A DNA stretch of 64,000 nt, taken from the NCBI GenBank assembly GCA_949300345.1, contig CASGDR010000001.1, positions 131,835 to 195,834 on the forward strand, given 5' to 3'. This DNA is from an uncultured bacterium (GTDB taxonomy: Bacteria; Bacillota_I; Bacilli_A; RFN20; CAG-826). The notes below the pieces were generated by a model, which did not search any database, was not told where the DNA came from, and was given only the letters and a program-made list of their open reading frames with translations. Numbering within the stretch: the stretch's first letter is position 1; the number at the start of each line of letters is the position of its first letter. A program made the translations under genes and the position numbers. Of the stretch, positions 1 to 64,000 are shown one piece after another.

Positions 1-356
1 TAGGCATAGACATCCGCCCTAGCGATATATAGCCCGTCATTCAAATTGAAGGTCAGACTGCCTTCACCGTTGCTAGTTCCGATGCGGGCGGCATAGGTCA
101 AATCATTTTCGTTATCGGGACTAGCATAACTCGATGAAGATTCAATGGAGGCGATAGCCAAAGTAGTGCTGAATCTCTCAAATTTGACAGAACCGCCAGA
201 GGAATACTGCTGGTATCCGAAATAGATTTCCGCACAGGTTTTGGCGGGCTCGTTCACCCCTTGGGCGAGGGGACCGCTGGAAAATACGACCGCCCCGGTC
301 GTGATGGCGGAAACGGCCCCCAGGATCGCCATGATGAAACCAACCCGTCTTTTCAT
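1..356 (-). CDS. Partial CDS: N-terminus of a secreted protein; the gene continues beyond the window start
   Basis: Minus-strand ATG at 356 with no stop before the window edge. Hand translation begins MKRRVGFIMAILGAVSAITTGAVVFSSGPLAQG, a hydrophobic signal-peptide-like N-terminus. The gene is not in the ORF track because it is truncated. Confidence 0.3.
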   Translation of the reverse strand, partial: MKRRVGFIMAILGAVSAITTGAVVFSSGPLAQGVNEPAKTCAEIYFGYQQYSSGGSVKFERFSTTLAIASIESSSSYASPDNENDLTYAARIGTSNGEGSLTFNLNDGLYIARADVYA

Positions 357-398
357 GCTTAACAATTCTACACCAAAAGCCTTAACTAGCCCAAAAGA

Positions 399-1526
399 CT
401 AGACATTGGTCCTGATTCCGCTACGGTAGGTCGATTCGACGATGCCAGAGCCGATCATCCTTTCGCCGATGTAGAAAACGGCAAACTGGCCTGGCGTCAC
501 CGTCTTGGCGGGTTCAAGGCATCTGAGCACGGCTTTGGCACCATCCACATGCAGGGTACAAGGGACATCCTGGCTGCGGTAGCGGAATTTCACCCCTACC
601 TTGGTTCCTTCTTCATAGGTTCCGCCAATAAGGTTGAGGGTATCGACATGGACCTCATCGCTATAGAGGATGGAGTCGTCCTCGTTGGCCACATATAGCA
701 CATTGTTGGGCACATCCTTTTTGGCCACGAACCAGGAAAGGCTCCCCTTGTCCTTGATGCCTCCGATACCTAGGCCGTGCCGCTGCCCGATCGTGTAATA
801 CAGGGTACCGATATGTTCCCCTAGCTTTTCGTCGGTATATAGGTCGCGGATATCCCCCTTTTTGGCTGGGAAATAGTTTTGCAAAAACTGCCGGAAGTTC
901 CTCTCGCCGATGAAGCAGACCCCAGTGGAGTCCTTCTTGTCCATGACCGAGGAAAGGCCGAGCTCATGGGCGATTTTCCTAACTTCGGTCTTTTCGATGT
1001 CCCCTAGGGGGAAGAGACAGGAAGCAATCTGCTTCTCATTTAGCTGGCAAAGGAAGTAGGACTGATCCTTGGATTTGTCCTTGGCCTTATAGATATAATC
1101 GATGCCCTCATAGTTTTCCTTTTTGGCATAATGGCCCATCGCGATGGTTTCAAAGCCCTTGGAGCGGGCAAATTCAAGGAAGGAATCGAACTTGATGAAC
1201 TTGTTGCAGTAGACATCGGGATTGGGGGTCCTGCCCCTGGAGTATTCGGAAAGGAAATATTCGAAGACCTTGTCCCAATACTCCTTCACGAAGTCGACCC
1301 TCAGCAAAGGAATGCCGAGCTTATCGGCGGCTTCCCTAGCGTCATCGTAATCCTTCTCCTGAGGGCATTGGCCATCATTCAAGGTGGGATTGCCTAGATA
1401 ATCATTGTTGGCCAGTGCATCCCAGTTACGCATGAAAGCCCCGGTCACCTCGTGGCCCTGCTGTTTGAGCAGATAGGCAGCAACCGCCGAATCCACCCCG
1501 CCGGAGAAACCGATAAGCACCTTCAC
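399..1526 (-). CDS. mnmA: tRNA-specific 2-thiouridylase MnmA
   Basis: 375 aa. N-terminal PP-loop SGGVDSAV with conserved MnmA-like architecture. Confidence 0.9.
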   Translation of the reverse strand: MKVLIGFSGGVDSAVAAYLLKQQGHEVTGAFMRNWDALANNDYLGNPTLNDGQCPQEKDYDDAREAADKLGIPLLRVDFVKEYWDKVFEYFLSEYSRGRTPNPDVYCNKFIKFDSFLEFARSKGFETIAMGHYAKKENYEGIDYIYKAKDKSKDQSYFLCQLNEKQIASCLFPLGDIEKTEVRKIAHELGLSSVMDKKDSTGVCFIGERNFRQFLQNYFPAKKGDIRDLYTDEKLGEHIGTLYYTIGQRHGLGIGGIKDKGSLSWFVAKKDVPNNVLYVANEDDSILYSDEVHVDTLNLIGGTYEEGTKVGVKFRYRSQDVPCTLHVDGAKAVLRCLEPAKTVTPGQFAVFYIGERMIGSGIVESTYRSGIRTNV

Positions 1527-1975
1527 TTGAAAAGCTCCTTGGAATCCAAAACCAGCGTAAAAGGCCCTTCGTTTATCAGATTTACGTGCATATCCGCCCC
1601 GAAAATCCCCTCTTTTACCTCATAGCCGAACTTACTTATCTCTTGGTTGAAACGGTGATAGAGTTCCTCGCTTAGAGGCGGCCGCATGGCCTTGATGAAA
1701 CTGGGCCTATTGCCATTGGAGGCATCCGCCAAAAGGGTGAATTGGCTGATCGAGAGGATGCTTCCACCTACTTGGATAAGCGAGAGGTTGGTCTTTCCGT
1801 TTTCGTCTTCGAAGACCCTGAGCCCGGCCACTTTTGCTGCCATCTTCAGAACGGTTTCCTCGTCGTCTTTTTCCTCTAGTCCGACCAAAAGCAAATATCC
1901 CTTCCCTATGGAAGAGACAAGGGCCCCATCAACGGAAACGGAGGCGGAGGCTACCCGCTGGAGGACGACTTTCAT
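1523..1975 (-). CDS. dtd: D-aminoacyl-tRNA deacylase
   Basis: 150 aa starting MKVVLQRV with an SQFTL motif, typical Dtd. The stop overlaps the mnmA start by 4 nt. Confidence 0.85.
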   Translation of the reverse strand: MKVVLQRVASASVSVDGALVSSIGKGYLLLVGLEEKDDEETVLKMAAKVAGLRVFEDENGKTNLSLIQVGGSILSISQFTLLADASNGNRPSFIKAMRPPLSEELYHRFNQEISKFGYEVKEGIFGADMHVNLINEGPFTLVLDSKELFK

Positions 1976-1976
1976 C

Positions 1977-3272
1977 TTATTTGATATAGCCGCGGATAAG
2001 GGGCAGCTCGTCAGGCTTTTCTTTCAAGATTTTGAAGGCATGGAGGATGTTTTCCTTTTCCTCGATGGGCTTGCTGCTATGGGCGGTGGCCAAGACTTCG
2101 CCTTTTTCGACCTTGTCGCCGACTTTCTTGGCTAATACGATGCCGGCGGTCGGGTCGATAACATCCTCAAGGGTAGCCCGGCCGGCTCCTAATCTCATCG
2201 CGGATAGGCCGATGCCTAAGGAATCGATATGTCCCACATATCCGGATTCCTCGGCTTTTATTTCCTCAATATAGGGAGCAAGCGGGAATTTGCTTAAGTC
2301 TTCAAGGTAGGAGACATCTCCGCCTTGGGCCTTGAACATGGCTAATAGCTTCTGATATCCGCTTCCGTCATCGATGGCCTTTTTGATCCTCTGCTCCCCT
2401 TCTTCTTCGCTAGAGACGATCTTGGCCTGAAGCAGCATGATGCCGCCGGCCCTTGTGACCAGTTCTACCAAGTCCTTGGGGCCACGTCCCTTCAGAGTCT
2501 CTACGGCTTCCTTGACTTCGAGGATATTTCCTACGGCAAAGCCCAAGGGCTCTTCCATGCCGGAGATAATGGCCCGGGTATCGCGGCCCAGCCTATCGCC
2601 GATGGCCACCATTTCCTTGGCCAGATCCCTAGCAGATTCGAAGGTCTTCATAAAAGCCCCGGCCCCGTATTTGACGTCTAGCAATATGGCGTCGCTGCCG
2701 GAGGCCAGCTTCTTGGACATGACGCTGGAAGCGATGAGGGGGATGGATTCGACCGTCCCGGTCACATCGCGCAGGGCATAGAGTTTTTTGTCGGCCGGAT
2801 CGATGGATTTGGTCTGCCCGATGATGGCGATTCCAATGTCGTTGACCTGATGGATGAATTCCTCGGTGCTTAGGGCAATGCGGGTCCCAGGGACCGACTC
2901 CATCTTGTCTAGGGTGCCTCCGGTATGTCCAAGCCCCCTACCCGACATCTTGGCCAAGACCCCGCCGGAAGCCACGACCAAAGGTCCAAGGACCAAGGAG
3001 GTCTTGTCACCGACCCCGCCGGTGGAATGCTTGTCGCACTTGATGCCCCTTATTTGGCTAAGGTCGATGGTGTCCCCGCTATGGAGCATGCAGTCGGTAA
3101 GATAGGATGTTTCCTCGCTATCCATGCCCCTGAAGAGGATAGCCATCAGCAAGGCGCTGGCCTGGTAATCGGGCACCGAACCCTCTGTTATCCCCCTGAC
3201 GAAAAAAGCAATCTGCTCCCGCGTTAAGGCCAGCCCGTCGCGCTTGGCCTCGATGATGTCGACCATTCTCAT
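1977..3272 (-). CDS. pdp: Pyrimidine-nucleoside (thymidine) phosphorylase
   Basis: The ORF spans 1977..3356, but the canonical start MRMVDIIEAKRDG lies at the internal Met (ATG at 3272). The SGRGLGHTGGTLDK phosphate-binding motif is present. Confidence 0.85.
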   Translation of the reverse strand: MRMVDIIEAKRDGLALTREQIAFFVRGITEGSVPDYQASALLMAILFRGMDSEETSYLTDCMLHSGDTIDLSQIRGIKCDKHSTGGVGDKTSLVLGPLVVASGGVLAKMSGRGLGHTGGTLDKMESVPGTRIALSTEEFIHQVNDIGIAIIGQTKSIDPADKKLYALRDVTGTVESIPLIASSVMSKKLASGSDAILLDVKYGAGAFMKTFESARDLAKEMVAIGDRLGRDTRAIISGMEEPLGFAVGNILEVKEAVETLKGRGPKDLVELVTRAGGIMLLQAKIVSSEEEGEQRIKKAIDDGSGYQKLLAMFKAQGGDVSYLEDLSKFPLAPYIEEIKAEESGYVGHIDSLGIGLSAMRLGAGRATLEDVIDPTAGIVLAKKVGDKVEKGEVLATAHSSKPIEEKENILHAFKILKEKPDELPLIRGYIK

Positions 3273-3374
3273 GTGCCCATTATGGGCCATCCGGAGGGAT
3301 ATTTGAATAAGAAGGTCCGGCGCAGGCAATTTTGATTTGGACATTTTGCAAAGCAAACAAAACTCCTATAATAC

Positions 3375-4691
3375 TTGCGCATGGAACTCAGGGATACTTT
3401 GCCCAAAAGCCTAAGCGAGGAGTCCAAAGGCGCCCTCGAGGAAGCCCTCAGGGGAAGCGAAGCGACCCACGCCCTGCTCCTTAATACCGAAAAGATCTCG
3501 GACGCTTTGTTCTTTTCGCGCTATCCCCATATCAGAAAGCACCCCTATGTAGAGCACGCCTACCTCTACGACAAAAACGAATATCCCTTTGGAAAATCCA
3601 TCTATTACGAAAACGGCGCCATCTCCATCGAAGACGGGGCCGCGATGATGGTCAATTATTTCCTGAAGCCCGAAAAGGATGACATCATCCTCGATATCTG
3701 CGCCGCCCCGGGCGGCAAGTCCATCGGGGCCTCCTTGATGATGGAGGACAAGGGCTGCATCATCGCCAACGACATCTCCTATCCTAGGGCCAAAGCATTA
3801 AGCCAAAACATCGAAAGGATGGGGCGGGGCAACATCATCGCCGCTTCCACCGACTTTGTCTTCAGCCACGTCCATTTTGCCGAGATGTTCGACAAGATCT
3901 TGGTCGATGCCCCCTGCTCGGGTTCGGCCATGTTCAGGAAAGACCACCTCTCCCTTCAGGACTGGAGGGCCGAGAAGGTCAAGGCCAACGCCAAGAGGCA
4001 AAAAGACCTGCTGGAACTGGCCTATGGGATGCTTAAGCCCGGAGGAGTCCTGGCCTATTCGACCTGCTCCTTCTCATATGACGAAAACGAAGGGCAGATG
4101 CTTGCTTTCAAAGAAAGGCATCCGGAAATCGAATTCGTCAATTTGCCCGAGGACGAGGGACTCCACCATAACGAAGAACTCCCCCAGTCGGTGACCCTAT
4201 ATCCCCATGAATTTCTGTGGGGCGAGGGACAGTTCATCTGCCTATTCAAAAAACCCGGGGAACTCATCAAGACCCCACGCAAGGTCAAGGATGCCGACAA
4301 GTTCACCGAGAAGTATAAGGACTTCCTGGGGCAATACGGCCTATCCGAGCGCTCCAACGAGACGATGCGCAACAAGTTCTATTCGATTTACCAGCACTTC
4401 GATACCAGCCACCTGAATCTGCTCCGCTATGGGGTCAAGCTCTTTGAGATGCGCCCCATCTATATCCCCGACCACCATCTGGCCCACTTCCTCGACGATT
4501 CCTATTCCATCGCCGTCAAAGAAAGCGACATGAAGGCCTATATCAACGGGGAAACCTTCCCGTTAGACCTTCCCGATGGCTTCTATATCATCAGCTTCGA
4601 CCACATGAACCTCGGCTTTGTGAAGGTCACCAACGGGGTAGCCAAAAACCACTACCCCAAAGGGCTTAGGAAAAAGATCGAACTCTTCTAG
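3375..4691 (+). CDS. NOL1/NOP2/Sun-family rRNA (cytosine-C5) methyltransferase (RsmF/RsmB-like)
   Basis: 438 aa. SAM motif DICAAPGGKS and catalytic-cysteine motifs DAPCSGSAMFRKD and TCS are present. Confidence 0.8.
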   Translation: MRMELRDTLPKSLSEESKGALEEALRGSEATHALLLNTEKISDALFFSRYPHIRKHPYVEHAYLYDKNEYPFGKSIYYENGAISIEDGAAMMVNYFLKPEKDDIILDICAAPGGKSIGASLMMEDKGCIIANDISYPRAKALSQNIERMGRGNIIAASTDFVFSHVHFAEMFDKILVDAPCSGSAMFRKDHLSLQDWRAEKVKANAKRQKDLLELAYGMLKPGGVLAYSTCSFSYDENEGQMLAFKERHPEIEFVNLPEDEGLHHNEELPQSVTLYPHEFLWGEGQFICLFKKPGELIKTPRKVKDADKFTEKYKDFLGQYGLSERSNETMRNKFYSIYQHFDTSHLNLLRYGVKLFEMRPIYIPDHHLAHFLDDSYSIAVKESDMKAYINGETFPLDLPDGFYIISFDHMNLGFVKVTNGVAKNHYPKGLRKKIELF

Positions 4692-5479
4692 CCGTGGATA
4701 TAAGGCTTGGGTAGCTTCCTTAGGGAAGCTTTTTCTTTGCCTTCCTTAAAGAAGGCCTCGTCATAGGCAATCTGCAGGTTGACCTCGTCCTGGATCAGTT
4801 TGGAGCAGGTGGCGGCCAATTCGGTGGAACCGGCTTCGAATCCTTGCTCGGGCAAGACGGAAATGGAGATGGGAATGCGCTTGGGGTTGGGCTTTTTGGC
4901 TAGAACCCTGAAAGTCCCGTATTGGGCCATGGGCACCACGTTGACCTTGGCCCAGTTGGCCGGCTTGAAGCTACCGGCATGGAATTCTAGCAAGGGAGCC
5001 TTCGGGTCCTTGTTGCGAGTCCCCTCGGGGAAGATGCAATAAGAGAGGTCCCCGACTTTGAGGCGGTCGGCGCATTGCTTGAGGCAAACGGCCGATTGCT
5101 TAAGATCGGCCCTATCCATGAAGATACCGTCGATGGCCCTTACGCATTTGCCGATGACCGGAAACTTGTAGACTTCCTTCTTGGCAATGAAGGAAATGGG
5201 CTTTTCGGACATGTAGATGATGATGAGGGGGTCCATGTCGCTGAGGTGGTTGGATACCAATAGGAAGGAGCCCTTGCGGTTTCTGAAATCCTCAAGCCCC
5301 TTCTGCTTGATGTCCATGCGCATGCGGGCCATTACATAGCAGACAAGGTCACGCACCCTCTTGTAGCGGACTTCCAGCGGATATTTTTCCGGGTGCCTGG
5401 CATAGCGGTTTAGATAGAAAAGAAGATCAAAGACGATCCTAGGGACCACTCTGAAGATATAACGTAGGTACTTAAGCAT
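4688..5479 (-). CDS. plsC: 1-acyl-sn-glycerol-3-phosphate acyltransferase
   Basis: 263 aa with LPLAT-family motifs HLSDMD (an HxxxxD variant), FIAKKEV and PEGTR. Confidence 0.75.
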   Translation of the reverse strand: MLKYLRYIFRVVPRIVFDLLFYLNRYARHPEKYPLEVRYKRVRDLVCYVMARMRMDIKQKGLEDFRNRKGSFLLVSNHLSDMDPLIIIYMSEKPISFIAKKEVYKFPVIGKCVRAIDGIFMDRADLKQSAVCLKQCADRLKVGDLSYCIFPEGTRNKDPKAPLLEFHAGSFKPANWAKVNVVPMAQYGTFRVLAKKPNPKRIPISISVLPEQGFEAGSTELAATCSKLIQDEVNLQIAYDEAFFKEGKEKASLRKLPKPYIHG

Positions 5480-5514
5480 CTTAGAAAGTCTAGCACATGG
5501 CTAGGACTTTGGTA

Positions 5515-5799
5515 TCAGACTCTCACCGTGCCTTCGGGTACAAGCAGTATTTCGTCGAGTTCGGCAATGATGATCACGCCGTATTTTTCATCCCCTTCGA
5601 TGCGGCCTTTGAGGGTGACATAGGAGCCGACCTTGGCCCTCATGAAGATGGATTTGGACCCCGACATCGTACGAACGGGGAAACGGTCGGTCTCATAGTA
5701 TCCAGAGGGTCCGGGAATCACGCGGTCGACTTCGACGATCCGCATCTTTTCCCCGATGACCTCCCCCAGTCTTCCGGACATGAAAATGGAACTAAGCAT
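5515..5799 (-). CDS. Hypothetical small protein (94 aa)
   Basis: ORF lying between plsC and pulA. I recognise no motif in it. Confidence 0.3.
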   Translation of the reverse strand: MLSSIFMSGRLGEVIGEKMRIVEVDRVIPGPSGYYETDRFPVRTMSGSKSIFMRAKVGSYVTLKGRIEGDEKYGVIIIAELDEILLVPEGTVRV

Positions 5800-5839
5800 G
5801 TACTCTCCTTCTGCCCAATTCGGGCCAAACCCAAGGGTG

Positions 5840-7933
5840 CTAAAGCGAGAGGAATGCGAATCCGAACCCGCAGAGCGTTACCTGGCTACCCTCTAGCCTA
5901 ATGGACTCATCGCTGGATAACAAGACCCTCGGGGCTTGGGGGAAATCGATGCTGACGGGAATCCTTTGGGGATTGAATAAGGCCACGTTTTCCTTTTCCG
6001 GAGCCGTGAGATTGGAATCGGAGTTGTATAAAAGGATGGCGCCCTTTTGGTCGACGACCTCGAAAATGCGATAGATGAGGCTAGGATCATAGACCCTGAG
6101 CATCCGCCGATTTCTGCGCAAAGCCACCGCCTTTTTGGCGAATTCGACCATGTGATAACGCTCATCGAGCAGATCATAGTCGAACTGGTTGTAGGAGTCG
6201 GGAAGGTTATAGGTATTATCCTCCCCTTTCTTGGTGCCTCCGATTTCCTGCCCGGCATGGATAAATGGTATGCCTAGTCCGAACAGGGTGAAGGAAAGGC
6301 CCAGTTCGACGAGCTTGAGGATGTCTTCGTGTGAGAGGTCTCCCCTGAAACGGTTCAGATAATCATAGAAGGTGCCGTTATCGTGACACTCGACATAATT
6401 GATCGACCTCAGGGCCGTGTCGAACATCGGGGGCCGGTTGTAGTCGACGCAGGAACCAAGCAAGGCAAACATCGCCGCCGGGCGCTTGGAATCATCCCCA
6501 AAGCAAAGGCCTTTGATGGATTCGCGGAAGAAATCGTTGAAGAAGCCATATTCGGGAAGCAAGGCGTAGTTGCCCATGGTCCCAAGCGGGAAGTCAACCT
6601 CCCCGCCCATGTTCCAACCCTCGCCATAAGCGATGAAGTCCTTCTTGAGCTTCTTGGCCTTGCGGTAGATTTCATTGAGGGTCTCGCAGTCAATGATGCC
6701 CATGAGGTCGAACCTGAAGCCGTCGACCCCATAGTGTTCGATCCAGTGGAGGGCACTGTCGACGATGAGGCGCCTGACCATCGGGCGTTCGGAAGCCAGA
6801 TCGTCCCCGCAGCCGGAGGTGTTGGCCATCCTGCCATTGGGGCGGTGGCGGAAATAATAGCCGGGCACGATCTTCTCATAGACCGATCCTTCATAGGAGT
6901 GGACATGGTTATAGACCACGTCCATGACCACCCTGATGCCCTCCTTATGCAAGGCATCGACCATGGCGATGCATTCCTTGATGCGCGATAGCGGGTCTTC
7001 GGGGTCGGTGGCATAGCTGCCTTCCGGAACGAAGTATTGGGCCGGGTCATAGCCCCAGTTATAGGAATCCAGAGGGTGGAGTTCGTCCACCGTCTCGAAA
7101 TCGTACATCGGTAGGATCTGCAGGTGGGTAATGCCTAGTTCCTTGAGGTAGTCCAAGCCGGCCGGATGGCCCTTCTTGGTCTTCCTTCCCCTTTCGGTCA
7201 GACCTAGGTATTTGCCCTTGTGCTTGATGTCGGTGGAAGGATGGATGGTGAAATCGCGGACCGAGGTCTCATAGATGACCGCATCGGAATTGGCGTTGAG
7301 CACCGGCAGGCACTCATAGTGCTTCGGCGGGGTGATTTTGCTAAAGTCGACGACCACGGATTCCTTGCCATTGGCACTTGAGGCCAAAGCATAGGGGTCG
7401 ACGCAGACGGAAGTCGAGCCCGAATTGGTGACCAGATAGTTATATAGATAGCCCTGGACATTGCCCTCGACTTCGAGTTCATAGACCCCGACCGAAAGGC
7501 GGGACATCGGATAATAGGTCCAGTTTCCGCTCCCTGGCTTTCTCAGGCGCAAGACTACGCCGGAGGCTAAGGGGGCATAGACCCTGAAGGTCGTCTTCTT
7601 GCCTTTATAGATGGCCCCTAGTTCCCCTTCATAGACATAGCGCTTATCGAAATCCTTGAAGGTGACGGCCTCGTTTACGTCAAGGGGTATGCGGCCCAGT
7701 CCCGGGATTTCGATGAAATAGGGATAGCCGAGTTCCAAGGGCTTTTCCAAAGAGAGCTCATAGACCGAGAGGTTGCTCGTGGAGGTCAAGCGCAAAACGC
7801 TAAGAGGATGCCTGATGGAGGTCCCGTCGATGACCAGGCTGGGCTTTACCGGGCCCAGCGGGCTATCGTAGAACATGGTCAGACGGATTTGGTCGTAGTC
7901 GATCAGTTTGGCAACGATGATGGTGTCTTTCAT
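5840..7933 (-). CDS. pulA: Type I pullulanase (GH13), cytoplasmic
   Basis: 697 aa with no signal peptide. GH13 and pullulanase motifs YNWGYDP, GFRFDLMG and YVECHDN are present. Confidence 0.85.
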   Translation of the reverse strand: MKDTIIVAKLIDYDQIRLTMFYDSPLGPVKPSLVIDGTSIRHPLSVLRLTSTSNLSVYELSLEKPLELGYPYFIEIPGLGRIPLDVNEAVTFKDFDKRYVYEGELGAIYKGKKTTFRVYAPLASGVVLRLRKPGSGNWTYYPMSRLSVGVYELEVEGNVQGYLYNYLVTNSGSTSVCVDPYALASSANGKESVVVDFSKITPPKHYECLPVLNANSDAVIYETSVRDFTIHPSTDIKHKGKYLGLTERGRKTKKGHPAGLDYLKELGITHLQILPMYDFETVDELHPLDSYNWGYDPAQYFVPEGSYATDPEDPLSRIKECIAMVDALHKEGIRVVMDVVYNHVHSYEGSVYEKIVPGYYFRHRPNGRMANTSGCGDDLASERPMVRRLIVDSALHWIEHYGVDGFRFDLMGIIDCETLNEIYRKAKKLKKDFIAYGEGWNMGGEVDFPLGTMGNYALLPEYGFFNDFFRESIKGLCFGDDSKRPAAMFALLGSCVDYNRPPMFDTALRSINYVECHDNGTFYDYLNRFRGDLSHEDILKLVELGLSFTLFGLGIPFIHAGQEIGGTKKGEDNTYNLPDSYNQFDYDLLDERYHMVEFAKKAVALRRNRRMLRVYDPSLIYRIFEVVDQKGAILLYNSDSNLTAPEKENVALFNPQRIPVSIDFPQAPRVLLSSDESIRLEGSQVTLCGFGFAFLSL

Positions 7934-8247
7934 ATGATTACCGTGGCGATGGCGTAGTCCCCGTCGTGGGCGATGGAGACCTCATATCGCTTCCCTTCGT
8001 AGATTAGAGTCGGAGACCCGTCTTCAAGATAGAGGATCTCGATTTGGTCAAGCGGGGCTAGCCCGAGGCCTTTCTTCATGGCCTTCATGAAGGCTTCCTT
8101 GGCGGCGAAGCGGCCGGCTAGGAATTCCTTCTTGTCCTTGCGCCGGTCGTATATCTCCCTCTCCTTGGAAGAGAGGATTTTCCCGACGAAGGCTTCGTCA
8201 AGCCGCATCCTGGGGATATAGACGATGTCGGTACCAAGCCTAGGCAT
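7930..8247 (-). CDS. acpS: Holo-[acyl-carrier-protein] synthase (4'-phosphopantetheinyl transferase)
   Basis: 105 aa with an N-terminal GTDIVYIPR motif. It overlaps pulA by 4 nt. Confidence 0.8.
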   Translation of the reverse strand: MPRLGTDIVYIPRMRLDEAFVGKILSSKEREIYDRRKDKKEFLAGRFAAKEAFMKAMKKGLGLAPLDQIEILYLEDGSPTLIYEGKRYEVSIAHDGDYAIATVII

Positions 8248-11200
8248 TCTCGCCCCCGCTTTCAGGGGCCGCTTCGTTTTCCCCGTTTAGATGTTCATAC
8301 AGTTCGGTTTCCGAGTGGATCAAGACCTTGCAGCCCTTATTGGAGAAGGCCGTATCGGGCTGGGCGGCCACCACCCCTTCCTTCTGCAGCCTAGCCATGA
8401 TCTTGCCCGAACGCGGGAATCCGACCGAGAAAGTGCGCTGGATATAGGAGGCCGAGGTGTAGTCCCTGGCCATGATCGCCCGCCTGATTTCCTCATAGGC
8501 TTCCTCGTCGGAAGCGGCCTTGAGTTCCTTAGTGGAAGGCCCGCTTGCGGCAGCGGCCGCGGCGGCCTCTTCCTCTTCCTCGGGATCCCTGAGGTCAAGG
8601 AAGTTAGGATCATATCTTGGCTTGGATTCCTTGCGGATGAAGTTGCAGACCTTGGCGATTTCCAGGTCGGTGACATAGCAGCCCTGCAGCCTCACCAAGG
8701 CATTGCGGCCGATCTCGAAGCAGTTGACGAGCATGTCGCCCTTACCGATGAGCTGTTCGGCCCCTTCGGTATCAAGGATGATGCGGGAGTTGATGCCGTT
8801 TTTGACCATGAGGGCAACCTGGACGCCGAGGTTGGCCTTGATGGAGCCGTCGACGATGTCAGCGGAGGGCCTTTGGGTGGCCAATATCACGTGGATGCCG
8901 GCGGCCCTAGCCTTTGCGGTAAGGCGGATGATGACCGAGTCGACGTCCTTGCAGTTGACCTTGAGGTCGGTGTATTCGTCGATGCAGACAACGATGAACG
9001 GCACCTTCTTCTTGCCGAATTCCTCGCACATGGAATTGTAGCCGCGGATATTGCTGACCCCTAGATCGGCGAAAAGGGCAAAGCGCCTTTCCATCTCGTC
9101 GCAGAGTTTCTGCAGTGCCATCTTGGCTTGGTTTGGAGCGGAGATAACGGGGCAAAGAAGATGGGGAAGGTCATGGTATTTCATGAATTCGACCGTCTTG
9201 GGGTCGACCATCACCAACCGCAGTTCCTCAGGGGTATTGCGCATGACCAAAGAGAGGATCATCCCGTTGACGAAGACGGATTTGCCCGAGCCGGTAGTCC
9301 CGGCCACGAGCATATGCGGGAAGTCGGCCATGTTGGCGGACATGCACTCCCCGGATATGGCCTTGCCAAAGGGAACGTACATGTTTTTCGAGCCATCGGA
9401 GTTATCCGGTAGCGCCAAGAACATTTCCTTGAAGGAAACCGAAGAGGTAAAGGTATTGGGAATCTCCAAACCGGAGGTGGTCTTGCCCCTAACGACCTGC
9501 TCGAAGCGGGCCCCGGTTCCGCCTAGACGGATATTGAGGTCGGTCATGTAGCGGGCCACCTGGCTGACCGAGGCGTCCTTGGCGGTCTGTAGGTCGAAGC
9601 GGGTAATCGAAGGCCCGATGGTATAGCCCACGGCCCTACAGGGAACCGAAAGGTCTTCGAAGATGGAGTTGATGGTAGCCATCTTCTCCTCTGCTTCGAA
9701 GATGAGCTTTTCCTCGTCACCGTTCTGGGGTATTTCGTTTAAAAGCTCGATGGGCGGGAGCACATAGGGAATCTCCGGTTCGGGCTCCGGTTCGGGTTCG
9801 GGCTCTGGTTGCGGGGCTGGAGCGGGCTTAGTTGCCGGCTGGGGTTTTGGAGCCGTAGGTGAGGGCGCGGGAGCGGGCTTGGGTGCTTCTTCAATAGACG
9901 GTGCCGGCTGGGGTTCGGGGACGATGGAAGGTATCTCGATGAGATTGTCTTCCTCTTCTGCTTCGGGAGTGGTTTCCTCTACTTTGGGCTCGCTTTGCGG
10001 GGAAATATCACCGATGGGCGCAATTTCCGGCTCGGGTTCGGGTTCGGAGGATAGCGGAACGGCAATAGGAGCCGGATCCGTCTTTATGGGCTCGCTTACT
10101 GCGGGCGCTACTACTTGTGCGGGCTTAGGAGCAGGGGCTTCCGGCTGGGCGGGAACCTGAAGGGAAGAGAGGCTTGGCACCGCGGTCGGGATTTCATAGA
10201 AAAGGCTTTCCTGGCTCGTGGTTTCGGGATTCTGGATCGGAGGCTGGGCCGGGGCGACCGGTTTGCTGCCGGGGGCCGAGAAAGTGGCCGGGTATAGGCC
10301 CGAATCGGAGAAATCATCCCTATCGAGGTTCAGGAAGATGGGATTATCGTCAGCCGGGATTTCCCGGGCGATGGCCGGGTTGTCAATACGCTCACGCATG
10401 GCGTTTTCAACCCTTGAAAGGGTAGGACGGCTAGCACGGGCGCGGCTTTCTTCCAATGAGCTTTCCTCCATCCCGGCGCTAACAAGGGATTCGCGGGATT
10501 CCTGCTCGTTGATGTATTTTTCATAGAAGGCCCTTAGTTCCTTCTCTTCCTTTTCGGATTCGATCAATTGGCGGCGGCTTTCCTTTTCTTCCTTCCGCTT
10601 GGCCTTGGCGATGGCCCGGTTGGCCCTAGCGCTCCTAAGAAGGATAGCGATGGGCCTAGAGAAAAGGATGATGAAGCCGATGATGATGAAAAGGACGGCA
10701 ATGATGAAGACCAGATAGGCCCCCGCCATGTTGAGGACAGCAGCAAGGCAATAGAACAGAGCGCCACCGCCGAGCTCACTAAGAAGGACCATATCCCCCT
10801 TATCGGGCTGCGAATTGATGAGGCCGAAGCCGATTTCCGGATTGCTTCCATCAAAGATGGAGAAGTCGCTAAGGGATTCATTTCCCCCGCTACCGGCATG
10901 GGCCATGATGAGGCCGAGTCCCACGAAGATGCAAAGGAAGGTCAGCATGATCTTCTTCCCACCCGGGTTTTCCGGAAGCGACCCCAGCAAAAGATAGGAA
11001 ATCCCCACCAGGATCAAAAAGGGAAGCATGAACCAGTAGCCGACCAGACCGAAGACATAGACGATGCCATATCCCACGCCCCAGAAGTTGGAAAACGGGG
11101 AAAGCATGGCAAAGACGCAGGCCAAAGAGAGGATCAAACCCGAAACTTTCTTGATGTCCTTGAAGCTGATGTCGCGTTTCGCCATAGATATCGGGGCCAT
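8240..11200 (-). CDS. ftsK: DNA translocase FtsK/SpoIIIE
   Basis: 986 aa. N-terminal TM helices, a long P/E/A-rich linker containing (PE)6, a Walker A motif GTTGSGKS, and a C-terminal gamma (winged-helix) domain. Confidence 0.9.
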   Translation of the reverse strand: MAPISMAKRDISFKDIKKVSGLILSLACVFAMLSPFSNFWGVGYGIVYVFGLVGYWFMLPFLILVGISYLLLGSLPENPGGKKIMLTFLCIFVGLGLIMAHAGSGGNESLSDFSIFDGSNPEIGFGLINSQPDKGDMVLLSELGGGALFYCLAAVLNMAGAYLVFIIAVLFIIIGFIILFSRPIAILLRSARANRAIAKAKRKEEKESRRQLIESEKEEKELRAFYEKYINEQESRESLVSAGMEESSLEESRARASRPTLSRVENAMRERIDNPAIAREIPADDNPIFLNLDRDDFSDSGLYPATFSAPGSKPVAPAQPPIQNPETTSQESLFYEIPTAVPSLSSLQVPAQPEAPAPKPAQVVAPAVSEPIKTDPAPIAVPLSSEPEPEPEIAPIGDISPQSEPKVEETTPEAEEEDNLIEIPSIVPEPQPAPSIEEAPKPAPAPSPTAPKPQPATKPAPAPQPEPEPEPEPEPEIPYVLPPIELLNEIPQNGDEEKLIFEAEEKMATINSIFEDLSVPCRAVGYTIGPSITRFDLQTAKDASVSQVARYMTDLNIRLGGTGARFEQVVRGKTTSGLEIPNTFTSSVSFKEMFLALPDNSDGSKNMYVPFGKAISGECMSANMADFPHMLVAGTTGSGKSVFVNGMILSLVMRNTPEELRLVMVDPKTVEFMKYHDLPHLLCPVISAPNQAKMALQKLCDEMERRFALFADLGVSNIRGYNSMCEEFGKKKVPFIVVCIDEYTDLKVNCKDVDSVIIRLTAKARAAGIHVILATQRPSADIVDGSIKANLGVQVALMVKNGINSRIILDTEGAEQLIGKGDMLVNCFEIGRNALVRLQGCYVTDLEIAKVCNFIRKESKPRYDPNFLDLRDPEEEEEAAAAAAASGPSTKELKAASDEEAYEEIRRAIMARDYTSASYIQRTFSVGFPRSGKIMARLQKEGVVAAQPDTAFSNKGCKVLIHSETELYEHLNGENEAAPESGGENA
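9772..9815 (-). repeat. Short tandem DNA repeat (ggttcgggctcc-type) encoding a (PE)6 tract in the FtsK linker
   Basis: The DNA periodicity is directly visible and encodes PEPEPEPEPEPE. Confidence 0.6.
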
Positions 11201-12921
11201 TAGGCCACTTCGATGAGCAGGGGCAGGACCATCGGCTCCTTGCCGGTGGAGCGCCTGATCGAGCGCAGGGATTTCTCATAGACCGTCTGCTTGATGGATT
11301 CGATGGAATATTCCTCGGAAGCCAGGCATTCCTCGACGGTAGAGACAAAGATCCGACTGACCTCGCGGATGATGGACTCCGCGTCTTTGACATAGACGAA
11401 GCCCCGCATCTGCACGTCGGGCCCTGCCACGATCCTGCGTTTGGATTTGGAGATGGTAAGGGCGAGGACCACCACGCCTTCGGCGAGCTTTTCGCGGTCG
11501 CTGAGGACCTTGGCCCCGACGTCCCCTACTCCCATGCCGTCGATCATCAGATCGCCATGGGGTATGTCCTCGTTGATGAGGCGTCCTCCCTTTTCGTCGA
11601 TGATGACGGTCAATCCGTTTTCGGGAAGGAAGACGTTTGAATGGTTGAGCTTGATGCCCATGGAAAGGGCCACTTCGGCATTGTTGAGAAGATCCTTGAA
11701 GAAGCCTTTGAGCGGAATGTAGTACTTGGGCTTGAGCAAGGAGAGCATCATCTTCAGGTCCTCTTCGGAGGCGTGCATCTTGCGCAGCTGCTTCTTGGAA
11801 AGGTTGATGACATGGGCCCCGGTGCGATAGAGCTCATCGACCGCATCGGTGAATTCTATTTCGGTATTGTCGTTGGCCGGGCAGGCGACTACGAAGGTAT
11901 CCGAAGCGTCCAAAACGATGCGCTTGTCCTCGTTTTGCCTAGCGGCCAAGAGGCCGATCTTGTTATAGAGATCGGGTCCGGCGGCCAGCATCATGATCAT
12001 TTCGTCGGAATCCTTGATGCGCAATATGTCATCTAGGGGCGCGAAATTCTCCTTGGGAATAGTGAGAACCGAAAGGGTGGAAAGGGTCTTCAGCGTTTCG
12101 GCTGTTTCCTTATCGTAGGGAATGATTTTCTTCCTAGAAGAAACCGCCATAGCCACGGCTTCGGAAATGTTATAGGTATTGGAAGCGAAAAGGGCGACGA
12201 AGACCCGGCCCTTGGCATCCTTGATATCGCGCTCCACCAAGGGGGCGAGCTTGTAGTTGGGGGCGGTATAGCCGGGATGGTCGGCGAATTTGGATTCGCT
12301 AAGCAATGCCAAAGTCGGTTCCTCGGCCAATTTGGCAATGGCCGCCATATCCTGCTGGAAGCCAGGCTTGGCATTGTTTTCGACCACGAAATCGCCGGAG
12401 AAGACGACATTGCCGAGGCTGGTGGAAATGGCCATGCCGCTGGAATCGGCGATGTTATGGGCCGTATGGAAATAGACGACCTTGCGACCGGCTACCTTGA
12501 AGGTGGAAGAAGGCGGGACTTCGTGGAAGTCATACATCTCCGGATCCATCTTGCGGCTGCGGGTAAAGGTCTTGAGCATCTCGATGGTAAAGCGGCTGGC
12601 ATATACCGGGGCAGGAACATCCTGATAGAAATAGGCAATGGCCGCCATATCGTCCTCGTCGCCTTGGAGCAGGAAATAGGCCTTCACGTCATCCTTGCGT
12701 TCGATCAGGTAGTCGTGCCTGGGTATGACATAGTCGATGCCAGGCAAGGTGCGGTCGGGATAGCGGACCCCGCAGCCGACCACGAAAAGGTCGCCCGAGA
12801 TGTCCAGAAGAACACAGTTCTTGCCGTCTTCGTCCAGACCGCCTAGGGAAATTAGTCTAATGGTATCGTTCATTTCTAAATCACTCTCTAAAAAACGCAA
12901 GGCTCCAAACCTTATAGCCAT
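11200..12921 (-). CDS. RNase J-like metallo-beta-lactamase/beta-CASP protein with degenerate active site
   Basis: 573 aa. Clear collinearity with B. subtilis RNase J1 (GIDYVIP..., HSIPDS->HNIADS, HTGDF->FSGDF). The HGHEDH zinc motif is replaced by QGDEDD, and the C-terminal motif-C His appears replaced by Lys (PIHGEY->PLKGFF). Confidence 0.75.
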   Translation of the reverse strand: MAIRFGALRFLESDLEMNDTIRLISLGGLDEDGKNCVLLDISGDLFVVGCGVRYPDRTLPGIDYVIPRHDYLIERKDDVKAYFLLQGDEDDMAAIAYFYQDVPAPVYASRFTIEMLKTFTRSRKMDPEMYDFHEVPPSSTFKVAGRKVVYFHTAHNIADSSGMAISTSLGNVVFSGDFVVENNAKPGFQQDMAAIAKLAEEPTLALLSESKFADHPGYTAPNYKLAPLVERDIKDAKGRVFVALFASNTYNISEAVAMAVSSRKKIIPYDKETAETLKTLSTLSVLTIPKENFAPLDDILRIKDSDEMIMMLAAGPDLYNKIGLLAARQNEDKRIVLDASDTFVVACPANDNTEIEFTDAVDELYRTGAHVINLSKKQLRKMHASEEDLKMMLSLLKPKYYIPLKGFFKDLLNNAEVALSMGIKLNHSNVFLPENGLTVIIDEKGGRLINEDIPHGDLMIDGMGVGDVGAKVLSDREKLAEGVVVLALTISKSKRRIVAGPDVQMRGFVYVKDAESIIREVSRIFVSTVEECLASEEYSIESIKQTVYEKSLRSIRRSTGKEPMVLPLLIEVA

Positions 12922-13007
12922 TATAGGCTATCGCAGGGGTCTATGTTTAGCCCTGAATGGTAAAAATGCAAATCGGGATCAAGAGGTTGCCAGAAGGCAT
13001 AGCCGAA

Positions 13008-13568
13008 CTACTTGGCTAGGTCCTTCCTGGGCCAAGGATAATCAAGCAGGGTTTCCAAGCTGTAAAGGTCCTTGATGCGGATGCCTTTATCGTCCCAAAT
13101 GGCAAAGCTGGGCCTTCTATCCTGTTTAGGGAAGGAGGCCGAGCCGGGATTGAGCCACAAAGCCCCATCTTTCTCAATGAGCCCATAGAGATGGGTATGT
13201 CCGGAAATATAGAGGTCTTGGGATCCCTGCAGCCTTTCAATGGAATAGTCGTCGCCATGGTACAAGGCGGTTTTGACCCCATTGATGTCCAGATAGACGA
13301 TATCCTCGAGGCAGGCAAATTTGAGAAGGTCGCGGTCGATGCGGGAATCGCAGTTGCCGATGCAGCCGTAGGTGATGCTTCCGTGTTTATTGAGAATCTG
13401 GCAGACCTCCATCGGCTCATAGTCCTCGGGTACCCCGTTGCGGGGACCGTTGTACATGAAATCCCCAAGCAAAAAGATCAGATCGGGTTTTTCTTCAGAG
13501 ATGATTTCCTCAAGCCTAGAAGCGGCCTTGACCCTTCCATGGATGTCGCTTGCAATCAGTATTTTCAT
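13008..13568 (-). CDS. YfcE-like metallophosphoesterase (phosphodiesterase)
   Basis: 186 aa with the motifs MKILIASDIHGR and GDFMYNGP. Confidence 0.7.
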   Translation of the reverse strand: MKILIASDIHGRVKAASRLEEIISEEKPDLIFLLGDFMYNGPRNGVPEDYEPMEVCQILNKHGSITYGCIGNCDSRIDRDLLKFACLEDIVYLDINGVKTALYHGDDYSIERLQGSQDLYISGHTHLYGLIEKDGALWLNPGSASFPKQDRRPSFAIWDDKGIRIKDLYSLETLLDYPWPRKDLAK

Positions 13569-13921
13569 TTCTTTACCTCGATGTCGCGGGTGGCGATGAT
13601 CTTACAATCTATGCCTAGCGGCTTATCGTAGACCACATCGCCTAATTTAATCGGAGCGTTGATTTTGATGGTTTTCAGGAAAAGGGAGATTTCTTTTTGC
13701 TTGTCCCTAGGTACCCCAGAATCGGACCTAACGGGGCAGCGGGTCATGGTGCCTCCACTGACTTTGACCGTTGTAGTCAGCGTACGCCTAGGATCAAAGG
13801 TCTCCTGACGTCCATAGGTGGCTCCTCGGGGACAGGAATTGCCACTGACATTTCCTGACTCATCGACTCTCAGGTGGCATGACCTAGGGCAGATAATGCA
13901 CACAAACTCCTTGGTGCTCAT
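13565..13921 (-). CDS. DUF1667-domain protein (small Cys-rich subunit of the GlpA-like dehydrogenase cluster)
   Basis: 118 aa with CxxC motifs. It is the third gene of a three-gene cluster with two FAD oxidoreductases. Confidence 0.6.
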   Translation of the reverse strand: MSTKEFVCIICPRSCHLRVDESGNVSGNSCPRGATYGRQETFDPRRTLTTTVKVSGGTMTRCPVRSDSGVPRDKQKEISLFLKTIKINAPIKLGDVVYDKPLGIDCKIIATRDIEVKK

Positions 13922-15189
13922 GGGTCTACCTCCTTGTCGACTACTGAAACGACTATAGGTTGTTGGTTGTTTTCTAGTAGTTTTTTAGGAATTGATATAA
14001 TTTCCAGTTCACTAGGCAACAACGCTAGTTTTACTATCTTTCTAAGTAGTTTGTCCCCTTGTTTGATTTCAACAGAACATTGTTTGTGCGGTTTTCTGGC
14101 CCTGAATTTGAGCTTCAGAATCTCATTCGGCCCGTTGAGATCTACATGCTCAGGCAAAACATAGGAAATACCATCCCCTACGTTGACATCTAGCAAGCAT
14201 TTCTCATTCTGGGTTTCCCCAAGAACGAATCGGGCCGCTGATAAGCCAGCTTGCCTACCCTCGTCCAAAGCGAAGTCGGCAAGGTCATGGATATGTAGGA
14301 CATTGCCTGCGGTGAAGATGCCTGGCACGCTGGTCTCTAGCGAATCATCGACTTCAGAGCCTTTGGCGCGACCTTGTTTGATACCAATGTTATTTAATAA
14401 TCCATTGTTGGGAATCAAGCCGACGGAAAGTATCAATGCGTCGCATTCATAGATTTTTCCGGTGCCAGCGATGGGCTGGAGTTTATCATCCACTTCCACT
14501 ATCTCCACGGCTTCTAGACGCTCGCGCCCGATAACCCTTCCGACCGTATGGCTGAGCAATAAAGGAATCCCAAAATCATCCAGGCATTGGACCTTGTTCC
14601 TCAATAGTCCGTTGCTATATGGCATGATCTCGGCCACGGCCAAGACCTTGGCCCCTTCTAGGCTGAGCCTTCTAGCCATGATAAGACCGATATCGCCCGA
14701 GCCTAGGATAAAGACCTTCTTCCCGACCATATAGCCCATTTCGTTTAGGGCAAGCTGGGCTTCCCCTGCCGGCATCACGCCTTTTGGCCTATCGCCGGGC
14801 ACGGCAATGGCCCCGGCCGTCCTTTCCAAGGAACCGGCCGCCATGACCACGGCTTTGGCGTATACCTTCACGAATCCTTCCTTTGGAGATAGGTAGGTCA
14901 ATACCTTGTCTGGAGTAAGGGAGGTTACGAAAGCTTCGGTCCTATATTCGATTCCCCTTCTTTTGACTTCATTGGCCAAACGGGTTAAAAACTCAGGGCC
15001 GGTCAGCTCTTCTTTGTATTCATTGAGGCCGAATCCGGCATGGATGCACTGATTTAGGATGCCACCGAGATTGGCCTTTTTTTCAAGGATGAGGATGTCC
15101 CTAACCCCATGATCATAAGCGGCCACGGCAGCCCCTAGTCCGGCCGCTCCGGCTCCGATGATGGCTATATCGACATGCTTTTCCATCAA
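13918..15189 (-). CDS. FAD/NAD(P)-binding pyridine nucleotide-disulfide-type oxidoreductase (GlpB-like subunit)
   Basis: 423 aa with N-terminal IGAGAAG and a second Rossmann motif GSGDIG. Confidence 0.65.
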   Translation of the reverse strand: MMEKHVDIAIIGAGAAGLGAAVAAYDHGVRDILILEKKANLGGILNQCIHAGFGLNEYKEELTGPEFLTRLANEVKRRGIEYRTEAFVTSLTPDKVLTYLSPKEGFVKVYAKAVVMAAGSLERTAGAIAVPGDRPKGVMPAGEAQLALNEMGYMVGKKVFILGSGDIGLIMARRLSLEGAKVLAVAEIMPYSNGLLRNKVQCLDDFGIPLLLSHTVGRVIGRERLEAVEIVEVDDKLQPIAGTGKIYECDALILSVGLIPNNGLLNNIGIKQGRAKGSEVDDSLETSVPGIFTAGNVLHIHDLADFALDEGRQAGLSAARFVLGETQNEKCLLDVNVGDGISYVLPEHVDLNGPNEILKLKFRARKPHKQCSVEIKQGDKLLRKIVKLALLPSELEIISIPKKLLENNQQPIVVSVVDKEVDP

Positions 15190-16610
15190 TCCAACTCCTC
15201 GTAGAAGCCTTTTAGCCCGGTAGAACCGTCGTCCTTGAGACTATTTCCCTTCAATATGACCCGGATATTGGGTTCGCAGAACGAGCCGCCGCATTTGCCG
15301 AATCCGGCCCTGATCCTAAGTTTAAGCATCCTGTATCCGTTGGTGGGCACGGCCCTAGAAAGCAGGTCCTTGACCTCCCCTAGGGTTATCTTTTCGCAGC
15401 CGCAGACGATTTTGCCATAGGCCGGATTCCTAGCGATAAGCGCATCCCTTTCCTCGGGTTTTAGAGTCAGGGGCTTGATATAGGGCCTTACCCTCGGATT
15501 GAAATCATCCTTTTGCACTAGGTTTAGGTTTAGCGCGACCAGCTGTTCTATCACATGCCTAGCGATGGCCGGAGCCGACGCCAAACCCGGGGATTCGATG
15601 CCTGCGCAGTTGATGAAGCCCTTGTGTCCTGGGGCTTCCTCGATGATGAAATCATGGGTCGAAGGCGTAGCCCTAACCCCGGCAAAGACGCGGATTATCT
15701 GGTCCAAAGGGAGTTTCGGGGCAATTTTCAGGGCTCCTTCCTTGACCATCTTCAGGGTGATGGGATCGGTGGATTTGTCATTCAAGTCATCCTCAAATTC
15801 GCTGGAAGGACCAAGCAAGTAGTTATAAGCCGTGGTCGGAACCACCAGGATGCCCTTTCCTTTCTCGCTGGGAAGCGGGAAAAGGACGTGCTTAATGAAG
15901 GAGGGATCGAAATGGTCGAGGACATAGTATTGGCCCTTGCGAGGCAAGATCTTCCAATCGTGATCATAAAGCAAGGAAGCGATGTCCGCGCTATGGACGC
16001 CGGCGCAGTTGATGAGGACTTTGCAGGCATATTCGCCTTTGTTTGTCTTTACTAGGTAGCCGCCTTCTTTTTCGCAAATGGCGACAACTTCCTCGGAAGT
16101 GTGCAGTTCCACCCCGTTTTCGATGGCGTTTTCAAAGGCATGGGCCACCAAGGTAAAGGGATTGATGATGGCGGCCGGGGCCCATAGGGCGGCGGTAGCC
16201 TTTTTGGAGACATTGGGCTCTGCCTTTTGGAGTTCTTCCTGGTCTAAGATGCGGGTTTCTACCCCGTTTAGCTTGCCCCTTTCCTGAAGCTCTTTTAGGA
16301 CATCCTCGTCCTGTTTACCAAAGGCAAGGGTCAAGGAACCGATGGGTTTGAAAGAGACATCGAGATCCTTGCAGATCTGGGGATACATGGCCGCCCCGGC
16401 TACATTGAACAGGGCCTTCTTGGTGCCAGGCTTAGGGTCATAGCCCGAATGGACGATGGCGGAATTGGCGCTGGAGGTGCCCTCTCCGACATCCCTTTGC
16501 TTTTCGATAACCAAAACCGAAACCTTATAGCGGCTCAGTTCGCGAGAGACAAAAGCCCCGATTACCCCGCCGCCGACGATAAGAGCATCGTAGATTTGCC
16601 TGTTGGACAT
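15186..16610 (-). CDS. FAD-dependent glycerol-3-phosphate dehydrogenase-like oxidoreductase with C-terminal BFD-like [2Fe-2S] domain (GlpA-like)
   Basis: 474 aa with N-terminal VGGGVIGAFVSRELS and C-terminal Cys motifs CGCE....C..GGSFC. Confidence 0.7.
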   Translation of the reverse strand: MSNRQIYDALIVGGGVIGAFVSRELSRYKVSVLVIEKQRDVGEGTSSANSAIVHSGYDPKPGTKKALFNVAGAAMYPQICKDLDVSFKPIGSLTLAFGKQDEDVLKELQERGKLNGVETRILDQEELQKAEPNVSKKATAALWAPAAIINPFTLVAHAFENAIENGVELHTSEEVVAICEKEGGYLVKTNKGEYACKVLINCAGVHSADIASLLYDHDWKILPRKGQYYVLDHFDPSFIKHVLFPLPSEKGKGILVVPTTAYNYLLGPSSEFEDDLNDKSTDPITLKMVKEGALKIAPKLPLDQIIRVFAGVRATPSTHDFIIEEAPGHKGFINCAGIESPGLASAPAIARHVIEQLVALNLNLVQKDDFNPRVRPYIKPLTLKPEERDALIARNPAYGKIVCGCEKITLGEVKDLLSRAVPTNGYRMLKLRIRAGFGKCGGSFCEPNIRVILKGNSLKDDGSTGLKGFYEELD

Positions 16611-16755
16611 ATATCGTTTGTATTATAGCCAAAGCCCCGTTCTTTTATTAGCAGGCAGCGCCAATCTGATAGTGTCTAACTTATCGTAGGCACCAAAGCA
16701 AAAGGCCACCGATATTATTGACTTAGGAGATGGTGGCCATATCACAACGGAAGTA

Positions 16756-16788
16756 AGAAAAAGGACCCGGGAGCTACCTCCTGGGTCC
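16756..16788 (-). terminator. Rho-independent terminator downstream of pnp
   Basis: On the minus strand the sequence GGACCCAGGAGGTAGCTCCCGGGTCC is followed by a T-run. Confidence 0.6.
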
Positions 16789-16802
16789 TAATAGATAAGG
16801 GA

Positions 16803-19022
16803 CTACTTATGGAATTTCTTATCGCTACGATGGGGATTTCCGCCGCGGAAGGAACCGTTGCCTTTGCTCGAATTCCTCGGTCCGCGTTCGGGGCGCTCGA
16901 CATAGTCGGCCGGCTTTTCGATGCACTGGCGGTGGCTGACTTTGACCTTGCCGTCTTCGATGCCGATGACCACGACCTGCAGCTTATCCCCGACCGAGAC
17001 CACGTCATGGGCGTTTTCGATGTACTTCCAGTCAAGCTGGGAGACATGGCAGAGCCCGTCGGTATCACCGAAGAGGTTGACGAAGGCGCCGTAGTCTTCG
17101 ACGCGGTTGACGGTCCCTTCGAAGATTTCGCCGATCTTGGCTTCCCTGACGATGTCGTCGATGATGGATTTGCCCTTTTCGATCATTTCCTTATCGACAT
17201 GGTAAAGGGTGACCTTGCCATCGTCTTCGACGTCGATCTTCAAGCCGTTGCAACGGGCGATGATGTCATTGATGACCTTGCCGCCGGTACCGATGACATC
17301 GCGGATCTTGTCCGGATCGATGTAGAAGGTAACCATCTTGGGAGCGTACTTGCTGACCTCGCTCCTGGGGGCGGGGATGACGGCTTCCATGGCAGCGCGG
17401 ATTTCGCCCCTGGCCTTATGGGCCTGGGCGAGGGCCTCGCTTAGGACCTCGCGGGTAACCCCGTGGATCTTGATGTCCATCTGCAGTGCGGTGACGCCTT
17501 TGGCGGTACCGGCTACCTTGAAGTCCATGTCGCCGAAGTGGTCTTCTAGACCCTGGATGTCGGTGAGGATGGTATAGGGATGGTTGCCATCGAGGGGGCC
17601 GGAAGAGATCAGGCCCATGGCAATGCCGGATACGACGCCCTTGATGGGGACGCCGGCAGCCATCAAAGAGAGGCAGTTGGCGCAGATGGAAGCCTGGGAG
17701 GAAGAACCATTGGACTCCACGACGTCGGCGACGCAGCGGATGGTGTACGGGAATTCCTCAACCGAAGGAAGCACGCCCTTGAGGGCCTTCTCGCCGAGGG
17801 CGCCATGTCCGATTTCGCGGCGGCCAGGGCTACCCATGCGTCCGATTTCGCCGACGCTGAAAGGCGGGAAGTTATAGTGATGCATGAAGGTGCGGGTTTC
17901 TTCGGAGGTCAGATTGTCGATGATCTGGGCTTCGGAAATGGGACCTAGGGTCGTGGTGCCGATGACCTGGGTCTGGCCGCGGGTGAACATGGCCGAGCCA
18001 TGGACGCGGGGCAAGAGGTCAACCTGGACGTCAAGGGGACGGATTTCGTCGACCTTGCGGCCGTCGGGACGGATCTTTTCCTCGGTGATGAGGCGGCGGA
18101 CTTCGTTGGCCACCATCTCTTCGAGGATGTCGGCGACCATCATCATGGTCTTGGCATGGGCCTTTTCGTTCTCATAGGGCCTAGCGTCGTAATCTTCGAT
18201 GATTTCGTTCTTCAAGGCGTCGATGGCGTCCTGCCTTTCGAGCTTGTCGAAGATGGAAATGGCCTTGACCATCCTCTCGCCGATGCGGGAGTAGATGTCC
18301 TCCTTGATCTCCGGGGTCGGGGCATAGAGGTCGATGTGGCGCTTTTCCACGCCGATATCGGCGATGATCTTTTCTTGGAATTCGCAGAGCTTCTTGATGG
18401 CCTCATGTCCGAACATGATGGCGTCGAGCATTTCCTCTTCGGGAACCTCAAGGGCCGAGGATTCGACCATCATGATGGCATCCTTGGTGCCGGCCACGGC
18501 GAGGGAAATATCGGAATTCTTGGCTTCTTCTTCGGTCGGGTCGATGATCAACTGGCCATTCACGCGTCCCACATAGACGCCGGCGACGGGTCCCTCGAAG
18601 GGAATGTCGGAGAAGCATAGGGCAAGGCTGGAGCCGAGCATGCCAGTCATTTCGGGAGTGTTGTTGCGGTCGACCGACATCACGGTGTTGACGATCTGGA
18701 CTTCATTGCGGAAACCATCGGCGAACAAAGGACGGATCGGGCGGTCGATCAGACGGGCCGATAGCGTGGCGTGCTCGCCGGGGCGGCCTTCGCGGCGCAG
18801 GAACGATCCCGGGATCTTTCCGACCGAATAGGCCTTTTCCTCATAGTTGACGGTGAGGGGGAAGAAATCCCCTTCCTTGGGTTTGTCCGCACAGCAGGCG
18901 GTGGAGAGGACGACCGTGTCGCCGAAACGCACCAAAACGGCCCCGTCGGCCTGTTTGGCAATCTCTCCGTTCTCGACTACCAGTTTCCTTCCGGCAAAAT
19001 CGAGCTCGAATGTCTTTTTCAT
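16803..19022 (-). CDS. pnp: Polynucleotide phosphorylase (PNPase)
   Basis: 739 aa with two RNase PH domains, a KH domain and an S1 domain, collinear with PNPase. Confidence 0.9.
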   Translation of the reverse strand: MKKTFELDFAGRKLVVENGEIAKQADGAVLVRFGDTVVLSTACCADKPKEGDFFPLTVNYEEKAYSVGKIPGSFLRREGRPGEHATLSARLIDRPIRPLFADGFRNEVQIVNTVMSVDRNNTPEMTGMLGSSLALCFSDIPFEGPVAGVYVGRVNGQLIIDPTEEEAKNSDISLAVAGTKDAIMMVESSALEVPEEEMLDAIMFGHEAIKKLCEFQEKIIADIGVEKRHIDLYAPTPEIKEDIYSRIGERMVKAISIFDKLERQDAIDALKNEIIEDYDARPYENEKAHAKTMMMVADILEEMVANEVRRLITEEKIRPDGRKVDEIRPLDVQVDLLPRVHGSAMFTRGQTQVIGTTTLGPISEAQIIDNLTSEETRTFMHHYNFPPFSVGEIGRMGSPGRREIGHGALGEKALKGVLPSVEEFPYTIRCVADVVESNGSSSQASICANCLSLMAAGVPIKGVVSGIAMGLISSGPLDGNHPYTILTDIQGLEDHFGDMDFKVAGTAKGVTALQMDIKIHGVTREVLSEALAQAHKARGEIRAAMEAVIPAPRSEVSKYAPKMVTFYIDPDKIRDVIGTGGKVINDIIARCNGLKIDVEDDGKVTLYHVDKEMIEKGKSIIDDIVREAKIGEIFEGTVNRVEDYGAFVNLFGDTDGLCHVSQLDWKYIENAHDVVSVGDKLQVVVIGIEDGKVKVSHRQCIEKPADYVERPERGPRNSSKGNGSFRGGNPHRSDKKFHK

Positions 19023-19590
19023 TTGCTTTCTTTTTCCTTATTTATCACAAACGGCAATAATATAGCACACTGCTTGCCCTTCTAGAGAAGGGAAAAGAGC
19101 CTCGCTTGTCAATTTGTGGCAATCCTTAAACGAAAGCAGGCCAAGTGGATACCAATACTCCGCATATGCCTTTTCCTTAATCTATTCGCGCACCTTATGT
19201 AGGGCCTTGGGTCCGATGATCTTCTTGCTAAAGAGAAACTGGGCGTGGTTCCAATCATGACGCAGCGGCTTGGAAAGGCCAACATAACAAGCCACGTAAT
19301 CGATTGGATCCGTGGTTGGGAACTCCAAGTTCCTAGCGGTCTCACCGCGCATGCAAAGTTCGTCTCATCACTGACCCCGCACTGGCAATCCCATAGACCA
19401 TGCATTGTTGCCTAATCCAACAAGCAATGGGGTGCTGTCTCAAATTAACAATCGGCTGAAAAGTCCCGAAAATCCGAATGTTTTTGGTCTCATCTCCCCA
19501 AAACGTGCATAAGCGAAGACCCTTTTTATCCCTATTCACCTTTTCGTCACTTCCACTTAAGATATCTCTAGATACCTCAGGAGGTAAATT

Positions 19591-22482
19591 ATGAAAAGAG
19601 CCCGTCCTCTAACCCTTTTGCTGGCCAGCGGCGTTTTTGCCCTAGCCGGCTGCGGCCCCACCAGTGACAGCTCTTCGGAGTCTTCCTCGACTGATACCAC
19701 TGCATCGAGCTCATCTTCCGACACTACGCCGGACCCCTCACCCAACCTCATCAAAGACGAAACCTCAGGCGACCTGAACATCTATCTCTATACGGAAGAG
19801 TCGGCCGAGAACCGAAATTCGGTCTGGATGTGGGTAGATGGCGGGACCTCGCATGGCTATGTTGGCTCCGAAAGGGGCAAGGAAGCCGTAGAGGGCATCG
19901 ATAGCGACTTCAAATTCATCTCCGTCCACATCAAGTTCAATAAGGACTACGAAACCTATTCGGATTGGGATTTCTCCGCAAAATCCACCTTGAATCTCTC
20001 TGGCATCGACGATGCGGAAATCCCAGAAGGGATCATCTTCCGTTCCAGCGATGGCACTAACCAAACCAGCGACATCGCCTTGGACAAGACCCAGATGGTG
20101 GCGACCTCCGGGGTCTATAACGTCTACGTCCATGAAGAAAAGGGCGTCTTCTATTCCCCGGATGATTTCCCCACCGCCCCCATCCAAGAGGGCTTCTATA
20201 GGGAAGATGCGCTGGATGGAAATAGCCAAGCCGGACCCAAGGTCGTGGCCCAGGGCGTGGACCTTGATGAGATCTTTACTTCCTTTGGAAAAGATCGCGC
20301 CTACCTGCGCCCCTATACCTACTCCGAAAATGGGGAGAAGGTCTATGGCGAGGACATCGCTTTCGATGCCGCCTCTTCCTCGGTCACTGAAACCCAGGTG
20401 GTCCTAGGACTAGGCGAAAACCTCGACATCACCAAACTCTATGAATTCATGGTCTACTCCCCCAGCGATGCCTCCGTCATCTCCAATGGGGACCTGAATT
20501 TCTGCCGCTTCTATAGCGACGATACCTATGATGCCAAATACTCCTCCGATCTCGAGCTCGGGGTGAGCTTCTCCGAAGGGGTAGGCACCGCTAGGCTCTA
20601 TTCGCCTAGGGCCAGCGCCATTTCCATCAACATCTATGGCGAGGACCACACTAACCTCCCCGAAAGCCCCACCCAACACGAAATGAGCAAGGACGCCAAC
20701 GGGGTCTGGTCCTATAGCGGCGCCGACCTCAAGGACGGCACCTATTACACCTTCGACATCAACCTCTTCGGTAGGACCGATAGCGACGTGCCCGATCCCT
20801 ACGCCTATTCCAGCAACGCCAACGCCCAGTACTCCATGGCGGTCGACTTCGATAAGGTCGAAGAGCTCTACTCCGGCCCCCTTTCTCCCGAATACTTGGC
20901 TCCTGAGATCACCATCATGGAAATGCATGTCCGCGATTTTACGGCCCATTCTTCCTGGAACGGCACCCATAAGGGCAAGTTCCTCGGGCTCATCGAGGAA
21001 GGCACTTCCTATCAGAACCACGCTACCGGATTCGACTACGTCAAGGAACTCCATGAAAAGGGCCTGACCCACATCCAGATCCTCCCCTCCTATGACTTCA
21101 ACTCGGTCGATGAGACCAGGCTTGATGACCAGGAATACCAGGATGCCCCCTATGGCGGCATCTATAACTGGGGCTATGACCCGGCCCAATACAATGCTCC
21201 TGAAGGCTCCTACTCCACCGACCCCACCGACGGCACCAAGAGGGTGAGCGAATTCGCCCAGTTCGTCGCCGGCTATAGGGAAGCGGGCATCGGGGTGGTA
21301 CTCGATGTGGTCTATAACCATATGCCTAGCCAAGCCGGTACCGCCTTCGACCGCGTCTTCCCCGACTACTATTTCCGCTCCGTCAACTATTCGGGTGCCG
21401 GAAGCGACATTGCCTCCGAGCACGGCATGGTCCGCAAGTTCATCGTCGACTCGGTCGTCCATTATGCCGAGCACTATGGCATCAACGGCTTCCGCTTCGA
21501 CCTCATGGGCCTGCTTGATTTAGAAACCATGGAAGAAGTCAGGATTGCCCTAAATGAGATCGATCCCAACATCATCGTCTATGGCGAGGGCTGGAGCATG
21601 TTCAGCGGCGACCCGATGAGCGACATCAACGAAACCGACATGGCTTCCCAACGCTATCTGGCCAACATGGGCGAGAATTTCGTCGGGGCCTTCAACGATT
21701 CCTACCGCGATGGCGTGAAGGGCTCGGTCTTCGATGCGGCCGGAAAGGGCTATGTGCAAAAGGCCTTGGAAGGCGCTAGCGGATCGACCATTTCCAAGGG
21801 CGAGATCTACTTTGGCCTCTCAGGCACGACCCGGGTGGGAACCGTCGGCTATAGCTACTCCAATGACGAAAGGGCCCTCTTCTCCTCGATCGCCTATGTC
21901 GAGTGCCATGACAACATGACCCTCTACGACAAGATGATGGTGTCCCTGGATGATCCTAGCGCTGATATCGGCGTGGCCCTATCCATGTCCAATTCCTCGG
22001 TGCTGAGTTCCCTCTCCCCGGCCTTCTTCCAGCTCGGACAGAGCTTCGGCCGCAGCAAGTCCTTCACCGATGAAAAATACAAGGTCGAAGGCAAGTGGGT
22101 CGAAGACCCCAATAACGAAGGGGTCTATTACTCCACCGACTCCTATAACCTCTCCGATGCCGTAAACGCCATCGACTGGGGATTATTGGAAACCCACGCC
22201 GATTGGGAAAGCGACTTCCGCGAGCATCTCAATAACCGCCGCACCCGCGCCCTATTGCTCGATTCCGAATTCGGAAGGACCGACATGAAGGATAGCGAAG
22301 TGATGGTCTGGGACTATGGACTTGAAAGCGGTACCTCCCAACGCAACGTCGTTTCCTTCAAGATCAATTACAAGGGAAGCGAAATCCTCCACGTCCAAAA
22401 CTATGGTTCGACCCCCGTCACCATCGATGGCCACGTCATCGAGGCGGAGGGCATCTACTATAGCCAAAGCAGCGGGAACTAA
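19591..22482 (+). CDS. Secreted lipoprotein pullulanase/amylopullulanase-like GH13 enzyme
   Basis: 963 aa. Signal peptide with lipobox LAGC, a Ser/Thr-rich linker, then GH13 motifs YNWGYDPAQY, GFRFDLMG and YVECHDN. A strong RBS, aggaggtaaatt, precedes the ATG. Confidence 0.85.
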   Translation: MKRARPLTLLLASGVFALAGCGPTSDSSSESSSTDTTASSSSSDTTPDPSPNLIKDETSGDLNIYLYTEESAENRNSVWMWVDGGTSHGYVGSERGKEAVEGIDSDFKFISVHIKFNKDYETYSDWDFSAKSTLNLSGIDDAEIPEGIIFRSSDGTNQTSDIALDKTQMVATSGVYNVYVHEEKGVFYSPDDFPTAPIQEGFYREDALDGNSQAGPKVVAQGVDLDEIFTSFGKDRAYLRPYTYSENGEKVYGEDIAFDAASSSVTETQVVLGLGENLDITKLYEFMVYSPSDASVISNGDLNFCRFYSDDTYDAKYSSDLELGVSFSEGVGTARLYSPRASAISINIYGEDHTNLPESPTQHEMSKDANGVWSYSGADLKDGTYYTFDINLFGRTDSDVPDPYAYSSNANAQYSMAVDFDKVEELYSGPLSPEYLAPEITIMEMHVRDFTAHSSWNGTHKGKFLGLIEEGTSYQNHATGFDYVKELHEKGLTHIQILPSYDFNSVDETRLDDQEYQDAPYGGIYNWGYDPAQYNAPEGSYSTDPTDGTKRVSEFAQFVAGYREAGIGVVLDVVYNHMPSQAGTAFDRVFPDYYFRSVNYSGAGSDIASEHGMVRKFIVDSVVHYAEHYGINGFRFDLMGLLDLETMEEVRIALNEIDPNIIVYGEGWSMFSGDPMSDINETDMASQRYLANMGENFVGAFNDSYRDGVKGSVFDAAGKGYVQKALEGASGSTISKGEIYFGLSGTTRVGTVGYSYSNDERALFSSIAYVECHDNMTLYDKMMVSLDDPSADIGVALSMSNSSVLSSLSPAFFQLGQSFGRSKSFTDEKYKVEGKWVEDPNNEGVYYSTDSYNLSDAVNAIDWGLLETHADWESDFREHLNNRRTRALLLDSEFGRTDMKDSEVMVWDYGLESGTSQRNVVSFKINYKGSEILHVQNYGSTPVTIDGHVIEAEGIYYSQSSGN

Positions 22483-22495
22483 ATACCCCTAAATA

Positions 22496-22528
22496 GACCG
22501 CCGGAGCGCTCCTTCCGGCGGTCTTTTT
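22496..22528 (+). terminator. Rho-independent terminator after pullulanase gene
   Basis: GACCGCCGGAGCGCTCCTTCCGGCGGTC followed by TTTTT. Confidence 0.65.
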
Positions 22529-22593
22529 CTACGCAAAAGGGCCATGGATAAGAAAAAACCGCCCCATTTCTGAGGCGGTATTCGATCGACTGT

Positions 22594-22872
22594 TTACTTG
22601 ACCTTGCTACGGATTCCGAGGGACTCGATCACCTTGCTATACTCCTCGCGGTCGGTGCGGGCGAGGTAGGATAGCAGGCTCTGCCTCTGGCCGACTAGGG
22701 TCAGTAGGCTGCGCCTGGCGTTGGCGTCCTGGCCGTTCTTCTTCAGGTGCTCGGTCAGATCCTTGATCCTCGCGGTGAGGATGGCGATCTGGACGGAAGC
22801 CGAACCGGTATCCTTGCCGGTCTTTCCGTACTTCTTGACCAAGGAAGCGGTCTTCTCTTTGGAAAGTGCCAT
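22594..22872 (-). CDS. rpsO: 30S ribosomal protein S15
   Basis: MALSKEKTASLVKKYG is conserved S15. Start placed at the internal ATG (22872) of ORF 22594..22938. Confidence 0.85.
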   Translation of the reverse strand: MALSKEKTASLVKKYGKTGKDTGSASVQIAILTARIKDLTEHLKKNGQDANARRSLLTLVGQRQSLLSYLARTDREEYSKVIESLGIRSKVK

Positions 22873-23070
22873 TGTCTTTTCTCCTTTCTTTTTGACTTGG
22901 CCTATCAATGGATCGTCCAGGAGAGGGGCAGATCCCATGGTAGGTCGCAGGACGAATTGTATAGCCTATTGGCCCCTAGAGGAAGCAAAATCGCAACTAA
23001 GTTATCTTTGTAAGCCCTTTTCCGAGGCATTTGGTTGAACCATTAGGTTCATAAGGGATAAACTTGCCCC

Positions 23071-24903
23071 GTGAAAATCCGCAACATCGCCATCATTGCC
23101 CACGTCGACCACGGAAAGACCACCCTGGTCGATGCCCTGCTTGCCTCAAGCAATACCTTCAGGGAAAATGAGGAGGTCACCGAAAGGGTCCTCGACTCCA
23201 ATCCCCTCGAGCATGAAAGGGGCATAACCATTTTGGCCAAGACCACGGCCCTTCTTTGGAACGGCACGAAAATCAACATCGTCGACACTCCCGGGCACGC
23301 CGATTTCGGCGGGGAAGTCGAACGCATCATGCACATGGTCGACGGCTGCCTGCTTCTGGTCGACGCTTTCGAAGGCGCGATGCCCCAGACCCGCTTCGTC
23401 TTGAAGAATGCCCTCGAGAACCACATCAAGCCCATCGTGGTCATCAACAAGGTCGATCGGCCAAACGCCAACCCATCCAAGGCGTTCGACGATGTCTTGA
23501 ACCTTCTCATCGAACTCGGCGCCCCCGACGAATTCCTCGAATTCCCGGTCGTATATTGCTCGGCCCTAAACGGCACGTCCTCTTTAAGCGAAGATCCGAC
23601 TACCCAGAAACCAGGCATGGGTCCTTTGTTGGATATGATCGTAAAGGAGATCCCGGAGCCCATCTGCGATCCAAATGGCTGCTTCCAGTGGCAGCCCGCC
23701 ATCCTTGACTACAACGACTTCGTCGGACGCATCGGGATCGGCACCATCAGGAAGGGCTCAGTCAAGATCGGCGACCAGCTCATCGATCTATCCCCCGATG
23801 GCAGCAAACACAAGTTCAAGGCCATGAAGCTTTATACCTTCCTAGGCATGAAGCGGATCGAAGTAAACGAAGTCACCTCCGGGGACGTCTGCGCCATGGC
23901 TGGGCTCGAAGAACTCGGGGTCGGCGATACCGTCTGCCTCGATGGACACGAAGACCCCCTGCCCCCGCTTAGGGTCGATGAACCGACGTTGCAGATGGAA
24001 TTTGGCACCAACTCCTCGCCCCTTAGGGGCAAGGACGGCAAGTTTCTGACCGCCCGCGTCATCGAAGAGAGGCTATATGAGGAAGTCCAAAAGGACGTTT
24101 CCCTGCGCTTTATCCGGGTTCCCAATTCCGAAACCTGGACCGTCTCGGGACGCGGCGAACTCCACCTTGGCATCCTCATTGAGACCATGAGGCGCGAAGG
24201 CTATGAGATCGAAGTCAGCAAGCCCCGCGTCATCATCAAGGAAATCGACGGGGAAAAATGCGAACCCTACGAGGATGTCCAGATCGATATACCCAGCGCC
24301 TATGTCGGCGCCATCATGGAAGCCTTGGGCGGAAGGGGCGCCGAACTCATCGACATGGATGATAACGGAGTCAGTGCCCGCCTAAACTATGTAATTCCTT
24401 CTAGGGGATTGCTAGGTTTCTCCGGCAATTTCATGACCCTTACCCGCGGCTATGGCATCATCAACCATTCCTTTAATGAGTACCGTCCCGTCTTCTCCCA
24501 TAATCTAGGCGAGAGGAACATTGGGGTCTTGGTATCCACCGATAACGGGGCAGCCACGCCCTACGCCATCGAGAAGGTCGAAGAGCACGGCACCATGTTC
24601 ATCTCCCCGGGCGAGGAATGCTACGAAGGCATGGTCATCGGCGAGCACCGCTATCCCAACGATCTGGCGGTCAACTGCACCATGCTCAAGCCCCAAACCA
24701 ACATCAGAAGCGCCCATGCCGACATGACCGTGGTCTTAAAGGCCCCGCGCAAGATGACCCTTGAAGCCTGCCTTGATTACATCAATCCCGACGAACTGGT
24801 GGAGGTGACCCCCGGGGCCATCCGCATCAGGAAAAGGATCCTCAACACGGCCGAACGCAAGAAGTTCGACTCCAAGAAGAAAAAGGAAACCGAGGGAGCC
24901 TAA
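23071..24903 (+). CDS. typA: Translational GTPase TypA/BipA
   Basis: 610 aa with G-domain AHVDHGKTTL and DTPGHADF. Length and architecture match TypA. Confidence 0.9.
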   Translation: MKIRNIAIIAHVDHGKTTLVDALLASSNTFRENEEVTERVLDSNPLEHERGITILAKTTALLWNGTKINIVDTPGHADFGGEVERIMHMVDGCLLLVDAFEGAMPQTRFVLKNALENHIKPIVVINKVDRPNANPSKAFDDVLNLLIELGAPDEFLEFPVVYCSALNGTSSLSEDPTTQKPGMGPLLDMIVKEIPEPICDPNGCFQWQPAILDYNDFVGRIGIGTIRKGSVKIGDQLIDLSPDGSKHKFKAMKLYTFLGMKRIEVNEVTSGDVCAMAGLEELGVGDTVCLDGHEDPLPPLRVDEPTLQMEFGTNSSPLRGKDGKFLTARVIEERLYEEVQKDVSLRFIRVPNSETWTVSGRGELHLGILIETMRREGYEIEVSKPRVIIKEIDGEKCEPYEDVQIDIPSAYVGAIMEALGGRGAELIDMDDNGVSARLNYVIPSRGLLGFSGNFMTLTRGYGIINHSFNEYRPVFSHNLGERNIGVLVSTDNGAATPYAIEKVEEHGTMFISPGEECYEGMVIGEHRYPNDLAVNCTMLKPQTNIRSAHADMTVVLKAPRKMTLEACLDYINPDELVEVTPGAIRIRKRILNTAERKKFDSKKKKETEGA

Positions 24904-24918
24904 GAGCTCCCCTTTCTT

Positions 24919-25824
24919 TTAGTCGGTCGTATAGAGTTCGAGGGTCTTGGCCAAATCCTTTTCGAGTTGTGCTTTCAGTTCTTCTAGGGAAGCGAACTTG
25001 GTCTCATCCCTCAGGCGGTATCCGAAATATAGATAGAGGGTGTCCCCGTATATCTCTTCATCGAAATCCGCCAGATGGGCTTCGATGCGGGGTTCCTTCA
25101 ATTTGCCGACCGTAGGGTTGATGCCGACGTTGATGATGGAAAAATAGGGTTTTCCATGGTGGTAGGCGATTCCGGCATAGACCCCGGCCTTAGGGAGCAC
25201 GAAATCGGCATCCGGCTTGAGGTTGGCGGTCGGAAAGCCGATGGTCCTTCCTAGGTGGAATCCTTCGATCACATGGCCCACCATCTGATAGGGATGGCCC
25301 AAGAGCCAGTTGGCCATTTCCATATCCCCATCCTTGATGAACGACTTGATGCGGCTAGAAGAAATCTTGCTGCCGCCCCCTTCCATCAGGGGTACCTGCA
25401 AAACCTCGGAGAGCTTCTTCAGATCCAAGGCCTCACCCTTGGCCCCTTTTCCGAAACGGAAGTTCTCTCCTACGAAAAGGACCTTGGGTTTTAAAGGTGA
25501 AAGGAAGCGCTTGATGAATTCTTCCTTACTAAGGTCAAAGAGTTCCTTGCGGCTAGGAAGGATGATGGCGACGTCGGCTTGGGCGAAATTCAGATAGGAG
25601 AGCTTTTGGCTGAGGGTACTTAGTATCTCCTTCTCCTTCCCAGGCAGGGTTTCCCCATCATCGAAAAGCAGGGCCCCATAGTACCCTGGCGAGTAATACC
25701 GGGCTTTGGATAGCAATAGCTGGTGCCCCCTATGCATGCCGTCGAAATAGCCGAGGGCCAATCCCAAGGGCGAAGGGACTTCATCCGATAATTTCCCGTT
25801 GATGTCAAAGTAAACTGTTTTCAC
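24919..25824 (-). CDS. ribF: Bifunctional riboflavin kinase / FMN adenylyltransferase
   Basis: 301 aa with GYFDGMHRGHQ and a C-terminal riboflavin kinase domain. Confidence 0.85.
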   Translation of the reverse strand: MKTVYFDINGKLSDEVPSPLGLALGYFDGMHRGHQLLLSKARYYSPGYYGALLFDDGETLPGKEKEILSTLSQKLSYLNFAQADVAIILPSRKELFDLSKEEFIKRFLSPLKPKVLFVGENFRFGKGAKGEALDLKKLSEVLQVPLMEGGGSKISSSRIKSFIKDGDMEMANWLLGHPYQMVGHVIEGFHLGRTIGFPTANLKPDADFVLPKAGVYAGIAYHHGKPYFSIINVGINPTVGKLKEPRIEAHLADFDEEIYGDTLYLYFGYRLRDETKFASLEELKAQLEKDLAKTLELYTTD

Positions 25825-26702
25825 TAGAATAGGCCCCTTTCGCAGACGTAATCATCCCCTTCCCGGCGATATACGGCAAGGGGACGCTCGGCCTTGACCA
25901 TGATTACTTTCTCTCCGTAATCCGGCAGGGCGAGTTTTCTCCCATTGAGCACATAGGTTTCCGTCTCGGGGCTTACTTCAATATGCTTCATCCCCCGGAC
26001 AATAAGCAAGGGGTCCACCAGGTCAGAGGGCGTAATCTCATCGATCTTCTTCGCATTACTGACCAGAATATGGCCGATGGATAGCCGCCTTAGCTTACTT
26101 AGATGGCCAAGGGTTCCTAGCCTAGAAGCAATGTCTTCCCCAAGGACCCGGATGTAGGTGCCTTTGCTAACGGTGCAGGAGAAGAGGACCTCTTGGCTAT
26201 TCCTATCATAGGAAACAAGATTGATGGATTGGACGATGATCTCACGGGGCTTAAGCTGCAGCTCCACCCCCTTGCGGGCGGCCTTATAAGCCACCTGCCC
26301 ATTGACCTTAATAGCGGAATAAGAAGGCGGAATCTGCGAGGATTTTCCTAAAAACGAGCCAAGAACTGCGGAGATTTGCCCCTCATCAAGCTCAGGGACT
26401 TCCTTCTTTTTGATGATGGTTCCGGTCAAATCCCCCGTGTCGGTCTTCGCCCCCAATTTAAGGCAAGCGATGTAGCTCTTGGTGGAGTCATCGATATAGG
26501 GCAATAGCTTCGTAGCCTTGCCCACGGCGATGACTAATAGTCCCGAGGCAAAGGGATCAAGGGTCCCCAGGTGACCGATCTTGCGGGTAGAGAAAAGGCG
26601 GCCAAGCCGGTTATCGGCCTTCCTTGAAGGGATGCCCTCTTGCTTATCTAGCAAAACCAATCCGCTAAGCATGCGGTTTATTTTATAATCTAGAGGTGCC
26701 AA
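25824..26702 (-). CDS. truB: tRNA pseudouridine(55) synthase
   Basis: 292 aa with a GHLGTLDPFASGLL catalytic Asp motif. Confidence 0.85.
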   Translation of the reverse strand: MAPLDYKINRMLSGLVLLDKQEGIPSRKADNRLGRLFSTRKIGHLGTLDPFASGLLVIAVGKATKLLPYIDDSTKSYIACLKLGAKTDTGDLTGTIIKKKEVPELDEGQISAVLGSFLGKSSQIPPSYSAIKVNGQVAYKAARKGVELQLKPREIIVQSINLVSYDRNSQEVLFSCTVSKGTYIRVLGEDIASRLGTLGHLSKLRRLSIGHILVSNAKKIDEITPSDLVDPLLIVRGMKHIEVSPETETYVLNGRKLALPDYGEKVIMVKAERPLAVYRREGDDYVCERGLF

Positions 26703-27820
26703 GCGCTAAGCATTTAAGATCCGTGCTCTCCGCTCTAAGGAGAGCCGATACCGATTATTCCTTGATTGACGAGGGCGACCGCATTGCCGTCGGGCTATCC
26801 GGAGGCAAGGACTCCCTCTCTTTGCTATATGCCCTTTCCTACTACGGCTATTTTGCCAGGAAGAACTTCAAGGTTTTCCCGGTCTATATCGATCTTGGCT
26901 TTGGAAACTCCGACCTGCAGGGCCTCAAGGAATTCGCCGGGAAGCTTGGCTATCAGCTGCAAATCGATGATTCGCGCTTCGTCTATGACGTCCTCAAATC
27001 CCATCAGAAGGAAGGCAAGCACCTACCTTGCTCCATCTGCTCGAGGATGAAGAAGGCCGCCATAAACTCCGCGGCCCACCGGCTCAAATGCAACAAGGTG
27101 GCCTTTGCCCACCATCTCGATGACTGCGTCGAAACCCTGTTCATGAACATGGTGCATGGGGGCAAGGTCGCGACCTTCTCTCCCAAGATGTATCTTTCAG
27201 GCAATGACATCACCTTCATCCGTCCCTTGTTCTACGCTAGGGAAAAGCAGCTCATCGATCTAGCCAACGAACTGCACTTCCCCATCCTCAAATCCCCCTG
27301 TCCGGCCAATGGCAAGACCGAAAGGGAAAAGTCCAAGCTCTTCCTCTTTAGGCTCTATGATGAATTTCCCGATGCCAAAAACAATTTCGCGGGACTATTG
27401 AATAACTACAAAGGGGTGGATATGCCCTTCCTATCGCTAGAGAAGGAAAAAGAAACCTATGATGGCTATACCCTCTCCCCATTGCTCACCCCTGAGCAGA
27501 TGAGGCACTCTGGCTTTGCCCACACCAAGGCCAAGAAGAACGAGGAAATCTTCCTCGTGAACCACATCCACAAAAAAGAAGCCGAATTTGCCATATCTAG
27601 GCCCAACCCCCATCGGGTCTACATCTATGGCCTAAACGGGGATGAGCTGGCCCTACTTTCCGGAATTGACAACCTGATGAAGCGCCTAGCCAAGGAAACC
27701 AACCCCATCTTCTTCATCTTGGAAAGAGGACATAAGGGTTTGGCCAAGGCCTTGGGCTTTGATTATGCAAATGAACCAGGGACCGGAAAAAAGGCCTGGG
27801 TCAAAAGAATCGCCTTCTAA
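26696..27820 (+). CDS. TtcA-like PP-loop tRNA 2-thiocytidine/thiolation ATPase with C-terminal extension
   Basis: 374 aa with an SGGKDS PP-loop and CxxC motifs. Confidence 0.6.
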   Translation: MPSAKHLRSVLSALRRADTDYSLIDEGDRIAVGLSGGKDSLSLLYALSYYGYFARKNFKVFPVYIDLGFGNSDLQGLKEFAGKLGYQLQIDDSRFVYDVLKSHQKEGKHLPCSICSRMKKAAINSAAHRLKCNKVAFAHHLDDCVETLFMNMVHGGKVATFSPKMYLSGNDITFIRPLFYAREKQLIDLANELHFPILKSPCPANGKTEREKSKLFLFRLYDEFPDAKNNFAGLLNNYKGVDMPFLSLEKEKETYDGYTLSPLLTPEQMRHSGFAHTKAKKNEEIFLVNHIHKKEAEFAISRPNPHRVYIYGLNGDELALLSGIDNLMKRLAKETNPIFFILERGHKGLAKALGFDYANEPGTGKKAWVKRIAF

Positions 27821-27894
27821 GAAGAAAAGCAAATCCAAAATTGGCCCTAGGCCTCTTTTTTTATCAAGCAAAAGGAAAAAGGGGCTCTCGGCCC

Positions 27895-28266
27895 TTATTC
27901 TTCATTGTTTTCCTTATGGAACCTTTCGAGGTCTTCCTCTTCCTTATCGAGGGCTTTTTGTAGCCTTTCGGCTTCCTGGAAGCGCCAGTCAAGGACGAAG
28001 CGGACCTCGGGTACCTTGCGGGTGTGCAGCCTTGAGGCCAATTTGCTTCTTACTACCCCCTTCAAGGCATCTAGTTCCTTGAAGTTCTGGGTCGGGTACT
28101 TGGCCCCCATGAAGCTCACATAGACCTTGGCAATCGAATAATCTCCTGAGACGTCAATCTGGTTGATGGAAACGAATCCGATCCTGGGATTGCGGAGCTC
28201 GAAGCTGACGATATCGCGGATATCGCGCTCGATGTTGGCCTTGAGATGGCCCTTGCGGTCAGCCAT
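27895..28266 (-). CDS. rbfA: Ribosome-binding factor A
   Basis: Start placed at the internal Met of ORF 27895..28353 (MADRKGHLKANIERDIRDIV). The ATG lies 1 nt after the infB stop. Confidence 0.8.
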   Translation of the reverse strand: MADRKGHLKANIERDIRDIVSFELRNPRIGFVSINQIDVSGDYSIAKVYVSFMGAKYPTQNFKELDALKGVVRSKLASRLHTRKVPEVRFVLDWRFQEAERLQKALDKEEEDLERFHKENNEE

Positions 28267-28267
28267 A

Positions 28268-30121
28268 TCAGGCCTTCTCCACCATCGAGTAGGCTTCCAC
28301 GAGGTCGCCTTCCTTGATGTCATTGAAGCCTTCGACCATGAAGCCGCACTCATAGCCCTGCTTGACTTCCTTCACATCGTCCTTGAAGCGCTTGAGCGAG
28401 GCGATCTTGCCTTCATAGACGATGACCCCGGACCTTAGGACCCGGACCTTGGAAGCGTTCTTGAGGACCCCGGAGGTGACATAGCTTCCGGCGACGGTTC
28501 CGACGTGGCTGATCTTATAGATGTGCCGCACTTCGGCTTCCCCGTCGACCTGTTCGACCATCTCGGCCTTGTACATGCCCTTGATGGCGTCCTTCATCTC
28601 ATCGAGGAGTTCATAGATGATGCGGTGTAGATGGATTTCCACGCCCTTTTCCTCGGCTTTGGCCCTGACCCGGGCATCGGGACGGACATTGAAGCCATAG
28701 ATGAGGGCCTTGGAGGCTTCGGCCAATAAGACATCGGAATCGGAAATTCCCCCGGCGGAGGCCATGAGGACCTTGATCCTCACGGTGTCGGTGGAGAGTT
28801 TTTCCAAGGAGGCCTTCAGGGCTTCGGCCGAACCGTCGGTATCGGCCTTGACGATGACATTGAGGTCCTGGACCTTGCCGGCATTGACGAGGTTGTTGAG
28901 GTCGCTAAGGGAAAGGGCCGCGGTGCCCGAGCGTTGGGCCGCCTGCTTTTCGAGGGCCCGCTTTTCGGCGATGGACTTGGCTTCCTTTTCGCTAGGGAAG
29001 GCCATGAAGCGGTCACCGGCCCCCGGTACGGCCGATAGTCCGGTTACGGATACCGGGGTGGCCGGGGTGGCCGATTTCAAGACCTCGCCGTGTTCGTTGA
29101 CCATGCGGCGGATCTTGCCATAGATATCCCCGACTACCACATAGTCCCCGGAATTCAGGGTGCCGTTTTGGACCAAAAGGGTAGCCTTGGGGCCTTCGCC
29201 CTTATCGAGATTGGCCTCAAGGACGGTTCCGATGGCGTAACGATTCGGATTGGCCTTGAGTTCCATGATTTCGGAACGTAGCAAAACGGCTTCGAGGAGT
29301 TCCTCGATGCCCTTGCCGGTCTTGGCGGAGAGTTCGCAGGTAATGACCTCGCCTCCGTATTCCTCGGGGACGATGTCATGGGCGAGCAACTGCTCCTTGA
29401 CCTTGCGGGGATTGGCGCCCGGGGCGTCCATCTTGTTGATGGCCACGATGACCGGGCAGTTGGCGGCCTGGGCGTGGGAGATGGCCTCGAGGGTCTGGGG
29501 CATGACGCCGTCATCGGCGGCCACGACCAGGATTACGAGGTCGGTGACCGAAGCGCCGCGGGCCCGCATGGCGGTGAAGGCCGCGTGCCCCGGGGTATCG
29601 ATGAAGGTGATCTTCTTGCCCTTGACTTCCTTCTGGTAGGCGCCGATGGCCTGGGAAATGCCCCCGGCTTCGTTGGCAGCCACGTTGGAATTCCTGATGG
29701 CGTCGATCAAAGTGGTCTTGCCATGGTCGACGTGTCCCATGACGGTGACCACCGGAGGACGCTCGGAAAGATCCTTGGGATCATCGACGATCTCAAGGTC
29801 TTCGAAGTGCTCGGCATCGACGGTTTCTTCCTTCTTGAAGTCATAGTTGAACTCCAAGCAGATGAGCCCGATCATCTCATCATCGAGGATCTGGTTGATG
29901 GTCACGTTCTTGCCCTGGAGGAACAGGAACTTGATTATCGAGGAAATCGGGACGTTGATGGCTTTGGAGAGTTCGCTGACCGATAGCGGCTTGTTGTAGA
30001 CGAAGACGCCGCCGTTGACCTTGGCGAATTCGGTCTTGCGGTGCGCGGGGCGTTCCTCGAAATTGGAAACCCTAGCCCGCTGGGTCTGGTTCTTTTTGGA
30101 GAAGTACTTCTTCTTTTTCAT
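28268..30121 (-). CDS. infB: Translation initiation factor IF-2 (short form)
   Basis: 617 aa with G-domain GHVDHGKTTLIDAIR and DTPGHAAF. Confidence 0.9.
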   Translation of the reverse strand: MKKKKYFSKKNQTQRARVSNFEERPAHRKTEFAKVNGGVFVYNKPLSVSELSKAINVPISSIIKFLFLQGKNVTINQILDDEMIGLICLEFNYDFKKEETVDAEHFEDLEIVDDPKDLSERPPVVTVMGHVDHGKTTLIDAIRNSNVAANEAGGISQAIGAYQKEVKGKKITFIDTPGHAAFTAMRARGASVTDLVILVVAADDGVMPQTLEAISHAQAANCPVIVAINKMDAPGANPRKVKEQLLAHDIVPEEYGGEVITCELSAKTGKGIEELLEAVLLRSEIMELKANPNRYAIGTVLEANLDKGEGPKATLLVQNGTLNSGDYVVVGDIYGKIRRMVNEHGEVLKSATPATPVSVTGLSAVPGAGDRFMAFPSEKEAKSIAEKRALEKQAAQRSGTAALSLSDLNNLVNAGKVQDLNVIVKADTDGSAEALKASLEKLSTDTVRIKVLMASAGGISDSDVLLAEASKALIYGFNVRPDARVRAKAEEKGVEIHLHRIIYELLDEMKDAIKGMYKAEMVEQVDGEAEVRHIYKISHVGTVAGSYVTSGVLKNASKVRVLRSGVIVYEGKIASLKRFKDDVKEVKQGYECGFMVEGFNDIKEGDLVEAYSMVEKA

Positions 30122-30420
30122 GTGTTCTCCTTTCCGGCTTTCCCAAGCAGGGCCAGAGCGGCCTTCTTGGAAGATATGCCGACGAGGCTTACCTCGTCTT
30201 TGCCTAGGGCTTGGCCTAGTTGGCTTTTGCTATAACCCTTCATTAGGATGGGCCCTAGCTTATTGATGAGGGATTCGGCCCGGCGCTGGGCATCCTTGCC
30301 GGCATCGTCGGCGAGGATGAGCAGGGCGAGGTGCCTTTGGCAATCGAGGGCTTCGCCGATGATGAGGTTACCGCCCTTATTGAGCAGTCCGAGGAAGCTG
30401 AGTTGCCTAGAGGAGCCCAT
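30118..30420 (-). CDS. ylxQ: L7Ae-family ribosomal protein-like YlxQ
   Basis: 100 aa L7Ae fold, in the conserved position between ylxR and infB. Confidence 0.7.
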   Translation of the reverse strand: MGSSRQLSFLGLLNKGGNLIIGEALDCQRHLALLILADDAGKDAQRRAESLINKLGPILMKGYSKSQLGQALGKDEVSLVGISSKKAALALLGKAGKENT

Positions 30421-30652
30421 ATAGTTCTCCCTTCAGCCTTTCGCAGGCTTCCTCGCTTATCTTCCCCTTGAAGTGGCGGGGCGAGATGCGCTTTATGGCC
30501 TCTTCCTTCTTCAGGAAGTAATATCCCCTTCCGGGCATGCTATCCACGGAGTCGACCACGGCCTGGCCATCGATTAGGACGACCCGGAAAAGCCGGCTTT
30601 TGGGCTCGCGGGTCCTGCTGACCAAGCACATGCGGGGATTGTCTATTCTCAT
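30407..30652 (-). CDS. ylxR: YlxR/DUF448 RNA-binding protein
   Basis: 81 aa in the conserved position after nusA, with MCLVSR..G and RGYY motifs. Confidence 0.7.
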   Translation of the reverse strand: MRIDNPRMCLVSRTREPKSRLFRVVLIDGQAVVDSVDSMPGRGYYFLKKEEAIKRISPRHFKGKISEEACERLKGELYGLL

Positions 30653-32325
30653 TATTTCTCCGAGTCGTAGTAGGAATCGTAGTCGGCGAGGTCGATGTCG
30701 GAGTAGTCGGTATCTTCGTCGAGGCTATCTTCCTGTTCGATCTCCTCGAGTTCCTCATCCGAATAGATGGGCAGCGCGGTAGCTGCGGAAGTGGCAGCCT
30801 CGCTGGGCTTGACGTGCTCGACTTCCTCTTCGGTGATCTTGCGCGGCTTCTTGCGTTTTTCGGTGGAGACGGTCTTCTTCTCCTTGGCCTTTTCGAGTTC
30901 CTTTTCGAGGGATTCGAGCGAGGTCGTGGTCTTGACCTTGACCACTTCTTCGACCCTCTCTTCTTCCTTCTTGGCCTTCAGGGCTGCCTCTTCGGCCTTC
31001 TTGGCTTCTTCGGCCTTCTTGGCTTCTTCTAGGGCCTTGGCATTTTCCTCGGCAGCCTTCTTGGCGGCTTCCTCTTCGGCGCGCTTGGCCGCTTCCTTGC
31101 GGGACTTCTCGGCGTAGAGGGCCTTTTCCTTTTCCTTGGCGGCGGTTTCGGCCTCGGCTTTGAGCTGTTCGATCGGGGTAAAGGCGATGCCGTCGGCCAA
31201 AGCGTCGGATTCGGTGACGATGTCGAGCTTGTAGCCGGTCAGTTCGCTGGCCAGATGAACGTTGCTGCCCTTGCGGCCGACCGCGACGGCATACTGGTCG
31301 TCCTTAACGATGACATCGGCCTTCTTGAGCCCGTCTTCGTCTTCTTCTTCGATGGCCACGCCGACGACCTGGGCCGGACGCAGCGATTCGGCGATGTATA
31401 GCCCGATGGAATCGCTATAGGGAATGATGTCGATCTTTTCCTTTTCCTTGGAGTTGCCGAGCTGGCTGACCACCTTCTGGATGCGAGATCCGCCCGGGCC
31501 GATGCAGGCTCCGGTGGGATCGACGTCTTCGTTGTTGGAATAGACGGCGACCTTGGAGCGGACCCCGGCGTGCCTGGCGATGCCCTTGATCACGACGGTT
31601 CCGTCATAGACTTCCTGGATTTCGAGTTCGAATAGCCTCTTCAGGAAGCCGGTGGAAGAACGGGTGACCTGGATCTGGGGACCGCGGTCGGGCTTGCCCT
31701 CCTCGTGGGGGGACTGGACTTCCTGGATGTAGACCTTGACCGATTCGCCGACCTTGAAGAATTCGTCGCCGATCATCTCCTTGTGGGAGAGGGCCACGGA
31801 AGCCCGGCCCAGGGAGATGGTGACGGCCCTTTCGTCGACGCGTTCGACGATGCCGGTGGCCATTTCGCCGATGTGGTCCTTGTACATGTCATAAAGGGCG
31901 GCGCGCTCGACCTCGCCCATCTTGGCGGAGAGGGCGTATTTGACGGCCATGGCAAAGCCGCGCTTCATGTCTTCGACCGGGAAGGGAATGTCATAGTAGT
32001 CCCCGACCTTGAAAAGCGGCTCCTTCAGTCCGCGGTTGACCTCTTCATAGCTCACCTCGAGGAAATCGTCGGTGATGTCCTTGTCCATCATGACCTTCTT
32101 GCGTTGGGCCACGTAGATGGCGCCGCTGATGCGGTCGATCTTCGCGACGACGTCGGCGTCATTGCCGGACTTAAGGTTATTGATGAGGGCCCGCTTGAGG
32201 GCTTCTTCGATGGCCCAATAGACCGCTTCGGGCGAGACGCCTTTCTGGGCGGCTAGCTCCTTGACGATCTCCGGGGGGCAAGAGGGCAACTTGGCCTCTT
32301 CTTCGATGATCTTTTTCTTTGGCAT
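30652..32325 (-). CDS. nusA: Transcription termination/antitermination factor NusA with long K/E/A-rich and acidic C-terminal tail
   Basis: 557 aa with S1 and KH domains, followed by an approximately 180 aa low-complexity AEEKAKK-type tail ending in an acidic DE/Y segment. Confidence 0.85.
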   Translation of the reverse strand: MPKKKIIEEEAKLPSCPPEIVKELAAQKGVSPEAVYWAIEEALKRALINNLKSGNDADVVAKIDRISGAIYVAQRKKVMMDKDITDDFLEVSYEEVNRGLKEPLFKVGDYYDIPFPVEDMKRGFAMAVKYALSAKMGEVERAALYDMYKDHIGEMATGIVERVDERAVTISLGRASVALSHKEMIGDEFFKVGESVKVYIQEVQSPHEEGKPDRGPQIQVTRSSTGFLKRLFELEIQEVYDGTVVIKGIARHAGVRSKVAVYSNNEDVDPTGACIGPGGSRIQKVVSQLGNSKEKEKIDIIPYSDSIGLYIAESLRPAQVVGVAIEEEDEDGLKKADVIVKDDQYAVAVGRKGSNVHLASELTGYKLDIVTESDALADGIAFTPIEQLKAEAETAAKEKEKALYAEKSRKEAAKRAEEEAAKKAAEENAKALEEAKKAEEAKKAEEAALKAKKEEERVEEVVKVKTTTSLESLEKELEKAKEKKTVSTEKRKKPRKITEEEVEHVKPSEAATSAATALPIYSDEELEEIEQEDSLDEDTDYSDIDLADYDSYYDSEK

Positions 32326-32336
32326 ATGGTCTCCTT

Positions 32337-32798
32337 CTATATCTCGACCGCGCGGCGCGCCTTGTCGATGTCTTTGATTTCCAAGTCCGCTTTGAGGGTG
32401 CGGTTCTTTTCCTTATATTCCAGGACGATGTGGCCCGGAGTCGGCGATTCCCTGAGATAGCCTTCGAGGCTATTGAGCCCCTTGTAGGGATAGCTGAGGT
32501 GGACGTTCACATAGCGGCCCACGTTCTTGGGAATGTCCTCGATGGCGATGGGCTTTTCCGCCCCCAGCGAGGAAATGTCCAAGGTATAGGCCTCATCGAT
32601 GGGATCGAGCCGGTCGAGCAGGTCGCTCACCTTGCCCGATAGGGCCTCCAGGTCATTCAGCGAGATGGGGTCCTCGCGGTCGACCACTAGGGCCAAGACC
32701 GATTCGGACTTCCCCTTGCTATAGGCGCAGGAGTAGAGGCTATAACCTTCTTCGGCTATGAGTTCGGATAGGTTGTCTTCAAGCTTCTTCAGGTCCAT
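32337..32798 (-). CDS. rimP: Ribosome maturation factor RimP
   Basis: 153 aa, the first gene of the nusA operon, with an LVVDREDPISL motif. Confidence 0.8.
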   Translation of the reverse strand: MDLKKLEDNLSELIAEEGYSLYSCAYSKGKSESVLALVVDREDPISLNDLEALSGKVSDLLDRLDPIDEAYTLDISSLGAEKPIAIEDIPKNVGRYVNVHLSYPYKGLNSLEGYLRESPTPGHIVLEYKEKNRTLKADLEIKDIDKARRAVEI

Positions 32799-32951
32799 TT
32801 TTCCTCCCTACAAACAGAAAGAGTGGCTTCAGCCACCCCACAGGATAGGTTCGCGGAATCCATTCCGGCTTTCCGCAATTAGGAAGATACCACCTAGTTT
32901 CGATTAAGTAAACAAAAAAGCGCCCGCGGGTGGGCGGGCGCCTCAGGCTAC

Positions 32952-33866
32952 TTATTCCTCAGATTCGGACTTGCCCATGATGCGGGAGAGCAAGCCGCCT
33001 TGGGACTGCTTCTTCCTTTCGTAGGCGAAGGCGAATCCCACGACATTGGGTCCTCCGTGGGAGGCATCGGTGCCGTTGGTCTCGGTGAGGTAGACTTCCT
33101 TGAAGCCGTATTCCTTGAGGGTGGCTTCCGCCATCTTCACGGTCTCCTCGGGAGTGACGGTGTAGCCGACGGCGGCAAAACTGAGATCGATCCCCTCATA
33201 GGAATCGAGGGTGGAAAGAAGGTAATCCTTCACGGCCTTATTGAGTTGCCCGCGGAACTTGCGTCCGACGGTGAGCTTGCCATCGTCGGTGGAGACGATG
33301 GCCGGCTTGATCTTCAGGAGGTTGGCCCCTAGCAGGCTGACCTTGGAGCAGCGGCCGCCCTTATACATGTAATCGAGCTTATCGATGAGCAAGGAAGCTT
33401 GGATATGGCTTTGGTACTCAAGGACCTTCTCGACGATCTGGGCAGTACTTAGTTCCCCTTCTTGGGCCAGCTTCTGGGCAAAACGGGCCTGGAAAAAGAT
33501 GCCGAGGCTGATGGTCTTGGAATCGATGACGTGGATCTTATCATTGCCCTCGGCGGCCATCAGGGCATTGGAATAGCCCGCGGACAGGGCACTGGAAATG
33601 GTGAAGTGGATGATTTCGTCATGGTCTTCGAGCAGTTTGGCAAAGTGTTCCTTCAGCTCGCCCACGTTGGCGGCCGAGGTCTTGGGAAGGATGCCGGTGG
33701 AATCCACGAATTCGAAAAGTTTGGCGCAGGTACACTCCTTGGTCCCGTCCAAATAGGATTCTTCCCCTAGCTGGATGTGGAACGGCAAGGTATATAGGCC
33801 CATCCTGGCGGCTTCGTCCGCCTTGATGTCCATAGTGGACTCGCCGGATATAGCAATTTTAATCAT
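32952..33866 (-). CDS. DegV-family fatty-acid-binding protein
   Basis: The ORF begins at 33914, but the DegV-typical start MIKIAISGEST lies at ATG 33866. Confidence 0.75.
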   Translation of the reverse strand: MIKIAISGESTMDIKADEAARMGLYTLPFHIQLGEESYLDGTKECTCAKLFEFVDSTGILPKTSAANVGELKEHFAKLLEDHDEIIHFTISSALSAGYSNALMAAEGNDKIHVIDSKTISLGIFFQARFAQKLAQEGELSTAQIVEKVLEYQSHIQASLLIDKLDYMYKGGRCSKVSLLGANLLKIKPAIVSTDDGKLTVGRKFRGQLNKAVKDYLLSTLDSYEGIDLSFAAVGYTVTPEETVKMAEATLKEYGFKEVYLTETNGTDASHGGPNVVGFAFAYERKKQSQGGLLSRIMGKSESEE

Positions 33867-33949
33867 ATTTTTATAGTTTCTCGTTTCCAATACTAGATAT
33901 TTAGGTAGCCTCAACTAGTTGTCAATAGCATTTTTGAGTTATTGGACAA

Positions 33950-34891
33950 TCAAGCCTCCTTTATCGCAATTCTGCCCCAAAGGAAGCAGCTGAGCAAGTG
34001 ATAGGCAGAGCCTAGGATGGCATAGATAAGAATGAGTAGTTCCCCTATTCCCATGCCGGCCATGAAGGACAAAGGGAAATAGGCCTGGCTGGCTTCGACG
34101 ATGGCCCGGGGATCGACGGCGACCGAAACGAAGAGATTGACGAGGGCCATGATGGATAATAGCAAGAGAACGATGCTTACTGTCGCATCGATTTTGAATT
34201 TCCTAACCTTGGGGAAGAGTTCCTTGGCCCAATAGTAGGCATAATGTAGGCTCGGAAGAAGAAGCCCAAAGGATAGTGCGAAGATGAAATAGCCGTGTTT
34301 GCCCGAGGTATCGGCGAAGGCCATGGAGCATAGCAAAACCCCCAAAAGTTCCGGGGAGGCGAGCATGAAGAAGGACCCGAAAGCCCCGAAGACTCCCCTT
34401 CTAAGCAGGCTGGTTTTCGTCCTTAGAGGCAGGTCCTTTTTGTAATAGGACCTCTGCTTCAAACCATATAGATATAGGCCGGCTCCGAGGAACATCGCGA
34501 AGATGTGCCCGATGATGGCGCTTAAAGGATATAAGGGCGTGGGATAGCCCAGAATCGGGTTCGAATACACCCCGTTATAGAGCATCACGAAGGCATAGAT
34601 GAGGGCGCTGCAGGACCAGGCTACCAGAACCAATCCGAAGACGATGAGCAAAAGCCATCTGCCCTTCAGCGTCTTCCTCGAATAATAGACATGGAAAGCG
34701 AATAGCAAAGCCAAAGGCACGATGGAGATGGCCAAAGCCGGATAGATCTGGCCTAGGCCTTGGAAGAATTCGCTGCCCATGATGGTCGAACCCAGGACGT
34801 TGCAGAATTCATAGACGAAAAGGAAGGTAGATAAGCCCGCGGCCACGTAAAGGACGAGGAGCAAGGCAATGAAGATGATTCTCTTCTTCAC
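33950..34891 (-). CDS. Polytopic integral membrane protein (hypothetical)
   Basis: 313 aa with about 8 predicted TM helices by hydrophobicity. It overlaps the downstream gene by 4 nt. Confidence 0.5.
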   Translation of the reverse strand: MKKRIIFIALLLVLYVAAGLSTFLFVYEFCNVLGSTIMGSEFFQGLGQIYPALAISIVPLALLFAFHVYYSRKTLKGRWLLLIVFGLVLVAWSCSALIYAFVMLYNGVYSNPILGYPTPLYPLSAIIGHIFAMFLGAGLYLYGLKQRSYYKKDLPLRTKTSLLRRGVFGAFGSFFMLASPELLGVLLCSMAFADTSGKHGYFIFALSFGLLLPSLHYAYYWAKELFPKVRKFKIDATVSIVLLLLSIMALVNLFVSVAVDPRAIVEASQAYFPLSFMAGMGIGELLILIYAILGSAYHLLSCFLWGRIAIKEA

Positions 34892-35949
34892 GCTAGGGGC
34901 ACCTCGCTGAACAGGCTCAGGTCGCCTTCCTGAAGATAGTAATGCGTGAGATCGGCCCTACCGTCATAGGTCCCGTCCTCATGGATGGTAAGAAGGGCGG
35001 CCCCGGTAAGATCGAAGGACTTTTCAGGGTAGGTCTTGGACATCCCCTCCTCTACCTTTCCGAAGTAGAGTTCGCGGCTGGTCTTAACCCCATATCCCAG
35101 CAAAACCCCGTCATAAATCGCTGAAAAGGAGTTTCCGTGCTCATGGCCGACGAACATGCCCAGCACGCCCCTTTGCCTAGATTCCTCGAATAGGAGGTTT
35201 TCCTTGGTGGGGAAATGCTGGTCTTCGAGCAGATAGCCGCCCCTTGCGCTTACAAGGGGGTTATCCTCTTCAGCGGCGAATAGGAATTCCTTGATGGGGA
35301 TATGGTAGTACATGGTCGAAGGCAGGTATTTGCCCCCGTTTGCTTCCCTAGCGAGTTCGGCTTGCTCTTTGAACCATTCGATCTGGTCATCATAGATGTA
35401 TTCATAGTCCCAGTCGATGGGGTTATAGGCAATATAGGAACCCGAATCCAAAACATATAGCTGATGGAAAGGCACCCCGTTCCTAGTCAGGTTGATGACA
35501 TAGTTGGACCAGCCGGTCACATCATCGTCGACCACGTTGAAAAGGCTATGGGGATATTCCATCTGCTTTTCATTTAACCAATCGATCGAATAGGTACCTT
35601 GGAAATCGTGGTTCCCATAGGCAAAGGCATAAGGAAGCTCGTAGGTTTCAAGATGCTCTAATAAGCTGATGACCTCGGCTTTGCTACCGCCCATGAACTG
35701 GTCGCCGGTCAGCATCAATAAATCCGGGGATGTGGCTTCGATTAGGGTATCCAGATATTCCTTCTGGAATTCCAGATCGGTGGAAAAATTCCAGTGGAGG
35801 TCGGATAACTGCAGGACCTTGAAATCACCAGGTCCCGCTTCGAGGGTTCTGATGTATTCCTCGGGTTGGGCAACCCTTGCCGAGGAGCCGCACGAGGACA
35901 GGGATAATACCAAGGCGCTAGCTAAGGTTAGCCGCTTTGCTCTCATCAC
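34888..35949 (-). CDS. Secreted lipoprotein calcineurin-like metallophosphoesterase
   Basis: 353 aa with lipobox LSSCGS, plus the motifs LQLSDLHW, GDQF and GNHD. Confidence 0.7.
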   Translation of the reverse strand: MMRAKRLTLASALVLSLSSCGSSARVAQPEEYIRTLEAGPGDFKVLQLSDLHWNFSTDLEFQKEYLDTLIEATSPDLLMLTGDQFMGGSKAEVISLLEHLETYELPYAFAYGNHDFQGTYSIDWLNEKQMEYPHSLFNVVDDDVTGWSNYVINLTRNGVPFHQLYVLDSGSYIAYNPIDWDYEYIYDDQIEWFKEQAELAREANGGKYLPSTMYYHIPIKEFLFAAEEDNPLVSARGGYLLEDQHFPTKENLLFEESRQRGVLGMFVGHEHGNSFSAIYDGVLLGYGVKTSRELYFGKVEEGMSKTYPEKSFDLTGAALLTIHEDGTYDGRADLTHYYLQEGDLSLFSEVPLA

Positions 35950-36809
35950 TTATGCTCGATGGGATGATCGCCGTCGTTGAAGTAGAGAATGCCTAGGGTG
36001 TGGGGGCCGCAGTGGGTGCCGATGGTACCCCCAGCCTTGGTGACCATGATTTCCTCGAAATTTTCCTTTTCGAGCCTTTCGCGGACCGCGGCGATGACAT
36101 CATCGGGAGCGGTGCTATAGGTGATGAAGATTCTCTTCTTATCGGGTTTGTTGAATTTCCTGAGGGTATCTTCGACGTATTCCAAGACCACTTTCTTCAT
36201 GGGTCCGCGGTGCTTGGCCCCGGCGATCATGGCGCCGTTTTTGACAATGATTTCGGGCTTCAGGCCCAGAAGTCCGGCCGCCATGGCCTTGATGGCCGAG
36301 CAACGTCCGCCCATCTTGAGGTATTCAAGGGTCTCGATGACGAAGGAAGCTTGGACCGCGGGTACGCGGGCCTGAACCAAATCATAGATTTCCTTGGGTT
36401 CATAGCCGGCATCGATGAGGTCGCGGGCATAGAAGCATAGAAGGGCCATGCCGGTGGAAAGGGAACGGCTATCGATGACATAGACCGGCTTGCTGGCACG
36501 CGAGGCCGAGTCCATGGCATTGCGGGTAGTCGAAGTGATTTCGCTGGATAGCGAGATGTGGATTACCGCATCGTAATCCTTGAGCAATTCCTCAAAATAG
36601 ACATCGAATTCGGCGGGGTTGATGGCCGAGGTCTTCGGCAGCTTCTTGTACTTGTCGGCATATTCGTACATCTCTTCCGTGGAGATGTCCCCGTCCTTGT
36701 ATTCGGTATCGCCCAAAATGACGGAATAGCGGGCCACATGGACACCGATGCGTTCCAAAAGCTCCTTGGGCAAATCAACGGTTGATTCGGTAGATAGTGC
36801 GATTTTCAT
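35946..36809 (-). CDS. DegV-family protein (second paralogue)
   Basis: 287 aa starting MKIALSTESTVDLP. Confidence 0.75.
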   Translation of the reverse strand: MKIALSTESTVDLPKELLERIGVHVARYSVILGDTEYKDGDISTEEMYEYADKYKKLPKTSAINPAEFDVYFEELLKDYDAVIHISLSSEITSTTRNAMDSASRASKPVYVIDSRSLSTGMALLCFYARDLIDAGYEPKEIYDLVQARVPAVQASFVIETLEYLKMGGRCSAIKAMAAGLLGLKPEIIVKNGAMIAGAKHRGPMKKVVLEYVEDTLRKFNKPDKKRIFITYSTAPDDVIAAVRERLEKENFEEIMVTKAGGTIGTHCGPHTLGILYFNDGDHPIEHK

Positions 36810-36884
36810 TATTTCTCTCCTGCGCTAGGCCTATTATCACACAACCCTTTGGCCTTGTTGTAGAATTTCCTTGAGGAAAAGAAC

Positions 36885-37394
36885 ATGGAAACGATCAAGA
36901 CCATCTTTGCCCGCTACTCGTGCAGGGGTTATGAGCACGAACCCTTCAATGAGGAAAAAGCCATCGAAATAATTAGATGCGGAATGGCCGCCCCCAGCGC
37001 CATGAACAAGAAGCCCTATGAGTTCGTGCTGGTCGATGATCCCACTACCCTTGAGCCATTAAGCCAATACCACAGGACCTTGGAAATCGCCAAGAAGGCT
37101 TCCTTCTGCATCCTCATCGTCGGCGATAGGCAAAAGCAGCCCACCGATGCCTTCCTGCAGCAGGATTGCTCCGCTGTGGCCGAGAACATGCTACTAGCGG
37201 CCACCGATCTAGGCCTAAACACCCTGTGGAACGGCATCATTCCCGACGGGGATTACATGAATGCCCTCATCAAGCACTTCAATATCCCTGATATGAAGGT
37301 TCCCGTCTGCCTGCTCATCTTCGGTCGCGGAAGCGTCGGACCCACTAGGGAAAAGGAATTCGACGAAAAGCGCATCATCAGGGGGTCATATTGA
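36885..37394 (+). CDS. Nitroreductase-family protein
   Basis: 169 aa with an N-terminal RYSCRGY (RxSxRxF/Y) nitroreductase signature. Confidence 0.7.
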   Translation: METIKTIFARYSCRGYEHEPFNEEKAIEIIRCGMAAPSAMNKKPYEFVLVDDPTTLEPLSQYHRTLEIAKKASFCILIVGDRQKQPTDAFLQQDCSAVAENMLLAATDLGLNTLWNGIIPDGDYMNALIKHFNIPDMKVPVCLLIFGRGSVGPTREKEFDEKRIIRGSY

Positions 37395-37548
37395 TGTTTC
37401 CCAAAGAAGTTACGGTCAATTACTACGCCAACGAAAGCGCCTACCGCACCGGGACCATTGCCTTTTCCGAGACCTATCCCGACCGCAATACCGCCCTCTT
37501 TGCCGCTAGGAGCAAAAAGAACGTCTTCCCCTATTTCGACATCGTCGG

Positions 37549-38265
37549 ATGAAACTATCCCGTTATAAAAAAGATAGTCCTTTCTCCTATTGTCTTGGGG
37601 CTTTCCCGAGCATGGAGCTTCTTTCAAGCCGTCCTGAGGCTTGCCTTTCTTTGCATATCCATTCCACCTTTTCCAACCAGGAGTATCTGGATAAGGCCCT
37701 GGATATTTGCAGTCGCCATCAAATCCCGGTCTATAGGGATGATGATAGGAACATCGCTAGGCTTAACGAGAAGGAAAACGTCTATGTGGTGGCCACCTTC
37801 AAGAAATATGAAGATAGCCTTGATAAGGAAGGAGACCACCTGCTGCTGGACAAGCCTTCCAACATGGGCAATCTAGGGACCATCATCCGCTCGTCCCTGG
37901 GCTTTAGTGTAAAAGACATCGCCCTCATATCCCCCTGCCCCGACTATTTCGATCCCAAGGTAGTCCGCTCCAGCATGGGTGCCCTGTTCAAGGTAAGGAT
38001 TTCCAAATTTGCTTCCTACAAGGAATATAAGGAAGGCTTCCCCGACCACATCGTCCATGCTTTCATGCTCGATGGGAAAAACATCCTTCAGGAATATAGC
38101 TTTCCTAAGGGCAAAAGGACTTTGGCTTTCGGAAACGAGGCCACGGGACTACCCCCTGAGTATTTGGATGAAAATTCCATCTACATCCGCCATAGCCATG
38201 ACATCGATTCACTCAACATAACCAATGCGGTCTCGATCGGGCTATACGAACTGAAGCGCAAATAA
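37549..38265 (+). CDS. SPOUT-superfamily TrmH/SpoU-type RNA 2'-O-methyltransferase
   Basis: 238 aa with motifs NMGNLGTIIRSS, FGNEATGLP and SLNITNAVSIGLYEL. Confidence 0.75.
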   Translation: MKLSRYKKDSPFSYCLGAFPSMELLSSRPEACLSLHIHSTFSNQEYLDKALDICSRHQIPVYRDDDRNIARLNEKENVYVVATFKKYEDSLDKEGDHLLLDKPSNMGNLGTIIRSSLGFSVKDIALISPCPDYFDPKVVRSSMGALFKVRISKFASYKEYKEGFPDHIVHAFMLDGKNILQEYSFPKGKRTLAFGNEATGLPPEYLDENSIYIRHSHDIDSLNITNAVSIGLYELKRK

Positions 38266-38395
38266 CCATAGCAAACAAAAACCCCGAACGGGTCGGGGGC
38301 GATTGCGGGTTTGCCTTCCTACTACGCTTTTGATACAGTGCACACCCCAAGGCAATTTACACGGCGTAAGGAAATAGTTTCAAACAATCCCCATT

Positions 38396-39004
38396 TTATC
38401 GGTATTTTCCGAAGAACTTCTCCTCTCCTGCCTTCCTTGCTTTGATGGCGTCCCTTTTATGCTTGAACCTGCCCAACAAATATGCCTTACGTTGGAACAT
38501 AATCTGAGCCACCCATAGCCCTCGCCGCCTATCGAAATGAACGCCCCTGACGCCGGACGTGTTGTTTCTGTTGAGCTTTCTGTCGGCCTTGGTTCCGCTC
38601 TTCATAGTCCCATCGACCAGTCCCCTATCTAGGTGAGGAAGGTTCGCCCTGTTCTCGTCGTTCTTGCATCCGCAGGAAACGGTCTCCCCGGTGGTAAGCT
38701 GTGAGGTCGCAACGTAGCAGACATTCCCGCAGTCGCACTGGCACCTCCAATAGTTCTTCCTGTTCTTGGCATAGGCAAACTCAAGGACGGTCAGCCTGCC
38801 GAATTTCTGGCCTGTGAGGTCTTTCCATCTGAATCTCCTGCAGCCACAGGATTTGACGTGGCCGGTATGGAGCTTGTTGATGTTGATCTCGATGATCTTT
38901 CCACAGACGCATCGGCATTTATAGATCTTGGTGGAATGATATTTCTTTCCCGTATCCTCAAGGACAGTCAGATAGCCATATTGCTTTCCGATTTCACTAT
39001 TCAT
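38396..39004 (-). CDS. AP2-domain DNA-binding protein with tandem CxxC zinc-ribbon repeats (phage/MGE-associated)
   Basis: 202 aa. It has two repeats of G(Y/R)LTVLE...C.C.CG and a C-terminal AP2-like SGVRGVHFDRRRGLWVAQI...LGRF. Confidence 0.6.
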   Translation of the reverse strand: MNSEIGKQYGYLTVLEDTGKKYHSTKIYKCRCVCGKIIEININKLHTGHVKSCGCRRFRWKDLTGQKFGRLTVLEFAYAKNRKNYWRCQCDCGNVCYVATSQLTTGETVSCGCKNDENRANLPHLDRGLVDGTMKSGTKADRKLNRNNTSGVRGVHFDRRRGLWVAQIMFQRKAYLLGRFKHKRDAIKARKAGEEKFFGKYR

Positions 39005-39017
39005 TCAGTCACCACAT

Positions 39018-39677
39018 CTATTGTCTTCTGGTCCACTTATATCTTGAATAGACCTCATTCACAGCTTCGATGTAGCAAATGAATGATGGATGATTATGGT
39101 CGTTCCTACTCAAATAGAGATTCTTTTTGTCAAGATAGCAGCCTCTTACTTCTTCCCATAAGTTATTGTCTTTAAGTGCTGCAGCCTTTTGTGATACTTC
39201 GCTTGAGTCAGGCACTTGATTCCAAAAATAATTGTCAGAGTCAGCAAACCCGGTTTTTTTGTGAATCAAGCGATACCAGTTACCATCATCATCCTTTGCA
39301 ATGATACAAACATCCATACTAAATTGGATGTCGGGATAATCATTAAAATGGCATGGATAAGTAGTTAAAGATGATGTTGAATCTTGGACGTCTCTGAGAT
39401 TTTGTTTTCTCATTACCTTGTTGAGGCACTTTCTTGCAGTTTCCTTTAGATATTGGCAGTCGTTGATATCCTCGCATTTCTGAATCAGAAGGTTGTAATC
39501 AAGATCGATGTCACCATTTTCATTTTGAGTGACCATGTTCCTTCCACCACTTCCAACTAATATAAATTGAGAACTAATGCCTTCCTCTTGTAATAAATGA
39601 ACCAACTCCTGCAAATCCTTAACACAGGAATTTTGAGCCCTTTTAAGAAAATTTTTGTCCTCTACAAAACGATACAT
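39018..39677 (-). CDS. Pol-beta-type nucleotidyltransferase-fold protein (GS...DxDxD), minimal NTase/SMODS-like
   Basis: 219 aa with LVGSGGRNMVTQNENGDIDLD and a downstream acidic MDVCII. The region is AT-rich. It lies 13 nt upstream of the AP2 gene. Confidence 0.55.
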   Translation of the reverse strand: MYRFVEDKNFLKRAQNSCVKDLQELVHLLQEEGISSQFILVGSGGRNMVTQNENGDIDLDYNLLIQKCEDINDCQYLKETARKCLNKVMRKQNLRDVQDSTSSLTTYPCHFNDYPDIQFSMDVCIIAKDDDGNWYRLIHKKTGFADSDNYFWNQVPDSSEVSQKAAALKDNNLWEEVRGCYLDKKNLYLSRNDHNHPSFICYIEAVNEVYSRYKWTRRQ

Positions 39678-39810
39678 ACTTAAAACCTCCTTAAGTGATA
39701 AATTTCCCCTAGCCGACCATCTGAAGTATGTATCTTTGCTTCAAATCATTAGATTTTATCATCGACATTCATCTTTGTCGATAATCTAGAATGTTTTCAT
39801 TCATTTTCAT

Positions 39811-39836
39811 AAAAAGACCGGGGATTTCACTCCCCA
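39811..39836 (-). terminator. Rho-independent terminator overlapping stop of serine recombinase
   Basis: On the minus strand, GGGGAGTGAAATCCCC is followed by GGTCTTTTTAT. Confidence 0.55.
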
Positions 39837-41407
39837 GCCTTGATGGTGGCCTCATAGCCGCAATAGAATCTGAACGTTATTGATTTGTCCCTATGGACGA
39901 TTGCCTTCTCCAGCGTGAAATTGAATATCGCCTCATCCCAGTCGAGCATTGCCTCGCCTTTTCGGAGCGTCGCAAGGAAGGCTTCGAGGTTCCCGGCTTT
40001 CAGCCTCTTCCCCTCCTTCTCGCCGATGAGTTTCTTGCATTCCTCTTCCTTCCTTTTGTATTCATCCTCGAGCTCTGCGTACTTTCTTCGCCAAACTGCT
40101 TGATCCTGCGGGCTTCTGGTGTTCATCTTCACCAGCAGGTTGAACTCCTTCGACATCTCCTCGAGTTCCTTTTTTAGCCCGCCGATGTCCGCATCGAGCT
40201 TGGAAGTGTCGGTAAGCAACGACATCGCGGCTTGGATGTCATCCATGACCGTCTCCTTGCCCGAAATCATCAGGTTGTAGGCTTTCATGAACCTTGCCTT
40301 TATGTCCTCTTCCTCCAGGTTCGGCGTATGGCATTTGTTCCTGAACTTGTCGTTGCACTGGATGATCTCCTTTTCATGGGGAGTCCCGGAATGCCACTTC
40401 TTCTTTCCGTAGTACCCGCCGCAGTCCTCGCATATCAGCCTGGCCGCAAAAGGGTTCTTGTACGAGTAGGAATAGCTAAGCTCCTTCCTTCTGTGGATTT
40501 CTATCTGCACCAGCTCCCAGTCCTCCTTCGGGATGATGGTCGGATGCGAATCATGAACATAGTATTGAGGGACCTCGCCTTCGTTCTTCTTCGTCCTGTG
40601 CTGGAGGAAGTCGACCACGAAGCTTTTCTGAAGGAGGGCGTCGCCTTTGTATTTCTCGTTCTGGAGTATGGAGAGGGCGGTCGTCTTCGTCCACTTCGTC
40701 TTCCCCTTCGGCGTCAGTATCCCGTCCTTCATCAAGTCGGAGCAGATCTTGCCGATGCTCTCGCCCTTGAGGAAGCGGTAGTAGATCCTCCTAACGGTTT
40801 CCGCCTCCTGCTCGTTTATCCTGATCTCGCCGTTCTCGCCCTTTTCGTACCCGAGGAAGGCTTTGTAAGGCATGCTTACCTTCCCGTCGGCGAATCTCTT
40901 TCTCTGCCCCCAAGTGACGTTTTGGGAGATTGACCTGCTTTCCTCCTGAGCCAAGCTCGACATGATGGTGATGAGGAGCTCGCCCTTGGAGTCGAAGGTG
41001 TTGATGTTCTCCTTCTCGAAATAGCACTCGACGTTGTGCTCCTTGAGCTTCCTTATGTTCACCAAGCTATCGACGGTGTTGCGGGCGAATCTGGATATGG
41101 ACTTGGTGATTATCAAATCGATCTTCCCGCCGAGGGCATCGTCGATCATCCTTTTGAAGCCTTCTCTCCTTTTGGTGTTGGTCCCGCTGATGCCTTCGTC
41201 CGTGTAGACGCCCACGAGTTCCCAATCGGGCCTTCTTTTGATGTAATTGGTGTAATAGTCCACTTGGGCCTCATAGGAGGTCTGCTGCTCCTCTTGGTCT
41301 GTCGAGACGCGGGCGTAGGCGGCAACCTTCCTCTTCCTTAAGCTGCCTTGGGGAAGCCTGGTCAATGGATTTATGGTTGGCTCAATCTTGGTTATCGTTC
41401 TTGCCAT
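39827..41407 (-). CDS. Large serine recombinase (resolvase/recombinase/zinc-ribbon/coiled-coil), CcrB-sized
   Basis: 526 to 536 aa. N-terminal resolvase domain AAYARVSTDQ...Y with a catalytic Ser, a recombinase domain, a Cys zinc ribbon and a C-terminal coiled coil. The ORF extends to 41437. Start placed at MARTITK (41407). Confidence 0.8.
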   Translation of the reverse strand: MARTITKIEPTINPLTRLPQGSLRKRKVAAYARVSTDQEEQQTSYEAQVDYYTNYIKRRPDWELVGVYTDEGISGTNTKRREGFKRMIDDALGGKIDLIITKSISRFARNTVDSLVNIRKLKEHNVECYFEKENINTFDSKGELLITIMSSLAQEESRSISQNVTWGQRKRFADGKVSMPYKAFLGYEKGENGEIRINEQEAETVRRIYYRFLKGESIGKICSDLMKDGILTPKGKTKWTKTTALSILQNEKYKGDALLQKSFVVDFLQHRTKKNEGEVPQYYVHDSHPTIIPKEDWELVQIEIHRRKELSYSYSYKNPFAARLICEDCGGYYGKKKWHSGTPHEKEIIQCNDKFRNKCHTPNLEEEDIKARFMKAYNLMISGKETVMDDIQAAMSLLTDTSKLDADIGGLKKELEEMSKEFNLLVKMNTRSPQDQAVWRRKYAELEDEYKRKEEECKKLIGEKEGKRLKAGNLEAFLATLRKGEAMLDWDEAIFNFTLEKAIVHRDKSITFRFYCGYEATIKAGE

Positions 41408-42692
41408 ATAGCCTTTCCAGCTCCCTTCTTCTGGCATCTTCTTTCATCTCAGGTGTCCACGAATCCTTTCTCGACTTGAATTCGAAGTGCAGCGTCTTGA
41501 TGCTTCCGTCCATGAAGACGAAATCGACGTCCTTGCTTTCGTGGACGACTATCCTGTCTATCTTCTCCTTGAACGCCTTCTCGTCGAACTCCTTTATGCC
41601 CAACGCTTGGTTCGTCAGCTCGTAAAGGGTGTCTTCCCTAAGGGCGAGCGTCTGGCGGCATGCCGACTTCGAGAGGACGCTCATCGTCCCGCACGCCCAG
41701 AAGGTCCTGTATTTCGAATTCTTCCTCACGTAGTTCTTCCCGCATGTGGCGCACTTCAACTTCTTGGTGAAGGGGCTCAGGTTGTTGTTCGGTCCATAGC
41801 GGACCGGCCTTCTTTTCTCCATCAGCTCCTGCGCCCTGAGGAATTCCTCTTTGCCGACTATTGCATCGTGGTCCTCCGCGACCTTGTAAAGTGAGTATTT
41901 CCCAATATTCGCCTTGCAGTGCTCGTTTATGCCGCAAGAATACCTCCCCAGGACCAGCTCCCCTGTATAGGTCGGGTTCCTGAGTATCCATCTAACGGTG
42001 CTCTCCCTCCAAATGGATCCCATGGGCGAGGGGATCCCGTCCCCGTTGAGCCTCCTGGCAATCTTCTGGGTGCCGACGCCCTGTTTGGCGTACTCATCGA
42101 ATATCCTCCTTACTACCTTCGCTTCCTCCTCCTTGATTTCGTATCTTCCGTTCACCACCTTGTATCCGAAGAAATCGTGGAGCCCCCAGACCTTGCCTTC
42201 CTCGAAGAACTTGCCTACTTTCCACCTTACGTTGTTGGACATCGACACGACCTCCTCCTCGGCAAAACCTGCCAATAGGGAAAGCATCAGTTCCCCGTCC
42301 ACGCTCATCGAATGCATGTTCTGCTCCTCGAAGTAGACGTCGACGTTGAGCTTTTTTAGAAGCCTCGTCGTCTCCAAAAGCAGCATGGTGTTCCTCGCGA
42401 ACCTCGATATCGATTTGGTGACGATCATGTCGATTCTGCCCTGCTTGCAGTCCTCGATCATTCGATTGAATTCCGGTCTGTTGGCCTTGGTCCCGCTTAT
42501 CCCCTCGTCGGCGTAGATCCCGGCGAACATCCAGTCGGGGTTGCTTGATATGTAGTCCTGGTAATAGGACACCTGCGCCACAAATGAATGGAGGGTGGCG
42601 TCCTTGCTTACGGAGACCCTGCAATAGGCGGCAACCTTCTTCTTGCTCGGAAGGGTTGGCTTGGCTTTGATCTTCACTATTTGCCTATCCAT
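41382..42692 (-). CDS. Large serine recombinase (CcrA-sized), overlapping the downstream recombinase gene
   Basis: 436 aa with a resolvase N-terminus AAYCRVSVSKD, a recombinase domain and a zinc ribbon CATCGK. Confidence 0.8.
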   Translation of the reverse strand: MDRQIVKIKAKPTLPSKKKVAAYCRVSVSKDATLHSFVAQVSYYQDYISSNPDWMFAGIYADEGISGTKANRPEFNRMIEDCKQGRIDMIVTKSISRFARNTMLLLETTRLLKKLNVDVYFEEQNMHSMSVDGELMLSLLAGFAEEEVVSMSNNVRWKVGKFFEEGKVWGLHDFFGYKVVNGRYEIKEEEAKVVRRIFDEYAKQGVGTQKIARRLNGDGIPSPMGSIWRESTVRWILRNPTYTGELVLGRYSCGINEHCKANIGKYSLYKVAEDHDAIVGKEEFLRAQELMEKRRPVRYGPNNNLSPFTKKLKCATCGKNYVRKNSKYRTFWACGTMSVLSKSACRQTLALREDTLYELTNQALGIKEFDEKAFKEKIDRIVVHESKDVDFVFMDGSIKTLHFEFKSRKDSWTPEMKEDARRRELERLYGKNDNQD

Positions 42693-42732
42693 TTTGTAAG
42701 CCTCCTTTCATTCCATACATCGCTCTTTTCGC

Positions 42733-42918
42733 CTAGGTATTCAACCCATATAGGCGATAAACGCTGCCTGTTTTGATATGGTGCCTCTTGGCGATCTCCT
42801 TCTCGGCGACGATGTACTCCCTTTCGTCCAAAAGACCCCTTTTCTGCATGGTTTTCAACACGAAAACGGCGGTGAGGTAGCTTTGGGCGTCAACCTGGTA
42901 TTCCGCCAAATCACGCAT
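42733..42918 (-). CDS. Small hypothetical protein (approximately 62 aa) in recombinase leader
   Basis: Start at the internal Met MRDLAEYQVD. The upstream part of ORF 42733..43161 overlaps the next gene and has an R/S-rich, junk-like composition. Confidence 0.35.
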   Translation of the reverse strand: MRDLAEYQVDAQSYLTAVFVLKTMQKRGLLDEREYIVAEKEIAKRHHIKTGSVYRLYGLNT

Positions 42919-43210
42919 CGCCACCACCGCCTTTTTCCGCCTTGGCCTCCTGCTTTCTCCTTTCGTTCCACCAGGAATATTTGCATCCATGGGAGCAGAA
43001 GACTTGGTTAATGTGCCTCCTGTCGAGGACGAACGGCTTCCCGCATCTTCTGCAGTATCGGACCAGCCCCGCCGTATCCCTGTCCATGACGTTCCTCTTG
43101 CAGAAGGAAGCCACTGTGTTCTTTGAAATCCCCAAAAGGAAGGCGATCCTCTTGTAGCCAAGCCCCGCTTTGCGGTATTCGACGATCTTCCTCTCGTTTT
43201 CTCTTTCCAT
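42911..43210 (-). CDS. Sigma-70 region-4-like HTH protein with C-terminal zinc ribbon
   Basis: About 100 aa with the HTH YKRIAFLLGISKNTVASFCKRN followed by CRRCGKPF...CSHGC. Confidence 0.5.
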   Translation of the reverse strand: MERENERKIVEYRKAGLGYKRIAFLLGISKNTVASFCKRNVMDRDTAGLVRYCRRCGKPFVLDRRHINQVFCSHGCKYSWWNERRKQEAKAEKGGGGDA

Positions 43211-43239
43211 GCGAATCACCTCAACATACTGGAGAAAAC

Positions 43240-43668
43240 TCACCCTCTTTGATGGGGGTCGCCGAACAGCTTCACGTATTTTTTCTTCAGCTGCTCCTTC
43301 GTTTCGTGGACGGACTTGAAATCGACGTTCTCTATCCTGGCGACTTCCCTTTCGCTATGCCCTTCCTCGAAAAGCCTGTACCTTCTTAGCTGAACCGGCG
43401 TCAAAGAGGACAGGAACAGCTCGTATTTCCTCTGCTGTTCTTCCCTCTCCTCCTTCTTCAAAGCCGCCTCCAATGGGTCCGGGTCATTGGATTTGAACGT
43501 CTCGCCCTCGTAATCGGCATCGTCAAGGCTGAACGCCACATGGTATTTGTATCTTTGGTTGCTGGCGTCCTCTTCCCTGTCCAAAGAGACCATGAGTTCG
43601 CCGATTCGGTCGTCAACGTCTACGATATCGACGACGCGACCATCCAAGTCTTTTAACTTGATCTTCAT
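43240..43668 (-). CDS. Sigma-70 region-4/LuxR-like HTH regulatory protein
   Basis: About 143 aa from MKIKLKDLDG, with a C-terminal HTH LTPVQLRRYRLFEEGHSEREVARIENV. The ORF upstream extension is P/G-rich and unlikely to be coding. Confidence 0.45.
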   Translation of the reverse strand: MKIKLKDLDGRVVDIVDVDDRIGELMVSLDREEDASNQRYKYHVAFSLDDADYEGETFKSNDPDPLEAALKKEEREEQQRKYELFLSSLTPVQLRRYRLFEEGHSEREVARIENVDFKSVHETKEQLKKKYVKLFGDPHQRG

Positions 43669-44071
43669 TGAAAAAACCTCCATTCGGTTGGGAAATGGAG
43701 GCTTTCCTTCCGGTCCCTCTGGGCACGCTAAAGAGGCGGGCAACGGGAATGGAATGAGGCTTCCATTTCGTGTTGCACCTGGCCCCTTACGAGGGTTCGG
43801 ATGCTTCGACAATGCGCCGGCGTAAGTGCCATGGATCCGACGGCTTCCAGAGCCGGTTTCCCGGCTGGCAAGAACAGGTTATCTTCTGGAGTCTGCCATC
43901 AAAATTCCGCGGACACACGCAAGCACACGCAAATCCACACGCAGCCAAAAAGCTGATGAACAAGAGAGGGAAATCGAAGCAAAAAGCCGCACGCATTCGG
44001 CATAGTTTTTTGGCCTATGTCTTTTGCGTGTAGTTGCAAAAGCCGTGCGCTATAATGGTTAATGGTAAGAA

Positions 44072-45532
44072 ATGATGAGATTCAACCTGGACTTTCTGAC
44101 GGTATTCACCCTGGTAAAGCAATCCCTGACGAACGACTTGTCGGAGAACGAGATTTACAGGCGCCTGATATGCCTCGGCAACGAAAATCTGGACGGAAAG
44201 AACGACCCCCATCGTCACATAACAGGTGAAACGCAGATCAATGGGTCCAGAAACTCGTCCATCATAGGCAAATCTTCGATTGAGGTAATGGCCCGCTCAT
44301 ATGACTCGCTTTTCAGCGATTATATGAGCGTCTCCACGCGGAAGCGGATGGTATCCGTTCTCAAGGAAATACTGAAATCGTGCAACTGGCCCGACCCAGA
44401 ATTGGAAATAGGTGAAGGCAGCGGATTTACGCTCGAATCGGTCATCAACGGGAAGAGCTTTTGCTTCCCCTACCTCCTTGCGGCTTTGGTTAAATTCACG
44501 GTGCCAAGGGAAAACCCGCACAGGAAAGACTTCAAGGAATACCGCGTCACTGTCGTCGACTGCTACAACAGCGCGCCGGATGAGAACCTGGATTTGGTTC
44601 CGATCGACCTTGCGCTCCCCCGCGAAAAGGACACTTCGAGAATCGACGGAGCCGAATTCCGGAGGTTCTTCACGGAGGTGAATTCCGAGAAGTTTCCGGA
44701 GCAGTTCAAAGGCGCGGGCGACGTGAAGATTTTTCGTCTGAACATCAGGAACTCCCGGTTCGACTACGAAGGCCTCTCGGGATTCCTCGAGGAGAACATC
44801 GAGCATTATGTGATGAGCTCGCTCGAGGAAAAGTCCTACTATGACGAGCAGAGGACAAAGCATCTCACGCACGACGCAATAAAGAGGTTCGCGGCCTCCG
44901 CTTCCGGCAAAGACCTCCGCGAAGTTTATTCGCGGCTCATGCTTTACGTCTTCATGGAAGGCGGCCTCGGCGCGCCGAAGATATTCAACGCCGTCGAGAT
45001 AAAGGACAAGAACATTAGGAGCGACGGTGTTTACTACCTGCGAAAAGGGGTTATTTCCGACAAGCCTATGCTCATCCTCGGCGCATCGCAAACCTTCCCG
45101 ACGCTGGATGAGGCCATGGAAAACGGGCTTGCCCAAATCGACGTGATTTCGAGAGAGCAGGACAAGATGCTGTCTTTCATAAACCCCGCGTTCCTACGGA
45201 TGAGATTCGAGCAAGATGATCTCTCCTACATAGTCGACCGTCTCATAAAAGCGGAAGGAATTCTACAGAACGACGCGGCGTTCGGAGTGTTCCTCTCCTA
45301 TTCGCTCGATGAGTCGAACGATGGCAACTTATCCTCTAACGAGTTCAGGCAGAAAGTAGAGGAAAGAATGGAAAGGGACATAGCCGATGCGGTTCCCATG
45401 ATTTACGCGAAGATCAAGGAGCACGGGCTGCAAAACTATGGTTTCTTCGTGTTCGTCCTTCCCCTAACGAACGTGGAGACTGACGCCGAGAAGGTAATAC
45501 GCGGATTCGCCGGAGGAGAAATGAATGGCTAA
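44072..45532 (+). CDS. Unknown 486 aa protein, first gene of helicase/nuclease module (candidate HamA/DUF1837-like, unverified)
   Basis: No signal peptide and no recognised canonical motif. There is a possible restriction-endonuclease-like E...ExK segment, LYVFMEGG...NAVEIKDK. It overlaps the downstream helicase gene by 8 nt. Confidence 0.5.
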   Translation: MMRFNLDFLTVFTLVKQSLTNDLSENEIYRRLICLGNENLDGKNDPHRHITGETQINGSRNSSIIGKSSIEVMARSYDSLFSDYMSVSTRKRMVSVLKEILKSCNWPDPELEIGEGSGFTLESVINGKSFCFPYLLAALVKFTVPRENPHRKDFKEYRVTVVDCYNSAPDENLDLVPIDLALPREKDTSRIDGAEFRRFFTEVNSEKFPEQFKGAGDVKIFRLNIRNSRFDYEGLSGFLEENIEHYVMSSLEEKSYYDEQRTKHLTHDAIKRFAASASGKDLREVYSRLMLYVFMEGGLGAPKIFNAVEIKDKNIRSDGVYYLRKGVISDKPMLILGASQTFPTLDEAMENGLAQIDVISREQDKMLSFINPAFLRMRFEQDDLSYIVDRLIKAEGILQNDAAFGVFLSYSLDESNDGNLSSNEFRQKVEERMERDIADAVPMIYAKIKEHGLQNYGFFVFVLPLTNVETDAEKVIRGFAGGEMNG

Positions 45533-48110
45533 CCGCGTCCAAGAGATTCTTTTCCCTCGGCTAGAAGCAAGCCCCGTACTGAAACTACTTTTCTCTAAGC
45601 TTCTACAGGCCTACACAAGACTTAATTTCGGGATGGCACCGCCATCATTTGCCGAAAAGGAGATTAACCAGCTCATATCGTTCGCAAGCCTGCTCTCCAA
45701 ATCGAACGATTCCGGCCAAAAGGTCATATCCGAGCAAATCGTGGCACTGCTCGGAAAGCTCTACCCCGCCTCGGAAAGCATCAGGAAAGCCAAGGCGGAA
45801 GTGCTTTCCTCATGCACAAACTACGTCGGGATGAAGGTGGAAAAAATGGAGGGAAGGAGCGACGACGTATTCCAGGAAATCAGCTCGGAAATCCAAATGG
45901 AATCGCTGAAGATTCCGTTTCAGGACGGCAAGTTCTTCATAGACGACCAAAAGGAGATATTCGACAGCTTCGAGAAATACCAATTCGTCAGCTACTCCGC
46001 CCCCACGTCGCTTGGGAAATCGTTCGTAATGAGGATCTACCTCAAATACAAGGTTGCCAGCGGATACCGAGGAAACTTCGCGATAATCGTCCCAACAAAG
46101 GCCCTCATCAACGAGATGAGGAACAGCGTCGTCGAAGAGGACCTGAAGGACCTTCTCCGGAAGATGCACTACAGGGAGGTTTCGTCGGTCAACGAGGTAT
46201 TCGTCACCGAAGACAAGGAATCGAAGTTCATCTTCATAGTGACACCGGAGAGGCTCCACTATCTCCTCAACAGCACCGACATAGCCATCGACTGCTGCTT
46301 CGTCGACGAGTCATACAAGATATCGGAGCCCGACTCAAGGAGCCTCTACTACTATCAGGCAATAAACCAGCTCCTTGCTCGGAACCCTAAGACGAAAATA
46401 TTCTTCTCGTCCCCGAACATACCGAACCCCGAAGTCTATCTCGAAACGATAAAGGCGCCCGGGACAAGATACAGGAAGGCGACCGGGTACTCGCCCGTCA
46501 GCCAGATCAAGTACCTCATCTCGCTGAAGGAAAAAGACCGGCCAATCAAGGTGTTCAACGACCTCACCCAGGTGTTGGAGGACACGGGCATGACGAACCC
46601 GTCCACGAACATCAACGACATAATATCCACGCTGAAGACGAAGGGCGGGAACATCGTCTATTGCTCAGGGAAGGACAAGACCGTTGAGCTTGCCCTGCAA
46701 TATGCCAATTTCCTGCCCGCCTTCCAGCCCAGCACGCCTGAGGAAAGGGAAAATCAGGAAAAGCTTGACGCCCTGGCTAAGAGCATCGAGCAGGACATCC
46801 ACGAGGATTACTACCTCGCCGCTCTCATGCGAAAGGGCGTCGCCTACCACGTCGGCTACCTGCCGAATTCGCTCAGGAACAGCATAGAGAAGGCGTTCAA
46901 GACCGGGCTCATAAAGACCATCTTCTGCACGAGCACCCTAATGGAGGGGGTCAACCTCCCCGCGGACAACCTCTTCGTGACGAGCACGAGGAATGGCTCA
47001 GAGGCCATGTCTCCGACTGCGTTCAAAAACCTCCTCGGTAGGATTGGAAGGATCAATTACAGTCTTTTCGGGAACGTCTACCTCTTAGTCATCCCTCGCT
47101 ATGCCAATGCCGAAAAGTACGAGGAGCTGCTCACGTCAAAGGTCGAACCACAAAAACTGTCGCTCGATAAGATAGTCACGGACGGGTCGATCGTCGACCA
47201 CATCAGCGACGATGCATATTTCTTCGGACGCGAGGACGAGGACCAGACGAAAAGGATAGCGGCCAACATCTACATAAACGACGTTAAGAATGGCACGGAA
47301 TCACTCATCAGGGAAAGGGTCGACTCAAAAAGCGAGGAGACATTGGTTGACAAGGCTATAAGGAAAATCGAATTGCTGGAAACATCGGAAAGCATAGACA
47401 TCTCACCGGACCAGCACGTGAGCCTCAAAAAGTACATAGAAAACGGCGGCCATTACCCCGATCCCGTGAACGGCCGGTTTGAACACAGCGACGTCTGGCG
47501 CTTCCTCAACGAGCTTTCGGACATTTATAAATGGGACAAGTACGAGTTCGAGACACTTAAGAACGGCAATTCGAACTCGTATTTCGCGACCGTCCTCTCC
47601 CAGTGGATGAGCGGACTCAAAGTAAAGGAAATCGTCGACCGATCGATAGAGAGCAAGAAAAAGAACCCATATGACGCGATCTTCGACAGAAAGCTCCACA
47701 TGAAGGTCGATTACATCGGCACGGTCGAGCAAAACAACATAATCATCAACGACACGCTCAGGACGATTGAGCAAACAATCCTTTTCACCATAGCGAACTA
47801 CTTCAGAGAGTTTTCGAGGGAATACAAGAACTTCCACCACCTGGAATATTTCGACAACGACTGGTACGAGTACGTAGAGTTTGGAACCAGCAACCCAATA
47901 ACCATCGCACTTCAAAGGAACGGATACATCCGCGAAACGGCCAAATGGATACACGAAAACGATTCAAAGTACCATCTGATCGATCAAACCCGCCGATGCA
48001 AATTCGCTCCATTCACCTTAGACCTCGACAACCTTTTGAAATGCGGCGAGCAGAAAGTAATTGAAGAGACGCTCGTCATCAAACTAAATGTCCCAGAGCT
48101 TTTTAGATAG
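45525..48110 (+). CDS. SF2 (Ski2/DExH-like) helicase, candidate HamB-like
   Basis: 861 aa with motif I SAPTSLGKSF, motif II CFVDESYK (DESY in place of DExH), a motif VI-like LLGRIGRIN, and FCTSTLMEGVNLP. Confidence 0.65.
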   Translation: MANRVQEILFPRLEASPVLKLLFSKLLQAYTRLNFGMAPPSFAEKEINQLISFASLLSKSNDSGQKVISEQIVALLGKLYPASESIRKAKAEVLSSCTNYVGMKVEKMEGRSDDVFQEISSEIQMESLKIPFQDGKFFIDDQKEIFDSFEKYQFVSYSAPTSLGKSFVMRIYLKYKVASGYRGNFAIIVPTKALINEMRNSVVEEDLKDLLRKMHYREVSSVNEVFVTEDKESKFIFIVTPERLHYLLNSTDIAIDCCFVDESYKISEPDSRSLYYYQAINQLLARNPKTKIFFSSPNIPNPEVYLETIKAPGTRYRKATGYSPVSQIKYLISLKEKDRPIKVFNDLTQVLEDTGMTNPSTNINDIISTLKTKGGNIVYCSGKDKTVELALQYANFLPAFQPSTPEERENQEKLDALAKSIEQDIHEDYYLAALMRKGVAYHVGYLPNSLRNSIEKAFKTGLIKTIFCTSTLMEGVNLPADNLFVTSTRNGSEAMSPTAFKNLLGRIGRINYSLFGNVYLLVIPRYANAEKYEELLTSKVEPQKLSLDKIVTDGSIVDHISDDAYFFGREDEDQTKRIAANIYINDVKNGTESLIRERVDSKSEETLVDKAIRKIELLETSESIDISPDQHVSLKKYIENGGHYPDPVNGRFEHSDVWRFLNELSDIYKWDKYEFETLKNGNSNSYFATVLSQWMSGLKVKEIVDRSIESKKKNPYDAIFDRKLHMKVDYIGTVEQNNIIINDTLRTIEQTILFTIANYFREFSREYKNFHHLEYFDNDWYEYVEFGTSNPITIALQRNGYIRETAKWIHENDSKYHLIDQTRRCKFAPFTLDLDNLLKCGEQKVIEETLVIKLNVPELFR

Positions 48111-48119
48111 GAGGATACC

Positions 48120-50063
48120 GTGGAAACTCCCGATAAAATCATTCAATCATGCGATCCTTTGGATCTTCTTTCCAAACTTTCATATCTCAAGTGGCTAATG
48201 GCGACAGACGCTTTTTCGGATAGAGACAAGCAGCCATTCACCTTTTTGGAAGTCAAATACGCACTGCATTACGTCATGTCCTATCTGCTGTCCCATAAGC
48301 TTGGCGAAGCAGCTAATCAATCCATACAGTATGAAACAATTTCCACCTTAATCTGCGCGCTTGCCCAAGAAGAAATAAATAGAAAGTTTAACGAGGAAGC
48401 GACACTGGATAAGCTGTCAGGAAAACTTCAATACACTCAGAAAGACTCAGGCGAATTGCTTCCTTTATTCTACTCCGTTCCATTTCGCCACATTTTAGAA
48501 GGGGAAGATGACATAATCTCAGCAAAATACGGATGCAATTCGAATGACATACTCAATGATTTCGCGACATTGGTGGGCGCTTTCAATAACTCAGTAAGAG
48601 CCAAAGGAATGAAAGTTTTCGATTTCGTCAATAGGTTCAACGACTACTGCAACTCCTCCGCCTTGGCAATCCAAAAAAACATGAAAAGTTACGGCTTGTT
48701 CAAAACAATGTCAGGCCGAATAGGCCAATTCGCAGAAGACGAATTTGATCACGGTTACCCAATTTCGCTAATTAAGAAATTCAGGAAACTCTTCATCAGA
48801 GTTGACGATATTTTGTACTGCCCAGATTTGGAGCTTGTCCCAAATCTAATCGTCCGCTGCGTAGAAAGAGCGATGCAGCAAGACAAAAGGCAAAATCCAG
48901 AATGGGATCTGCGGATGAAGGAAAGAACAGAGAAACTCGTGAATGGCGCCCTTTCGCACTATTTCAAAGGAGGGACATACCATGCGAACTCAGAGTTTGG
49001 CCAGAAAGAAAAAGGGGAAAGCGATGGCCTCTTTGAATTCTTGGGACATCTTTTCATAATTGAAGTTAAAGCCGGAAAGCTTAGTCCCGATCCTGTCGAG
49101 TCAAATAACACCACTGTTCATCAATCCTACAAGGCAACGATAGGAAAAGGGACCAAGCAATGTGACAAGGCAGAAAATCATATTCTCGAACATGGCGGCA
49201 AATTCAAAGAAGACGGCCACGAATTCCGAGTGAATTACGATATTGAGCACATCATCAAACTCGTCATTTCATTTGAAGACCTTTCCGCTGTTTTGCCGGA
49301 TGAGAATATTCAAACCCCTAATCACACAATTCTCATGACTTATTTTGATTTGCTTATAGTGCTTGACTATATAAACGAACCAATTCTTTCCCTCAAATAT
49401 TTCTTGGAGAGAAGAAAGGCATTGGAGCATTGCTGGGATATTTCAGACGAAATGATTTATCTGGGTTTATTTAGCGACGACATGAATTTTACGTATCGCT
49501 TAAATTCCCAACCCTTTTCTTCTTCGGCAGACAACTCCACAAATTTCGTCCTTGATCCGCATTCGTTCACGCACGAAATAGAGATGCACTACACGCAACC
49601 AGAACGATATCCCAAACCAAAAATACATTTGAGTGAATTTCAAAGGCTGGTATTGGCGGCACTCAATGGAAAGGATAGCATCTCGTCTAAATGGGCAATG
49701 CCACTGCTTATGCTTCCTACTCAATTCGGAGATAAATTGATGTTGCTTTTCCAAAGGAATAATTGTCACAGAGGTTTTGCCCCACAAGTAGGCATGGCTG
49801 GGTTCGCAAACGGAAAACATATCGCCGTTATGGTGTCAAAAAAGCACATAGGAGAACAAAGATATATCTATTATGCCATTGCGAATAGGTTCTTCAGAAA
49901 GCATGGAGAAGCGAAAGAAATCGTAAGCCTGATTGTTGACGGCCAGCGTTCCCACCTCGAGGAAATTGACCATTCGCGAAAGGAATTAAACTATCAAAAG
50001 ACCCTAGATGCGCTTCAACAAATAGAAGCCAAATTTGGGTTTAGACAAAAGATCTACAAATAA
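48120..50063 (+). CDS. Large PD-(D/E)xK nuclease-fold protein of unknown family (AT-rich)
   Basis: 647 aa. A central motif ESDGLFEFLGHLFIIEVKAGK gives D...E-V-K. It starts 9 nt after the helicase stop. Its GC is markedly lower than that of its neighbours. Confidence 0.55.
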   Translation: METPDKIIQSCDPLDLLSKLSYLKWLMATDAFSDRDKQPFTFLEVKYALHYVMSYLLSHKLGEAANQSIQYETISTLICALAQEEINRKFNEEATLDKLSGKLQYTQKDSGELLPLFYSVPFRHILEGEDDIISAKYGCNSNDILNDFATLVGAFNNSVRAKGMKVFDFVNRFNDYCNSSALAIQKNMKSYGLFKTMSGRIGQFAEDEFDHGYPISLIKKFRKLFIRVDDILYCPDLELVPNLIVRCVERAMQQDKRQNPEWDLRMKERTEKLVNGALSHYFKGGTYHANSEFGQKEKGESDGLFEFLGHLFIIEVKAGKLSPDPVESNNTTVHQSYKATIGKGTKQCDKAENHILEHGGKFKEDGHEFRVNYDIEHIIKLVISFEDLSAVLPDENIQTPNHTILMTYFDLLIVLDYINEPILSLKYFLERRKALEHCWDISDEMIYLGLFSDDMNFTYRLNSQPFSSSADNSTNFVLDPHSFTHEIEMHYTQPERYPKPKIHLSEFQRLVLAALNGKDSISSKWAMPLLMLPTQFGDKLMLLFQRNNCHRGFAPQVGMAGFANGKHIAVMVSKKHIGEQRYIYYAIANRFFRKHGEAKEIVSLIVDGQRSHLEEIDHSRKELNYQKTLDALQQIEAKFGFRQKIYK

Positions 50064-50111
50064 TTTTTACGTTCATGGTAACTGTTAAACGCAGAATGAC
50101 AGCGTTACTTA

Positions 50112-52166
50112 TCAATCATTCAACTGCTTTTCAAACGACTGCTTGATGATGTCCATGACGTCGTCCAACTGGCCCAAGTTATCCAGAATAACTTCGACGT
50201 TTCCATTCCCCCACCTTCCAACGCCGGTAACGTCTTTGCATATTCCCTTTGGATCGTTCACCTCGGAGAAATCCATGTTGATGGCGATTCTCAGCCTGCT
50301 TTCCTGAAAGACGATGTCCGTGAAATTCGTGTCCAGCTTATAGGCAACGTAGAGTTTTTTGAACTCCCTTCGCACCGAGGAAGACAAGTTCATAATCCTG
50401 GTGTCAAGTTTCTCGAAAAACATCTTAGTCAGTAAATTCGGCCTGTAGGAATCGAGACTGTACTTCGGCTCGTTTCCCTTATCCTGCACGTAGGGAGCGA
50501 GTTGCTCCGATGCAAGGTTTGGATATTGCCATATTTCAAGAGCCTTGGCTGCCAAAAGTTTGGCCCTTTCCTCGATCTTGTCTCCGTTCCAAGTGCTCTG
50601 AAGAACAATGTACTCATTAAGCCTACAAGCCGTCTGGCGGAATCCGCCTTTCATGACCATTTTCTCCATGAAAGGCTTGTCGCTCATCTCTGAGTTGTAT
50701 CCGGTTAGGGTGAGATTGCCGATGGTATGTAGATATTTCGAATGGGCTGCTTTCCAATCGCTTCCTAGCATGGCCTTCCAGTCGTCGTTTAGCCGATCGT
50801 TTTGGGGCATGATATGCTCGATCGTCATCGAAAGCACGTCCACCGGGGACTTGTTGTCGTAGTTTTCAAGGCGGTCAAGGATGTAGTTCCTGTTCCGCAT
50901 GTTGTAGATATCCCTGCTAACAAATGCCTTTTCGAATTCCTCGTCGTTAGGGAACTCCTTATACCCCTCACGGGTGAGGAAGAACGCCTTCAAGGAGACA
51001 AGGTAATCGTCCTTTTTTATTTCGTTTTCCAAGGTGGCGAATGTCTTGTTGAGCGAGTTTGTGGCAAGATCGCATATGCTTCTTCTCAGCACGTAGCTTA
51101 TACATAGACGGATGATTTCGCCCGTATCGGAATTGCTTACAAGGCCGGAAGCGTTGTCACGGAGGACTGCCATTAGAAATGGGTTGGCAACGCCCATGTT
51201 TAGTTCCTTAACCTCACGGAATAACTCGGCCAAATTCTGATCCTTGCTTCTGGCAAAGATGATGTCTGTGTATATCTTTCCCATCCGGTAGATGTCATTG
51301 CAAAGCTCTTCGCTGCTTGCGAAAGGACAGTTGATCCGCCACGATTTGAACTCGTCATACACGTTCGCCTTGTTCGGGATTCTGTGGTTATACATCGTCA
51401 AGTAGTCCCTGAAGAACGAATCCATGTTGGAGTCCTGGCTTTCGTGCCCGAAGAGTTCCTCGAATGGGCGCCACACCTTGGAATAAAGGCTTTCCTGAGC
51501 TTCCTTCGTCATCCCCATGAGGACGAAGTTTCTAATCAAGTCAGACTGCGAGAGAGCCTTGCCAGTGGAATTGAGACTTTCAAAGATGGCTTGCGGATCA
51601 TCACGGCCCCTTTCGAGCGTGATGATGACTATTTGCAGCTTCCCCGTTGCCTCAAACAGAGAATCGGTAGAGATTTCGTTTTTTGCAATCTTGCTTTTAA
51701 AGAACTCGTAGGCATTGAGCAGCTTCGACTTGGTTCCTTCTGCTATGGGCTTAGATTCGACGAGGGAAACGAGGACGTCCTTGTCCTCCTCCGTCAGCAG
51801 TAGCTTGTACTTCTGCTCGCCGCTTTCATACTGGTTCATGAGAAACGATGTGTTGATCTTCTGCTTTTCGAGATCGCCGTCTATGGAATCTCGGAGCGCG
51901 ATAAGGACGAGGGCCAAGGTCGTGAGGCGCTGCTGCCCGTCGATGACCATGTATTTTTGGACACCAGTTGGAGCCGTTTTCTCCGCAATGCAGACTATTG
52001 AACCCAAGAAGTGACTGTCCCTGTTTTCCTTCTGCATTTCCACGATATCGTCCCAAAGGCGGCCGTACTGGGATTCATCCCAGCTGTATAGTCTCTGGTA
52101 AATTGGGACTATGTACTGTTTCAGCCCGTTCAGCAATTCGAATATGTTCCCCTTGTTAGCGTCCAT
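50112..52166 (-). CDS. DUF262 (ParB/GmrS-like) + DUF1524 (HNH/His-Me, GmrD-like) fusion protein; GmrSD-family defense/type IV restriction-like
   Basis: 684 aa with N-terminal IYQRLYSW...IDGQQRLTTL and C-terminal TIEHIMPQN. It overlaps the hsdR stop by 11 nt. Confidence 0.75.
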   Translation of the reverse strand: MDANKGNIFELLNGLKQYIVPIYQRLYSWDESQYGRLWDDIVEMQKENRDSHFLGSIVCIAEKTAPTGVQKYMVIDGQQRLTTLALVLIALRDSIDGDLEKQKINTSFLMNQYESGEQKYKLLLTEEDKDVLVSLVESKPIAEGTKSKLLNAYEFFKSKIAKNEISTDSLFEATGKLQIVIITLERGRDDPQAIFESLNSTGKALSQSDLIRNFVLMGMTKEAQESLYSKVWRPFEELFGHESQDSNMDSFFRDYLTMYNHRIPNKANVYDEFKSWRINCPFASSEELCNDIYRMGKIYTDIIFARSKDQNLAELFREVKELNMGVANPFLMAVLRDNASGLVSNSDTGEIIRLCISYVLRRSICDLATNSLNKTFATLENEIKKDDYLVSLKAFFLTREGYKEFPNDEEFEKAFVSRDIYNMRNRNYILDRLENYDNKSPVDVLSMTIEHIMPQNDRLNDDWKAMLGSDWKAAHSKYLHTIGNLTLTGYNSEMSDKPFMEKMVMKGGFRQTACRLNEYIVLQSTWNGDKIEERAKLLAAKALEIWQYPNLASEQLAPYVQDKGNEPKYSLDSYRPNLLTKMFFEKLDTRIMNLSSSVRREFKKLYVAYKLDTNFTDIVFQESRLRIAINMDFSEVNDPKGICKDVTGVGRWGNGNVEVILDNLGQLDDVMDIIKQSFEKQLND

Positions 52167-55100
52167 CGCTTTCCCCTCCCATTACGTTGTCCGTCCAAAG
52201 TTCGCACTGCTCGAGAACGGTCTGGATGGCCTTCTCGCGCTCCTCTCCTTCGGGCGGATACTTGTATTTCTTCAAGAGCCTTTTCACTAACATTTTCATG
52301 TGCGAGCGGGCACCCTCGCGCTTCTGCCAGTCTATCGTCTCGTTCTTCCTGAGGAGCTCGGTCAGTTCCTTGGTCATCGCCACCAGTTCGTCGTTCGTGT
52401 AGAAGTCCATGACCGCGGCTGGCTGCGTAAGCGCGTCGTAGAAAGCCTTCTCTTCGGTAGTAAGCCCAAGTTCCTTGCCCTGCTCCGTCGCTTTGCGAAT
52501 CTGCTCGGCCAAATCGAGAAGCTCGTGCATGACCTCCTCGTTCGTCAACATCCCGTTCAGGTACTTGGTGACGATTCTCTGGATGATCTCGCTGAATTTA
52601 ACGGACTGGACCAGGTTGGTCTTCCTGAATATCCTAATCTGCTCGCTGATGAGCTTCTTCAAAAGCTCGACCGCGATGTTCTTCTCCTTCATCTTCGATA
52701 TCTCAGCTAGGAAGTCGGGATTGAATAGCGAAAAGCTCACTTCCCTGTCCTCGAAGAGGTTGATTACACCTTCGGAGATCACGCTTTGTTTGAGCAGCTC
52801 GCTGACCTTGTCGTTGACCTCTGACAGGCTGTATTTCTTGGGCCCGCCGGCGCTTTCGAGCCTGTTGAGGAGGACCCTCACGGATTCGAAGAAAGAGGCT
52901 TCGTGCCTTTCCTCTGCGGTCGCGAGGGACGAGCAAAGAGAAAGAGCTTGGTGGCAAAGGAGGCCCTGTTTGAGGAAATCCTTCTTGGTCTCGGCAAGCT
53001 CCGGCGCGACCATGAAGTTGACGGCCCCTGTGATCGTCTGGGCCTTTACGAGGTCGTCTCCGCTGTTGAAGGCCGCCCAGTCGAATCCGTGGAACAGGTC
53101 CTTGCATACCTGGAGCTTCTCCTGGAACTTCGGATAGGCTTCCTTTGAGACGTCCATGTCGCCGAAGTTCTTCTGGTCGCGGACCGTGTATTCCCTCATG
53201 GCTTGCTTTAGGGCGTTCGCTATCCCGATGTAGTCGACGACTAGGCCGCCCTCCTTGTCCTCGAAAACGCGGTTCACCCTCGCGATTGCCTGCATGAGGT
53301 TGTGGCCGACCATCGGCTTGTAGACGTACATGGTCGCAAGGGACGGTATGTCGAAGCCGGTCAGCCACATGTCGACGACGATGGCAATCTTGAGCGGCGA
53401 CGAGTTGTCCTTGAACCTCGTCGCGAGTTCCTGTTTGCGCGCCTTGTTGCCGATGATGTCCCTCCACCATTCAGGGTCTCGGTTGTCGCTCGTCATCACC
53501 ACCGCCACCTTCTCGGTCCAAGTCGGCCTCTGCCGGAGGATTTCCTTGTAGATCTCCATTGCAATCGGCCTTGAATAGGCGACGATCATCGCCTTGCCAG
53601 TAAGCAGGTGCTCGCGGTTGTTCTCGTAGTGGCCGATGATGTCGGTCACCAACGAGTTTATGGTCTTCGGGTTCCCCAAGACTGCCTCAAGCTGGCCGAG
53701 CTTCCGCTTGCTGGCTTCGATGACGGAAGGATCGGAATCCTCCTCCAGCTTATCGTAGAGGTCGTCAATCTTGCCTATGGTCTCCTCGTCGAGCTTCAGC
53801 TTGATGACGCGGCTTTCGTAATAGACCGGCCTTGTGGCCCCGTCGGCCACGGACTGTGTCATGTCGTAGATGTCGATGTAGTCGCCGAATATCTCCTTGG
53901 TGTTGTGGTCCTTGCTGAACACCGGGGTCCCGGTGAAACCGATGTAGGTGGCGTTCGGGAGGGCGTCCCTGACCTTCCTGGCGTAGCCTATGGTCGTTAC
54001 GGCGACATCGTTGCCGTTCTCATCTTTCTTTATTCGCACTTTTTCCGTGAGGCCGTATTGGCTTCGGTGCGCCTCGTCGGACATGACGACGATGTTCTTC
54101 CTCGTCGAAAGGGGCTTGGCTGACTCGGTGAACTTCTCGATCGTGGTGAAGAAGATGCCGTTGGCCTTCCTTTCGTCGAGTAGCTTGACGAGGTGCTCGC
54201 GCGACTCGGCCTGGATGGGCTTTTGCCTCAGGAACTCGGAGCACTTGGCGAACTGCGAGAAAAGCTGATCGTCAAGGTCGTTTCTGTCGGTAAGGACAAC
54301 GATCGTAGGACTATCTAGGTGCTGCTGGAGTAGATGTGCGTAAAAGACCATCGAAAGGGACTTGCCGCTCCCCTGAGTGTGCCAGAAGACGCCGCCCTTC
54401 CCGTCGGTAGCCACCGCCCTTTCCGTCGACTTGATGGCCTTGTTGACGGCGAAGTACTGGTGGTAGGCCGCCATGATCTTGAACGTCTTTATCCCCTCGT
54501 TGGAGAAGCAGATGAAGTTCCGGATGATGTCGAGGAGGCGCTCCTTCGGGAATATCCCCTCGAAGAAAACGTCGAAGGTGGCGACGCAATCGGTGGTGTA
54601 CGTACCATCCTTGCTCTTCCATTCCATGAACCTCTCCTCGTCGGAGGTGATGGTCCCGGCCTTCGAAAGAAGGAGGTCCGACATGACGCATAAGGCATTG
54701 TAGATGAACATCGACGGGATTTCGTGGATGTAGTTCCTTATCTGAGAGTATGCCTCCGAAGCATTCGTCTCCTCCCTAGAAGGCGACTTCAGTTCCATGA
54801 GCACCACCGGGAGGCCGTTTAGGAAGATAAGGATGTCCGGGCGCTTGTTGCTCCTTTCCACAAAGGTCCACTGGTTCGCCACGACGAACGAATTCCTCTC
54901 CGGGTGATCATAGTCGACCAAGTAGCACATGTCGGACTTGGACTCCCCGTTCTCACGGTAACGGACCGGAAGGCCGTTCTGCAGATAGTCCATGAATAGC
55001 TTGTTTTTTTGGATGAGGTCGGCGTTTTCAAAGTGATGGAGCTTGTTCAAGGCGTCTTGGATGGCCTCTTCTTTGAGCGACGGATTTATCCTCCGCAGGG

Positions 55101-55236
55101 ATTCCTCCAATTCTCCCTCGTAAAGAGGCGATTCGTAGTCCCTATCCGGAAGGTCGGGGCCATAAACATGCCTGTAGCCGAGGCCTTCGAGAAGCTGGAC
55201 TATAGAATTCTCGTATGTATTTTCAGTGAATGGCAT
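52156..55236 (-). CDS. hsdR: Type I restriction enzyme R subunit
   Basis: 1026 aa with an N-terminal HsdR_N region, SF2 motifs GSGKSLSM and SDEAHRSQ, and a C-terminal helical domain. Confidence 0.9.
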   Translation of the reverse strand: MPFTENTYENSIVQLLEGLGYRHVYGPDLPDRDYESPLYEGELEESLRRINPSLKEEAIQDALNKLHHFENADLIQKNKLFMDYLQNGLPVRYRENGESKSDMCYLVDYDHPERNSFVVANQWTFVERSNKRPDILIFLNGLPVVLMELKSPSREETNASEAYSQIRNYIHEIPSMFIYNALCVMSDLLLSKAGTITSDEERFMEWKSKDGTYTTDCVATFDVFFEGIFPKERLLDIIRNFICFSNEGIKTFKIMAAYHQYFAVNKAIKSTERAVATDGKGGVFWHTQGSGKSLSMVFYAHLLQQHLDSPTIVVLTDRNDLDDQLFSQFAKCSEFLRQKPIQAESREHLVKLLDERKANGIFFTTIEKFTESAKPLSTRKNIVVMSDEAHRSQYGLTEKVRIKKDENGNDVAVTTIGYARKVRDALPNATYIGFTGTPVFSKDHNTKEIFGDYIDIYDMTQSVADGATRPVYYESRVIKLKLDEETIGKIDDLYDKLEEDSDPSVIEASKRKLGQLEAVLGNPKTINSLVTDIIGHYENNREHLLTGKAMIVAYSRPIAMEIYKEILRQRPTWTEKVAVVMTSDNRDPEWWRDIIGNKARKQELATRFKDNSSPLKIAIVVDMWLTGFDIPSLATMYVYKPMVGHNLMQAIARVNRVFEDKEGGLVVDYIGIANALKQAMREYTVRDQKNFGDMDVSKEAYPKFQEKLQVCKDLFHGFDWAAFNSGDDLVKAQTITGAVNFMVAPELAETKKDFLKQGLLCHQALSLCSSLATAEERHEASFFESVRVLLNRLESAGGPKKYSLSEVNDKVSELLKQSVISEGVINLFEDREVSFSLFNPDFLAEISKMKEKNIAVELLKKLISEQIRIFRKTNLVQSVKFSEIIQRIVTKYLNGMLTNEEVMHELLDLAEQIRKATEQGKELGLTTEEKAFYDALTQPAAVMDFYTNDELVAMTKELTELLRKNETIDWQKREGARSHMKMLVKRLLKKYKYPPEGEEREKAIQTVLEQCELWTDNVMGGESDGR

Positions 55237-55253
55237 AGCAGCCCTCCTTTCAT

Positions 55254-55281
55254 CCGTTTAAACGATAATTTATCGAAGCAG
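55254..55281 (+). repeat. hsdS recombination repeat R1 (forward; encodes NDNLSKQ)
   Basis: ccgtttaaacgataatttatcgaagcag. It is a 22 bp perfect inverted match to 55971..55992 and a 22 bp direct match to 57546..57567. Confidence 0.8.
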
Positions 55282-55344
55282 ATATCTACACTTATCGCTC
55301 ATGAATTCCCATATACAGCCGATGAATTCATAAGTGGTTGGCAT

Positions 55345-55968
55345 ATGGTTAACCTTACTGAAGTAGCTAGTTTTACGAATGGCTATTCATATAAGAGTGA
55401 TGATCTCAAGCCGAATGATGACATTGCCTTGGTCACCATTAAAAACTTTGATAGATATGGTGGATTCAAATTGGATGGCTTCAAAGAACTAATACCGTCT
55501 AGTCGAGTGAAGCCTGAGCAGTATGCTGATTTGTTCGATATTCTCGTAGCACACACAGATTTAACGCAAAACGCCGAAGTCATTGGTAATTCAGAAGTTG
55601 TGCTTTCAAAAGGGAGATATGGCAAACTGGTATTCTCGATGGACTTAGTTTGTGTAAGGCCAATAGGGAATTTTGGCAAATTCCTTCTAGCGGCTCTTTT
55701 GCACGACAGGCGCTTCAAAAAGCACTGTTTGGGGTATGTCAATGGGACTACAGTTTTACACCTAAATAAAAACGCTCTAAAAGAATATTGTTTTCTTGTT
55801 CCGGATGACCCTTCAATACTATGCAAGTTAGATTTGCTTCTCGGTGACTTATATCGAAAACAGTCAGAAATCATCGAAGAAAACATTCGCCTCTCAGAAA
55901 CAAGAGATCTTCTGTTAAAAAAGTTGTTGTCTGGTGAGACAGAATCGCTAGATTTTTTAGAAAGGTAA
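55345..55968 (+). CDS. hsdS: Silent partial hsdS cassette (single target-recognition domain plus conserved C-terminus)
   Basis: 207 aa from MVNLTEV, ending LLLKKLLSGETESLDFLER. It is in frame with the upstream repeat R1 and flanked by inverted repeats R1 and R2. Confidence 0.7.
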   Translation: MVNLTEVASFTNGYSYKSDDLKPNDDIALVTIKNFDRYGGFKLDGFKELIPSSRVKPEQYADLFDILVAHTDLTQNAEVIGNSEVVLSKGRYGKLVFSMDLVCVRPIGNFGKFLLAALLHDRRFKKHCLGYVNGTTVLHLNKNALKEYCFLVPDDPSILCKLDLLLGDLYRKQSEIIEENIRLSETRDLLLKKLLSGETESLDFLER

Positions 55969-55992
55969 GACGATAAATTATCGTTTAAACGG
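55969..55992 (-). repeat. hsdS recombination repeat R2 (inverted copy)
   Basis: gacgataaattatcgtttaaacgg is the reverse complement of R1. Confidence 0.8.
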
Positions 55993-56066
55993 ACGTAGCT
56001 CCCCCGCGGCGGGAGGCCGAGAGAAACAGCCGCGGAAAGCGCTTCTCCAGTAATAAGGAGGAGAAC

Positions 56067-57053
56067 ATGAAAGAAGAATTCGTCAACCTCGTCGTTCAGG
56101 ACATGCTTCCGTTCCTGAACAACGCTCAGCTCGAGAAGCTCAAGGAATCCCTTGAGAGAGAACTGATTGGGAAGCAAATCGTCGAAGAAAGAAAGGAGGA
56201 CAAGATGGACTGGAACGAAGGATACGTCCAGAAGTTCATTTCATCGAAAAGGCTTGAAGGGTGCTCCGAGAAATCGCTCCTTTACTACGAAAAGACGATT
56301 AACAGGGTCTTAGGCGAAATAGGAAAGCCCCTTAAGACTATCGTTACTGATGACCTTAGATCATATCTAACCGCTTATCAGGCAAAAAACGAGGTGAGCA
56401 AGGTCACAATCGACAACGTCAGGAGGATTCTTTCTAGCTTCTTCTCATGGCTGGAAGACGAAGACTACATCCTGAAAAGCCCTGCCAGGAGGATCCATAA
56501 GGTCAAGGCGACGATCAGCATCAAAAACACATTCACGGACGAAGAGATAGAGATGATGCGTGACGCCTGCGAATCCCCTCGCGACCTTGCGATAATCGAC
56601 ATGCTTTCTTCGACCGGCATGAGGGTGGGGGAGATGATCAAGCTCAAGCGCTCCGACGTTAACCTAGTCGAGAGGGAATGCGTGGTTCTCGGCAAGGGCG
56701 ATAAACAAAGAACCGTGTACTTCGACGCACGAACGAAGATTCATCTTCAAAGATATCTGGAGACTCGTACCGATTCTCTGGATTCCCTGTTTTTATCTAG
56801 ATGCAGGTCCGGCCAGCCGCTGGGCATAGGCGGAATAGAGCATCTTATAAAGAAATTAGGAACGCTTATCGGTATCAAAAAGGCACATCCACATAAGTTC
56901 AGAAGAACGTTAGCAACTGGTGCTATAGATAAGGGGATGCCAATTGAGCAAGTTCAACAGTTACTAGGACATAAGCGCATTGACACCACATTGATGTATG
57001 CAATGGTTAAACAAGCAAACGTCAAAGCTTCTCACAGACGATACATAGGTTAG
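56067..57053 (+). CDS. Tyrosine site-specific recombinase (XerC/D-like, shufflon invertase)
   Basis: 328 aa with the R (MRVGE), K (GKGDKQR), H-x-x-R (HPHKFRRT) and Y (TTLMYA) catalytic signature. It lies between the hsdS cassettes. Confidence 0.85.
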   Translation: MKEEFVNLVVQDMLPFLNNAQLEKLKESLERELIGKQIVEERKEDKMDWNEGYVQKFISSKRLEGCSEKSLLYYEKTINRVLGEIGKPLKTIVTDDLRSYLTAYQAKNEVSKVTIDNVRRILSSFFSWLEDEDYILKSPARRIHKVKATISIKNTFTDEEIEMMRDACESPRDLAIIDMLSSTGMRVGEMIKLKRSDVNLVERECVVLGKGDKQRTVYFDARTKIHLQRYLETRTDSLDSLFLSRCRSGQPLGIGGIEHLIKKLGTLIGIKKAHPHKFRRTLATGAIDKGMPIEQVQQLLGHKRIDTTLMYAMVKQANVKASHRRYIG

Positions 57054-57066
57054 GGAGGAAAAAGAC

Positions 57067-58131
57067 ATGAAAAAAACCAGACTTGGTGACATTGCCATAA
57101 TAACGATGGGCCAATCGCCTGAATCCTGTTTTTACAATACTGAAGGGCGAGGAATGCCTTTCTTACAGGGCAGCAAAACATTTGGAAGAATATTTCCGAC
57201 ATTTTCCTCTTTTACTGAGAGAACTACTAAAACCGCATTGAAAGGGGACGTTTTAATGAGCGTTCGGGCACCTGTCGGCGACATTAACATCGCTCCAACT
57301 GATATGTGCATCGGCCGTGGTCTTTGTTCTATCAGAATGAAAAACGGCAACCAAAAATACCTTTTCTATCTTTTGAAGAATAACATTCACAATATTCTCA
57401 GCAAACAAAATGGAACAGTGTTTGCTTCCGTAAACAGAAAAGATTTAGAGAGCCTAGAACTGTATGTTTTGAACGAAGAGGAGCAGAAATCTTTCGGGGA
57501 TTTCTTGGCACTCTTCGATGAAAAAATTAATTTGAATGATGAGATAAACGATAATTTATCGAAGCAGGCAGAAGCTATTTTTGAAGCCGCCTTTGCCGAT
57601 TCGATGTATGGTGACAAGAAGATTTCCGACTTTATTTTGCCTAAGCGAGGCAAGTCCCTTCTATCAAAGGATGCAACTGCCGGAGATGTTCCAGTTGTAG
57701 CTGGCGGACTTGAGCCGGCAACATTTCACAATGCAGCTAATACGGTAGCTCCGGTCATAACGATTTCAGCTTCTGGGGCAAATGCCGGTTTTGTGAGGCT
57801 TTGGAACGTTCCGGTTTGGTCTTCTGACTCATCTTTCATTGATAAGACGATGACGGACATAGTCTATTTCTGGTATTTGGCGTTGAAGACCAGGCAAGAT
57901 GAGATTTATGGGGCCCAAACTGGTTCGGCCCAGCCACATGTTTATCCTCAGAATGTCAGTTCGTTACCAATCGGCGAATTAGATCAAGTGAAGGCGAAAG
58001 AGGTTAATAGCCTACTCACGCCTCTATTTGAAAAGATAGGAGAAAACGAACTAGAGAACCAAAAACTTGCAAGCCTAAGAGATTCATTGCTTCCGCGATT
58101 GCTCAGCGGAGAGATAAATCCGGCGGAATAA
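57067..58131 (+). CDS. hsdS: hsdS gene copy with two target-recognition domains, inverted relative to hsdM (silent donor or alternately expressed)
   Basis: 354 aa. TRD-A is followed by the central conserved NDEINDNLSKQAEAIFEAAF (repeat R3), then TRD-B and a C-terminus LLPRLLSGEINPAE. Confidence 0.75.
   Translation: MKKTRLGDIAIITMGQSPESCFYNTEGRGMPFLQGSKTFGRIFPTFSSFTERTTKTALKGDVLMSVRAPVGDINIAPTDMCIGRGLCSIRMKNGNQKYLFYLLKNNIHNILSKQNGTVFASVNRKDLESLELYVLNEEEQKSFGDFLALFDEKINLNDEINDNLSKQAEAIFEAAFADSMYGDKKISDFILPKRGKSLLSKDATAGDVPVVAGGLEPATFHNAANTVAPVITISASGANAGFVRLWNVPVWSSDSSFIDKTMTDIVYFWYLALKTRQDEIYGAQTGSAQPHVYPQNVSSLPIGELDQVKAKEVNSLLTPLFEKIGENELENQKLASLRDSLLPRLLSGEINPAE
57544..57567 (+). repeat. 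hsdS recombination repeat R3 (forward)
   Basis: ataaacgataatttatcgaagcag is identical to the core of R1 and inverted relative to R4. Confidence 0.8.
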
Positions 58132-58664
58132 AAGGTTCGCTTCGATAAATTATCGTTTATCTTGTTGTTTTGAGTAATTTTGTCATCAAGGTCGCTCAGG
58201 AGCCGAGAAACAGCTTTCTGCTCATCCAAACTTGGAAGATCAATTGAAATTTCGCCAAAAATATGGGAAGTGATCGTGTCAAATACAGATCCATTGGCCG
58301 CCTTTTTCAGTATACGGACAGCATTCTTCAAAAAATAGAAAAGGTAATCTGGGTCAACAAGGGTCGCATGTGGATGGATTCCAAAGCACGATTGGTTAAA
58401 AGCCATCGTCTTTTTTATCATGGCTATTTCTCCAACCGTTCCCCTTGCTGATATTACGATGTCATTTTCACTCAAGAGTTTAGTTGAACTATTTTTAAGT
58501 CCCTCTTCTGTAATACTTTTTTCCGTCTTCTCAACATATTTCGATCCCTCACGGATATCTTTGACTGAAATCCAAGGAATATCTCCATTCCAATAACACG
58601 GAACTGTTGTTTTGGGAGTGCCACCACCAATAATGTCGGAAATTTCGGAGATTTTATAAGTCAT
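57984..58664 (-). CDS. hsdS: Expressed-locus hsdS (TRD1) downstream of hsdM; reading frame leaves HsdS-like sequence after repeat R4
   Basis: MTYKISEISDIIGGGTP... is an N-terminal TRD, then KINDNLSK at repeat R4. After that the frame reads antisense of the plus-strand hsdS C-terminus, non-HsdS-like, until the stop at 57984. It overlaps the hsdM stop by 11 nt. Confidence 0.65.
   Translation of the reverse strand: MTYKISEISDIIGGGTPKTTVPCYWNGDIPWISVKDIREGSKYVEKTEKSITEEGLKNSSTKLLSENDIVISARGTVGEIAMIKKTMAFNQSCFGIHPHATLVDPDYLFYFLKNAVRILKKAANGSVFDTITSHIFGEISIDLPSLDEQKAVSRLLSDLDDKITQNNKINDNLSKRTFYSAGFISPLSNRGSNESLRLASFWFSSSFSPIFSNRGVSRLLTSFAFT
58141..58160 (-). repeat. hsdS recombination repeat R4 (inverted copy)
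   Basis: ttcgataaattatcgtttat is the reverse complement of 57544..57563. Confidence 0.8.
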
Positions 58665-60168
58665 AGCCGAGCCCCTTTAGATTTTTCCGAATTTCTGTTT
58701 CAAGCTCGTGTGATTTTTCGAACAGTTCGGATAATTCACTTGTAAGTCGGCTCATTTTTTCTTCGAACGGTTCGCCGTCATCCTCTTGCTCCTCAATTCC
58801 GACGTATCGGCCAGGGGTAAGCACAAATCCATGCTCCCCAATCGTCGCTATATCCGCCACGGCACAATAGCCTTTCTCATCGCTTAGAGTTCCGTTTTGG
58901 AATTGCTCAAAAGTATCAGCAAGCTTCTTGATGTCGTCATCCGAGAAGTCGCGATGAGTCCGGTCCACCATGTGACCCATCTTCCTAGCATCAATGAACA
59001 AGGTCCTACCCTTCCGCTTCTTGTTTTTGGTTATGAACCAAAGCGAAACCGGGATAGTAACGCTGTAGAAAAGCTGAGTCGGCATTGCAATGATCCCCTC
59101 GATGAGATCGGCTTGGATGATCTTTTTGCGTATCTCTCCTTCACCGCTGGAATTCGATGTTAGGGCACCGTTTGCAAGGACAAGGCCGATTTTACCGTTT
59201 GGCGCAAGATGATAAATCATGTGCTGTATCCAGGCAAAGTTGGCATTCCCGGCAGGTGGAAGTCCATAAGCCCAACGCACGTCGTCAACAAGGTTCTCTT
59301 GCCCCCACGGGTGGTAATTGAACGGTGGGTTTGCCAAAACAAAATCAGCCCGCAATGTCTTATGAAGGTCGTGAGCGAACGTATCATCCGGATTAGGGCC
59401 GAAATCGGCATCGATTCCACGGATTGCCATGTTCATCTTGGCCATCTTCCAAGTGTCGGGATTGGCTTCCTGCCCGTAAACGGAAATTGTTCCTCTCCTT
59501 CCGGTATGCTCTTGGATAAAGTTGGCCGATTGCACGAACATGCCGCCGCTTCCGCAACATGGGTCATAGACCCGACAGTTCGAAAAGGGCTTAAGAATGG
59601 AAACTAGTGTTTTGACGATGCTTGAAGGCGTGTAATATTCGCCACCCTTCTTGCCCTCTTTCGCAGCGAACTTCGCAATGCAGTACTCATAAGTCCTGCC
59701 CAAAAGATCTTTTTCTTCATTGTCGCTCATGTTCACGTTGGTGAAAATGTCGACGACGTTTCCAAGGACAGACTGGTCCAAATCCGGATTGGCGTAATTC
59801 TTCGGAAGGACGTTTTTCAAACTTGGATTTTCTTTCTCAATGGCCTCCATGGCCGTATCAATAACTTTTCCAATCTCGGGCTTATGGGCGTTTGCGGAAA
59901 TGGTTTCCCACCTGGATTCCTTCGGCAAGTAGAAAACATTCACCTCTTTGTAAGCATCTTTATCGTCTTCAAAACCATCGCCTTCAGCGACAAGTTCCTG
60001 ATAGCGATGTTCGAAGGCCGTGGAGACATAGCGAAGGAAGATTAGCCCAATCACTACTTGCCGATACTCGGTTGTAGGAATGTGCCCCCAAAGAACGCAG
60101 GCAGCATCCCAGATTTCCTTCTCAAAACCAATAGTAGCGTTTGATTTGTTTTTGTCAGCCATTATCAC
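58654..60168 (-). CDS. hsdM: Type I R-M N6-adenine DNA methyltransferase subunit
   Basis: 504 aa with an HsdM N-domain, a SAM motif and the catalytic NPPF (VLANPPFNYHPWGQE). Confidence 0.9.
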   Translation of the reverse strand: MIMADKNKSNATIGFEKEIWDAACVLWGHIPTTEYRQVVIGLIFLRYVSTAFEHRYQELVAEGDGFEDDKDAYKEVNVFYLPKESRWETISANAHKPEIGKVIDTAMEAIEKENPSLKNVLPKNYANPDLDQSVLGNVVDIFTNVNMSDNEEKDLLGRTYEYCIAKFAAKEGKKGGEYYTPSSIVKTLVSILKPFSNCRVYDPCCGSGGMFVQSANFIQEHTGRRGTISVYGQEANPDTWKMAKMNMAIRGIDADFGPNPDDTFAHDLHKTLRADFVLANPPFNYHPWGQENLVDDVRWAYGLPPAGNANFAWIQHMIYHLAPNGKIGLVLANGALTSNSSGEGEIRKKIIQADLIEGIIAMPTQLFYSVTIPVSLWFITKNKKRKGRTLFIDARKMGHMVDRTHRDFSDDDIKKLADTFEQFQNGTLSDEKGYCAVADIATIGEHGFVLTPGRYVGIEEQEDDGEPFEEKMSRLTSELSELFEKSHELETEIRKNLKGLGYDL

Positions 60169-60371
60169 TTCTCCTCTGTTATGGGTGCGATATCCTTATC
60201 CTTCATCAACTGTTCTAACTTGGCCTTAGCGATTTTTGTGGGCTCAAAATGCCCATTTTCCCACCGATTGACTGTTTGGAAGGTTACATCCAAAAGGTCA
60301 GCTAATCCTTGTTGAGAAAGTCCTAGTTCAGTGCGTATTTTTACTATCGTTTTTTTATAATCGACCCTCAT
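60165..60371 (-). CDS. XRE-family (Cro/cI-type) HTH transcriptional regulator
   Basis: 68 aa with the HTH LGLSQQGLADLLDVTFQTVNRWENG. The stop overlaps the hsdM start by 4 nt. Confidence 0.7.
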   Translation of the reverse strand: MRVDYKKTIVKIRTELGLSQQGLADLLDVTFQTVNRWENGHFEPTKIAKAKLEQLMKDKDIAPITEEK

Positions 60372-60507
60372 TTTTGCCTCCGCCTTATAACAGTCTATAT
60401 CATTTTATAACACTTTATATGTTCATGCCTAGGAAAACATCATCTTTCCCTCAATAAAAAAAGAGCCACCCAACCCCGTCAGGAGTCAGATGGCTTCGCG
60501 TCATTGA

Positions 60508-60900
60508 TTATGCTTTTTGGCTGGCGGTCTTGAGCGTGTTTATGCTCGCCTCGATCTGCGTGGTGACCCAGGCGTCGACGTCCCCGAAGTGCGTCTCGAT
60601 GTAGTCCCTGACGTCATCGCCAAGCTGGGCGAGGACGATGCCCTTGGCCTTGTTGAGCGCAGTGAGTTGGGCGTCCTTGCCGAAGTTCCCCTCCTTCTTC
60701 AAGGAATCGACATAGGTCTGGAACACGCACCTCACGGCATCCAAGACAATCGTTGTTGCATCCGTGATGTACTTCTCGGTCTTTTCATTGTCTATCTTGG
60801 CAGAGATCCACTTGATGAGTTTGCCTCCAAGCAAGGTGATGAGCGGAATGATTACGGCTGTCACAATGCAGCTCAAAACATTCAATAAGATTTCGTTCAT
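60508..60900 (-). CDS. Phage holin (LL-H-like family)
   Basis: 130 aa with an N-terminal TM helix, then KWISAKIDNEK...QTYVDSLKKEGNF..., reminiscent of LL-H holins. Confidence 0.55.
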   Translation of the reverse strand: MNEILLNVLSCIVTAVIIPLITLLGGKLIKWISAKIDNEKTEKYITDATTIVLDAVRCVFQTYVDSLKKEGNFGKDAQLTALNKAKGIVLAQLGDDVRDYIETHFGDVDAWVTTQIEASINTLKTASQKA

Positions 60901-61211
60901 GTGTTGTTTGCTCCTTTCATTTCGTCATGAAGTTCGGTGATTCTTTTGTGGGCGTTCTTGGTGCTTTCCTCGACCTTGACTAGCCTGTTGGAAAGGTCGG
61001 CGTACCTCTCCTCCAGATGGTTTAGAGATTTCTCGATCCTGTCGATGGAGGACTTGATGTAGCCAATCTCGGAGAGCATCACGCCCTCGTTCTTTCCTTC
61101 ATCCTTATGTTCCTGCTTGTTTCCTCTTTTGAAGGCCAAATACGCAAAAAGGATGCTGGATAAGGTTCCCATCACGCTGATTACGGTCAAGACTATATCC
61201 GTGCTATCCAT
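60897..61211 (-). CDS. Phage lysis-cassette membrane protein (N-terminal TM + coiled coil; XhlA-like/holin accessory)
   Basis: 104 aa with a TM helix followed by a heptad-like coiled coil. It overlaps the holin gene by 4 nt. Confidence 0.45.
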   Translation of the reverse strand: MDSTDIVLTVISVMGTLSSILFAYLAFKRGNKQEHKDEGKNEGVMLSEIGYIKSSIDRIEKSLNHLEERYADLSNRLVKVEESTKNAHKRITELHDEMKGANNT

Positions 61212-61893
61212 CTTTCAGTCCCTCCTTTGTTTCGTAGATTTCTTCCAGATATTTCTCCATGAGCGAAAGGAACTCCTTCTGCCTTTCCTTCTTTGCCCAG
61301 TTGAGCTTGAAGTCGATTTCCTCTTTGAAGTACTTGTCGTCAAGCGCAAGGCTGAAGACACCCGTTTTCTTATAGTTCTCAAGCTGCCCCCTCATCCTGA
61401 CGACATGGTAGAACTTCTTCCCGACGATTGGAGAGTCGTTGAAGCAGAAAGCGAAATACTCATAGAAATTCGAGAGAAAACCATGCAAAACCTTGCTTAA
61501 ATCGAAGTTTTTGTAGGCTTCGTATTCCTTTTTGTATTTCTCGTTTAGAAAGATCAAAGTGTCTGGAAGGGTGAGGATGTCGTCGATGAAGCACTTCTTG
61601 TAAAGGGAGATCCCGCTATTGGGATTTAACCTTTCCATGTAGACGTCCTTCCCATAGCAGAAAACGTCGATATCATCTATCTTTGTCTTGAAAGCACCTT
61701 CGAAGCCATCAAGAGACACATTGACGTCATAGTCGCTCGTTCCGCTTAGGAATGTGCCATAGCCTATGCTTCCGCCGAAATACATGAACATGCAGGTCAT
61801 GTTCGGGAAATTGGACATAACCTTGTCGTATATTCTTTTCTTGTCCAAAGTCCCAATCAGTTTGTTCCTTTTGAGTACTATTTCCTTAATCAT
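61204..61893 (-). CDS. Pol-beta-type nucleotidyltransferase-fold protein (KNTase/ANT-like size), phage-embedded
   Basis: About 229 aa from MIKEIVLKRNKL. It has the motif YFGGSIGYGTFLSGTSDYDVNV (GS...DxD) and a later acidic DDIDVF. Confidence 0.55.
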   Translation of the reverse strand: MIKEIVLKRNKLIGTLDKKRIYDKVMSNFPNMTCMFMYFGGSIGYGTFLSGTSDYDVNVSLDGFEGAFKTKIDDIDVFCYGKDVYMERLNPNSGISLYKKCFIDDILTLPDTLIFLNEKYKKEYEAYKNFDLSKVLHGFLSNFYEYFAFCFNDSPIVGKKFYHVVRMRGQLENYKKTGVFSLALDDKYFKEEIDFKLNWAKKERQKEFLSLMEKYLEEIYETKEGLKDG

Positions 61894-62167
61894 CCAATCC
61901 GTCCTCCAATCCGACGACGTTTTCCTTGAGCCACCTGTACCCGGCCTTGAAAACATCGCAAACTAAAAAGGATTCGTAGTCTTCCTTCGGGACAATGATG
62001 TCGATTGAGTCTATCGGATCACAACCGCTGTCCCTCGTTTCCTTGGAGACGTATGAACCCACGCATATGATTGCTTCCTTGTCCATGGCGTTGAGCGAGA
62101 TGTTGGTTATTCTATGATAGCTGGGCTTTATGCCATAGCTTGAAGCAAGTTCCTTGATAATCGCCAT
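61886..62167 (-). CDS. Hypothetical phage protein
   Basis: 93 aa, between the tail-fiber and lysis genes. No motif recognised. Confidence 0.35.
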   Translation of the reverse strand: MAIIKELASSYGIKPSYHRITNISLNAMDKEAIICVGSYVSKETRDSGCDPIDSIDIIVPKEDYESFLVCDVFKAGYRWLKENVVGLEDGLDD

Positions 62168-62175
62168 AGGCCCTC

Positions 62176-62364
62176 CTAACTCGTGGTGTTCCCACTGCTA
62201 GAGGAACTCGAGACTATGGAATTCGTGTTGACGCACATTATCCCCTTGGTGCATCTGAGGTAGAGTTTGCCGGTGCTGTAGTTCACGGCGAGCTCACCAT
62301 ATTTGCCAAGCTTTGATGTCGTCGGCACAGTCGTTCCTCTTTTGATCAGAATGGTCGCCATCAA
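62176..62364 (-). CDS. Short tail-fiber N-terminal-domain protein (possible truncated duplicate)
   Basis: 62 aa. MATILIKRGTTVPTTSKLGKYGELAVNYSTGKLYLR matches the N-terminus of the upstream 283 aa protein (ATIQLRRKTTSGNG...GEPLIDLNGGNLYI). Confidence 0.45.
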   Translation of the reverse strand: MMATILIKRGTTVPTTSKLGKYGELAVNYSTGKLYLRCTKGIMCVNTNSIVSSSSSSGNTTS

Positions 62365-63212
62365 TAAGTTCCTCCGTCGATTGTCGAGCTTGGAGTCAGG
62401 ACCTTTGATTTGTTGATGCCAATCTCAAACTTTCTGTTTTTCATCTCATACGCAGTTTCATAGGTCGATCTGACAATCAGCCCTCCGTCTAGGGTATTGC
62501 CGTCAAAATTGGAGGCATTGTCCTCCCAAGTTGTGCTTCTCGATTCGATTATTTCGGATACATAGACATTCTCTAATATGCTCCTTTGCTTTGAGGTCAA
62601 ATGGGTGTTGTCGCTCTTGTGTGAATTAAACGTTGAAGTCGAGACACCACCTAGTTCGCTTAAGGAGATGGTGACTGCTCCGGTCTTGCCATTGACCGAT
62701 GTGACCTTATCTGTCGGAGTCTTTAATTCTTGCCAATTGGCAAGCGTCGAATAAGGCTCAGATTTCAGGATGTAGGTTTTGGATACATCGTTTCTGACGC
62801 AGATGTCGCCGAGCTCGGCTTGGCTGAGCTTCAACATCTCGGCTTCGCTATTAACGACGTAGGTATTGGTGATGGCGATCTGCGGAATGATGGAGCTAGG
62901 AAGGAATCCATCGCTGTCTATGACAGGAATGTTCCCGCTTTCCTTGCCGACGTTGTATCTTGAGGCAGATCCCAAATCGAGTTCATCAATCTTGTCGTTA
63001 AGGACACCAGTGAGGTTATCCTTGTTTACGAACTCAAAATAATCGGAAGCGCTGAGCGGATTGGAGCTCGAGGCTGTCTTGTTGGCCTTGGCGATGTAGA
63101 GGTTTCCTCCGTTAAGGTCGATGAGAGGCTCGCCTTGCTTTACGGTTCCTGAAGTTCCTGTAAGCGGACCGTTTCCGCTTGTGGTCTTTCTTCTAAGTTG
63201 TATTGTTGCCAT
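62361..63212 (-). CDS. Phage tail fiber protein (conserved N-terminal prophage tail-fiber motif)
   Basis: 283 aa with an N-terminal ATIQLRRKTTSG...GEPLIDLNGGNLYIAKA, similar to Firmicutes prophage tail-fiber N-terminal domains. It is Ser/Thr/Asn-rich. Confidence 0.55.
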   Translation of the reverse strand: MATIQLRRKTTSGNGPLTGTSGTVKQGEPLIDLNGGNLYIAKANKTASSSNPLSASDYFEFVNKDNLTGVLNDKIDELDLGSASRYNVGKESGNIPVIDSDGFLPSSIIPQIAITNTYVVNSEAEMLKLSQAELGDICVRNDVSKTYILKSEPYSTLANWQELKTPTDKVTSVNGKTGAVTISLSELGGVSTSTFNSHKSDNTHLTSKQRSILENVYVSEIIESRSTTWEDNASNFDGNTLDGGLIVRSTYETAYEMKNRKFEIGINKSKVLTPSSTIDGGTY

Positions 63213-63226
63213 TTCTCATTCCTCCT

Positions 63227-64000
63227 TTAGTAATAGCAAAAGAGCTTCTTGACGCTATGAAGCGAACTTCCAAGTTCGATGTAGAGGTCGTTGCCGCTTC
63301 TCTCGAGATAGCCTTGGTAATCCGTGCCTAAATACTTGTAGCTGAACGTGATGTTCGTGGTCCCTTTGAGCAGGTTCAATGAGACTGCGAAGATGTTGTT
63401 GCAACAGGCAAAAGTGATGAGGCAGGCATCCTTGTTTATGATGCTCGAGATATTGAACTTGAACGTCTCCCTGTCCTGGCTCGGATATTGGATGATTTCA
63501 CACTTCATTCCGTGCTGTTTTCCTTCGATCGTGTCATTGAGCTTACTCACCTCGCTATTTATCCTCAGGATCAAAGTGTTGTAGACGTTGTCCGAGATGG
63601 TCTTGTTGAGGTTTATGAACGTGATGACGCTCTTGTCCAAAGCAAGCGATGTCGTGGTCTTGGAATAGCCGACCATCGGGAACTCGAATGTTCCGTCGCT
63701 TTCAAGAAGGTTCGTTTGAGTAAGGCTAGGATAATTGCTTGAAGTCCCCTCCTTGGCAAGAAGAGTCGCTTCGTTGTTTACGGTGTCCAACTTAAGCACT
63801 ACATAACCTTTTTTGGTGCTATCAAGACTTACGGAAATGCTTGTTCCGTTCTCTATGTAGATCCTTCTGCCATATATCGAAACAAATCCATCCTTGAAGG
63901 TGATTTTTCCGTTACTAGATGTTGCTTCGCATTCGTCGCCCAAGTCGGCAAAAATTCCGTTTGTCTTGTTCGTGAGATACCAGTTGAAGAAGGCGTCGTC
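63227..64000 (-). CDS. Phage tail/baseplate structural protein (partial, continues past window end)
   Basis: The ORF frame stays open to the window edge. It is Ser/Thr/Asn-rich with beta-rich composition typical of tail proteins. Confidence 0.4.
   Translation of the reverse strand, partial: DDAFFNWYLTNKTNGIFADLGDECEATSSNGKITFKDGFVSIYGRRIYIENGTSISVSLDSTKKGYVVLKLDTVNNEATLLAKEGTSSNYPSLTQTNLLESDGTFEFPMVGYSKTTTSLALDKSVITFINLNKTISDNVYNTLILRINSEVSKLNDTIEGKQHGMKCEIIQYPSQDRETFKFNISSIINKDACLITFACCNNIFAVSLNLLKGTTNITFSYKYLGTDYQGYLERSGNDLYIELGSSLHSVKKLFCYY

What the first reader, a model, noticed from the sequence alone, without database searches (positions are those of the whole stretch)
44072..50063. 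Tightly coupled three-gene module: unknown 486 aa protein, SF2 helicase, large PD-(D/E)xK nuclease. Candidate novel or variant anti-phage system (Hachiman-like plus extra nuclease)
Three same-strand genes sit inside a defense island, between the serine-recombinase module and a GmrSD-like/type I R-M cluster. The first two overlap by 8 nt and the third begins 9 nt after the second, so they are translationally coupled.
- Gene 2 carries SF2 helicase motifs I, II and VI, with an unusual DESY in place of DExH.
- Gene 3 has a textbook D-x12-E-V-K restriction-endonuclease-fold core flanked by about 300 aa of unrecognised sequence on each side.
- Gene 1 has no canonical motif, only a possible E...EIK segment.
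- A small upstream protein followed by a DExH helicase is the Hachiman (HamA/HamB) architecture. However, HamA is usually much smaller, and a third nuclease gene is not part of classical Hachiman. This may therefore be a Hachiman variant (type II-like) or an undescribed helicase-nuclease system.
Basis: partly seen in the sequence, partly recalled or inferred. Interest (0 to 1): 0.85.

Follow-up and report, generated by a model that had tools for sequence, protein, structure and literature searches.

The report
Hachiman operon with add-on nuclease cassette
The first two genes are an ordinary Hachiman anti-phage system of the subtype whose own nuclease is dead, and the third is an uncharacterised nuclease gene that repeatedly sits right behind the helicase gene but is an optional, swappable cassette, not a fixed third subunit.

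Summary
Three co-directional ORFs lie at 44072-45532, 45525-48110 and 48120-50063, with an 8-nt overlap and a 9-nt spacer. The cited motifs are present.

Genes 1 and 2 are bona fide Hachiman type I (PADLOC HamA1 6.7e-54, HamB1 1.8e-248). They belong to the known long "fusion-HamA" class, whose DUF1837 domain has lost the D-GExK catalytic residues (GASQ here).

Gene 3 follows hamB at -1 to 11 nt in three HamAB lineages, down to 26% HamA identity. It is nevertheless facultative:
- hamAB that is 96% identical exists without it.
- An unrelated 245-aa ORF replaces it precisely between homologous flanks.
- It occurs alone, sometimes with a hamB 3' remnant upstream.
- Its GC3 and dS are decoupled from those of hamAB.

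Verdict: a known system plus a novel modular nuclease cassette. The cassette is most likely an autonomous defence nuclease co-transcribed with hamAB. Less likely, it is a trans effector for the nuclease-dead Hachiman. This is not type II Hachiman.

The parts
44072..45532 (+). hamA, long fusion type (486 aa): all-helical N-terminal domain of unknown fold (about residues 1-180) plus a C-terminal DUF1837 domain (237-465)
   Evidence: Pfam PF08878 1.6e-17. PADLOC HamA1 PDLC00162 6.7e-54 and the 490-position model PDLC00164 6.4e-53. The profile's best PDB hit is AbpA 9wh1. In the AF2 model the N-domain has pLDDT 80-95 and is all-alpha, with no Foldseek match.
45023..45091 (+). Degenerate nuclease motif of the HamA DUF1837 domain: D318 is retained, but canonical G-E-x-K reads G337-A338-S339-Q340
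   Evidence: hhalign against a canonical short HamA: 'aDGVya..LfwGESKvf' versus 'SDGVYY..LILGASQTF'. The same loss is seen in all 9 long HamAs of the clade. It matches the published loss of D-GEXK in HamA fusions (PMC11914072; bioRxiv 10.1101/2025.07.28.667249).
45525..48110 (+). hamB, a Ski2-like SF2 helicase (861 aa). Motif I is at nt 45999-46022, motif II (DESY) at 46305-46316 and motif VI at 47037-47051. The C-terminus reads ...LNVPELFR
   Evidence: PADLOC HamB1 PDLC00190 1.8e-248, covering 3-860 of 861. Pfam DEAD and Helicase_C. Motifs. The C-terminal tail is shared with HamBs that lack gene 3.
48109..48115 (+). Shine-Dalgarno sequence AGGAGGA of gene 3, overlapping the hamB stop codon. 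This is also the cassette's left boundary: L007 homology to the window starts at 48100
   Evidence: Sequence. blastn of L007 against the window begins at 48100.
48120..50063 (+). Gene 3 (647 aa, GTG start): three-part protein with an N-terminal helical region (about 1-280), a PD-(D/E)xK nuclease core (about 283-430) and a C-terminal alpha/beta domain (about 505-640). It is a facultative cassette downstream of hamB
49017..49070 (+). Catalytic motif of gene 3: E300-S-D302 ... E315-V-K317
   Evidence: Invariant in alignment A1 (19 sequences) and in the 20-38%-identical subfamily A3. The residues lie on the beta-strands 300-307 and 310-317 of the model.
39827..42692 (-). Context: pair of large serine recombinases (536 and 436 aa) that travels with hamAB-gene 3 in two lineages
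   Evidence: Pfam Resolvase, Recombinase and Zn_ribbon_recom. They are 75% and 67% aa identical to the pair in L009/L018.
50112..52166 (-). Context: convergent GmrSD-family type IV restriction gene with a C-terminal DUF5655, joined to the type I R-M operon. It is the right-hand neighbour of gene 3 and stays with gene 3 in L007, where hamAB is absent
   Evidence: Pfam GmrSD_N, GmrSD_C and DUF5655. PADLOC Orf5 2e-168. L007 context.

Best explanation
The locus is a canonical two-gene Hachiman type I system, hamA-hamB, of the N-terminal-fusion class. A separate modular nuclease gene (gene 3) has been inserted between the hamB stop codon and the operon terminator, so it is co-transcribed with hamAB.

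HamB is the Ski2-like sensor helicase. In characterised Hachiman systems it loads on 3' ssDNA or damaged DNA and, through ATP hydrolysis, activates its partner (established knowledge, PMC12278908). Here the HamA DUF1837 domain has lost the catalytic Glu and Lys, so it most likely acts as a scaffold. Whatever effector function HamA retains would lie in its helical N-domain (inferred).

Gene 3 encodes a large three-part protein with an intact PD-(D/E)xK, NERD-like active site. I infer that it is a self-contained nuclease-based defence protein: its own flanking domains would do the sensing or regulation and its core would cut nucleic acid. On this reading it rides on the hamAB promoter and gives a second, mechanistically independent layer of immunity. 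Its recurrent placement behind this Hachiman clade would reflect synergy and cassette exchange using the conserved hamB 3' end, not obligate subunit assembly.

Shown: the gene identities, the dead HamA motif, the intact nuclease motif and fold, the facultative and swappable nature of gene 3, and its separate history. Inferred: that gene 3 is a defence gene, that it acts autonomously, its substrate, and co-transcription.
For: - hamAB identity.
- Separability:
  - L020 hamAB is 96% nt identical to L012, homology ends exactly at the hamB stop, and an inverted-repeat sequence that looks like a terminator follows.
  - L021, L022 and L028-31 are long-HamA Hachiman loci without gene 3.
  - L026/27 have the same homologous flanks as L012, but gene 3 is precisely replaced by an unrelated 245-aa ORF.
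  - L007 carries gene 3 (88% aa, 95% nt) with GmrSD-HsdR but no hamAB, and has its own AT-rich upstream region.
  - L005 and the 30-34%-identical relative in L034 are standalone.
  - Plasmid relatives annotated NERD/SEC-C are single genes with no Hachiman nearby.
- Intact standalone copies that derive from trios keep all catalytic residues, and dN/dS is about 0.15-0.2.
- Separate history: GC3 is 0.70/0.72 versus 0.46 in the window and 0.69/0.76 versus 0.42 in L016. For L009 versus L018, dS is 0.08 and 0.05 for hamA and hamB but 0.23 for gene 3. Identities are incongruent: gene 3 is about 50% identical among all three lineages, while HamB is 70% or 39%.
- The loss of HamA catalytic residues is clade-wide and independent of gene 3 presence.
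- Literature precedents: facultative add-ons to Hachiman in which only HamAB is needed for defence (PezAT, abiJ; PMC13064477), and a standalone NERD-domain defence nuclease (ZwsA; bioRxiv 10.64898/2026.04.06.716636).
Against: - In the close family (42% identity or more), 10 of the 12 contexts examined have hamB or a remnant of its 3' end directly upstream. Many of these are related by descent; they represent three HamAB lineages.
- The junction is always tight (-1 to +11 nt) in those three lineages, which are as diverged as 26% (HamA) and 39% (HamB). That is more than expected for a random defence-island neighbour and suggests functional coupling.
- The partner HamA is nuclease-dead and its N-domain shows no recognisable catalytic fold, so a trans nuclease would make mechanistic sense, with HamM as precedent.
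- No experiment shows that gene 3 defends against anything.
- The sample is small: 18 clusters, all from metagenomes.
Confidence: 0.5

Rival explanations
1. Three-component Hachiman variant, essentially the first reader's idea sharpened. In this nuclease-dead fusion-HamA clade, gene 3 is the trans-acting effector nuclease. It is held inactive until HamB senses damaged or phage DNA. The slot after hamB is an interchangeable effector position, occupied by gene 3, by the 245-aa ORF or by others.
For: - Gene 3 starts -1 to +11 nt after hamB in three HamAB lineages.
- hamB remnants lie upstream of 'standalone' copies, so those copies descend from trios.
- All partner HamAs lack GExK while gene 3 keeps an intact D...ExK.
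- The HamA N-domain is helical with no nuclease or protease fold.
- An unrelated ORF sits in exactly the same slot in L026.
- Published precedent: a separately encoded nuclease, HamM, serves a catalytically dead fusion HamA (bioRxiv 10.1101/2025.07.28.667249). HamC of type II also sits directly after hamB.
Against: - Equally dead HamA occurs with no gene in the slot. L020 is 96% identical in hamAB, and L021 and L022 also lack it, so the clade does not need gene 3.
- Gene 3 persists intact without hamAB in L001, L003, L005, L007 and L013.
- Wider relatives are standalone.
- GC3, dS and identity patterns show independent histories.
- A 647-aa multidomain protein looks more like a self-sufficient sensor-effector than a bare effector.
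Confidence: 0.27
2. Gene 3 belongs functionally to the right-hand restriction block (GmrSD plus type I R-M) or is a solitary restriction-type endonuclease. Its adjacency to hamB would then be incidental island packing.
For: - In L007/L008 gene 3 stays with GmrSD-HsdR at 95% nt identity while hamAB is absent.
- A diverged gene 3 (45%) is again next to a convergent GmrSD (33% identical) in L005.
- The nuclease core resembles type IIS and type II restriction enzymes most closely.
- In other loci the downstream neighbours of gene 3 are always R-M systems.
Against: - The orientation is convergent, so gene 3 is not in the same operon as GmrSD.
- The downstream R-M neighbours differ in type from locus to locus (HaeIII, HpaII, Bsp6I, type IIG, type III), whereas the upstream hamB is the constant.
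- No cognate methyltransferase is consistently paired with gene 3.
Confidence: 0.1
3. Gene 3 is not an immune gene. It would be a mobile-element nuclease, for example in element maintenance, recombination, exclusion or addiction, carried at the edge of serine-recombinase or prophage-like elements.
For: - The trio sits next to a conserved serine-recombinase pair or next to phage-like replication modules.
- Superfamily relatives lie on plasmids among IS elements.
Against: - There is no match in 50,697 phage records or in IMG/VR.
- Gene 3 is always embedded among defence genes.
- It is retained after loss of the neighbouring element genes (L003, among housekeeping genes).
Confidence: 0.08

Closest known systems
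Hachiman type I with N-terminal-fusion HamA (types I-B, I-C and I-D of PMC11914072; AbpAB is the characterised I-B example)
   Same: - hamA (DUF1837) overlaps hamB, which is a Ski2-like helicase matching a HamB profile end to end.
- HamA carries an extra N-terminal domain.
- The DUF1837 domain has lost the (D/E)xK residues.
- The best PDB sequence match of the HamA profile is AbpA.
   Different: - The N-terminal domain is not Cap4 and not a peptidase. It is an all-helical domain with no Pfam or PDB match, the 'X' category.
- HamB motif II is DESY instead of DExH.
- A third nuclease gene follows hamB.
Hachiman type II (HamA-HamB-HamC; HamC = DUF3223/DCL)
   Same: A third gene lies immediately downstream of hamB in the same operon. 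The Bartonella plasmid example L025 has DCL starting 1 nt after hamB.
   Different: - Gene 3 has no DUF3223/DCL or PADLOC HamC match and is 647 aa against about 246 aa.
- The HamA and HamB here match the type I models best.
- The one type II HamA sampled here keeps GESK, while this HamA does not.
HamMAB (MBL-fold nuclease plus trypsin-HamA fusion plus HamB; bioRxiv 10.1101/2025.07.28.667249)
   Same: A nuclease-dead fusion HamA sits beside a separately encoded nuclease gene in the operon. The accessory gene was acquired recurrently and independently.
   Different: - There the nuclease is MBL-fold, lies upstream and is activated by proteolysis.
- Here it is PD-(D/E)xK and lies downstream, HamA has no protease domain, and dependence on HamAB has not been shown.
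Extended Hachiman III-B with facultative PezAT or abiJ (PMC13064477)
   Same: One Hachiman subclade is found either alone or with extra linked genes. In the tested case, only HamAB was needed for defence.
   Different: The add-on here is a large nuclease, not a toxin-antitoxin pair or AbiJ. It sits in a precise cassette slot after hamB.
NERD-domain (PF08378) nucleases, including the standalone defence nuclease ZwsA and large 'NERD domain-containing / SEC-C metal-binding' proteins on plasmids
   Same: - The E...D-x12-ExK active-site pattern and the PD-(D/E)xK fold.
- The architecture is a large protein with the nuclease in the middle.
- Distant relatives (23-31% identity) are annotated NERD/SEC-C and are single genes.
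   Different: - Gene 3 itself does not reach the Pfam NERD threshold and lacks the SEC-C tail.
- ZwsA has VHS-DUF647-NERD-S4 domains and cleaves RNA.

Membership tests
Hachiman (HamAB core) | HamA carries a DUF1837 domain | tested here: met
   PF08878 at 64.6 bits against a cut-off of 25, residues 237-465. Ten PADLOC HamA models match, the best at 6.7e-54.
Hachiman (HamAB core) | HamB is a Ski2-like SF2 helicase matching HamB profiles over its full length, with Walker A and B motifs | tested here: met
   PDLC00190 1.8e-248, covering 3-860 of 861. GKS, DESY and GRIGR motifs are present. The best NCBIfam matches are Hel308-type helicases, far below the equivalog cut-offs.
Hachiman (HamAB core) | hamA lies directly upstream of hamB in one operon | tested here: met
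   8-nt overlap at 45525-45532. The same arrangement is seen in all related loci.
Hachiman type I-A (minimal, catalytically active HamA) | D-GExK catalytic motif in the DUF1837 domain | tested here: not met
   GASQ replaces GESK (E to A338, K to Q340) by hhalign against a canonical HamA. The loss is clade-wide.
Hachiman type I-B (AbpAB) | N-terminal Cap4-type PD-(D/E)xK nuclease domain fused to HamA | tested here: not met
   Residues 1-233 have no Pfam hit. In the AF2 model the N-domain is all-alpha at pLDDT 80-95. There is no Foldseek hit.
Hachiman type II | A third gene, HamC, with a DUF3223/DCL domain | tested here: not met
   Gene 3 has no Pfam, PADLOC or NCBIfam hit at E<=0.1, apart from a spurious DUF2764 match.
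HamMAB (trypsin-MBL Hachiman) | [quoted passage not shown] | tested here: not met
   No MBL or trypsin domain is present in HamA, and upstream lies non-coding sequence followed by opposite-strand ORFs. Compare the true examples L023 and L024.
Hachiman (any type) | Confers anti-phage defence that depends on the HamB ATPase | not testable with these tools
   This needs plaque assays.
PD-(D/E)xK nuclease superfamily (gene 3) | Restriction-endonuclease-like alpha/beta core with conserved D...(D/E)xK on adjacent strands | tested here: met
NERD domain family PF08378 (gene 3) | Score above the Pfam gathering threshold of 22.1 bits | tested here: inconclusive
   Gene 3 itself gives no hit at E<=0.1. 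Seven of ten distant relatives score 17.7-22.3 bits at the homologous position. NCBI annotates a 24%-identical plasmid relative as 'NERD domain-containing protein'.
Obligate three-gene system (HamA-HamB-gene 3) | The three genes are co-conserved: each is rarely found without the others | tested here: not met
   hamAB occurs without gene 3 in L020, L021, L022, L026/27 and L028-31. Gene 3 occurs without hamAB in L001/2, L003/4, L005, L007/8 and L013/14.

The most novel reading that the evidence does not exclude
Fusion-type Hachiman systems with a nuclease-dead HamA use an interchangeable 'effector slot' immediately after hamB. Gene 3, founder of an undescribed large PD-(D/E)xK family, and the unrelated 245-aa ORF would be alternative trans effectors that HamB licenses on sensing damaged DNA. 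This would answer how the 'X'-type (I-D-like) Hachiman systems kill, and it would define a new third Hachiman component.
Probability: 0.25. Interest if true: 0.75.

Novelty: new variant of a known kind. Interest (0 to 1): 0.5.

Why it matters
Hachiman is found in more than 5% of prokaryotic genomes (PMC12278908). How its fusion subtypes with a catalytically dead HamA and an unidentified N-domain execute defence is still open (PMC11914072 and PMC12278908 both call it enigmatic or speculative).

This locus offers a concrete, testable candidate. A rare, unannotated nuclease family sits directly after hamB in three deeply diverged lineages of such systems.

Even if the nuclease acts alone, it is a candidate new single-gene defence family. 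Its wider superfamily has about 470 representatives at 50% clustering and is currently annotated only as NERD or SEC-C proteins. The locus also gives a clean natural example of cassette exchange at a defined operon boundary, with precise replacement, loss and allelic swapping at the hamB stop codon.

Tried and rejected
- **Sequence-family searches for gene 3.** Pfam, PADLOC, NCBIfam, PHROGs and PDB (single sequence and profile) gave nothing usable.
- **Wider genome scans for gene 3.** Pattern scans of 185k GTDB species representatives, of IMG/VR and of phage GenBank found no relatives. These scans are pattern-limited, so absence is not proven.
- **DNA identity search.** Related loci come from uncultured Bacilli/Bacillales MAGs.
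- **Hypothesis that the HamB C-terminal 'NVPELF' tail is specific to gene 3-linked HamBs.** Rejected: HamBs without gene 3 have it too.
- **Hypothesis that loss of HamA catalytic residues correlates with presence of gene 3.** Rejected: the loss is clade-wide.
- **Hypothesis that the 245-aa alternative cassette is a gene 3 relative.** Rejected: hhalign probability 0.3%.
- **HamA structure.** Only the N-domain was confidently modelled (overall pLDDT 54.6), and Foldseek gave no match with E<0.3.
- **Promoter and terminator scans.** No signal exceeded shuffled controls.


Full report
**1. Observation**

Genes 1 and 2 overlap by 8 nt. The gene 3 start codon lies 9 nt after the gene 2 TAG stop, and an AGGAGGA Shine-Dalgarno sequence overlaps that stop. 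A consensus scan finds no promoter or terminator at the junction and no excess of such signals overall.

The quoted motifs are real. In gene 2, motif I is APTSLGKS, motif II is DESY and motif VI is GRIGR. In gene 3 the motif is D302-x12-E315-V-K317.

The surroundings are as described. Housekeeping genes (infB, nusA, DegV, SpoU) run up to about 38.3 kb. Then come two large serine recombinases, the three genes, a convergent GmrSD-family gene, and a type I R-M operon with an integrase-associated hsdS.

**2. Genes 1 and 2 are Hachiman type I**

Gene 1 matches Pfam HamA/DUF1837 above threshold (64.6 bits against 25) over residues 237-465. It also matches ten PADLOC HamA models, including a 490-position model, so a HamA of this length is already catalogued. 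Gene 2 matches PADLOC HamB1 PDLC00190 from residue 3 to 860 at 1.8e-248. Its NCBIfam hits, to Hel308-type and ligase-associated DEXH helicases, are hundreds of bits below the equivalog cut-offs, so on this evidence it is not a housekeeping helicase.

HamAs with an added N-terminal domain form types I-B, I-C and I-D, and their DUF1837 domains lack the PD-(D/E)xK residues (PMC11914072). A second study states that virtually all HamA fusions lack the D-GEXK motif (bioRxiv 10.1101/2025.07.28.667249).

I tested this directly. A profile of the long HamAs aligned to a canonical short HamA from a Bartonella type II locus gives "aDGVya...LfwGESKvf" against "SDGVYY...LILGASQTF" (hhalign E=4.7e-4). The catalytic Glu and Lys are therefore A338 and Q340 here. 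All nine long HamAs of this clade show equivalent losses: GTSS, GTSN, GSSN, GASN, GSGK, GCAQ and GTSH. The profile's only PDB sequence match is AbpA (9wh1), the type I-B HamA with an inactive DUF1837 domain.

The N-terminal domain (about residues 1-180) is confidently predicted as all-alpha (pLDDT 80-95). It has no Pfam or Foldseek match. It is therefore neither a Cap4 nuclease nor a protease, and it falls in the "X" category.

**3. Gene 3 is a genuine but unannotated nuclease**

It has no match in Pfam, PADLOC v2, NCBIfam, PHROGs or PDB sequences. Only 18 clusters of close homologues (42-91% identity) exist among 5.8 billion proteins. All are about 650 aa and none carries a name. In their alignment G299-E300-S301-D302 and E315-x-K317 are invariant. 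The same four acidic and basic residues are invariant in a more distant subfamily.

An exhaustive profile search finds a wider superfamily, with 473 representatives at E<=1e-3. Many are 750-820 aa. Of ten sampled, five carry a C-terminal SEC-C zinc motif, and seven score at or just below the Pfam NERD threshold at the position of the nuclease core. None matches a PADLOC model over the shared region.

**4. Is it a three-gene system? Evidence for linkage**

Gene 3 homologues follow a long hamA plus hamB at -1 to +11 nt in several loci:
- L006, the window's own lineage;
- L009/10/11, L012, L018/19 and L015 (truncated copy), a low-GC lineage;
- L016, a third lineage.

Between the window and L016, HamA is 26% and HamB 39% identical, so the association spans deep Hachiman divergence. 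The left and right flanks also differ between loci. On the left are serine recombinases, phage-like replication genes or small ORFs. On the right are HaeIII, HpaII, Bsp6I, type IIG or GmrSD/type I systems.

The apparently standalone copies in L001/2, L003/4 and L013/14 all retain 25-36 codons of the hamB 3' end immediately upstream of gene 3. They therefore descend from trios.

**5. Evidence against obligate linkage**

(a) Searching from the HamA side gives long-HamA Hachiman operons with nothing in the slot. In L020, hamAB is 96% nt identical to L012, homology stops exactly at the hamB stop, and an inverted-repeat sequence that looks like a terminator follows. L021 and L022 are further examples.

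(b) L026/27 have flanks homologous to L012 on both sides (73-78% nt identity), but gene 3 is replaced, boundary to boundary, by an unrelated 245-aa ORF. In L028-31, different genes follow after a 185-nt gap.

(c) L007/8 carry gene 3 at 95% nt identity to the window, together with the same GmrSD-HsdR block. Homology begins at window position 48100, at the hamB stop and gene 3 RBS. Upstream lies an unrelated gene of undetermined family and an AT-rich intergenic region.

(d) L005 (45% identical) has non-coding sequence upstream. The 30-34%-identical relative in L034 and the NERD/SEC-C relatives on plasmids are single genes with no Hachiman nearby.

(e) Composition and divergence are decoupled:
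- GC3 drops from 0.70/0.72 (hamA/hamB) to 0.46 (gene 3) in the window, and from 0.69/0.76 to 0.42 in L016.
- Between L009 and L018, dS is 0.08 and 0.05 for hamA and hamB but 0.23 for gene 3. Between the window and L006 the order is reversed.
- Gene 3 is about 50% identical among all three lineages, whereas HamB is 70% or 39%.

(f) The dead-HamA state is found with and without gene 3, so gene 3 is not a specific compensation for it.

Gene 3 is under purifying selection throughout (dN/dS 0.15-0.27), and the standalone copies keep every invariant residue.

**6. Interpretation**

The data fit a complete hamAB operon with a hot slot between the hamB stop and the terminator. Discrete cassettes are gained, lost, swapped or allelically replaced in that slot, and gene 3 is the commonest occupant among the loci sampled.

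My preferred reading (confidence about 0.5) is that gene 3 is a self-sufficient nuclease-type defence protein, co-transcribed with and probably synergising with Hachiman. It would be analogous to the facultative PezAT and abiJ add-ons of another Hachiman subclade, where only HamAB was required for defence (PMC13064477), and to the standalone NERD nuclease ZwsA (bioRxiv 10.64898/2026.04.06.716636).

The main rival (about 0.27) is that gene 3 is a trans effector for the nuclease-dead Hachiman. HamM provides a precedent, being a separately encoded nuclease that serves a dead fusion HamA. This rival is favoured by the marked hamB-adjacency of the close family. It is disfavoured by the loci that have no cassette and by the standalone copies.

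Two minor rivals remain: that gene 3 belongs with the GmrSD/R-M block, or that it is a mobile-element nuclease with no role in defence.

**7. Comparison with known systems, and novelty**

The locus passes every test for the Hachiman core. It fails the defining features of type I-A (active D-GExK), type I-B (Cap4 domain), type II (DUF3223 HamC) and HamMAB (MBL nuclease plus trypsin).

None of the Hachiman papers I consulted describes a PD-(D/E)xK or NERD-like third gene.

So the core is already known. The cassette is a new protein family within a known fold, and the combination is a new variant of a known kind, not a new system class. Interest is moderate. The locus gives a testable handle on how "X"-type Hachiman systems work, a candidate new single-gene defence family, and a tidy example of cassette exchange. 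The evidence argues against the more exciting obligate three-component reading.

Noticed in passing
window 55009-58131 (integrase 56067-57053, hsdS 57067-58131); L006 13339-14426: The type I R-M operon contains a tyrosine recombinase next to hsdS. The corresponding segment of the 90%-identical locus L006 aligns to the window in inverted orientation (77% identity). This suggests an invertible, phase-variable hsdS shufflon.
   Followed up: partly
window 50112-52166 (-): The GmrSD-family gene carries an extra C-terminal DUF5655 and overlaps hsdR by 11 nt, so a type IV enzyme is embedded in a type I R-M operon (PADLOC Orf5/HEC-06). A diverged gene 3 (45%) is again next to a convergent GmrSD (33% identical) in L005.
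   Followed up: partly
L001 9907-9981, L003 9891-9998, L013 3971-4048: Standalone gene 3 copies retain 25-36 in-frame codons of the hamB 3' end just upstream, with at least two different breakpoints. Either hamAB was deleted repeatedly, or this stretch is kept because it carries expression signals for gene 3.
   Followed up: partly
L026 12042-12779 (also L027 7846-8583): An unrelated 245-aa ORF with no Pfam or PADLOC match occupies exactly the gene 3 slot, 12 nt after hamB, between flanks homologous to those of L012. Its function is unknown.
   Followed up: partly
L028 12197-14166 (also L029-L031): In another long-HamA Hachiman locus, hamB is followed after a 185-nt gap by 467-aa and 189-aa ORFs with no family match. 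The 189-aa ORF looks like it has a lipoprotein-type signal sequence.
   Followed up: no
window 39827-42692 (-) and 42733-43161 (-): The serine-recombinase pair is 75% and 67% aa identical to the pair left of the trio in L009/L018, and the 142-aa ORF is 40-52% identical. The block recombinase-recombinase-small ORFs-hamA-hamB-gene 3 therefore appears to move as one mobile-element module. The recombinases are more conserved than HamA or gene 3.
   Followed up: partly
window 39018-39677 (-): A 219-aa ORF with markedly low GC (0.37; GC3 0.37) and a weak PADLOC hit to an oligonucleotide cyclase (9e-5). It lies between the housekeeping genes and the recombinases.
   Followed up: no
window 46305-46316 (HamB residues 261-264): Helicase motif II is DESY in the window and low-GC lineages, but the classical DEAH in L016. 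This substitution of the motif II histidine is not described in the Hachiman papers I read.
   Followed up: partly
L015 9956-10546: The gene 3 copy after hamB is truncated to 196 aa, and no remainder was found in the other frames. This looks like natural decay of the cassette while hamAB stays intact.
   Followed up: partly
L023 (Vibrio plasmid) and L024 (B. cereus plasmid): While looking for canonical HamAs I found two MBL-hydrolase plus long-HamA plus HamB loci, the published HamMAB variant. Their DUF1837 motifs are also degenerate: GDGK in L024 and none in L023.
   Followed up: no

Follow-up and report, generated by a model that had tools for sequence, protein, structure and literature searches.

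A putative NERD-like PD-(D/E)xK nuclease encoded directly behind a Hachiman operon

The NERD nuclease ZwsA, a multidomain defence protein that stands alone, cuts RNA (bioRxiv 10.64898/2026.04.06.716636), and it is the only characterised defence example of a NERD core that we found in the literature. Shedu (SduA) likewise consists of one protein, a defence nuclease in which variable N-terminal sensing domains are added to a PD-(D/E)xK core. The Hachiman system consists of adjacent hamA and hamB genes and occurs in several extended forms: type II with HamC/DUF3223 (defined in PMC8565338), AbpAB with a Cap4 fusion, a protease-HamA together with the MBL pronuclease HamM, and PezAT-associated forms. 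HamA proteins with extra N-terminal domains have been reported to carry no PD-(D/E)xK site and to have a scaffold role (PMC11914072). No description of a NERD-like third gene in Hachiman was found in the literature.

We analysed a 64,000 nucleotide stretch of contig CASGDR010000001.1 from an uncultured bacterium of the CAG-826 lineage (positions 131,835 to 195,834, here called the window). It contains an open reading frame for an uncharacterised protein of 647 amino acids with a NERD-like PD-(D/E)xK core, gene X (positions 48120-50063, forward strand), which begins with a GTG codon. The Shine-Dalgarno sequence AGGAGG (48109-48114, forward strand) lies 5 nt before this GTG and overlaps the stop codon TAG (48108-48110) of the preceding gene, hamB. 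Gene X is real and under purifying selection, with dN/dS values of 0.16-0.28.

The preliminary description of this DNA had noted that the sequence becomes sharply AT-rich relative to the neighbouring helicase gene, and the calculation agrees with this. The GC content is 0.417 for X, compared to 0.506 for hamB and 0.519 for hamA, and at third codon positions (GC3) the values are 0.458, 0.719 and 0.700, respectively. A two-state GC3 model, which beats the single-state model by a delta lnL of 64, places the step from 0.72 to 0.47 best at position 47,876 (2-lnL support interval 47864-48086). The drop from 0.72 in the helicase gene to 0.46 in X is thus real, with a change point at approximately 47.88-48.09 kb, that is, at the hamB/X junction or inside the final ~80 codons of hamB. 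Low GC is not limited to X and extends rightward across much of the island (0.41-0.49). Loci L010 (0.74 to 0.42) and L007 show the same GC3 step; L005, uniformly low in GC, lacks it.

The central part of X, residues ~256-435 (48885-49424, forward strand), was assigned as a PD-(D/E)xK nuclease core using an AF2 model, DSSP, invariant residues, weak Foldseek matches and the NERD matches of relatives. It contains the motif ESDGLFEFLGHLFIIEVKAGK (residues 300-320, positions 49017-49079, forward strand), of which the ESD...EVK residues are invariant: E300, D302, E315 and K317 are unchanged among 19 close homologues, and together with E271 and Q347 they are also invariant in a 26-sequence alignment that reaches down to 15% identity. 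All ten X copies examined, including those that occur without hamAB, have the motif residues intact. In the AF2 model (pLDDT of the core blocks 78-90) DSSP gives a helix at residues 260-281, strands at 286-293, 300-307 and 310-317, a helix at 333-358 and strands at 361-370 and 378-384, so that the predicted topology is the canonical alpha-beta-beta-beta-alpha-beta arrangement. E271 is located on alpha1, D302 on beta2, E315-x-K317 on beta3 and Q347 on alpha2; model and alignment therefore agree on the residues of a PD-(D/E)xK site, with an acid on beta2, ExK on beta3 and a Glu on the preceding helix. The catalytic motif recognised earlier from the sequence is thus embedded in a nuclease fold, as far as the predicted structure goes.

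In structure searches no match is significant. The leading Foldseek matches of the X model are PD-(D/E)xK nucleases (ACE1/Cas4, McrC, SSO0001, Can2, Cdn1 and MGME1), all with E-values of 0.02 or higher and a query-normalised TM of at most 0.17; a search of BFVD put phage Cas4- and RecB-like proteins on top, again weakly. X has in common with Cas4/RecB-like and McrC-type nucleases, the best structural neighbours, a conserved Gln in the helix that follows beta3. Unlike the Cas4/RecB-like proteins, the X family shows no conserved Fe-S cysteine set in the deep alignment, and no match exists at the sequence level.

Searches with the single sequence and with profiles against Pfam, NCBIfam, PADLOC, PHROGs and PDB sequences returned nothing meaningful for X. 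The close family comprises 18 full-length clusters with 42-91% identity, the wider family ~470 cluster representatives (clustering at 50% identity). The link to NERD is made through these relatives: 10 of 26 family members match PF08378 (NERD) at E<=0.01, and one of them, P0062, scores 22.3 bits, with a gathering score of 22.1 bits; X itself has no PF08378 match even at E <= 0.1. Many remote relatives bear a C-terminal SEC-C zinc motif, which X lacks. The catalytic residues of X (E271, D302, E315, K317) have a spacing that corresponds to E535, D567, E580 and K582 of ZwsA, and both proteins are multidomain single polypeptides with an E...D...ExK core that are encoded in defence islands. ZwsA is reported to carry VHS, DUF647 and S4 domains that Pfam does not find in X; the comparison of the two sequences covered the catalytic spacing. 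The earlier suggestion of a Shedu/NERD-like protein thus holds for NERD, at the level of remote relatives, and fails for Shedu, since X matches neither DUF4263 (Pfam) nor Shedu (PADLOC) and is not a member of that family.

The core is flanked by two further regions. The N-terminal domain (residues 1-255; 48120-48884, forward strand) is classed as all-helical on the AF2 model and DSSP (pLDDT mostly 78-95), in which only residues 198-233 or so include two or three short strands; it carries an invariant DLLxKLxYLxW and a basic SLIKKxRK patch and is also present in stand-alone remote homologues. The post-core region of ~210 amino acids (49425-50060, forward strand) was delimited with the model and alignment invariants and consists of a linker, with R431, D443 and E444 invariant in the 26-sequence alignment, followed by a C-terminal alpha/beta domain (residues ~504-640). 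The pLDDT stays under 50 across residues 436-503 and lies at 66-93 across residues 504-640. Flanks of more than 250 amino acids each had been proposed, which fits the N-terminal side (~255) and slightly overstates the C-terminal one. The statement that they match nothing recognisable stands: neither flanking domain has a match in Pfam, NCBIfam, PADLOC, PHROGs, PDB or BFVD. The three-domain family of helical N-domain, nuclease core and C-terminal alpha/beta domain is undescribed.

The genes upstream of X form a complete two-gene Hachiman system. The hamB gene (45525-48110, forward strand) codes for an SF2 helicase of 861 amino acids that matches the PADLOC model HamB1 (PDLC00190) over its full length with E = 1.8e-248 and contains the Pfam domains DEAD and Helicase_C. 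The hamA gene (44072-45532, forward strand) is of a long type with 486 amino acids (PADLOC HamA1; PF08878 over residues 237-465, E = 1.6e-17) and encodes a helical N-terminal domain followed by a DUF1837 domain in which the alignment shows no conserved (D/E)xK. Its AF2 model has a mean pLDDT of 55 with only the helical N-domain confident, and the fold search with that domain was uninformative; the sole PDB relative of this HamA is AbpA (9wh1). X as a HamA paralogue was rejected (hhalign probability 0.07%), as were, from the Pfam and PADLOC searches, X as HamC/DUF3223, as Shedu, as Cap4 or as an MBL pronuclease. PADLOC has no family for X and Pfam finds no DUF3223 in it, so X is not a recognised Hachiman component. 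Like the known Hachiman extras, X is a gene added to the core repeatedly by horizontal exchange, and it shares an operon-like unit with it; unlike them, it is not a DUF3223, Cap4, MBL-fold, protease or PezAT protein.

In three divergent Hachiman lineages X starts 9-11 nt past hamB, and the arrangement of TAG and GAG/GGA across this gap is equivalent in L005, L010 and L007. A scan found no terminator-like site between hamB and X, and consensus scans for internal promoters and terminators around the junction gave sites no more numerous than in shuffled sequence. X is probably co-transcribed with hamAB and would be translationally coupled to hamB. The stop codon of hamB is the exact point at which homology ends between operons that carry X, another gene or nothing at this position. 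A mobile X cassette that includes the hamB 3' tail is not supported, given this break and the fact that the INVPELF tail is an intrinsic feature of HamB.

This tight arrangement bears on the question of whether X is a third component of this Hachiman subtype, an accessory or replacement nuclease that HamB would activate or release and that would offset a degenerated DUF1837 site in HamA. We consider this unlikely. The spacing and the Shine-Dalgarno sequence over the stop codon recur in three lineages with HamB identities down to 42%, and X, although exchanged among operons, is always found at this one place. HamA apparently has no (D/E)xK and its N-domain is not nuclease-like, which leaves room for a nuclease acting in trans; this N-domain is predicted to be all-helical, HamA proteins with extra N-domains have the scaffold role reported above, and AbpA is the only PDB relative. 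At the expected ExK position long HamA proteins read GASQ, GTSS, GSSN or GASD; this position was placed by alignment and by the canonical motif, which weakens the argument. Hachiman recruits additional nucleases elsewhere, as in the fusion with Cap4 and in the pairs of an MBL nuclease with a protease. Against a third component speak the lack of detectable similarity between X and HamA, the remote homologues that have all three domains and stand alone, and the distribution of the two units described below.

Intact X is found without hamAB, and intact hamAB without X. In L001, L003, L013 and L014 only a 25-36-codon remnant of hamB precedes X, with two different deletion junctions, and these solo copies have kept their full length and all nine invariant residues; in L012 no hamB is found within 160 nt upstream. 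Two solo copies have a dN/dS of 0.18 between them. The youngest solo pair, L001-L013, reaches 0.74 (dN 0.012, dS 0.016), which may reflect relaxed constraint on X after loss of hamAB and would suit a third component. Conversely, L016, L017, L025-28 and L029/30 have hamAB with the same long HamA and no X, which shows that X is not needed by this type of Hachiman. Near-identical operons thus hold no gene or an unrelated gene in the X slot: L016, whose HamB is 95% identical to that of L005, has a hairpin after hamB, and in L029/L030 (HamB 85%) an identical 11-nt gap separates hamB from an unrelated 245-aa ORF. L015 has an X truncated to 196 amino acids. The obligate co-occurrence of a core subunit is therefore not seen; hamAB operons that are close relatives can do without X, and X outlasts their loss.

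Several observations run counter to autonomy. Besides the apparent lack of a (D/E)xK in HamA, the dN/dS of the youngest solo pair and the structure matches short of significance, all close-family X genes with enough upstream sequence, except the one in L012, lie behind hamB or a hamB remnant, and the association extends to a Hachiman lineage with a HamB that is only 42% identical. The association with hamB exceeds random packing of an island and could reflect functional coupling.

The history of X is separate from that of hamAB, as had been suspected from the composition. Besides the GC3 step, this follows from incongruent pairwise identities across the three lineages (~50% for X in all comparisons, 70% versus 42% for HamB and 52% versus 28% for HamA) and from mismatched synonymous divergence (between L005 and L008, dS is 0.224 for X and 0.051 for hamB). 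X is a horizontally exchanged cassette.

The slot behind hamB is generic. In 75 of 75 further Hachiman loci from viral contigs X was absent behind hamB. Ten slot genes, lying within 26 nt of hamB or overlapping it, were annotated in these loci, and domains of defence type were recognised in seven of them (one McrB-like AAA_5, two GmrSD, a type III Mod, HsdR, HsdM and GIY-YIG); the other three are one T5orf172 and two without any match. GmrSD, McrB-like and type I/III restriction-modification genes also follow hamB closely, which again argues against X as a third component. A more specific version, a modular 'effector-swap' Hachiman with X as a HamB-controlled trans-acting effector, HamA as a dead-site scaffold and swappable nuclease cassettes (such as X or the 245-aa ORF of L029) that would provide or vary the killing activity, appears rather improbable to us. 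The idea that X is the effector arm of the upstream helicase module is not supported by these data: upstream lies a complete Hachiman system, near-identical hamAB operons do without X, X stays intact without them, and elsewhere the slot holds autonomous defence genes.

Downstream of X lies a convergent GmrSD gene, at a distance of 48 nt in the window and in L007 and of 10 nt in the 45%-identical L012 locus. The remote homologue P0168 sits among GmrSD, SIR2 and RNase_T genes, two genes away from GmrSD, and other X loci are packed with restriction-modification genes. X could accordingly be the endonuclease of a restriction-type pairing, either as partner of the convergent GmrSD (type IV-like) or as an orphan enzyme balanced by island methyltransferases. 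We regard this as very improbable: the downstream gene is a different one in L005, L008, L010, L001 and L003, the two GmrSD proteins are only 33% identical, GmrSD is ubiquitous in defence islands and a complete enzyme by itself, and X has no methyltransferase as a constant neighbour.

A common backbone, in which two large serine recombinases in tandem and small ORFs are followed by hamAB-X, is present in the window, L005 and L008, the operon of L010 adjoins a phage-type replication module, and remote relatives are plasmid-borne (one on the Lactococcus plasmid pUCCL637D, named 'NERD domain-containing protein' in RefSeq, and a Photobacterium plasmid protein). Such company would suit a DNA-processing, exclusion or addiction nuclease that serves serine-recombinase or prophage-like elements instead of host defence. 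This is the least probable of the readings considered, since X is found in chromosomal contexts without recombinases in L001 and L003, 2.9 million viral contigs and 50,697 phage genomes yielded no member, and the immediate company of X always consists of defence genes. In other collections, a profile scan of the GTDB species representatives gave no match, JGI metagenomes contained only three X loci, and just two further proteins came from a word-indexed search that used the deep alignment. Complete E. coli genomes matched neither X nor 44 kb of the window, so the host is not an enterobacterium, and DegV and SpoU neighbours suggest a Firmicute.

We hold it moderately probable that X, although packed behind Hachiman, is a NERD-like defence nuclease that acts autonomously and not a Hachiman component. 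Autonomy is suggested by the intact solo copies, by the hamAB operons without X and by remote homologues that share the full-length three-domain architecture and are encoded as stand-alone genes, such as P0019 in L021; HamA and HamB are absent from the loci of P0019, P0168 and the two plasmid relatives. The separate history of X and the generic slot agree with this reading, and ZwsA, with its matching catalytic spacing, sets a precedent for it. Among the three options of the preliminary description the stand-alone nuclease is the best supported. X would then be a metal-dependent PD-(D/E)xK nuclease of the NERD branch with three domains, which fills the variable cargo position directly behind hamB in a rare Hachiman operon with a long HamA, starting past the stop codon, and acts as a defence layer separate from Hachiman. 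Its own flanking domains would sense or bind the target, and the site formed by E271, D302, E315 and K317 would cleave it; we infer nuclease activity, a role in defence and DNA or RNA as the substrate.

As no Pfam, NCBIfam or PADLOC model matches X, defence finders miss it and its close family. An autonomous X would establish a new single-gene defence system, and its two flanking domains would be new candidate sensor or target-recognition modules on a NERD core; an X that is a HamB-dependent effector would add a trans-nuclease architecture to Hachiman. Down to the nucleotide, the locus also records the stop codon of hamB as a recombination boundary at which cargo genes swap, and this boundary informs how compact defence cassettes assemble on serine-recombinase elements and prophages.

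The open reading frame of the nuclease candidate, here called X, was confirmed at window positions 48120-50063 on the + strand; it starts with GTG and encodes 647 amino acids. A Shine-Dalgarno sequence (AGGAGG, 48109-48114, + strand) lies 5 nt ahead of the GTG and overlaps the TAG stop codon of hamB (48108-48110). The preliminary description had proposed a sharp drop in GC content at this gene, and calculation showed that the drop is real: GC is 0.417 in X and 0.506 and 0.519 in the two upstream genes, and GC at third codon positions (GC3) is 0.458 versus 0.719 and 0.700. A two-state change-point model placed the GC3 step at 47,876 (2-lnL support 47,864-48,086, delta lnL = 64), thus at the hamB/X junction or within the final ~80 codons of hamB. 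Much of the island to the right of X still has a GC content of 0.41-0.49, so that X is not the sole AT-rich segment. Among the compared loci, the step is seen again in L010 (0.74 to 0.42) and L007, and it is absent in L005, which is AT-rich throughout.

The two upstream genes are hamA (44072-45532; PF08878, E = 1.6e-17; PADLOC HamA1) and hamB (45525-48110; PADLOC HamB1, E = 1.8e-248), which, judged by these matches, form a complete Hachiman system. Downstream of X lies a convergent GmrSD-DUF5655 gene (50112-52166, - strand; DUF5655 C-terminal, also matching PADLOC PDC-S18), followed by hsdR, an hsdS/integrase shufflon and hsdM. The stretch 55253-58187 resembles a phase-variable specificity shufflon of a type I RM system: an integrase (tyrosine recombinase) gene (56067-57053) sits among hsdS copies and half-copies (55383-56177, 57067-58131 and 57984-58664), and perfect 21-23-nt inverted repeats with the core TAAACGATAATTTATCG are found at 55253-55279, 55971-55993 and 58139-58159 (82-88% in their longer arms). 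To the left of hamAB-X are two tandem large serine recombinases (39827-42692, - strand; Resolvase, Recombinase and Zn_ribbon_recom) and, in between, small ORFs. The same backbone precedes hamAB-X in L005 and L008 (1-2423), loci of 29% GC whose proteins are just 50-70% identical, which points to a conserved kind of element with variable defence cargo. Between 39 and 40 kb GC falls to 0.39, which may mark the edge of the island. Flanked by DegV and SpoU genes, the region is the compact defence cargo of a mobile element in what is probably a Firmicute; a comparison with E. coli genomes gave no match. That X serves the mobile element itself is a minor alternative.

Among 5.8 billion protein clusters searched, only 18 match X, all of full length (645-657 aa), 42-91% identical and free of Pfam domains. 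X itself has no match in Pfam, NCBIfam, PADLOC or PHROGs, nor among PDB sequences by single sequence or by profile. The catalytic motif is ESDGLFEFLGHLFIIEVKAGK (residues 300-320), and G299, E300, S301, D302, E315-x-K317, K320 and S322-P323-D324 are invariant in an alignment of close homologues, with pairwise dN/dS values of 0.16-0.28. When 1.84 billion representatives were searched exhaustively with the X profile, 473 proteins were detected at E <= 1e-3, of which 17 reach E <= 1e-30; many of the 473 are 620-820 aa long and align over nearly the entire profile. E271, E300, D302, E315, K317, Q347, R431, D443 and E444 are invariant in a 26-sequence family alignment that extends to 15% identity. 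X is thus a real, conserved gene of an undescribed family.

An AlphaFold2 model (19-sequence alignment as input; mean pLDDT 74, pTM 0.65) predicts that residues 1-255 form an N-terminal domain made up largely of helices plus two or three short strands (pLDDT 78-95 for the most part). The predicted core consists of helix 260-281, strands 286-293, 300-307 and 310-317, helix 333-358 and strands 361-370 and 378-384 (pLDDT 78-90). Residues 436-503 are disordered or modelled with low confidence, and the model ends in a C-terminal alpha/beta domain (504-640, pLDDT 66-93). E271 is placed in the first helix, D302 in beta2, E315 and K317 in beta3 and Q347 in the next helix, a predicted arrangement that is canonical for PD-(D/E)xK nucleases. 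The preliminary description thus withstood both the compositional calculation and the structure prediction. Of the Shedu or NERD kinship that it had offered, a Shedu identity is excluded by the Pfam and PADLOC searches. The NERD part holds by transitive evidence: X itself stays below the threshold of the Pfam NERD model, which 10 of the 26 family members match at E <= 0.01, the best, and only this one, exceeding the gathering score (22.3 versus 22.1 bits). Three members have a C-terminal SEC-C motif, and RefSeq names a remote relative on the Lactococcus plasmid pUCCL637D (L023) 'NERD domain-containing protein'. On this plasmid, which also carries AbiE, an IS30 insertion severs the SEC-C-bearing C-terminus of that relative (5358-8718).

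Several observations favour a coupling of X to Hachiman. The gap between hamB and X is 9-11 nt, with the Shine-Dalgarno sequence overlapping the hamB stop, in three Hachiman lineages (the window and L007; L005, L008 and L015; L010). Relative to the window, HamB is 70% identical in the second lineage and 42% in L010, whose HamA is 28% identical. All four seemingly solo X loci, in which intact hamAB is missing upstream, retain the final 25-36 hamB codons immediately ahead of X. These remnants of about 75-105 nt (L001 9907-9981; L003 7891-7998; L013 3971-4048; L014 7884-7961) show two different deletion junctions, one in L003 and one in the other three, and are conserved about as well as coding sequence; they might carry a signal driving X expression.

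The window HamA is a rare long form, found in 9 clusters only, with AbpA as its sole PDB relative and a confidently predicted all-helical N-domain of ~180 aa. At the position where the ExK is expected, DUF1837 of the long HamA type has GASQ, GTSS, GSSN or GASD and no conserved (D/E)xK; in HamA proteins that carry additional N-terminal domains, the PD-(D/E)xK site is reported to be absent (PMC11914072). As the main alternative reading, X could be linked to HamB as an effector that assists or replaces a HamA without catalytic activity. The almost exclusive hamB association of the close X family, the apparent inactivity of long HamA and a dN/dS of 0.74 in the youngest solo X pair speak for this, but many hamAB operons have the same long HamA and no X, and we regard it as rather unlikely. 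An origin of X as a HamA relative was rejected, as hhalign detected no similarity between the two.

Other observations argue against a coupling of X to Hachiman. The hamB stop codon is the exact break of homology among the compared hamAB operons, whether X, another gene or nothing follows. In L016, whose HamB is 95% identical to that of L005, a hairpin follows hamB and X is absent. L029 (13042-13779) and L030 (7846-8583), with HamB 85% identical to that of L005, have an unrelated 245-aa ORF in the X slot, 11 nt past hamB. X is shortened to 196 aa in L015, and in L017 and L025-L028 the slot has other genes or nothing. The 245-aa ORF has no Pfam match; it contains an FEHFEID...K stretch and could, from its sequence, be another small nuclease. 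Behind the long-HamA Hachiman operon of L025-L028, two ORFs, one of 467 aa and one lipoprotein-like of 189 aa (13197-15166 in L025), begin 185 nt past hamB; neither has a recorded Pfam match, and scanning the 467-aa ORF directly against Pfam gave nothing.

In the solo loci X is of full length with 9/9 invariant residues preserved, and in L012 the 160 nt upstream of X contain no hamB. Among all three lineages X is ~50% identical, with HamB at 70% versus 42%. For the pair L005/L008, dS is higher in X (0.224) than in hamB (0.051) and hamA (0.080), whereas for the window and L007 it is lower in X (0.278) than in hamB (0.49) and hamA (0.405). X has an evolutionary history separate from hamAB. Remote homologues that have all three domains are stand-alone genes: one neighbourhood is a defence island containing GmrSD, SIR2 and RNase_T, another is an unrelated chromosomal region, and others are plasmids of Lactococcus and Photobacterium; HamA and HamB occur in none of these loci. 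Likewise, no gene of the X family lies within 5 kb in any of 75 additional Hachiman loci taken from viral contigs. Sixty-three of them have >600 nt downstream of hamB: 32 have a + strand ORF of 60 aa or more that begins no further than 150 nt from the stop, 10 have a convergent next gene, and 21 show neither. Ten of the ORFs within 26 nt of hamB or overlapping it were scanned and comprise a McrB-like AAA_5, two GmrSD, a type III Mod, HsdR, HsdM, GIY-YIG and T5orf172, and two without a Pfam match. It is therefore common for autonomous defence genes to lie closely behind hamB on the same strand.

In the best-supported reading, which we consider somewhat more probable than all others together, X acts autonomously as a NERD-like, metal-dependent nuclease, and its N- and C-terminal domains would serve recognition or regulation. 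It is carried in the slot past hamB as swappable cargo and is probably read through from the hamAB transcript. Its nuclease activity, substrate and defence role are what we infer. ZwsA, a stand-alone multidomain NERD defence enzyme, cuts RNA (bioRxiv 10.64898/2026.04.06.716636); X is likewise multidomain with identical E...D...ExK spacing, and DNA should therefore not be assumed to be its substrate. A restriction-type pairing of X with the convergent GmrSD gene is a minor possibility. Such a gene occurs in the window, in L007 and in L012 (2146-4218, beside a 45%-identical X), and another lies near the remote homologue P0168; however, the window and L012 GmrSD proteins are only 33% identical, and the recurrence may be coincidence.

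Known Hachiman extras include HamC/DUF3223 (PMC8565338). Others are the Cap4 fusion in AbpA, PezAT and MBL pronuclease-protease pairs. X is none of these, and we found no description of a NERD-like gene in Hachiman in the literature. Neither the catalytic fold nor the genomic setting is new, whereas the three-domain architecture and the family are undescribed. X and its locus are not conceptually surprising, but X is a credible candidate for a new single-gene defence system, and its locus shows cleanly how cassettes are exchanged at a defined boundary.

Follow-up and report, generated by a model that had tools for sequence, protein, structure and literature searches.

A single-chain GmrSD-family protein with a C-terminal DUF5655 domain, encoded directly after hsdR in a type I restriction operon

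The type I operon and its terminal gene

The window, by which is meant the whole 64-kb stretch of DNA that was analysed, contains a type I restriction-modification operon in which the genes run in the order HTH, hsdM, hsdS shufflon, hsdR and nuclease. The likely first of these is a small XRE-type HTH gene (60165..60371, minus strand), recognised from its reading frame and translation, which overlaps the start of hsdM and precedes hsdM in the same order in two relatives, L092 and L093 (Pfam HTH_3/HTH_31). The product of hsdM (58654..60168, minus strand) has 504 aa and matches Pfam N6_Mtase (1e-105) and HsdM_N, while hsdR (52156..55236, minus strand) encodes an intact restriction subunit of 1026 aa with the Pfam domains HSDR_N, SWI2_SNF2, T1R_D3-like and T1RH-like_C, together with matches to TIGR00348 (1e-181) and to PADLOC REase_I (3e-295). 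The nuclease gene (50112..52166, minus strand) shares its strand with a complete set of hsdM, hsdS and hsdR, directly adjoins this set and is terminal. As the hsd genes all lie on one side of it, it is not embedded in the operon in the strict sense. Downstream of and convergent with the nuclease gene lies orf647, for which searches of Pfam, PADLOC, NCBIfam, PHROGs and PDB sequences returned no match and which, not being conserved beside distant homologues of the nuclease, is not counted in the system.

Between hsdM and hsdR lies an invertible hsdS shufflon (55253..58187, no strand assigned), delimited by a repeat search and by comparison with relatives. The repeat TAAACGATAATTTATCGAAGC occurs in four copies of alternating orientation, at 55259, 55971, 57545 and 58139, and there is also a longer inverted pair of 49 nt (57517-57565 / 58139-58187). 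Within the shufflon are a tyrosine recombinase, the invertase of this region (56067..57053, plus strand; Pfam Phage_integrase 4e-31, NCBIfam XerA-like 5e-70), and an hsdS' with two target-recognition domains (57067..58131, plus strand; Pfam Methylase_S and translation), which in its present state is on the strand opposite to hsdM. The 5' half of hsdS that is joined to hsdM (58139..58664, minus strand) contains one target-recognition domain and the conserved central repeat; its reading frame (57984-58664; Pfam Methylase_S 1.6e-29) continues antisense to hsdS'. A silent target-recognition-domain cassette (55282..55968, plus strand), found by the repeat search and by translation of the reading frame at 55009-55968, lies between perfect inverted repeats of 23 nt (55253-55275 / 55971-55993). 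L092 and L093 are 99-100% identical to one another except for two target-recognition-domain segments that are inverted in place, and the recombinase segment of the window is itself inverted relative to L092. These arrangements agree with the preliminary description, in which the type I system was called phase-variable, and point to variation through the shufflon; that switching occurs within one strain is inferred, since the compared loci come from different samples and not from one population.

The junction between hsdR and the nuclease gene can be read directly. The minus strand of hsdR ends ...GAT GGA CGC TAA, and the two genes overlap by 11 nt (52156..52166, minus strand), with the hsdR stop codon TAA at 52158-52156 and the nuclease start codon ATG at 52166-52164. 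A Shine-Dalgarno-like sequence, GGGAGGGG (52173..52180, minus strand), is found within the 3' end of hsdR, its GGAGG core preceding the nuclease ATG by 8 nt, and would serve initiation at that codon. The preliminary description had noted the same overlap and taken the two genes to be co-transcribed. Co-transcription as one operon is indeed likely, given that the genes share a strand, overlap and leave no space for a terminator between them. Consensus scans for promoters and terminators across 49.8-60.6 kb gave a number of sites not above that in shuffled sequence.

Domains, motifs and predicted fold of the nuclease

The 684-aa product is a GmrSD-family (HEC-06-like) protein with three domains. 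The N-terminal DUF262/GmrSD_N domain, a ParB-like NTPase domain (residues 9-215; 51522..52142, minus strand), matches PF03235 with an E-value of 9.7e-39 and contains the QR, DGQQR and FESLN motifs. An all-helical linker (residues 216-405; 50952..51521, minus strand), delimited in an AlphaFold2 model, leads to the DUF1524/GmrSD_C His-Me finger domain (residues 406-540; 50547..50951, minus strand), which matches PF07510 (2.6e-25). Both E-values are well past the level expected by chance. In an alignment of 33 homologues with 58-71% identity to the nuclease, Q24-R25, D76-G-Q-Q-R80 (preceded by I75) and F195-E-S-L-N199 of the first domain are invariant in every sequence, as are E450-H451-I-M-P454, N484 and N491 of the His-Me finger; the start methionine and the first residues are likewise conserved. 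The DUF262 signatures, the C-terminal EHIxP motif and the assignment to the GmrSD/BrxU family, all put forward in the preliminary description, are borne out by Pfam, PADLOC, the alignment and Foldseek. Neither of the outcomes that it named as refuting, a lack of DUF262/DUF1524 matches or a His-Me motif that varies among homologues, is seen.

Of the PADLOC profiles, the best match is a full-length one to 'Orf5' (PDLC02693, 2e-168), a label whose meaning was not traced in the literature. The HEC-06 profile (PDLC04157, 3.1e-70) aligns residues 8-547 with positions 14-556 of its 558, and there are lesser full-length matches to mREase_IV (1.5e-27) and to SspE profiles (up to 5e-24). No NCBIfam model matches the protein. 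A phmmer search of PDB sequences gave weak N-terminal matches alone, to SspE and to an unnamed DUF262 protein, with BrxU (7P9K) absent at E < 0.01, so a search at the level of fold was needed. The AlphaFold2 model of the whole protein has a pLDDT of 81. In it the linker region is built from helices between residues 221 and 434, with block pLDDT values mostly of 78-96, and the His-Me domain shows a beta-beta-alpha core made of strands 448-451 and 485-488 and helix 499-504. Foldseek matches the model to DndI (9JFL, E 1e-14), SspE (7DRS, 1e-13) and BrxU (8e-5), each with a probability of 1.00, and the predicted overall fold resembles those of solved GmrSD-family members.

The third domain, at the C-terminus, was overlooked in the preliminary description. 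It is a DUF5655 domain (residues 581-680; 50127..50426, minus strand), which matches PF18899 (5.9e-11) and the PADLOC profile PDC-S18 (1.5e-22). Its model (pLDDT 93) adopts a YjbR/YdhG-like alpha+beta fold, for which Foldseek gives YjbR (2FKI, probability 0.99) and YdhG (2OC6, probability 0.97), matches that are weak by E-value (0.04-0.1 against the PDB). To our knowledge YjbR has no proven function. Against a viral library the best match is itself a DUF5655 protein (3.7e-6), and those to MotA are weak. On the strength of the modelled YjbR/YdhG-like fold, DNA binding is therefore possible, and DUF5655 may be considered a candidate DNA-binding module. When the domain alone is used in a word-indexed search almost all matches are to fragments at contig ends. 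In an exhaustive representative search, with Pfam applied to ten longer matches, almost every one of the closest DUF5655 domains belongs to a GmrSD fusion; in some the domain is present as two or three copies in tandem, and in one case it is fused to DUF7662. The DUF262-DUF1524-DUF5655 architecture is widespread, with thousands of proteins in the databases. This uncharacterised fusion is the sole mildly new aspect of the locus.

With respect to the state of the gene, comparison with a 95%-identical relative reveals 65 synonymous and 8 nonsynonymous codon differences, a ratio that shows purifying selection. The gene encodes an intact, full-length, single-chain GmrSD-family protein made up of DUF262, helical linker and DUF1524 His-Me finger.

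The pairing of hsdR and nuclease among relatives

How unusual is the position of the gene? In the preliminary description the coupling of an R subunit to a type IV enzyme was held to be uncommon, a view that the relatives contradict. Within the subfamily of the nuclease, HsdR (T1RH-like_C) is encoded directly upstream on the same strand in 44 of the 70 species loci, mostly with gaps of 2-23 nt, and the same pair recurs with homologues of 58% and 70% identity. Pairwise identities of HsdR and nuclease correlate across 33 species (Mantel r = 0.70, a value that 0 of 2000 permutations reach). A block that relatives share with the window at 95% identity takes in hsdR, the nuclease gene and orf647, and leaves hsdM and hsdS outside. 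About a third of the subfamily either lack an HsdR immediately upstream or retain no more than a remnant of it, as in L032, L038 and L081, in which such a remnant adjoins an intact nuclease gene.

More distant homologues (40-43% identity), from Ruegeria, Picosynechococcus and E. coli, also adjoin type I operons or lie in them, and some of the distant homologues precede hsdR or diverge from the operon. The E. coli homologue, which belongs to the immigration control region, is 43% identical over residues 1-682, DUF5655 included, and adjoins symE-hsdS-hsdM-hsdR-mrr; a copy is carried by 1481 of 5426 complete E. coli genomes (27%). The literature tells the same story, in that no neighbours of GmrSD homologues are more enriched than type I domains (Machnicka 2015, PMC4619093) and type I systems often have GmrSD-like genes embedded within them (Payne et al., bioRxiv 10.1101/2024.01.29.577857). 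As pairing with a type I operon is both already documented and common in nature, the arrangement is a real but ordinary finding.

Mode of action and relation to known systems

What would such a nuclease act upon, and would it do so alone? The reading preferred here, to which a probability of roughly 0.65 is attached, is that of a single-chain, HEC-06-like GmrSD nuclease that is last in a type I operon, acts independently and targets modified phage DNA. By analogy with its relatives, the ParB-like DUF262 domain would bind and hydrolyse NTP and would license cleavage of invading DNA by the His-Me finger of DUF1524, with the C-terminal DUF5655 probably adding a DNA contact. Given its terminal place in the operon, the nuclease would be expressed with the type I enzyme, most likely acting alone as a second restriction activity, and we infer that it most probably targets phage DNA that is protected from the type I enzyme by its base modifications. 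A layered defence against modified phage DNA, proposed in the preliminary description, is plausible on these analogies, and the idea has already been published for BrxU with BREX (PMC8565348) and for TgvAB with type I restriction (PMC11411939).

The dependence on modification is uncertain, as GmrSD relatives differ in their targets. The same protein in the same operon could instead recognise another feature of the invading DNA or of the infection, for instance DNA without modifications, a structure in the DNA or a protein of the phage. This is an unlikely reading that still deserves some weight, for the GmrSD-like EF_B0059 restricts phage phi47, which is apparently unmodified, and proves toxic to E. 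coli that lacks methylation (PMC11322646), the phage range of HEC-06 differs from that of BrxU, and the extra DUF5655 domain could alter what the nuclease senses. However, most of the members that have been characterised (GmrSD, Eco94GmrSD, BrxU and TgvAB) act on modified cytosines (PMC4437046, PMC8565348, PMC11411939), and recurrent pairing with a type I enzyme, which modification blocks, suits complementary targeting. SspE and DndI sense host phosphorothioate marks, and a similar role here draws on their place at the head of the Foldseek matches and on the SspE profiles of PADLOC. It is nevertheless highly improbable and was rejected, because the window holds no dnd or ssp modification genes; sspABCD and dndBCDE were sought throughout its 64 kb and not found. 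Moreover, the partner conserved beside the gene is a type I system and not a phosphorothioate one, and the PADLOC scores for HEC-06 and 'Orf5' lie far above those for SspE. The lone 'SspH' match in the window is to the motor domain of a 986-aa reading frame (8240-11200) in the housekeeping part, where one reading frame matches Pfam FtsK_SpoIIIE.

Independence from HsdR can be questioned in its turn, since hsdR and the nuclease might form one functional unit in which the latter is regulated by, or recruited to, HsdR. It could, for instance, be a guard or back-up that is silenced by the type I complex and freed when a phage anti-restriction protein blocks it, in the manner of PrrC with EcoprrI, or a second nuclease that is loaded on DNA by the translocating type I enzyme, with DUF5655 sensing or docking. 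With such a unit it would be understandable that the gene keeps its place at the 3' end of hsdR, that the two proteins co-vary and that the pair spreads apart from hsdM and hsdS; PrrC, for its part, is almost always embedded in type I systems. Adjacent genes are, however, expected to be co-inherited without any functional link, and the roughly one third of the subfamily without an intact HsdR directly upstream argues for an autonomous nuclease. Some distant homologues, as described above, precede hsdR or diverge from the operon, and HEC-06, BrxU and TgvAB are protective without their host systems, all of which makes a functional unit rather improbable. Finally, a decaying or non-functional remnant might be suspected from E. 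coli, where a premature stop interrupts the examined allele at codon 33 and the annotation shows it in fragments. For the gene described here such decay is extremely unlikely, and is rejected on the full-length reading frame, the presence of every catalytic motif and the excess of synonymous over nonsynonymous differences.

On the preferred reading of an independent nuclease against modified DNA, the locus is one more example of the type IV GmrSD-like nucleases that occur in the operons of type I, BREX or Hma systems, a known pattern that provides cover against phages with modified DNA, and it is useful for annotating the defence island of this genome. Two features, the DUF262-DUF1524-DUF5655 architecture and the unusually strict placement of the subfamily directly after hsdR, are apparently unstudied and perhaps worth work at the bench. 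If it were true that DUF5655 sets specificity or links the nuclease to HsdR, this would represent a modest advance in how cooperation between restriction systems is seen.

Among characterised proteins HEC-06 is likewise a single chain of DUF262, helical linker and DUF1524 with an EHxxP motif, and its DGQQR has identical residue numbering (Q79, R80). It is antiviral by experiment, and its defence against phage is lost with the substitutions Q79A/R80A and E471A/H472A (bioRxiv 10.1101/2024.01.29.577857). HEC-06 profiles stop after DUF1524, at about 560 positions, whereas the nuclease adds about 140 residues with DUF5655, and HEC-06 is found embedded in Hma systems rather than as the last gene of a type I operon. 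The founding members, GmrSD of E. coli CT596 and Eco94GmrSD, have both core domains and the same motifs, and cleave glucosyl-hmC DNA in an NTP-stimulated manner (PMC4437046, PMC4619093); what they share with the nuclease is confined to the family-level Pfam domains, and they differ by its extra C-terminal domain. BrxU (7P9K) is a GmrSD-family enzyme embedded in BREX, to which it adds complementary protection (PMC8565348), but its sequence similarity to the nuclease is very low, its host system is another and it has no DUF5655. SspE and DndI (6JIV, 7DRS, 9JFL) provide the best structural matches for the body formed by DUF262, linker and DUF1524, yet they work with the phosphorothioate modification genes that are missing from the window.

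In terms of genomic setting, the closest parallels are those with type I loci. RloF of Campylobacter jejuni, as far as it is described in the source (Miller et al. 2005, cited in PMC4619093), is a DUF262 gene linked to hsdR in a type I locus, an 'R-linked ORF', and the likeness is one of description; unlike the nuclease gene it lies between hsdS and hsdR. The E. coli homologue is convergent with hsdRMS, whereas the gene described here overlaps hsdR. TgvAB, from VPI-2 of Vibrio cholerae, is a GmrSD-family type IV system on the same strand within a type I operon, and the proposal is that it attacks hypermodified phage DNA and so complements type I restriction (PMC11411939). Like BrxU, it acts independently of its host system (PMC11411939, PMC8565348). 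TgvAB, however, requires two proteins, TgvA with DUF262 only and TgvB with DUF262-DUF1524, and is sited among the hsd genes, whereas the nuclease is one protein, encoded after hsdR and carrying DUF5655.

The nuclease and its three domains

The gene behind hsdR (ORF 50112..52166, minus strand) encodes a protein of 684 aa in which Pfam recognises the two domains that had been proposed from the sequence, GmrSD_N/DUF262 at residues 9-215 (E 9.7e-39) and GmrSD_C/DUF1524 at residues 406-540 (E 2.6e-25), together with a third that the preliminary description overlooked, DUF5655 at residues 581-680 (E 5.9e-11). Across 33 aligned homologues with 58-71% identity to the nuclease there is no variation at the start Met, Q24-R25, D76-GQQR80, F195-ESLN199, E450-H451, P454, N484 and N491. 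The two grounds named for giving up the assignment, missing Pfam matches and a C-terminal His-Me motif that is not kept in homologues, therefore do not apply, both matches being present and E450-H451 and P454 invariant in 33/33. PADLOC profiles extend across the entire GmrSD body, including 'Orf5' PDLC02693 (E 2e-168), HEC-06 (residues 8-547, E 3e-70), mREase_IV (E 1.5e-27) and SspE (E 5e-24), and the candidate defence protein PDC-S18 is matched by the 100 residues at the C-terminus. In the AlphaFold2 model built from the 33-sequence alignment (pLDDT 81), an alpha/beta N-domain is followed by a stretch made up of helices only (221-434) and by a beta-beta-alpha unit at H451, while the C-terminus folds into an alpha+beta domain of its own; the Foldseek matches of the model in the PDB are DndI (9JFL, E 1e-14), SspE (7DRS, 6JIV) and BrxU (7P9K, E 8e-5), each with a probability of 1.00. 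The protein encoded next to hsdR is a genuine member of the GmrSD family. The gene differs from a 95%-identical relative at 65 synonymous and 8 nonsynonymous codons and, judged by its sequence, is under purifying selection.

What might the third domain contribute? Modelled alone, residues 548-684 (pLDDT 93) form a helix, four or five strands and a long C-terminal helix. The top PDB fold match of the DUF5655-domain model, built on 40 diverse sequences, is E. coli YjbR (2FKI, probability 0.99, TM 0.53-0.60), the other best matches being YdhG/DUF1801 proteins (2OC6, 9T2W) and PSPTO_3016; in a viral library phage G gp54 and a DUF5655 protein of a phage (E 3.7e-6) come out best, and T4-type MotA is matched weakly. 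YjbR has been described as carrying a 'double-wing' motif resembling the MotA DNA-binding domain, and the NCBI family name is 'MmcQ/YjbR family DNA-binding protein'. Because of this likeness of the modelled fold to YjbR, YdhG and MotA, DNA binding by DUF5655 would be no more than a reasonable guess. When 1.84 billion representatives were searched exhaustively with the domain, 1238 proteins matched (E ≤ 0.001). Among ten longer matches Pfam finds GmrSD_C in seven, with GmrSD_N too in three of those seven, tandem DUF5655 (two or three copies) in three and DUF7662 in one. In the matches P0216, P0203, P0294 and P0317, some have two or three DUF5655 copies behind GmrSD_C and one combines DUF5655 with DUF7662. 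In the literature searched, DUF5655 is mentioned by a single paper, in an unrelated context; the C-terminal additions described by Machnicka et al. are DUF4268, DUF4357 and DNA_binding_1, with DUF5655 not among them (PMC4619093), and the EcoSal review describes many GmrSD proteins as fused to domains of unknown function.

The operon, its shufflon and its setting

Transcribed from the minus strand, the operon runs HTH, hsdM, hsdS 5' half, a 2.9-kb shufflon, hsdR and the nuclease gene. The XRE-type HTH gene (60371-60165, minus strand, 68 aa), whose product may be the controller protein of the restriction-modification operon, shares bases with the start codon of hsdM (60168-58654, minus strand), an HTH-hsdM order also present in relatives, and hsdM is joined to the hsdS 5' half (58664-58139, minus strand) with its one target-recognition domain. 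On the same strand as the nuclease gene, hsdR (52156..55236, 1026 aa) ends, in the minus-strand read, with ...GAT GGA CGC TAA, the TAA at 52158-52156, and the nuclease ATG is at 52166-52164; the 11 nt common to both genes (52156-52166) can thus be read directly from the sequence, as had been noted. The GGAGG core of GGGAGGGG (52180-52173) lies 8 nt 5' of the ATG. Promoter and terminator consensus scans (49.8-60.6 kb) gave sites no more numerous than in shuffled sequence.

The shufflon contains a tyrosine recombinase gene (56067-57053, plus strand in the window), beyond it a complete hsdS' with two target-recognition domains, also on the plus strand, a further cassette bounded by perfect 23-nt inverted repeats, and four copies of a 21-nt core repeat in alternating orientations. 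Three states are known, that of the window (55253-58664), where the hsdM-joined hsdS has a single target-recognition domain and the two-domain hsdS' is on the opposite strand, and those of L092 and L093, relatives whose nuclease protein is 99% identical to the window's. The latter two loci are 99-100% identical save for two target-recognition-domain segments inverted in place (L092 3985-4671 and 6258-6908), and the recombinase-bearing segment is inverted in the window relative to both, as judged against hsdR. The description of the type I system as phase-variable is therefore supported, by inversions compared across samples, not within one culture.

Up to 38 kb the window is filled with housekeeping genes, and G+C falls from 38.4 kb on. 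From there the order is an HNH-like gene (38396-39004), two large serine recombinases (39827-42692), Hachiman, orf647, the nuclease gene, the type I operon, a holin and XhlA-like gene (60508-61211) and tail proteins (62361-63943). This low-GC segment (38396-64000), abutting the housekeeping genes, looks like a prophage end, and from the gene order the defence genes therefore look like prophage cargo between lysis module and integrases. The Hachiman system (44072-48110, plus strand) is complete, with HamA (486 aa, PF08878) and HamB (861 aa, PADLOC HamB 2e-248), and ends 9 nt 5' of orf647; it is not found in the close relatives L092-L094, which have other genes beyond orf647. Convergent with the nuclease gene, orf647 (48120-50063, plus strand, 647 aa) has no match in Pfam, PADLOC, NCBIfam, PHROGs or PDB sequences and may be an unknown defence gene; it adjoins the nuclease gene in close relatives and is fast-evolving (72 synonymous, 77 nonsynonymous codon differences). 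By eye, it has a PD-(D/E)xK-like stretch, DGLFEF...IIEVKAG.

The pairing of hsdR and nuclease

How common is the pairing? The three-domain architecture is found by Pfam in 120/120 among the matches listed, from at least 8000 proteins in a word-indexed search, and with each species represented by one genome, a scan located 403 encoding stretches, chiefly in Bacillota, with others in Bacteroidota, Spirochaetia, Pseudomonadota and Synergistota. For the best 80 of the 403 loci, tblastn with the window HsdR places a same-strand HsdR just 5' of the nuclease gene in most of those with enough upstream DNA. By simple gene call and Pfam, T1RH-like_C is present in 44/70 upstream neighbours and HSDR_N in 33, so that those HsdR are full length; nearly all are separated from the nuclease gene by 2-23 nt, and among the loci compared only the window's own lineage has the 11-nt overlap. 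Genes 3' of the nuclease vary (RhuM in 9/66), and a Xer-like recombinase lies between hsdM and hsdR in at least 12 surveyed loci. Pairwise identities of HsdR and nuclease correlate (Mantel r = 0.70, 33 species, reached by 0/2000 permutations). The 95%-identity block common to the window and its close relatives consists of hsdR, the nuclease gene and orf647, with hsdM and hsdS outside, so the pair travels together. That only a C-terminal hsdR remnant (about 9100-9990) lies 5' of an intact nuclease gene in four loci (L032, L038, L039, L081) suggests that the nuclease gene outlasts the decay of the type I system.

The association with type I genes persists, in other geometries, among more distant full-length homologues (40-43% identity). 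For instance, the Ruegeria gene sits between hsdS and hsdR, overlapping hsdR by 4 nt, and the Picosynechococcus gene is divergent from the type I operon. The E. coli homologue (43% identical, three domains including DUF5655) lies in the immigration control region, flanked by yjiN and symE-hsdSMR-mrr, and is detectable in 1481/5426 complete genomes; the allele examined (L098, NZ_AP022222.1, 9001-11094; also L097) is cut short by a stop at codon 33, and its annotation shows fragments. In the operon of a 58%-identical homologue (L001-L009), a PIN_12 domain gene (2407-3456) lies between hsdM and hsdS, so that this operon holds two extra defence-type genes.

The arrangement had been called uncommon, and earlier reports contradict this, as do the 44/70 loci with HsdR upstream. 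In the survey by Machnicka et al. (2015), the strongest enrichment next to GmrSD homologues was that of type I restriction-modification domains, and the authors pointed back to RloF, a DUF262 protein first defined, in type I loci of Campylobacter, as an R-linked ORF (PMC4619093); in Vibrio cholerae, TgvAB, a pair of GmrSD-like genes within the type I operon of VPI-2, restricts T-even phages without depending on HsdR (PMC11411939). The hsdR-nuclease arrangement is common and documented, and what is mildly new is limited to the fusion with DUF5655, which is uncharacterised, and to the tight module of hsdR and nuclease.

Mode of action among known relatives

Most likely, DUF262 would bind and hydrolyse NTP, thereby controlling the His-Me nuclease, DUF5655 would contribute nucleic-acid contact, and the nuclease alone would attack DNA that the type I enzyme misses. 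A PrrC-like guard tied to HsdR is hinted at by the strict placement directly behind hsdR, but some members lack HsdR directly upstream and tested relatives act autonomously, which leaves such a role improbable. The target is the weakest step of the proposed autonomous mechanism, since relatives differ in it: for GmrSD, BrxU and TgvAB it is modified cytosines (PMC4437046, PMC8565348, PMC11411939), for SspE and DndI the signal is phosphorothioate of the host, and the phage restricted by EF_B0059 seems to have unmodified DNA (PMC11322646). A phosphorothioate-linked effector is unlikely here, as dnd and ssp genes were not found within the 64-kb window and the sole 'SspH' match is the motor domain of a 986-aa ORF (8240-11200) in its housekeeping part, where one ORF matches Pfam FtsK_SpoIIIE.

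The layered-defence reading of the autonomous nuclease is already the standard one, complementary targeting of modified and unmodified DNA having been proposed in the TgvAB study of 2024 (PMC11411939). In HEC-06, phage defence is abolished by Q79A/R80A in DGQQR and by E471A/H472A in EHxxP (bioRxiv 10.1101/2024.01.29.577857), and the residues mutated there have equivalents in the window nuclease.
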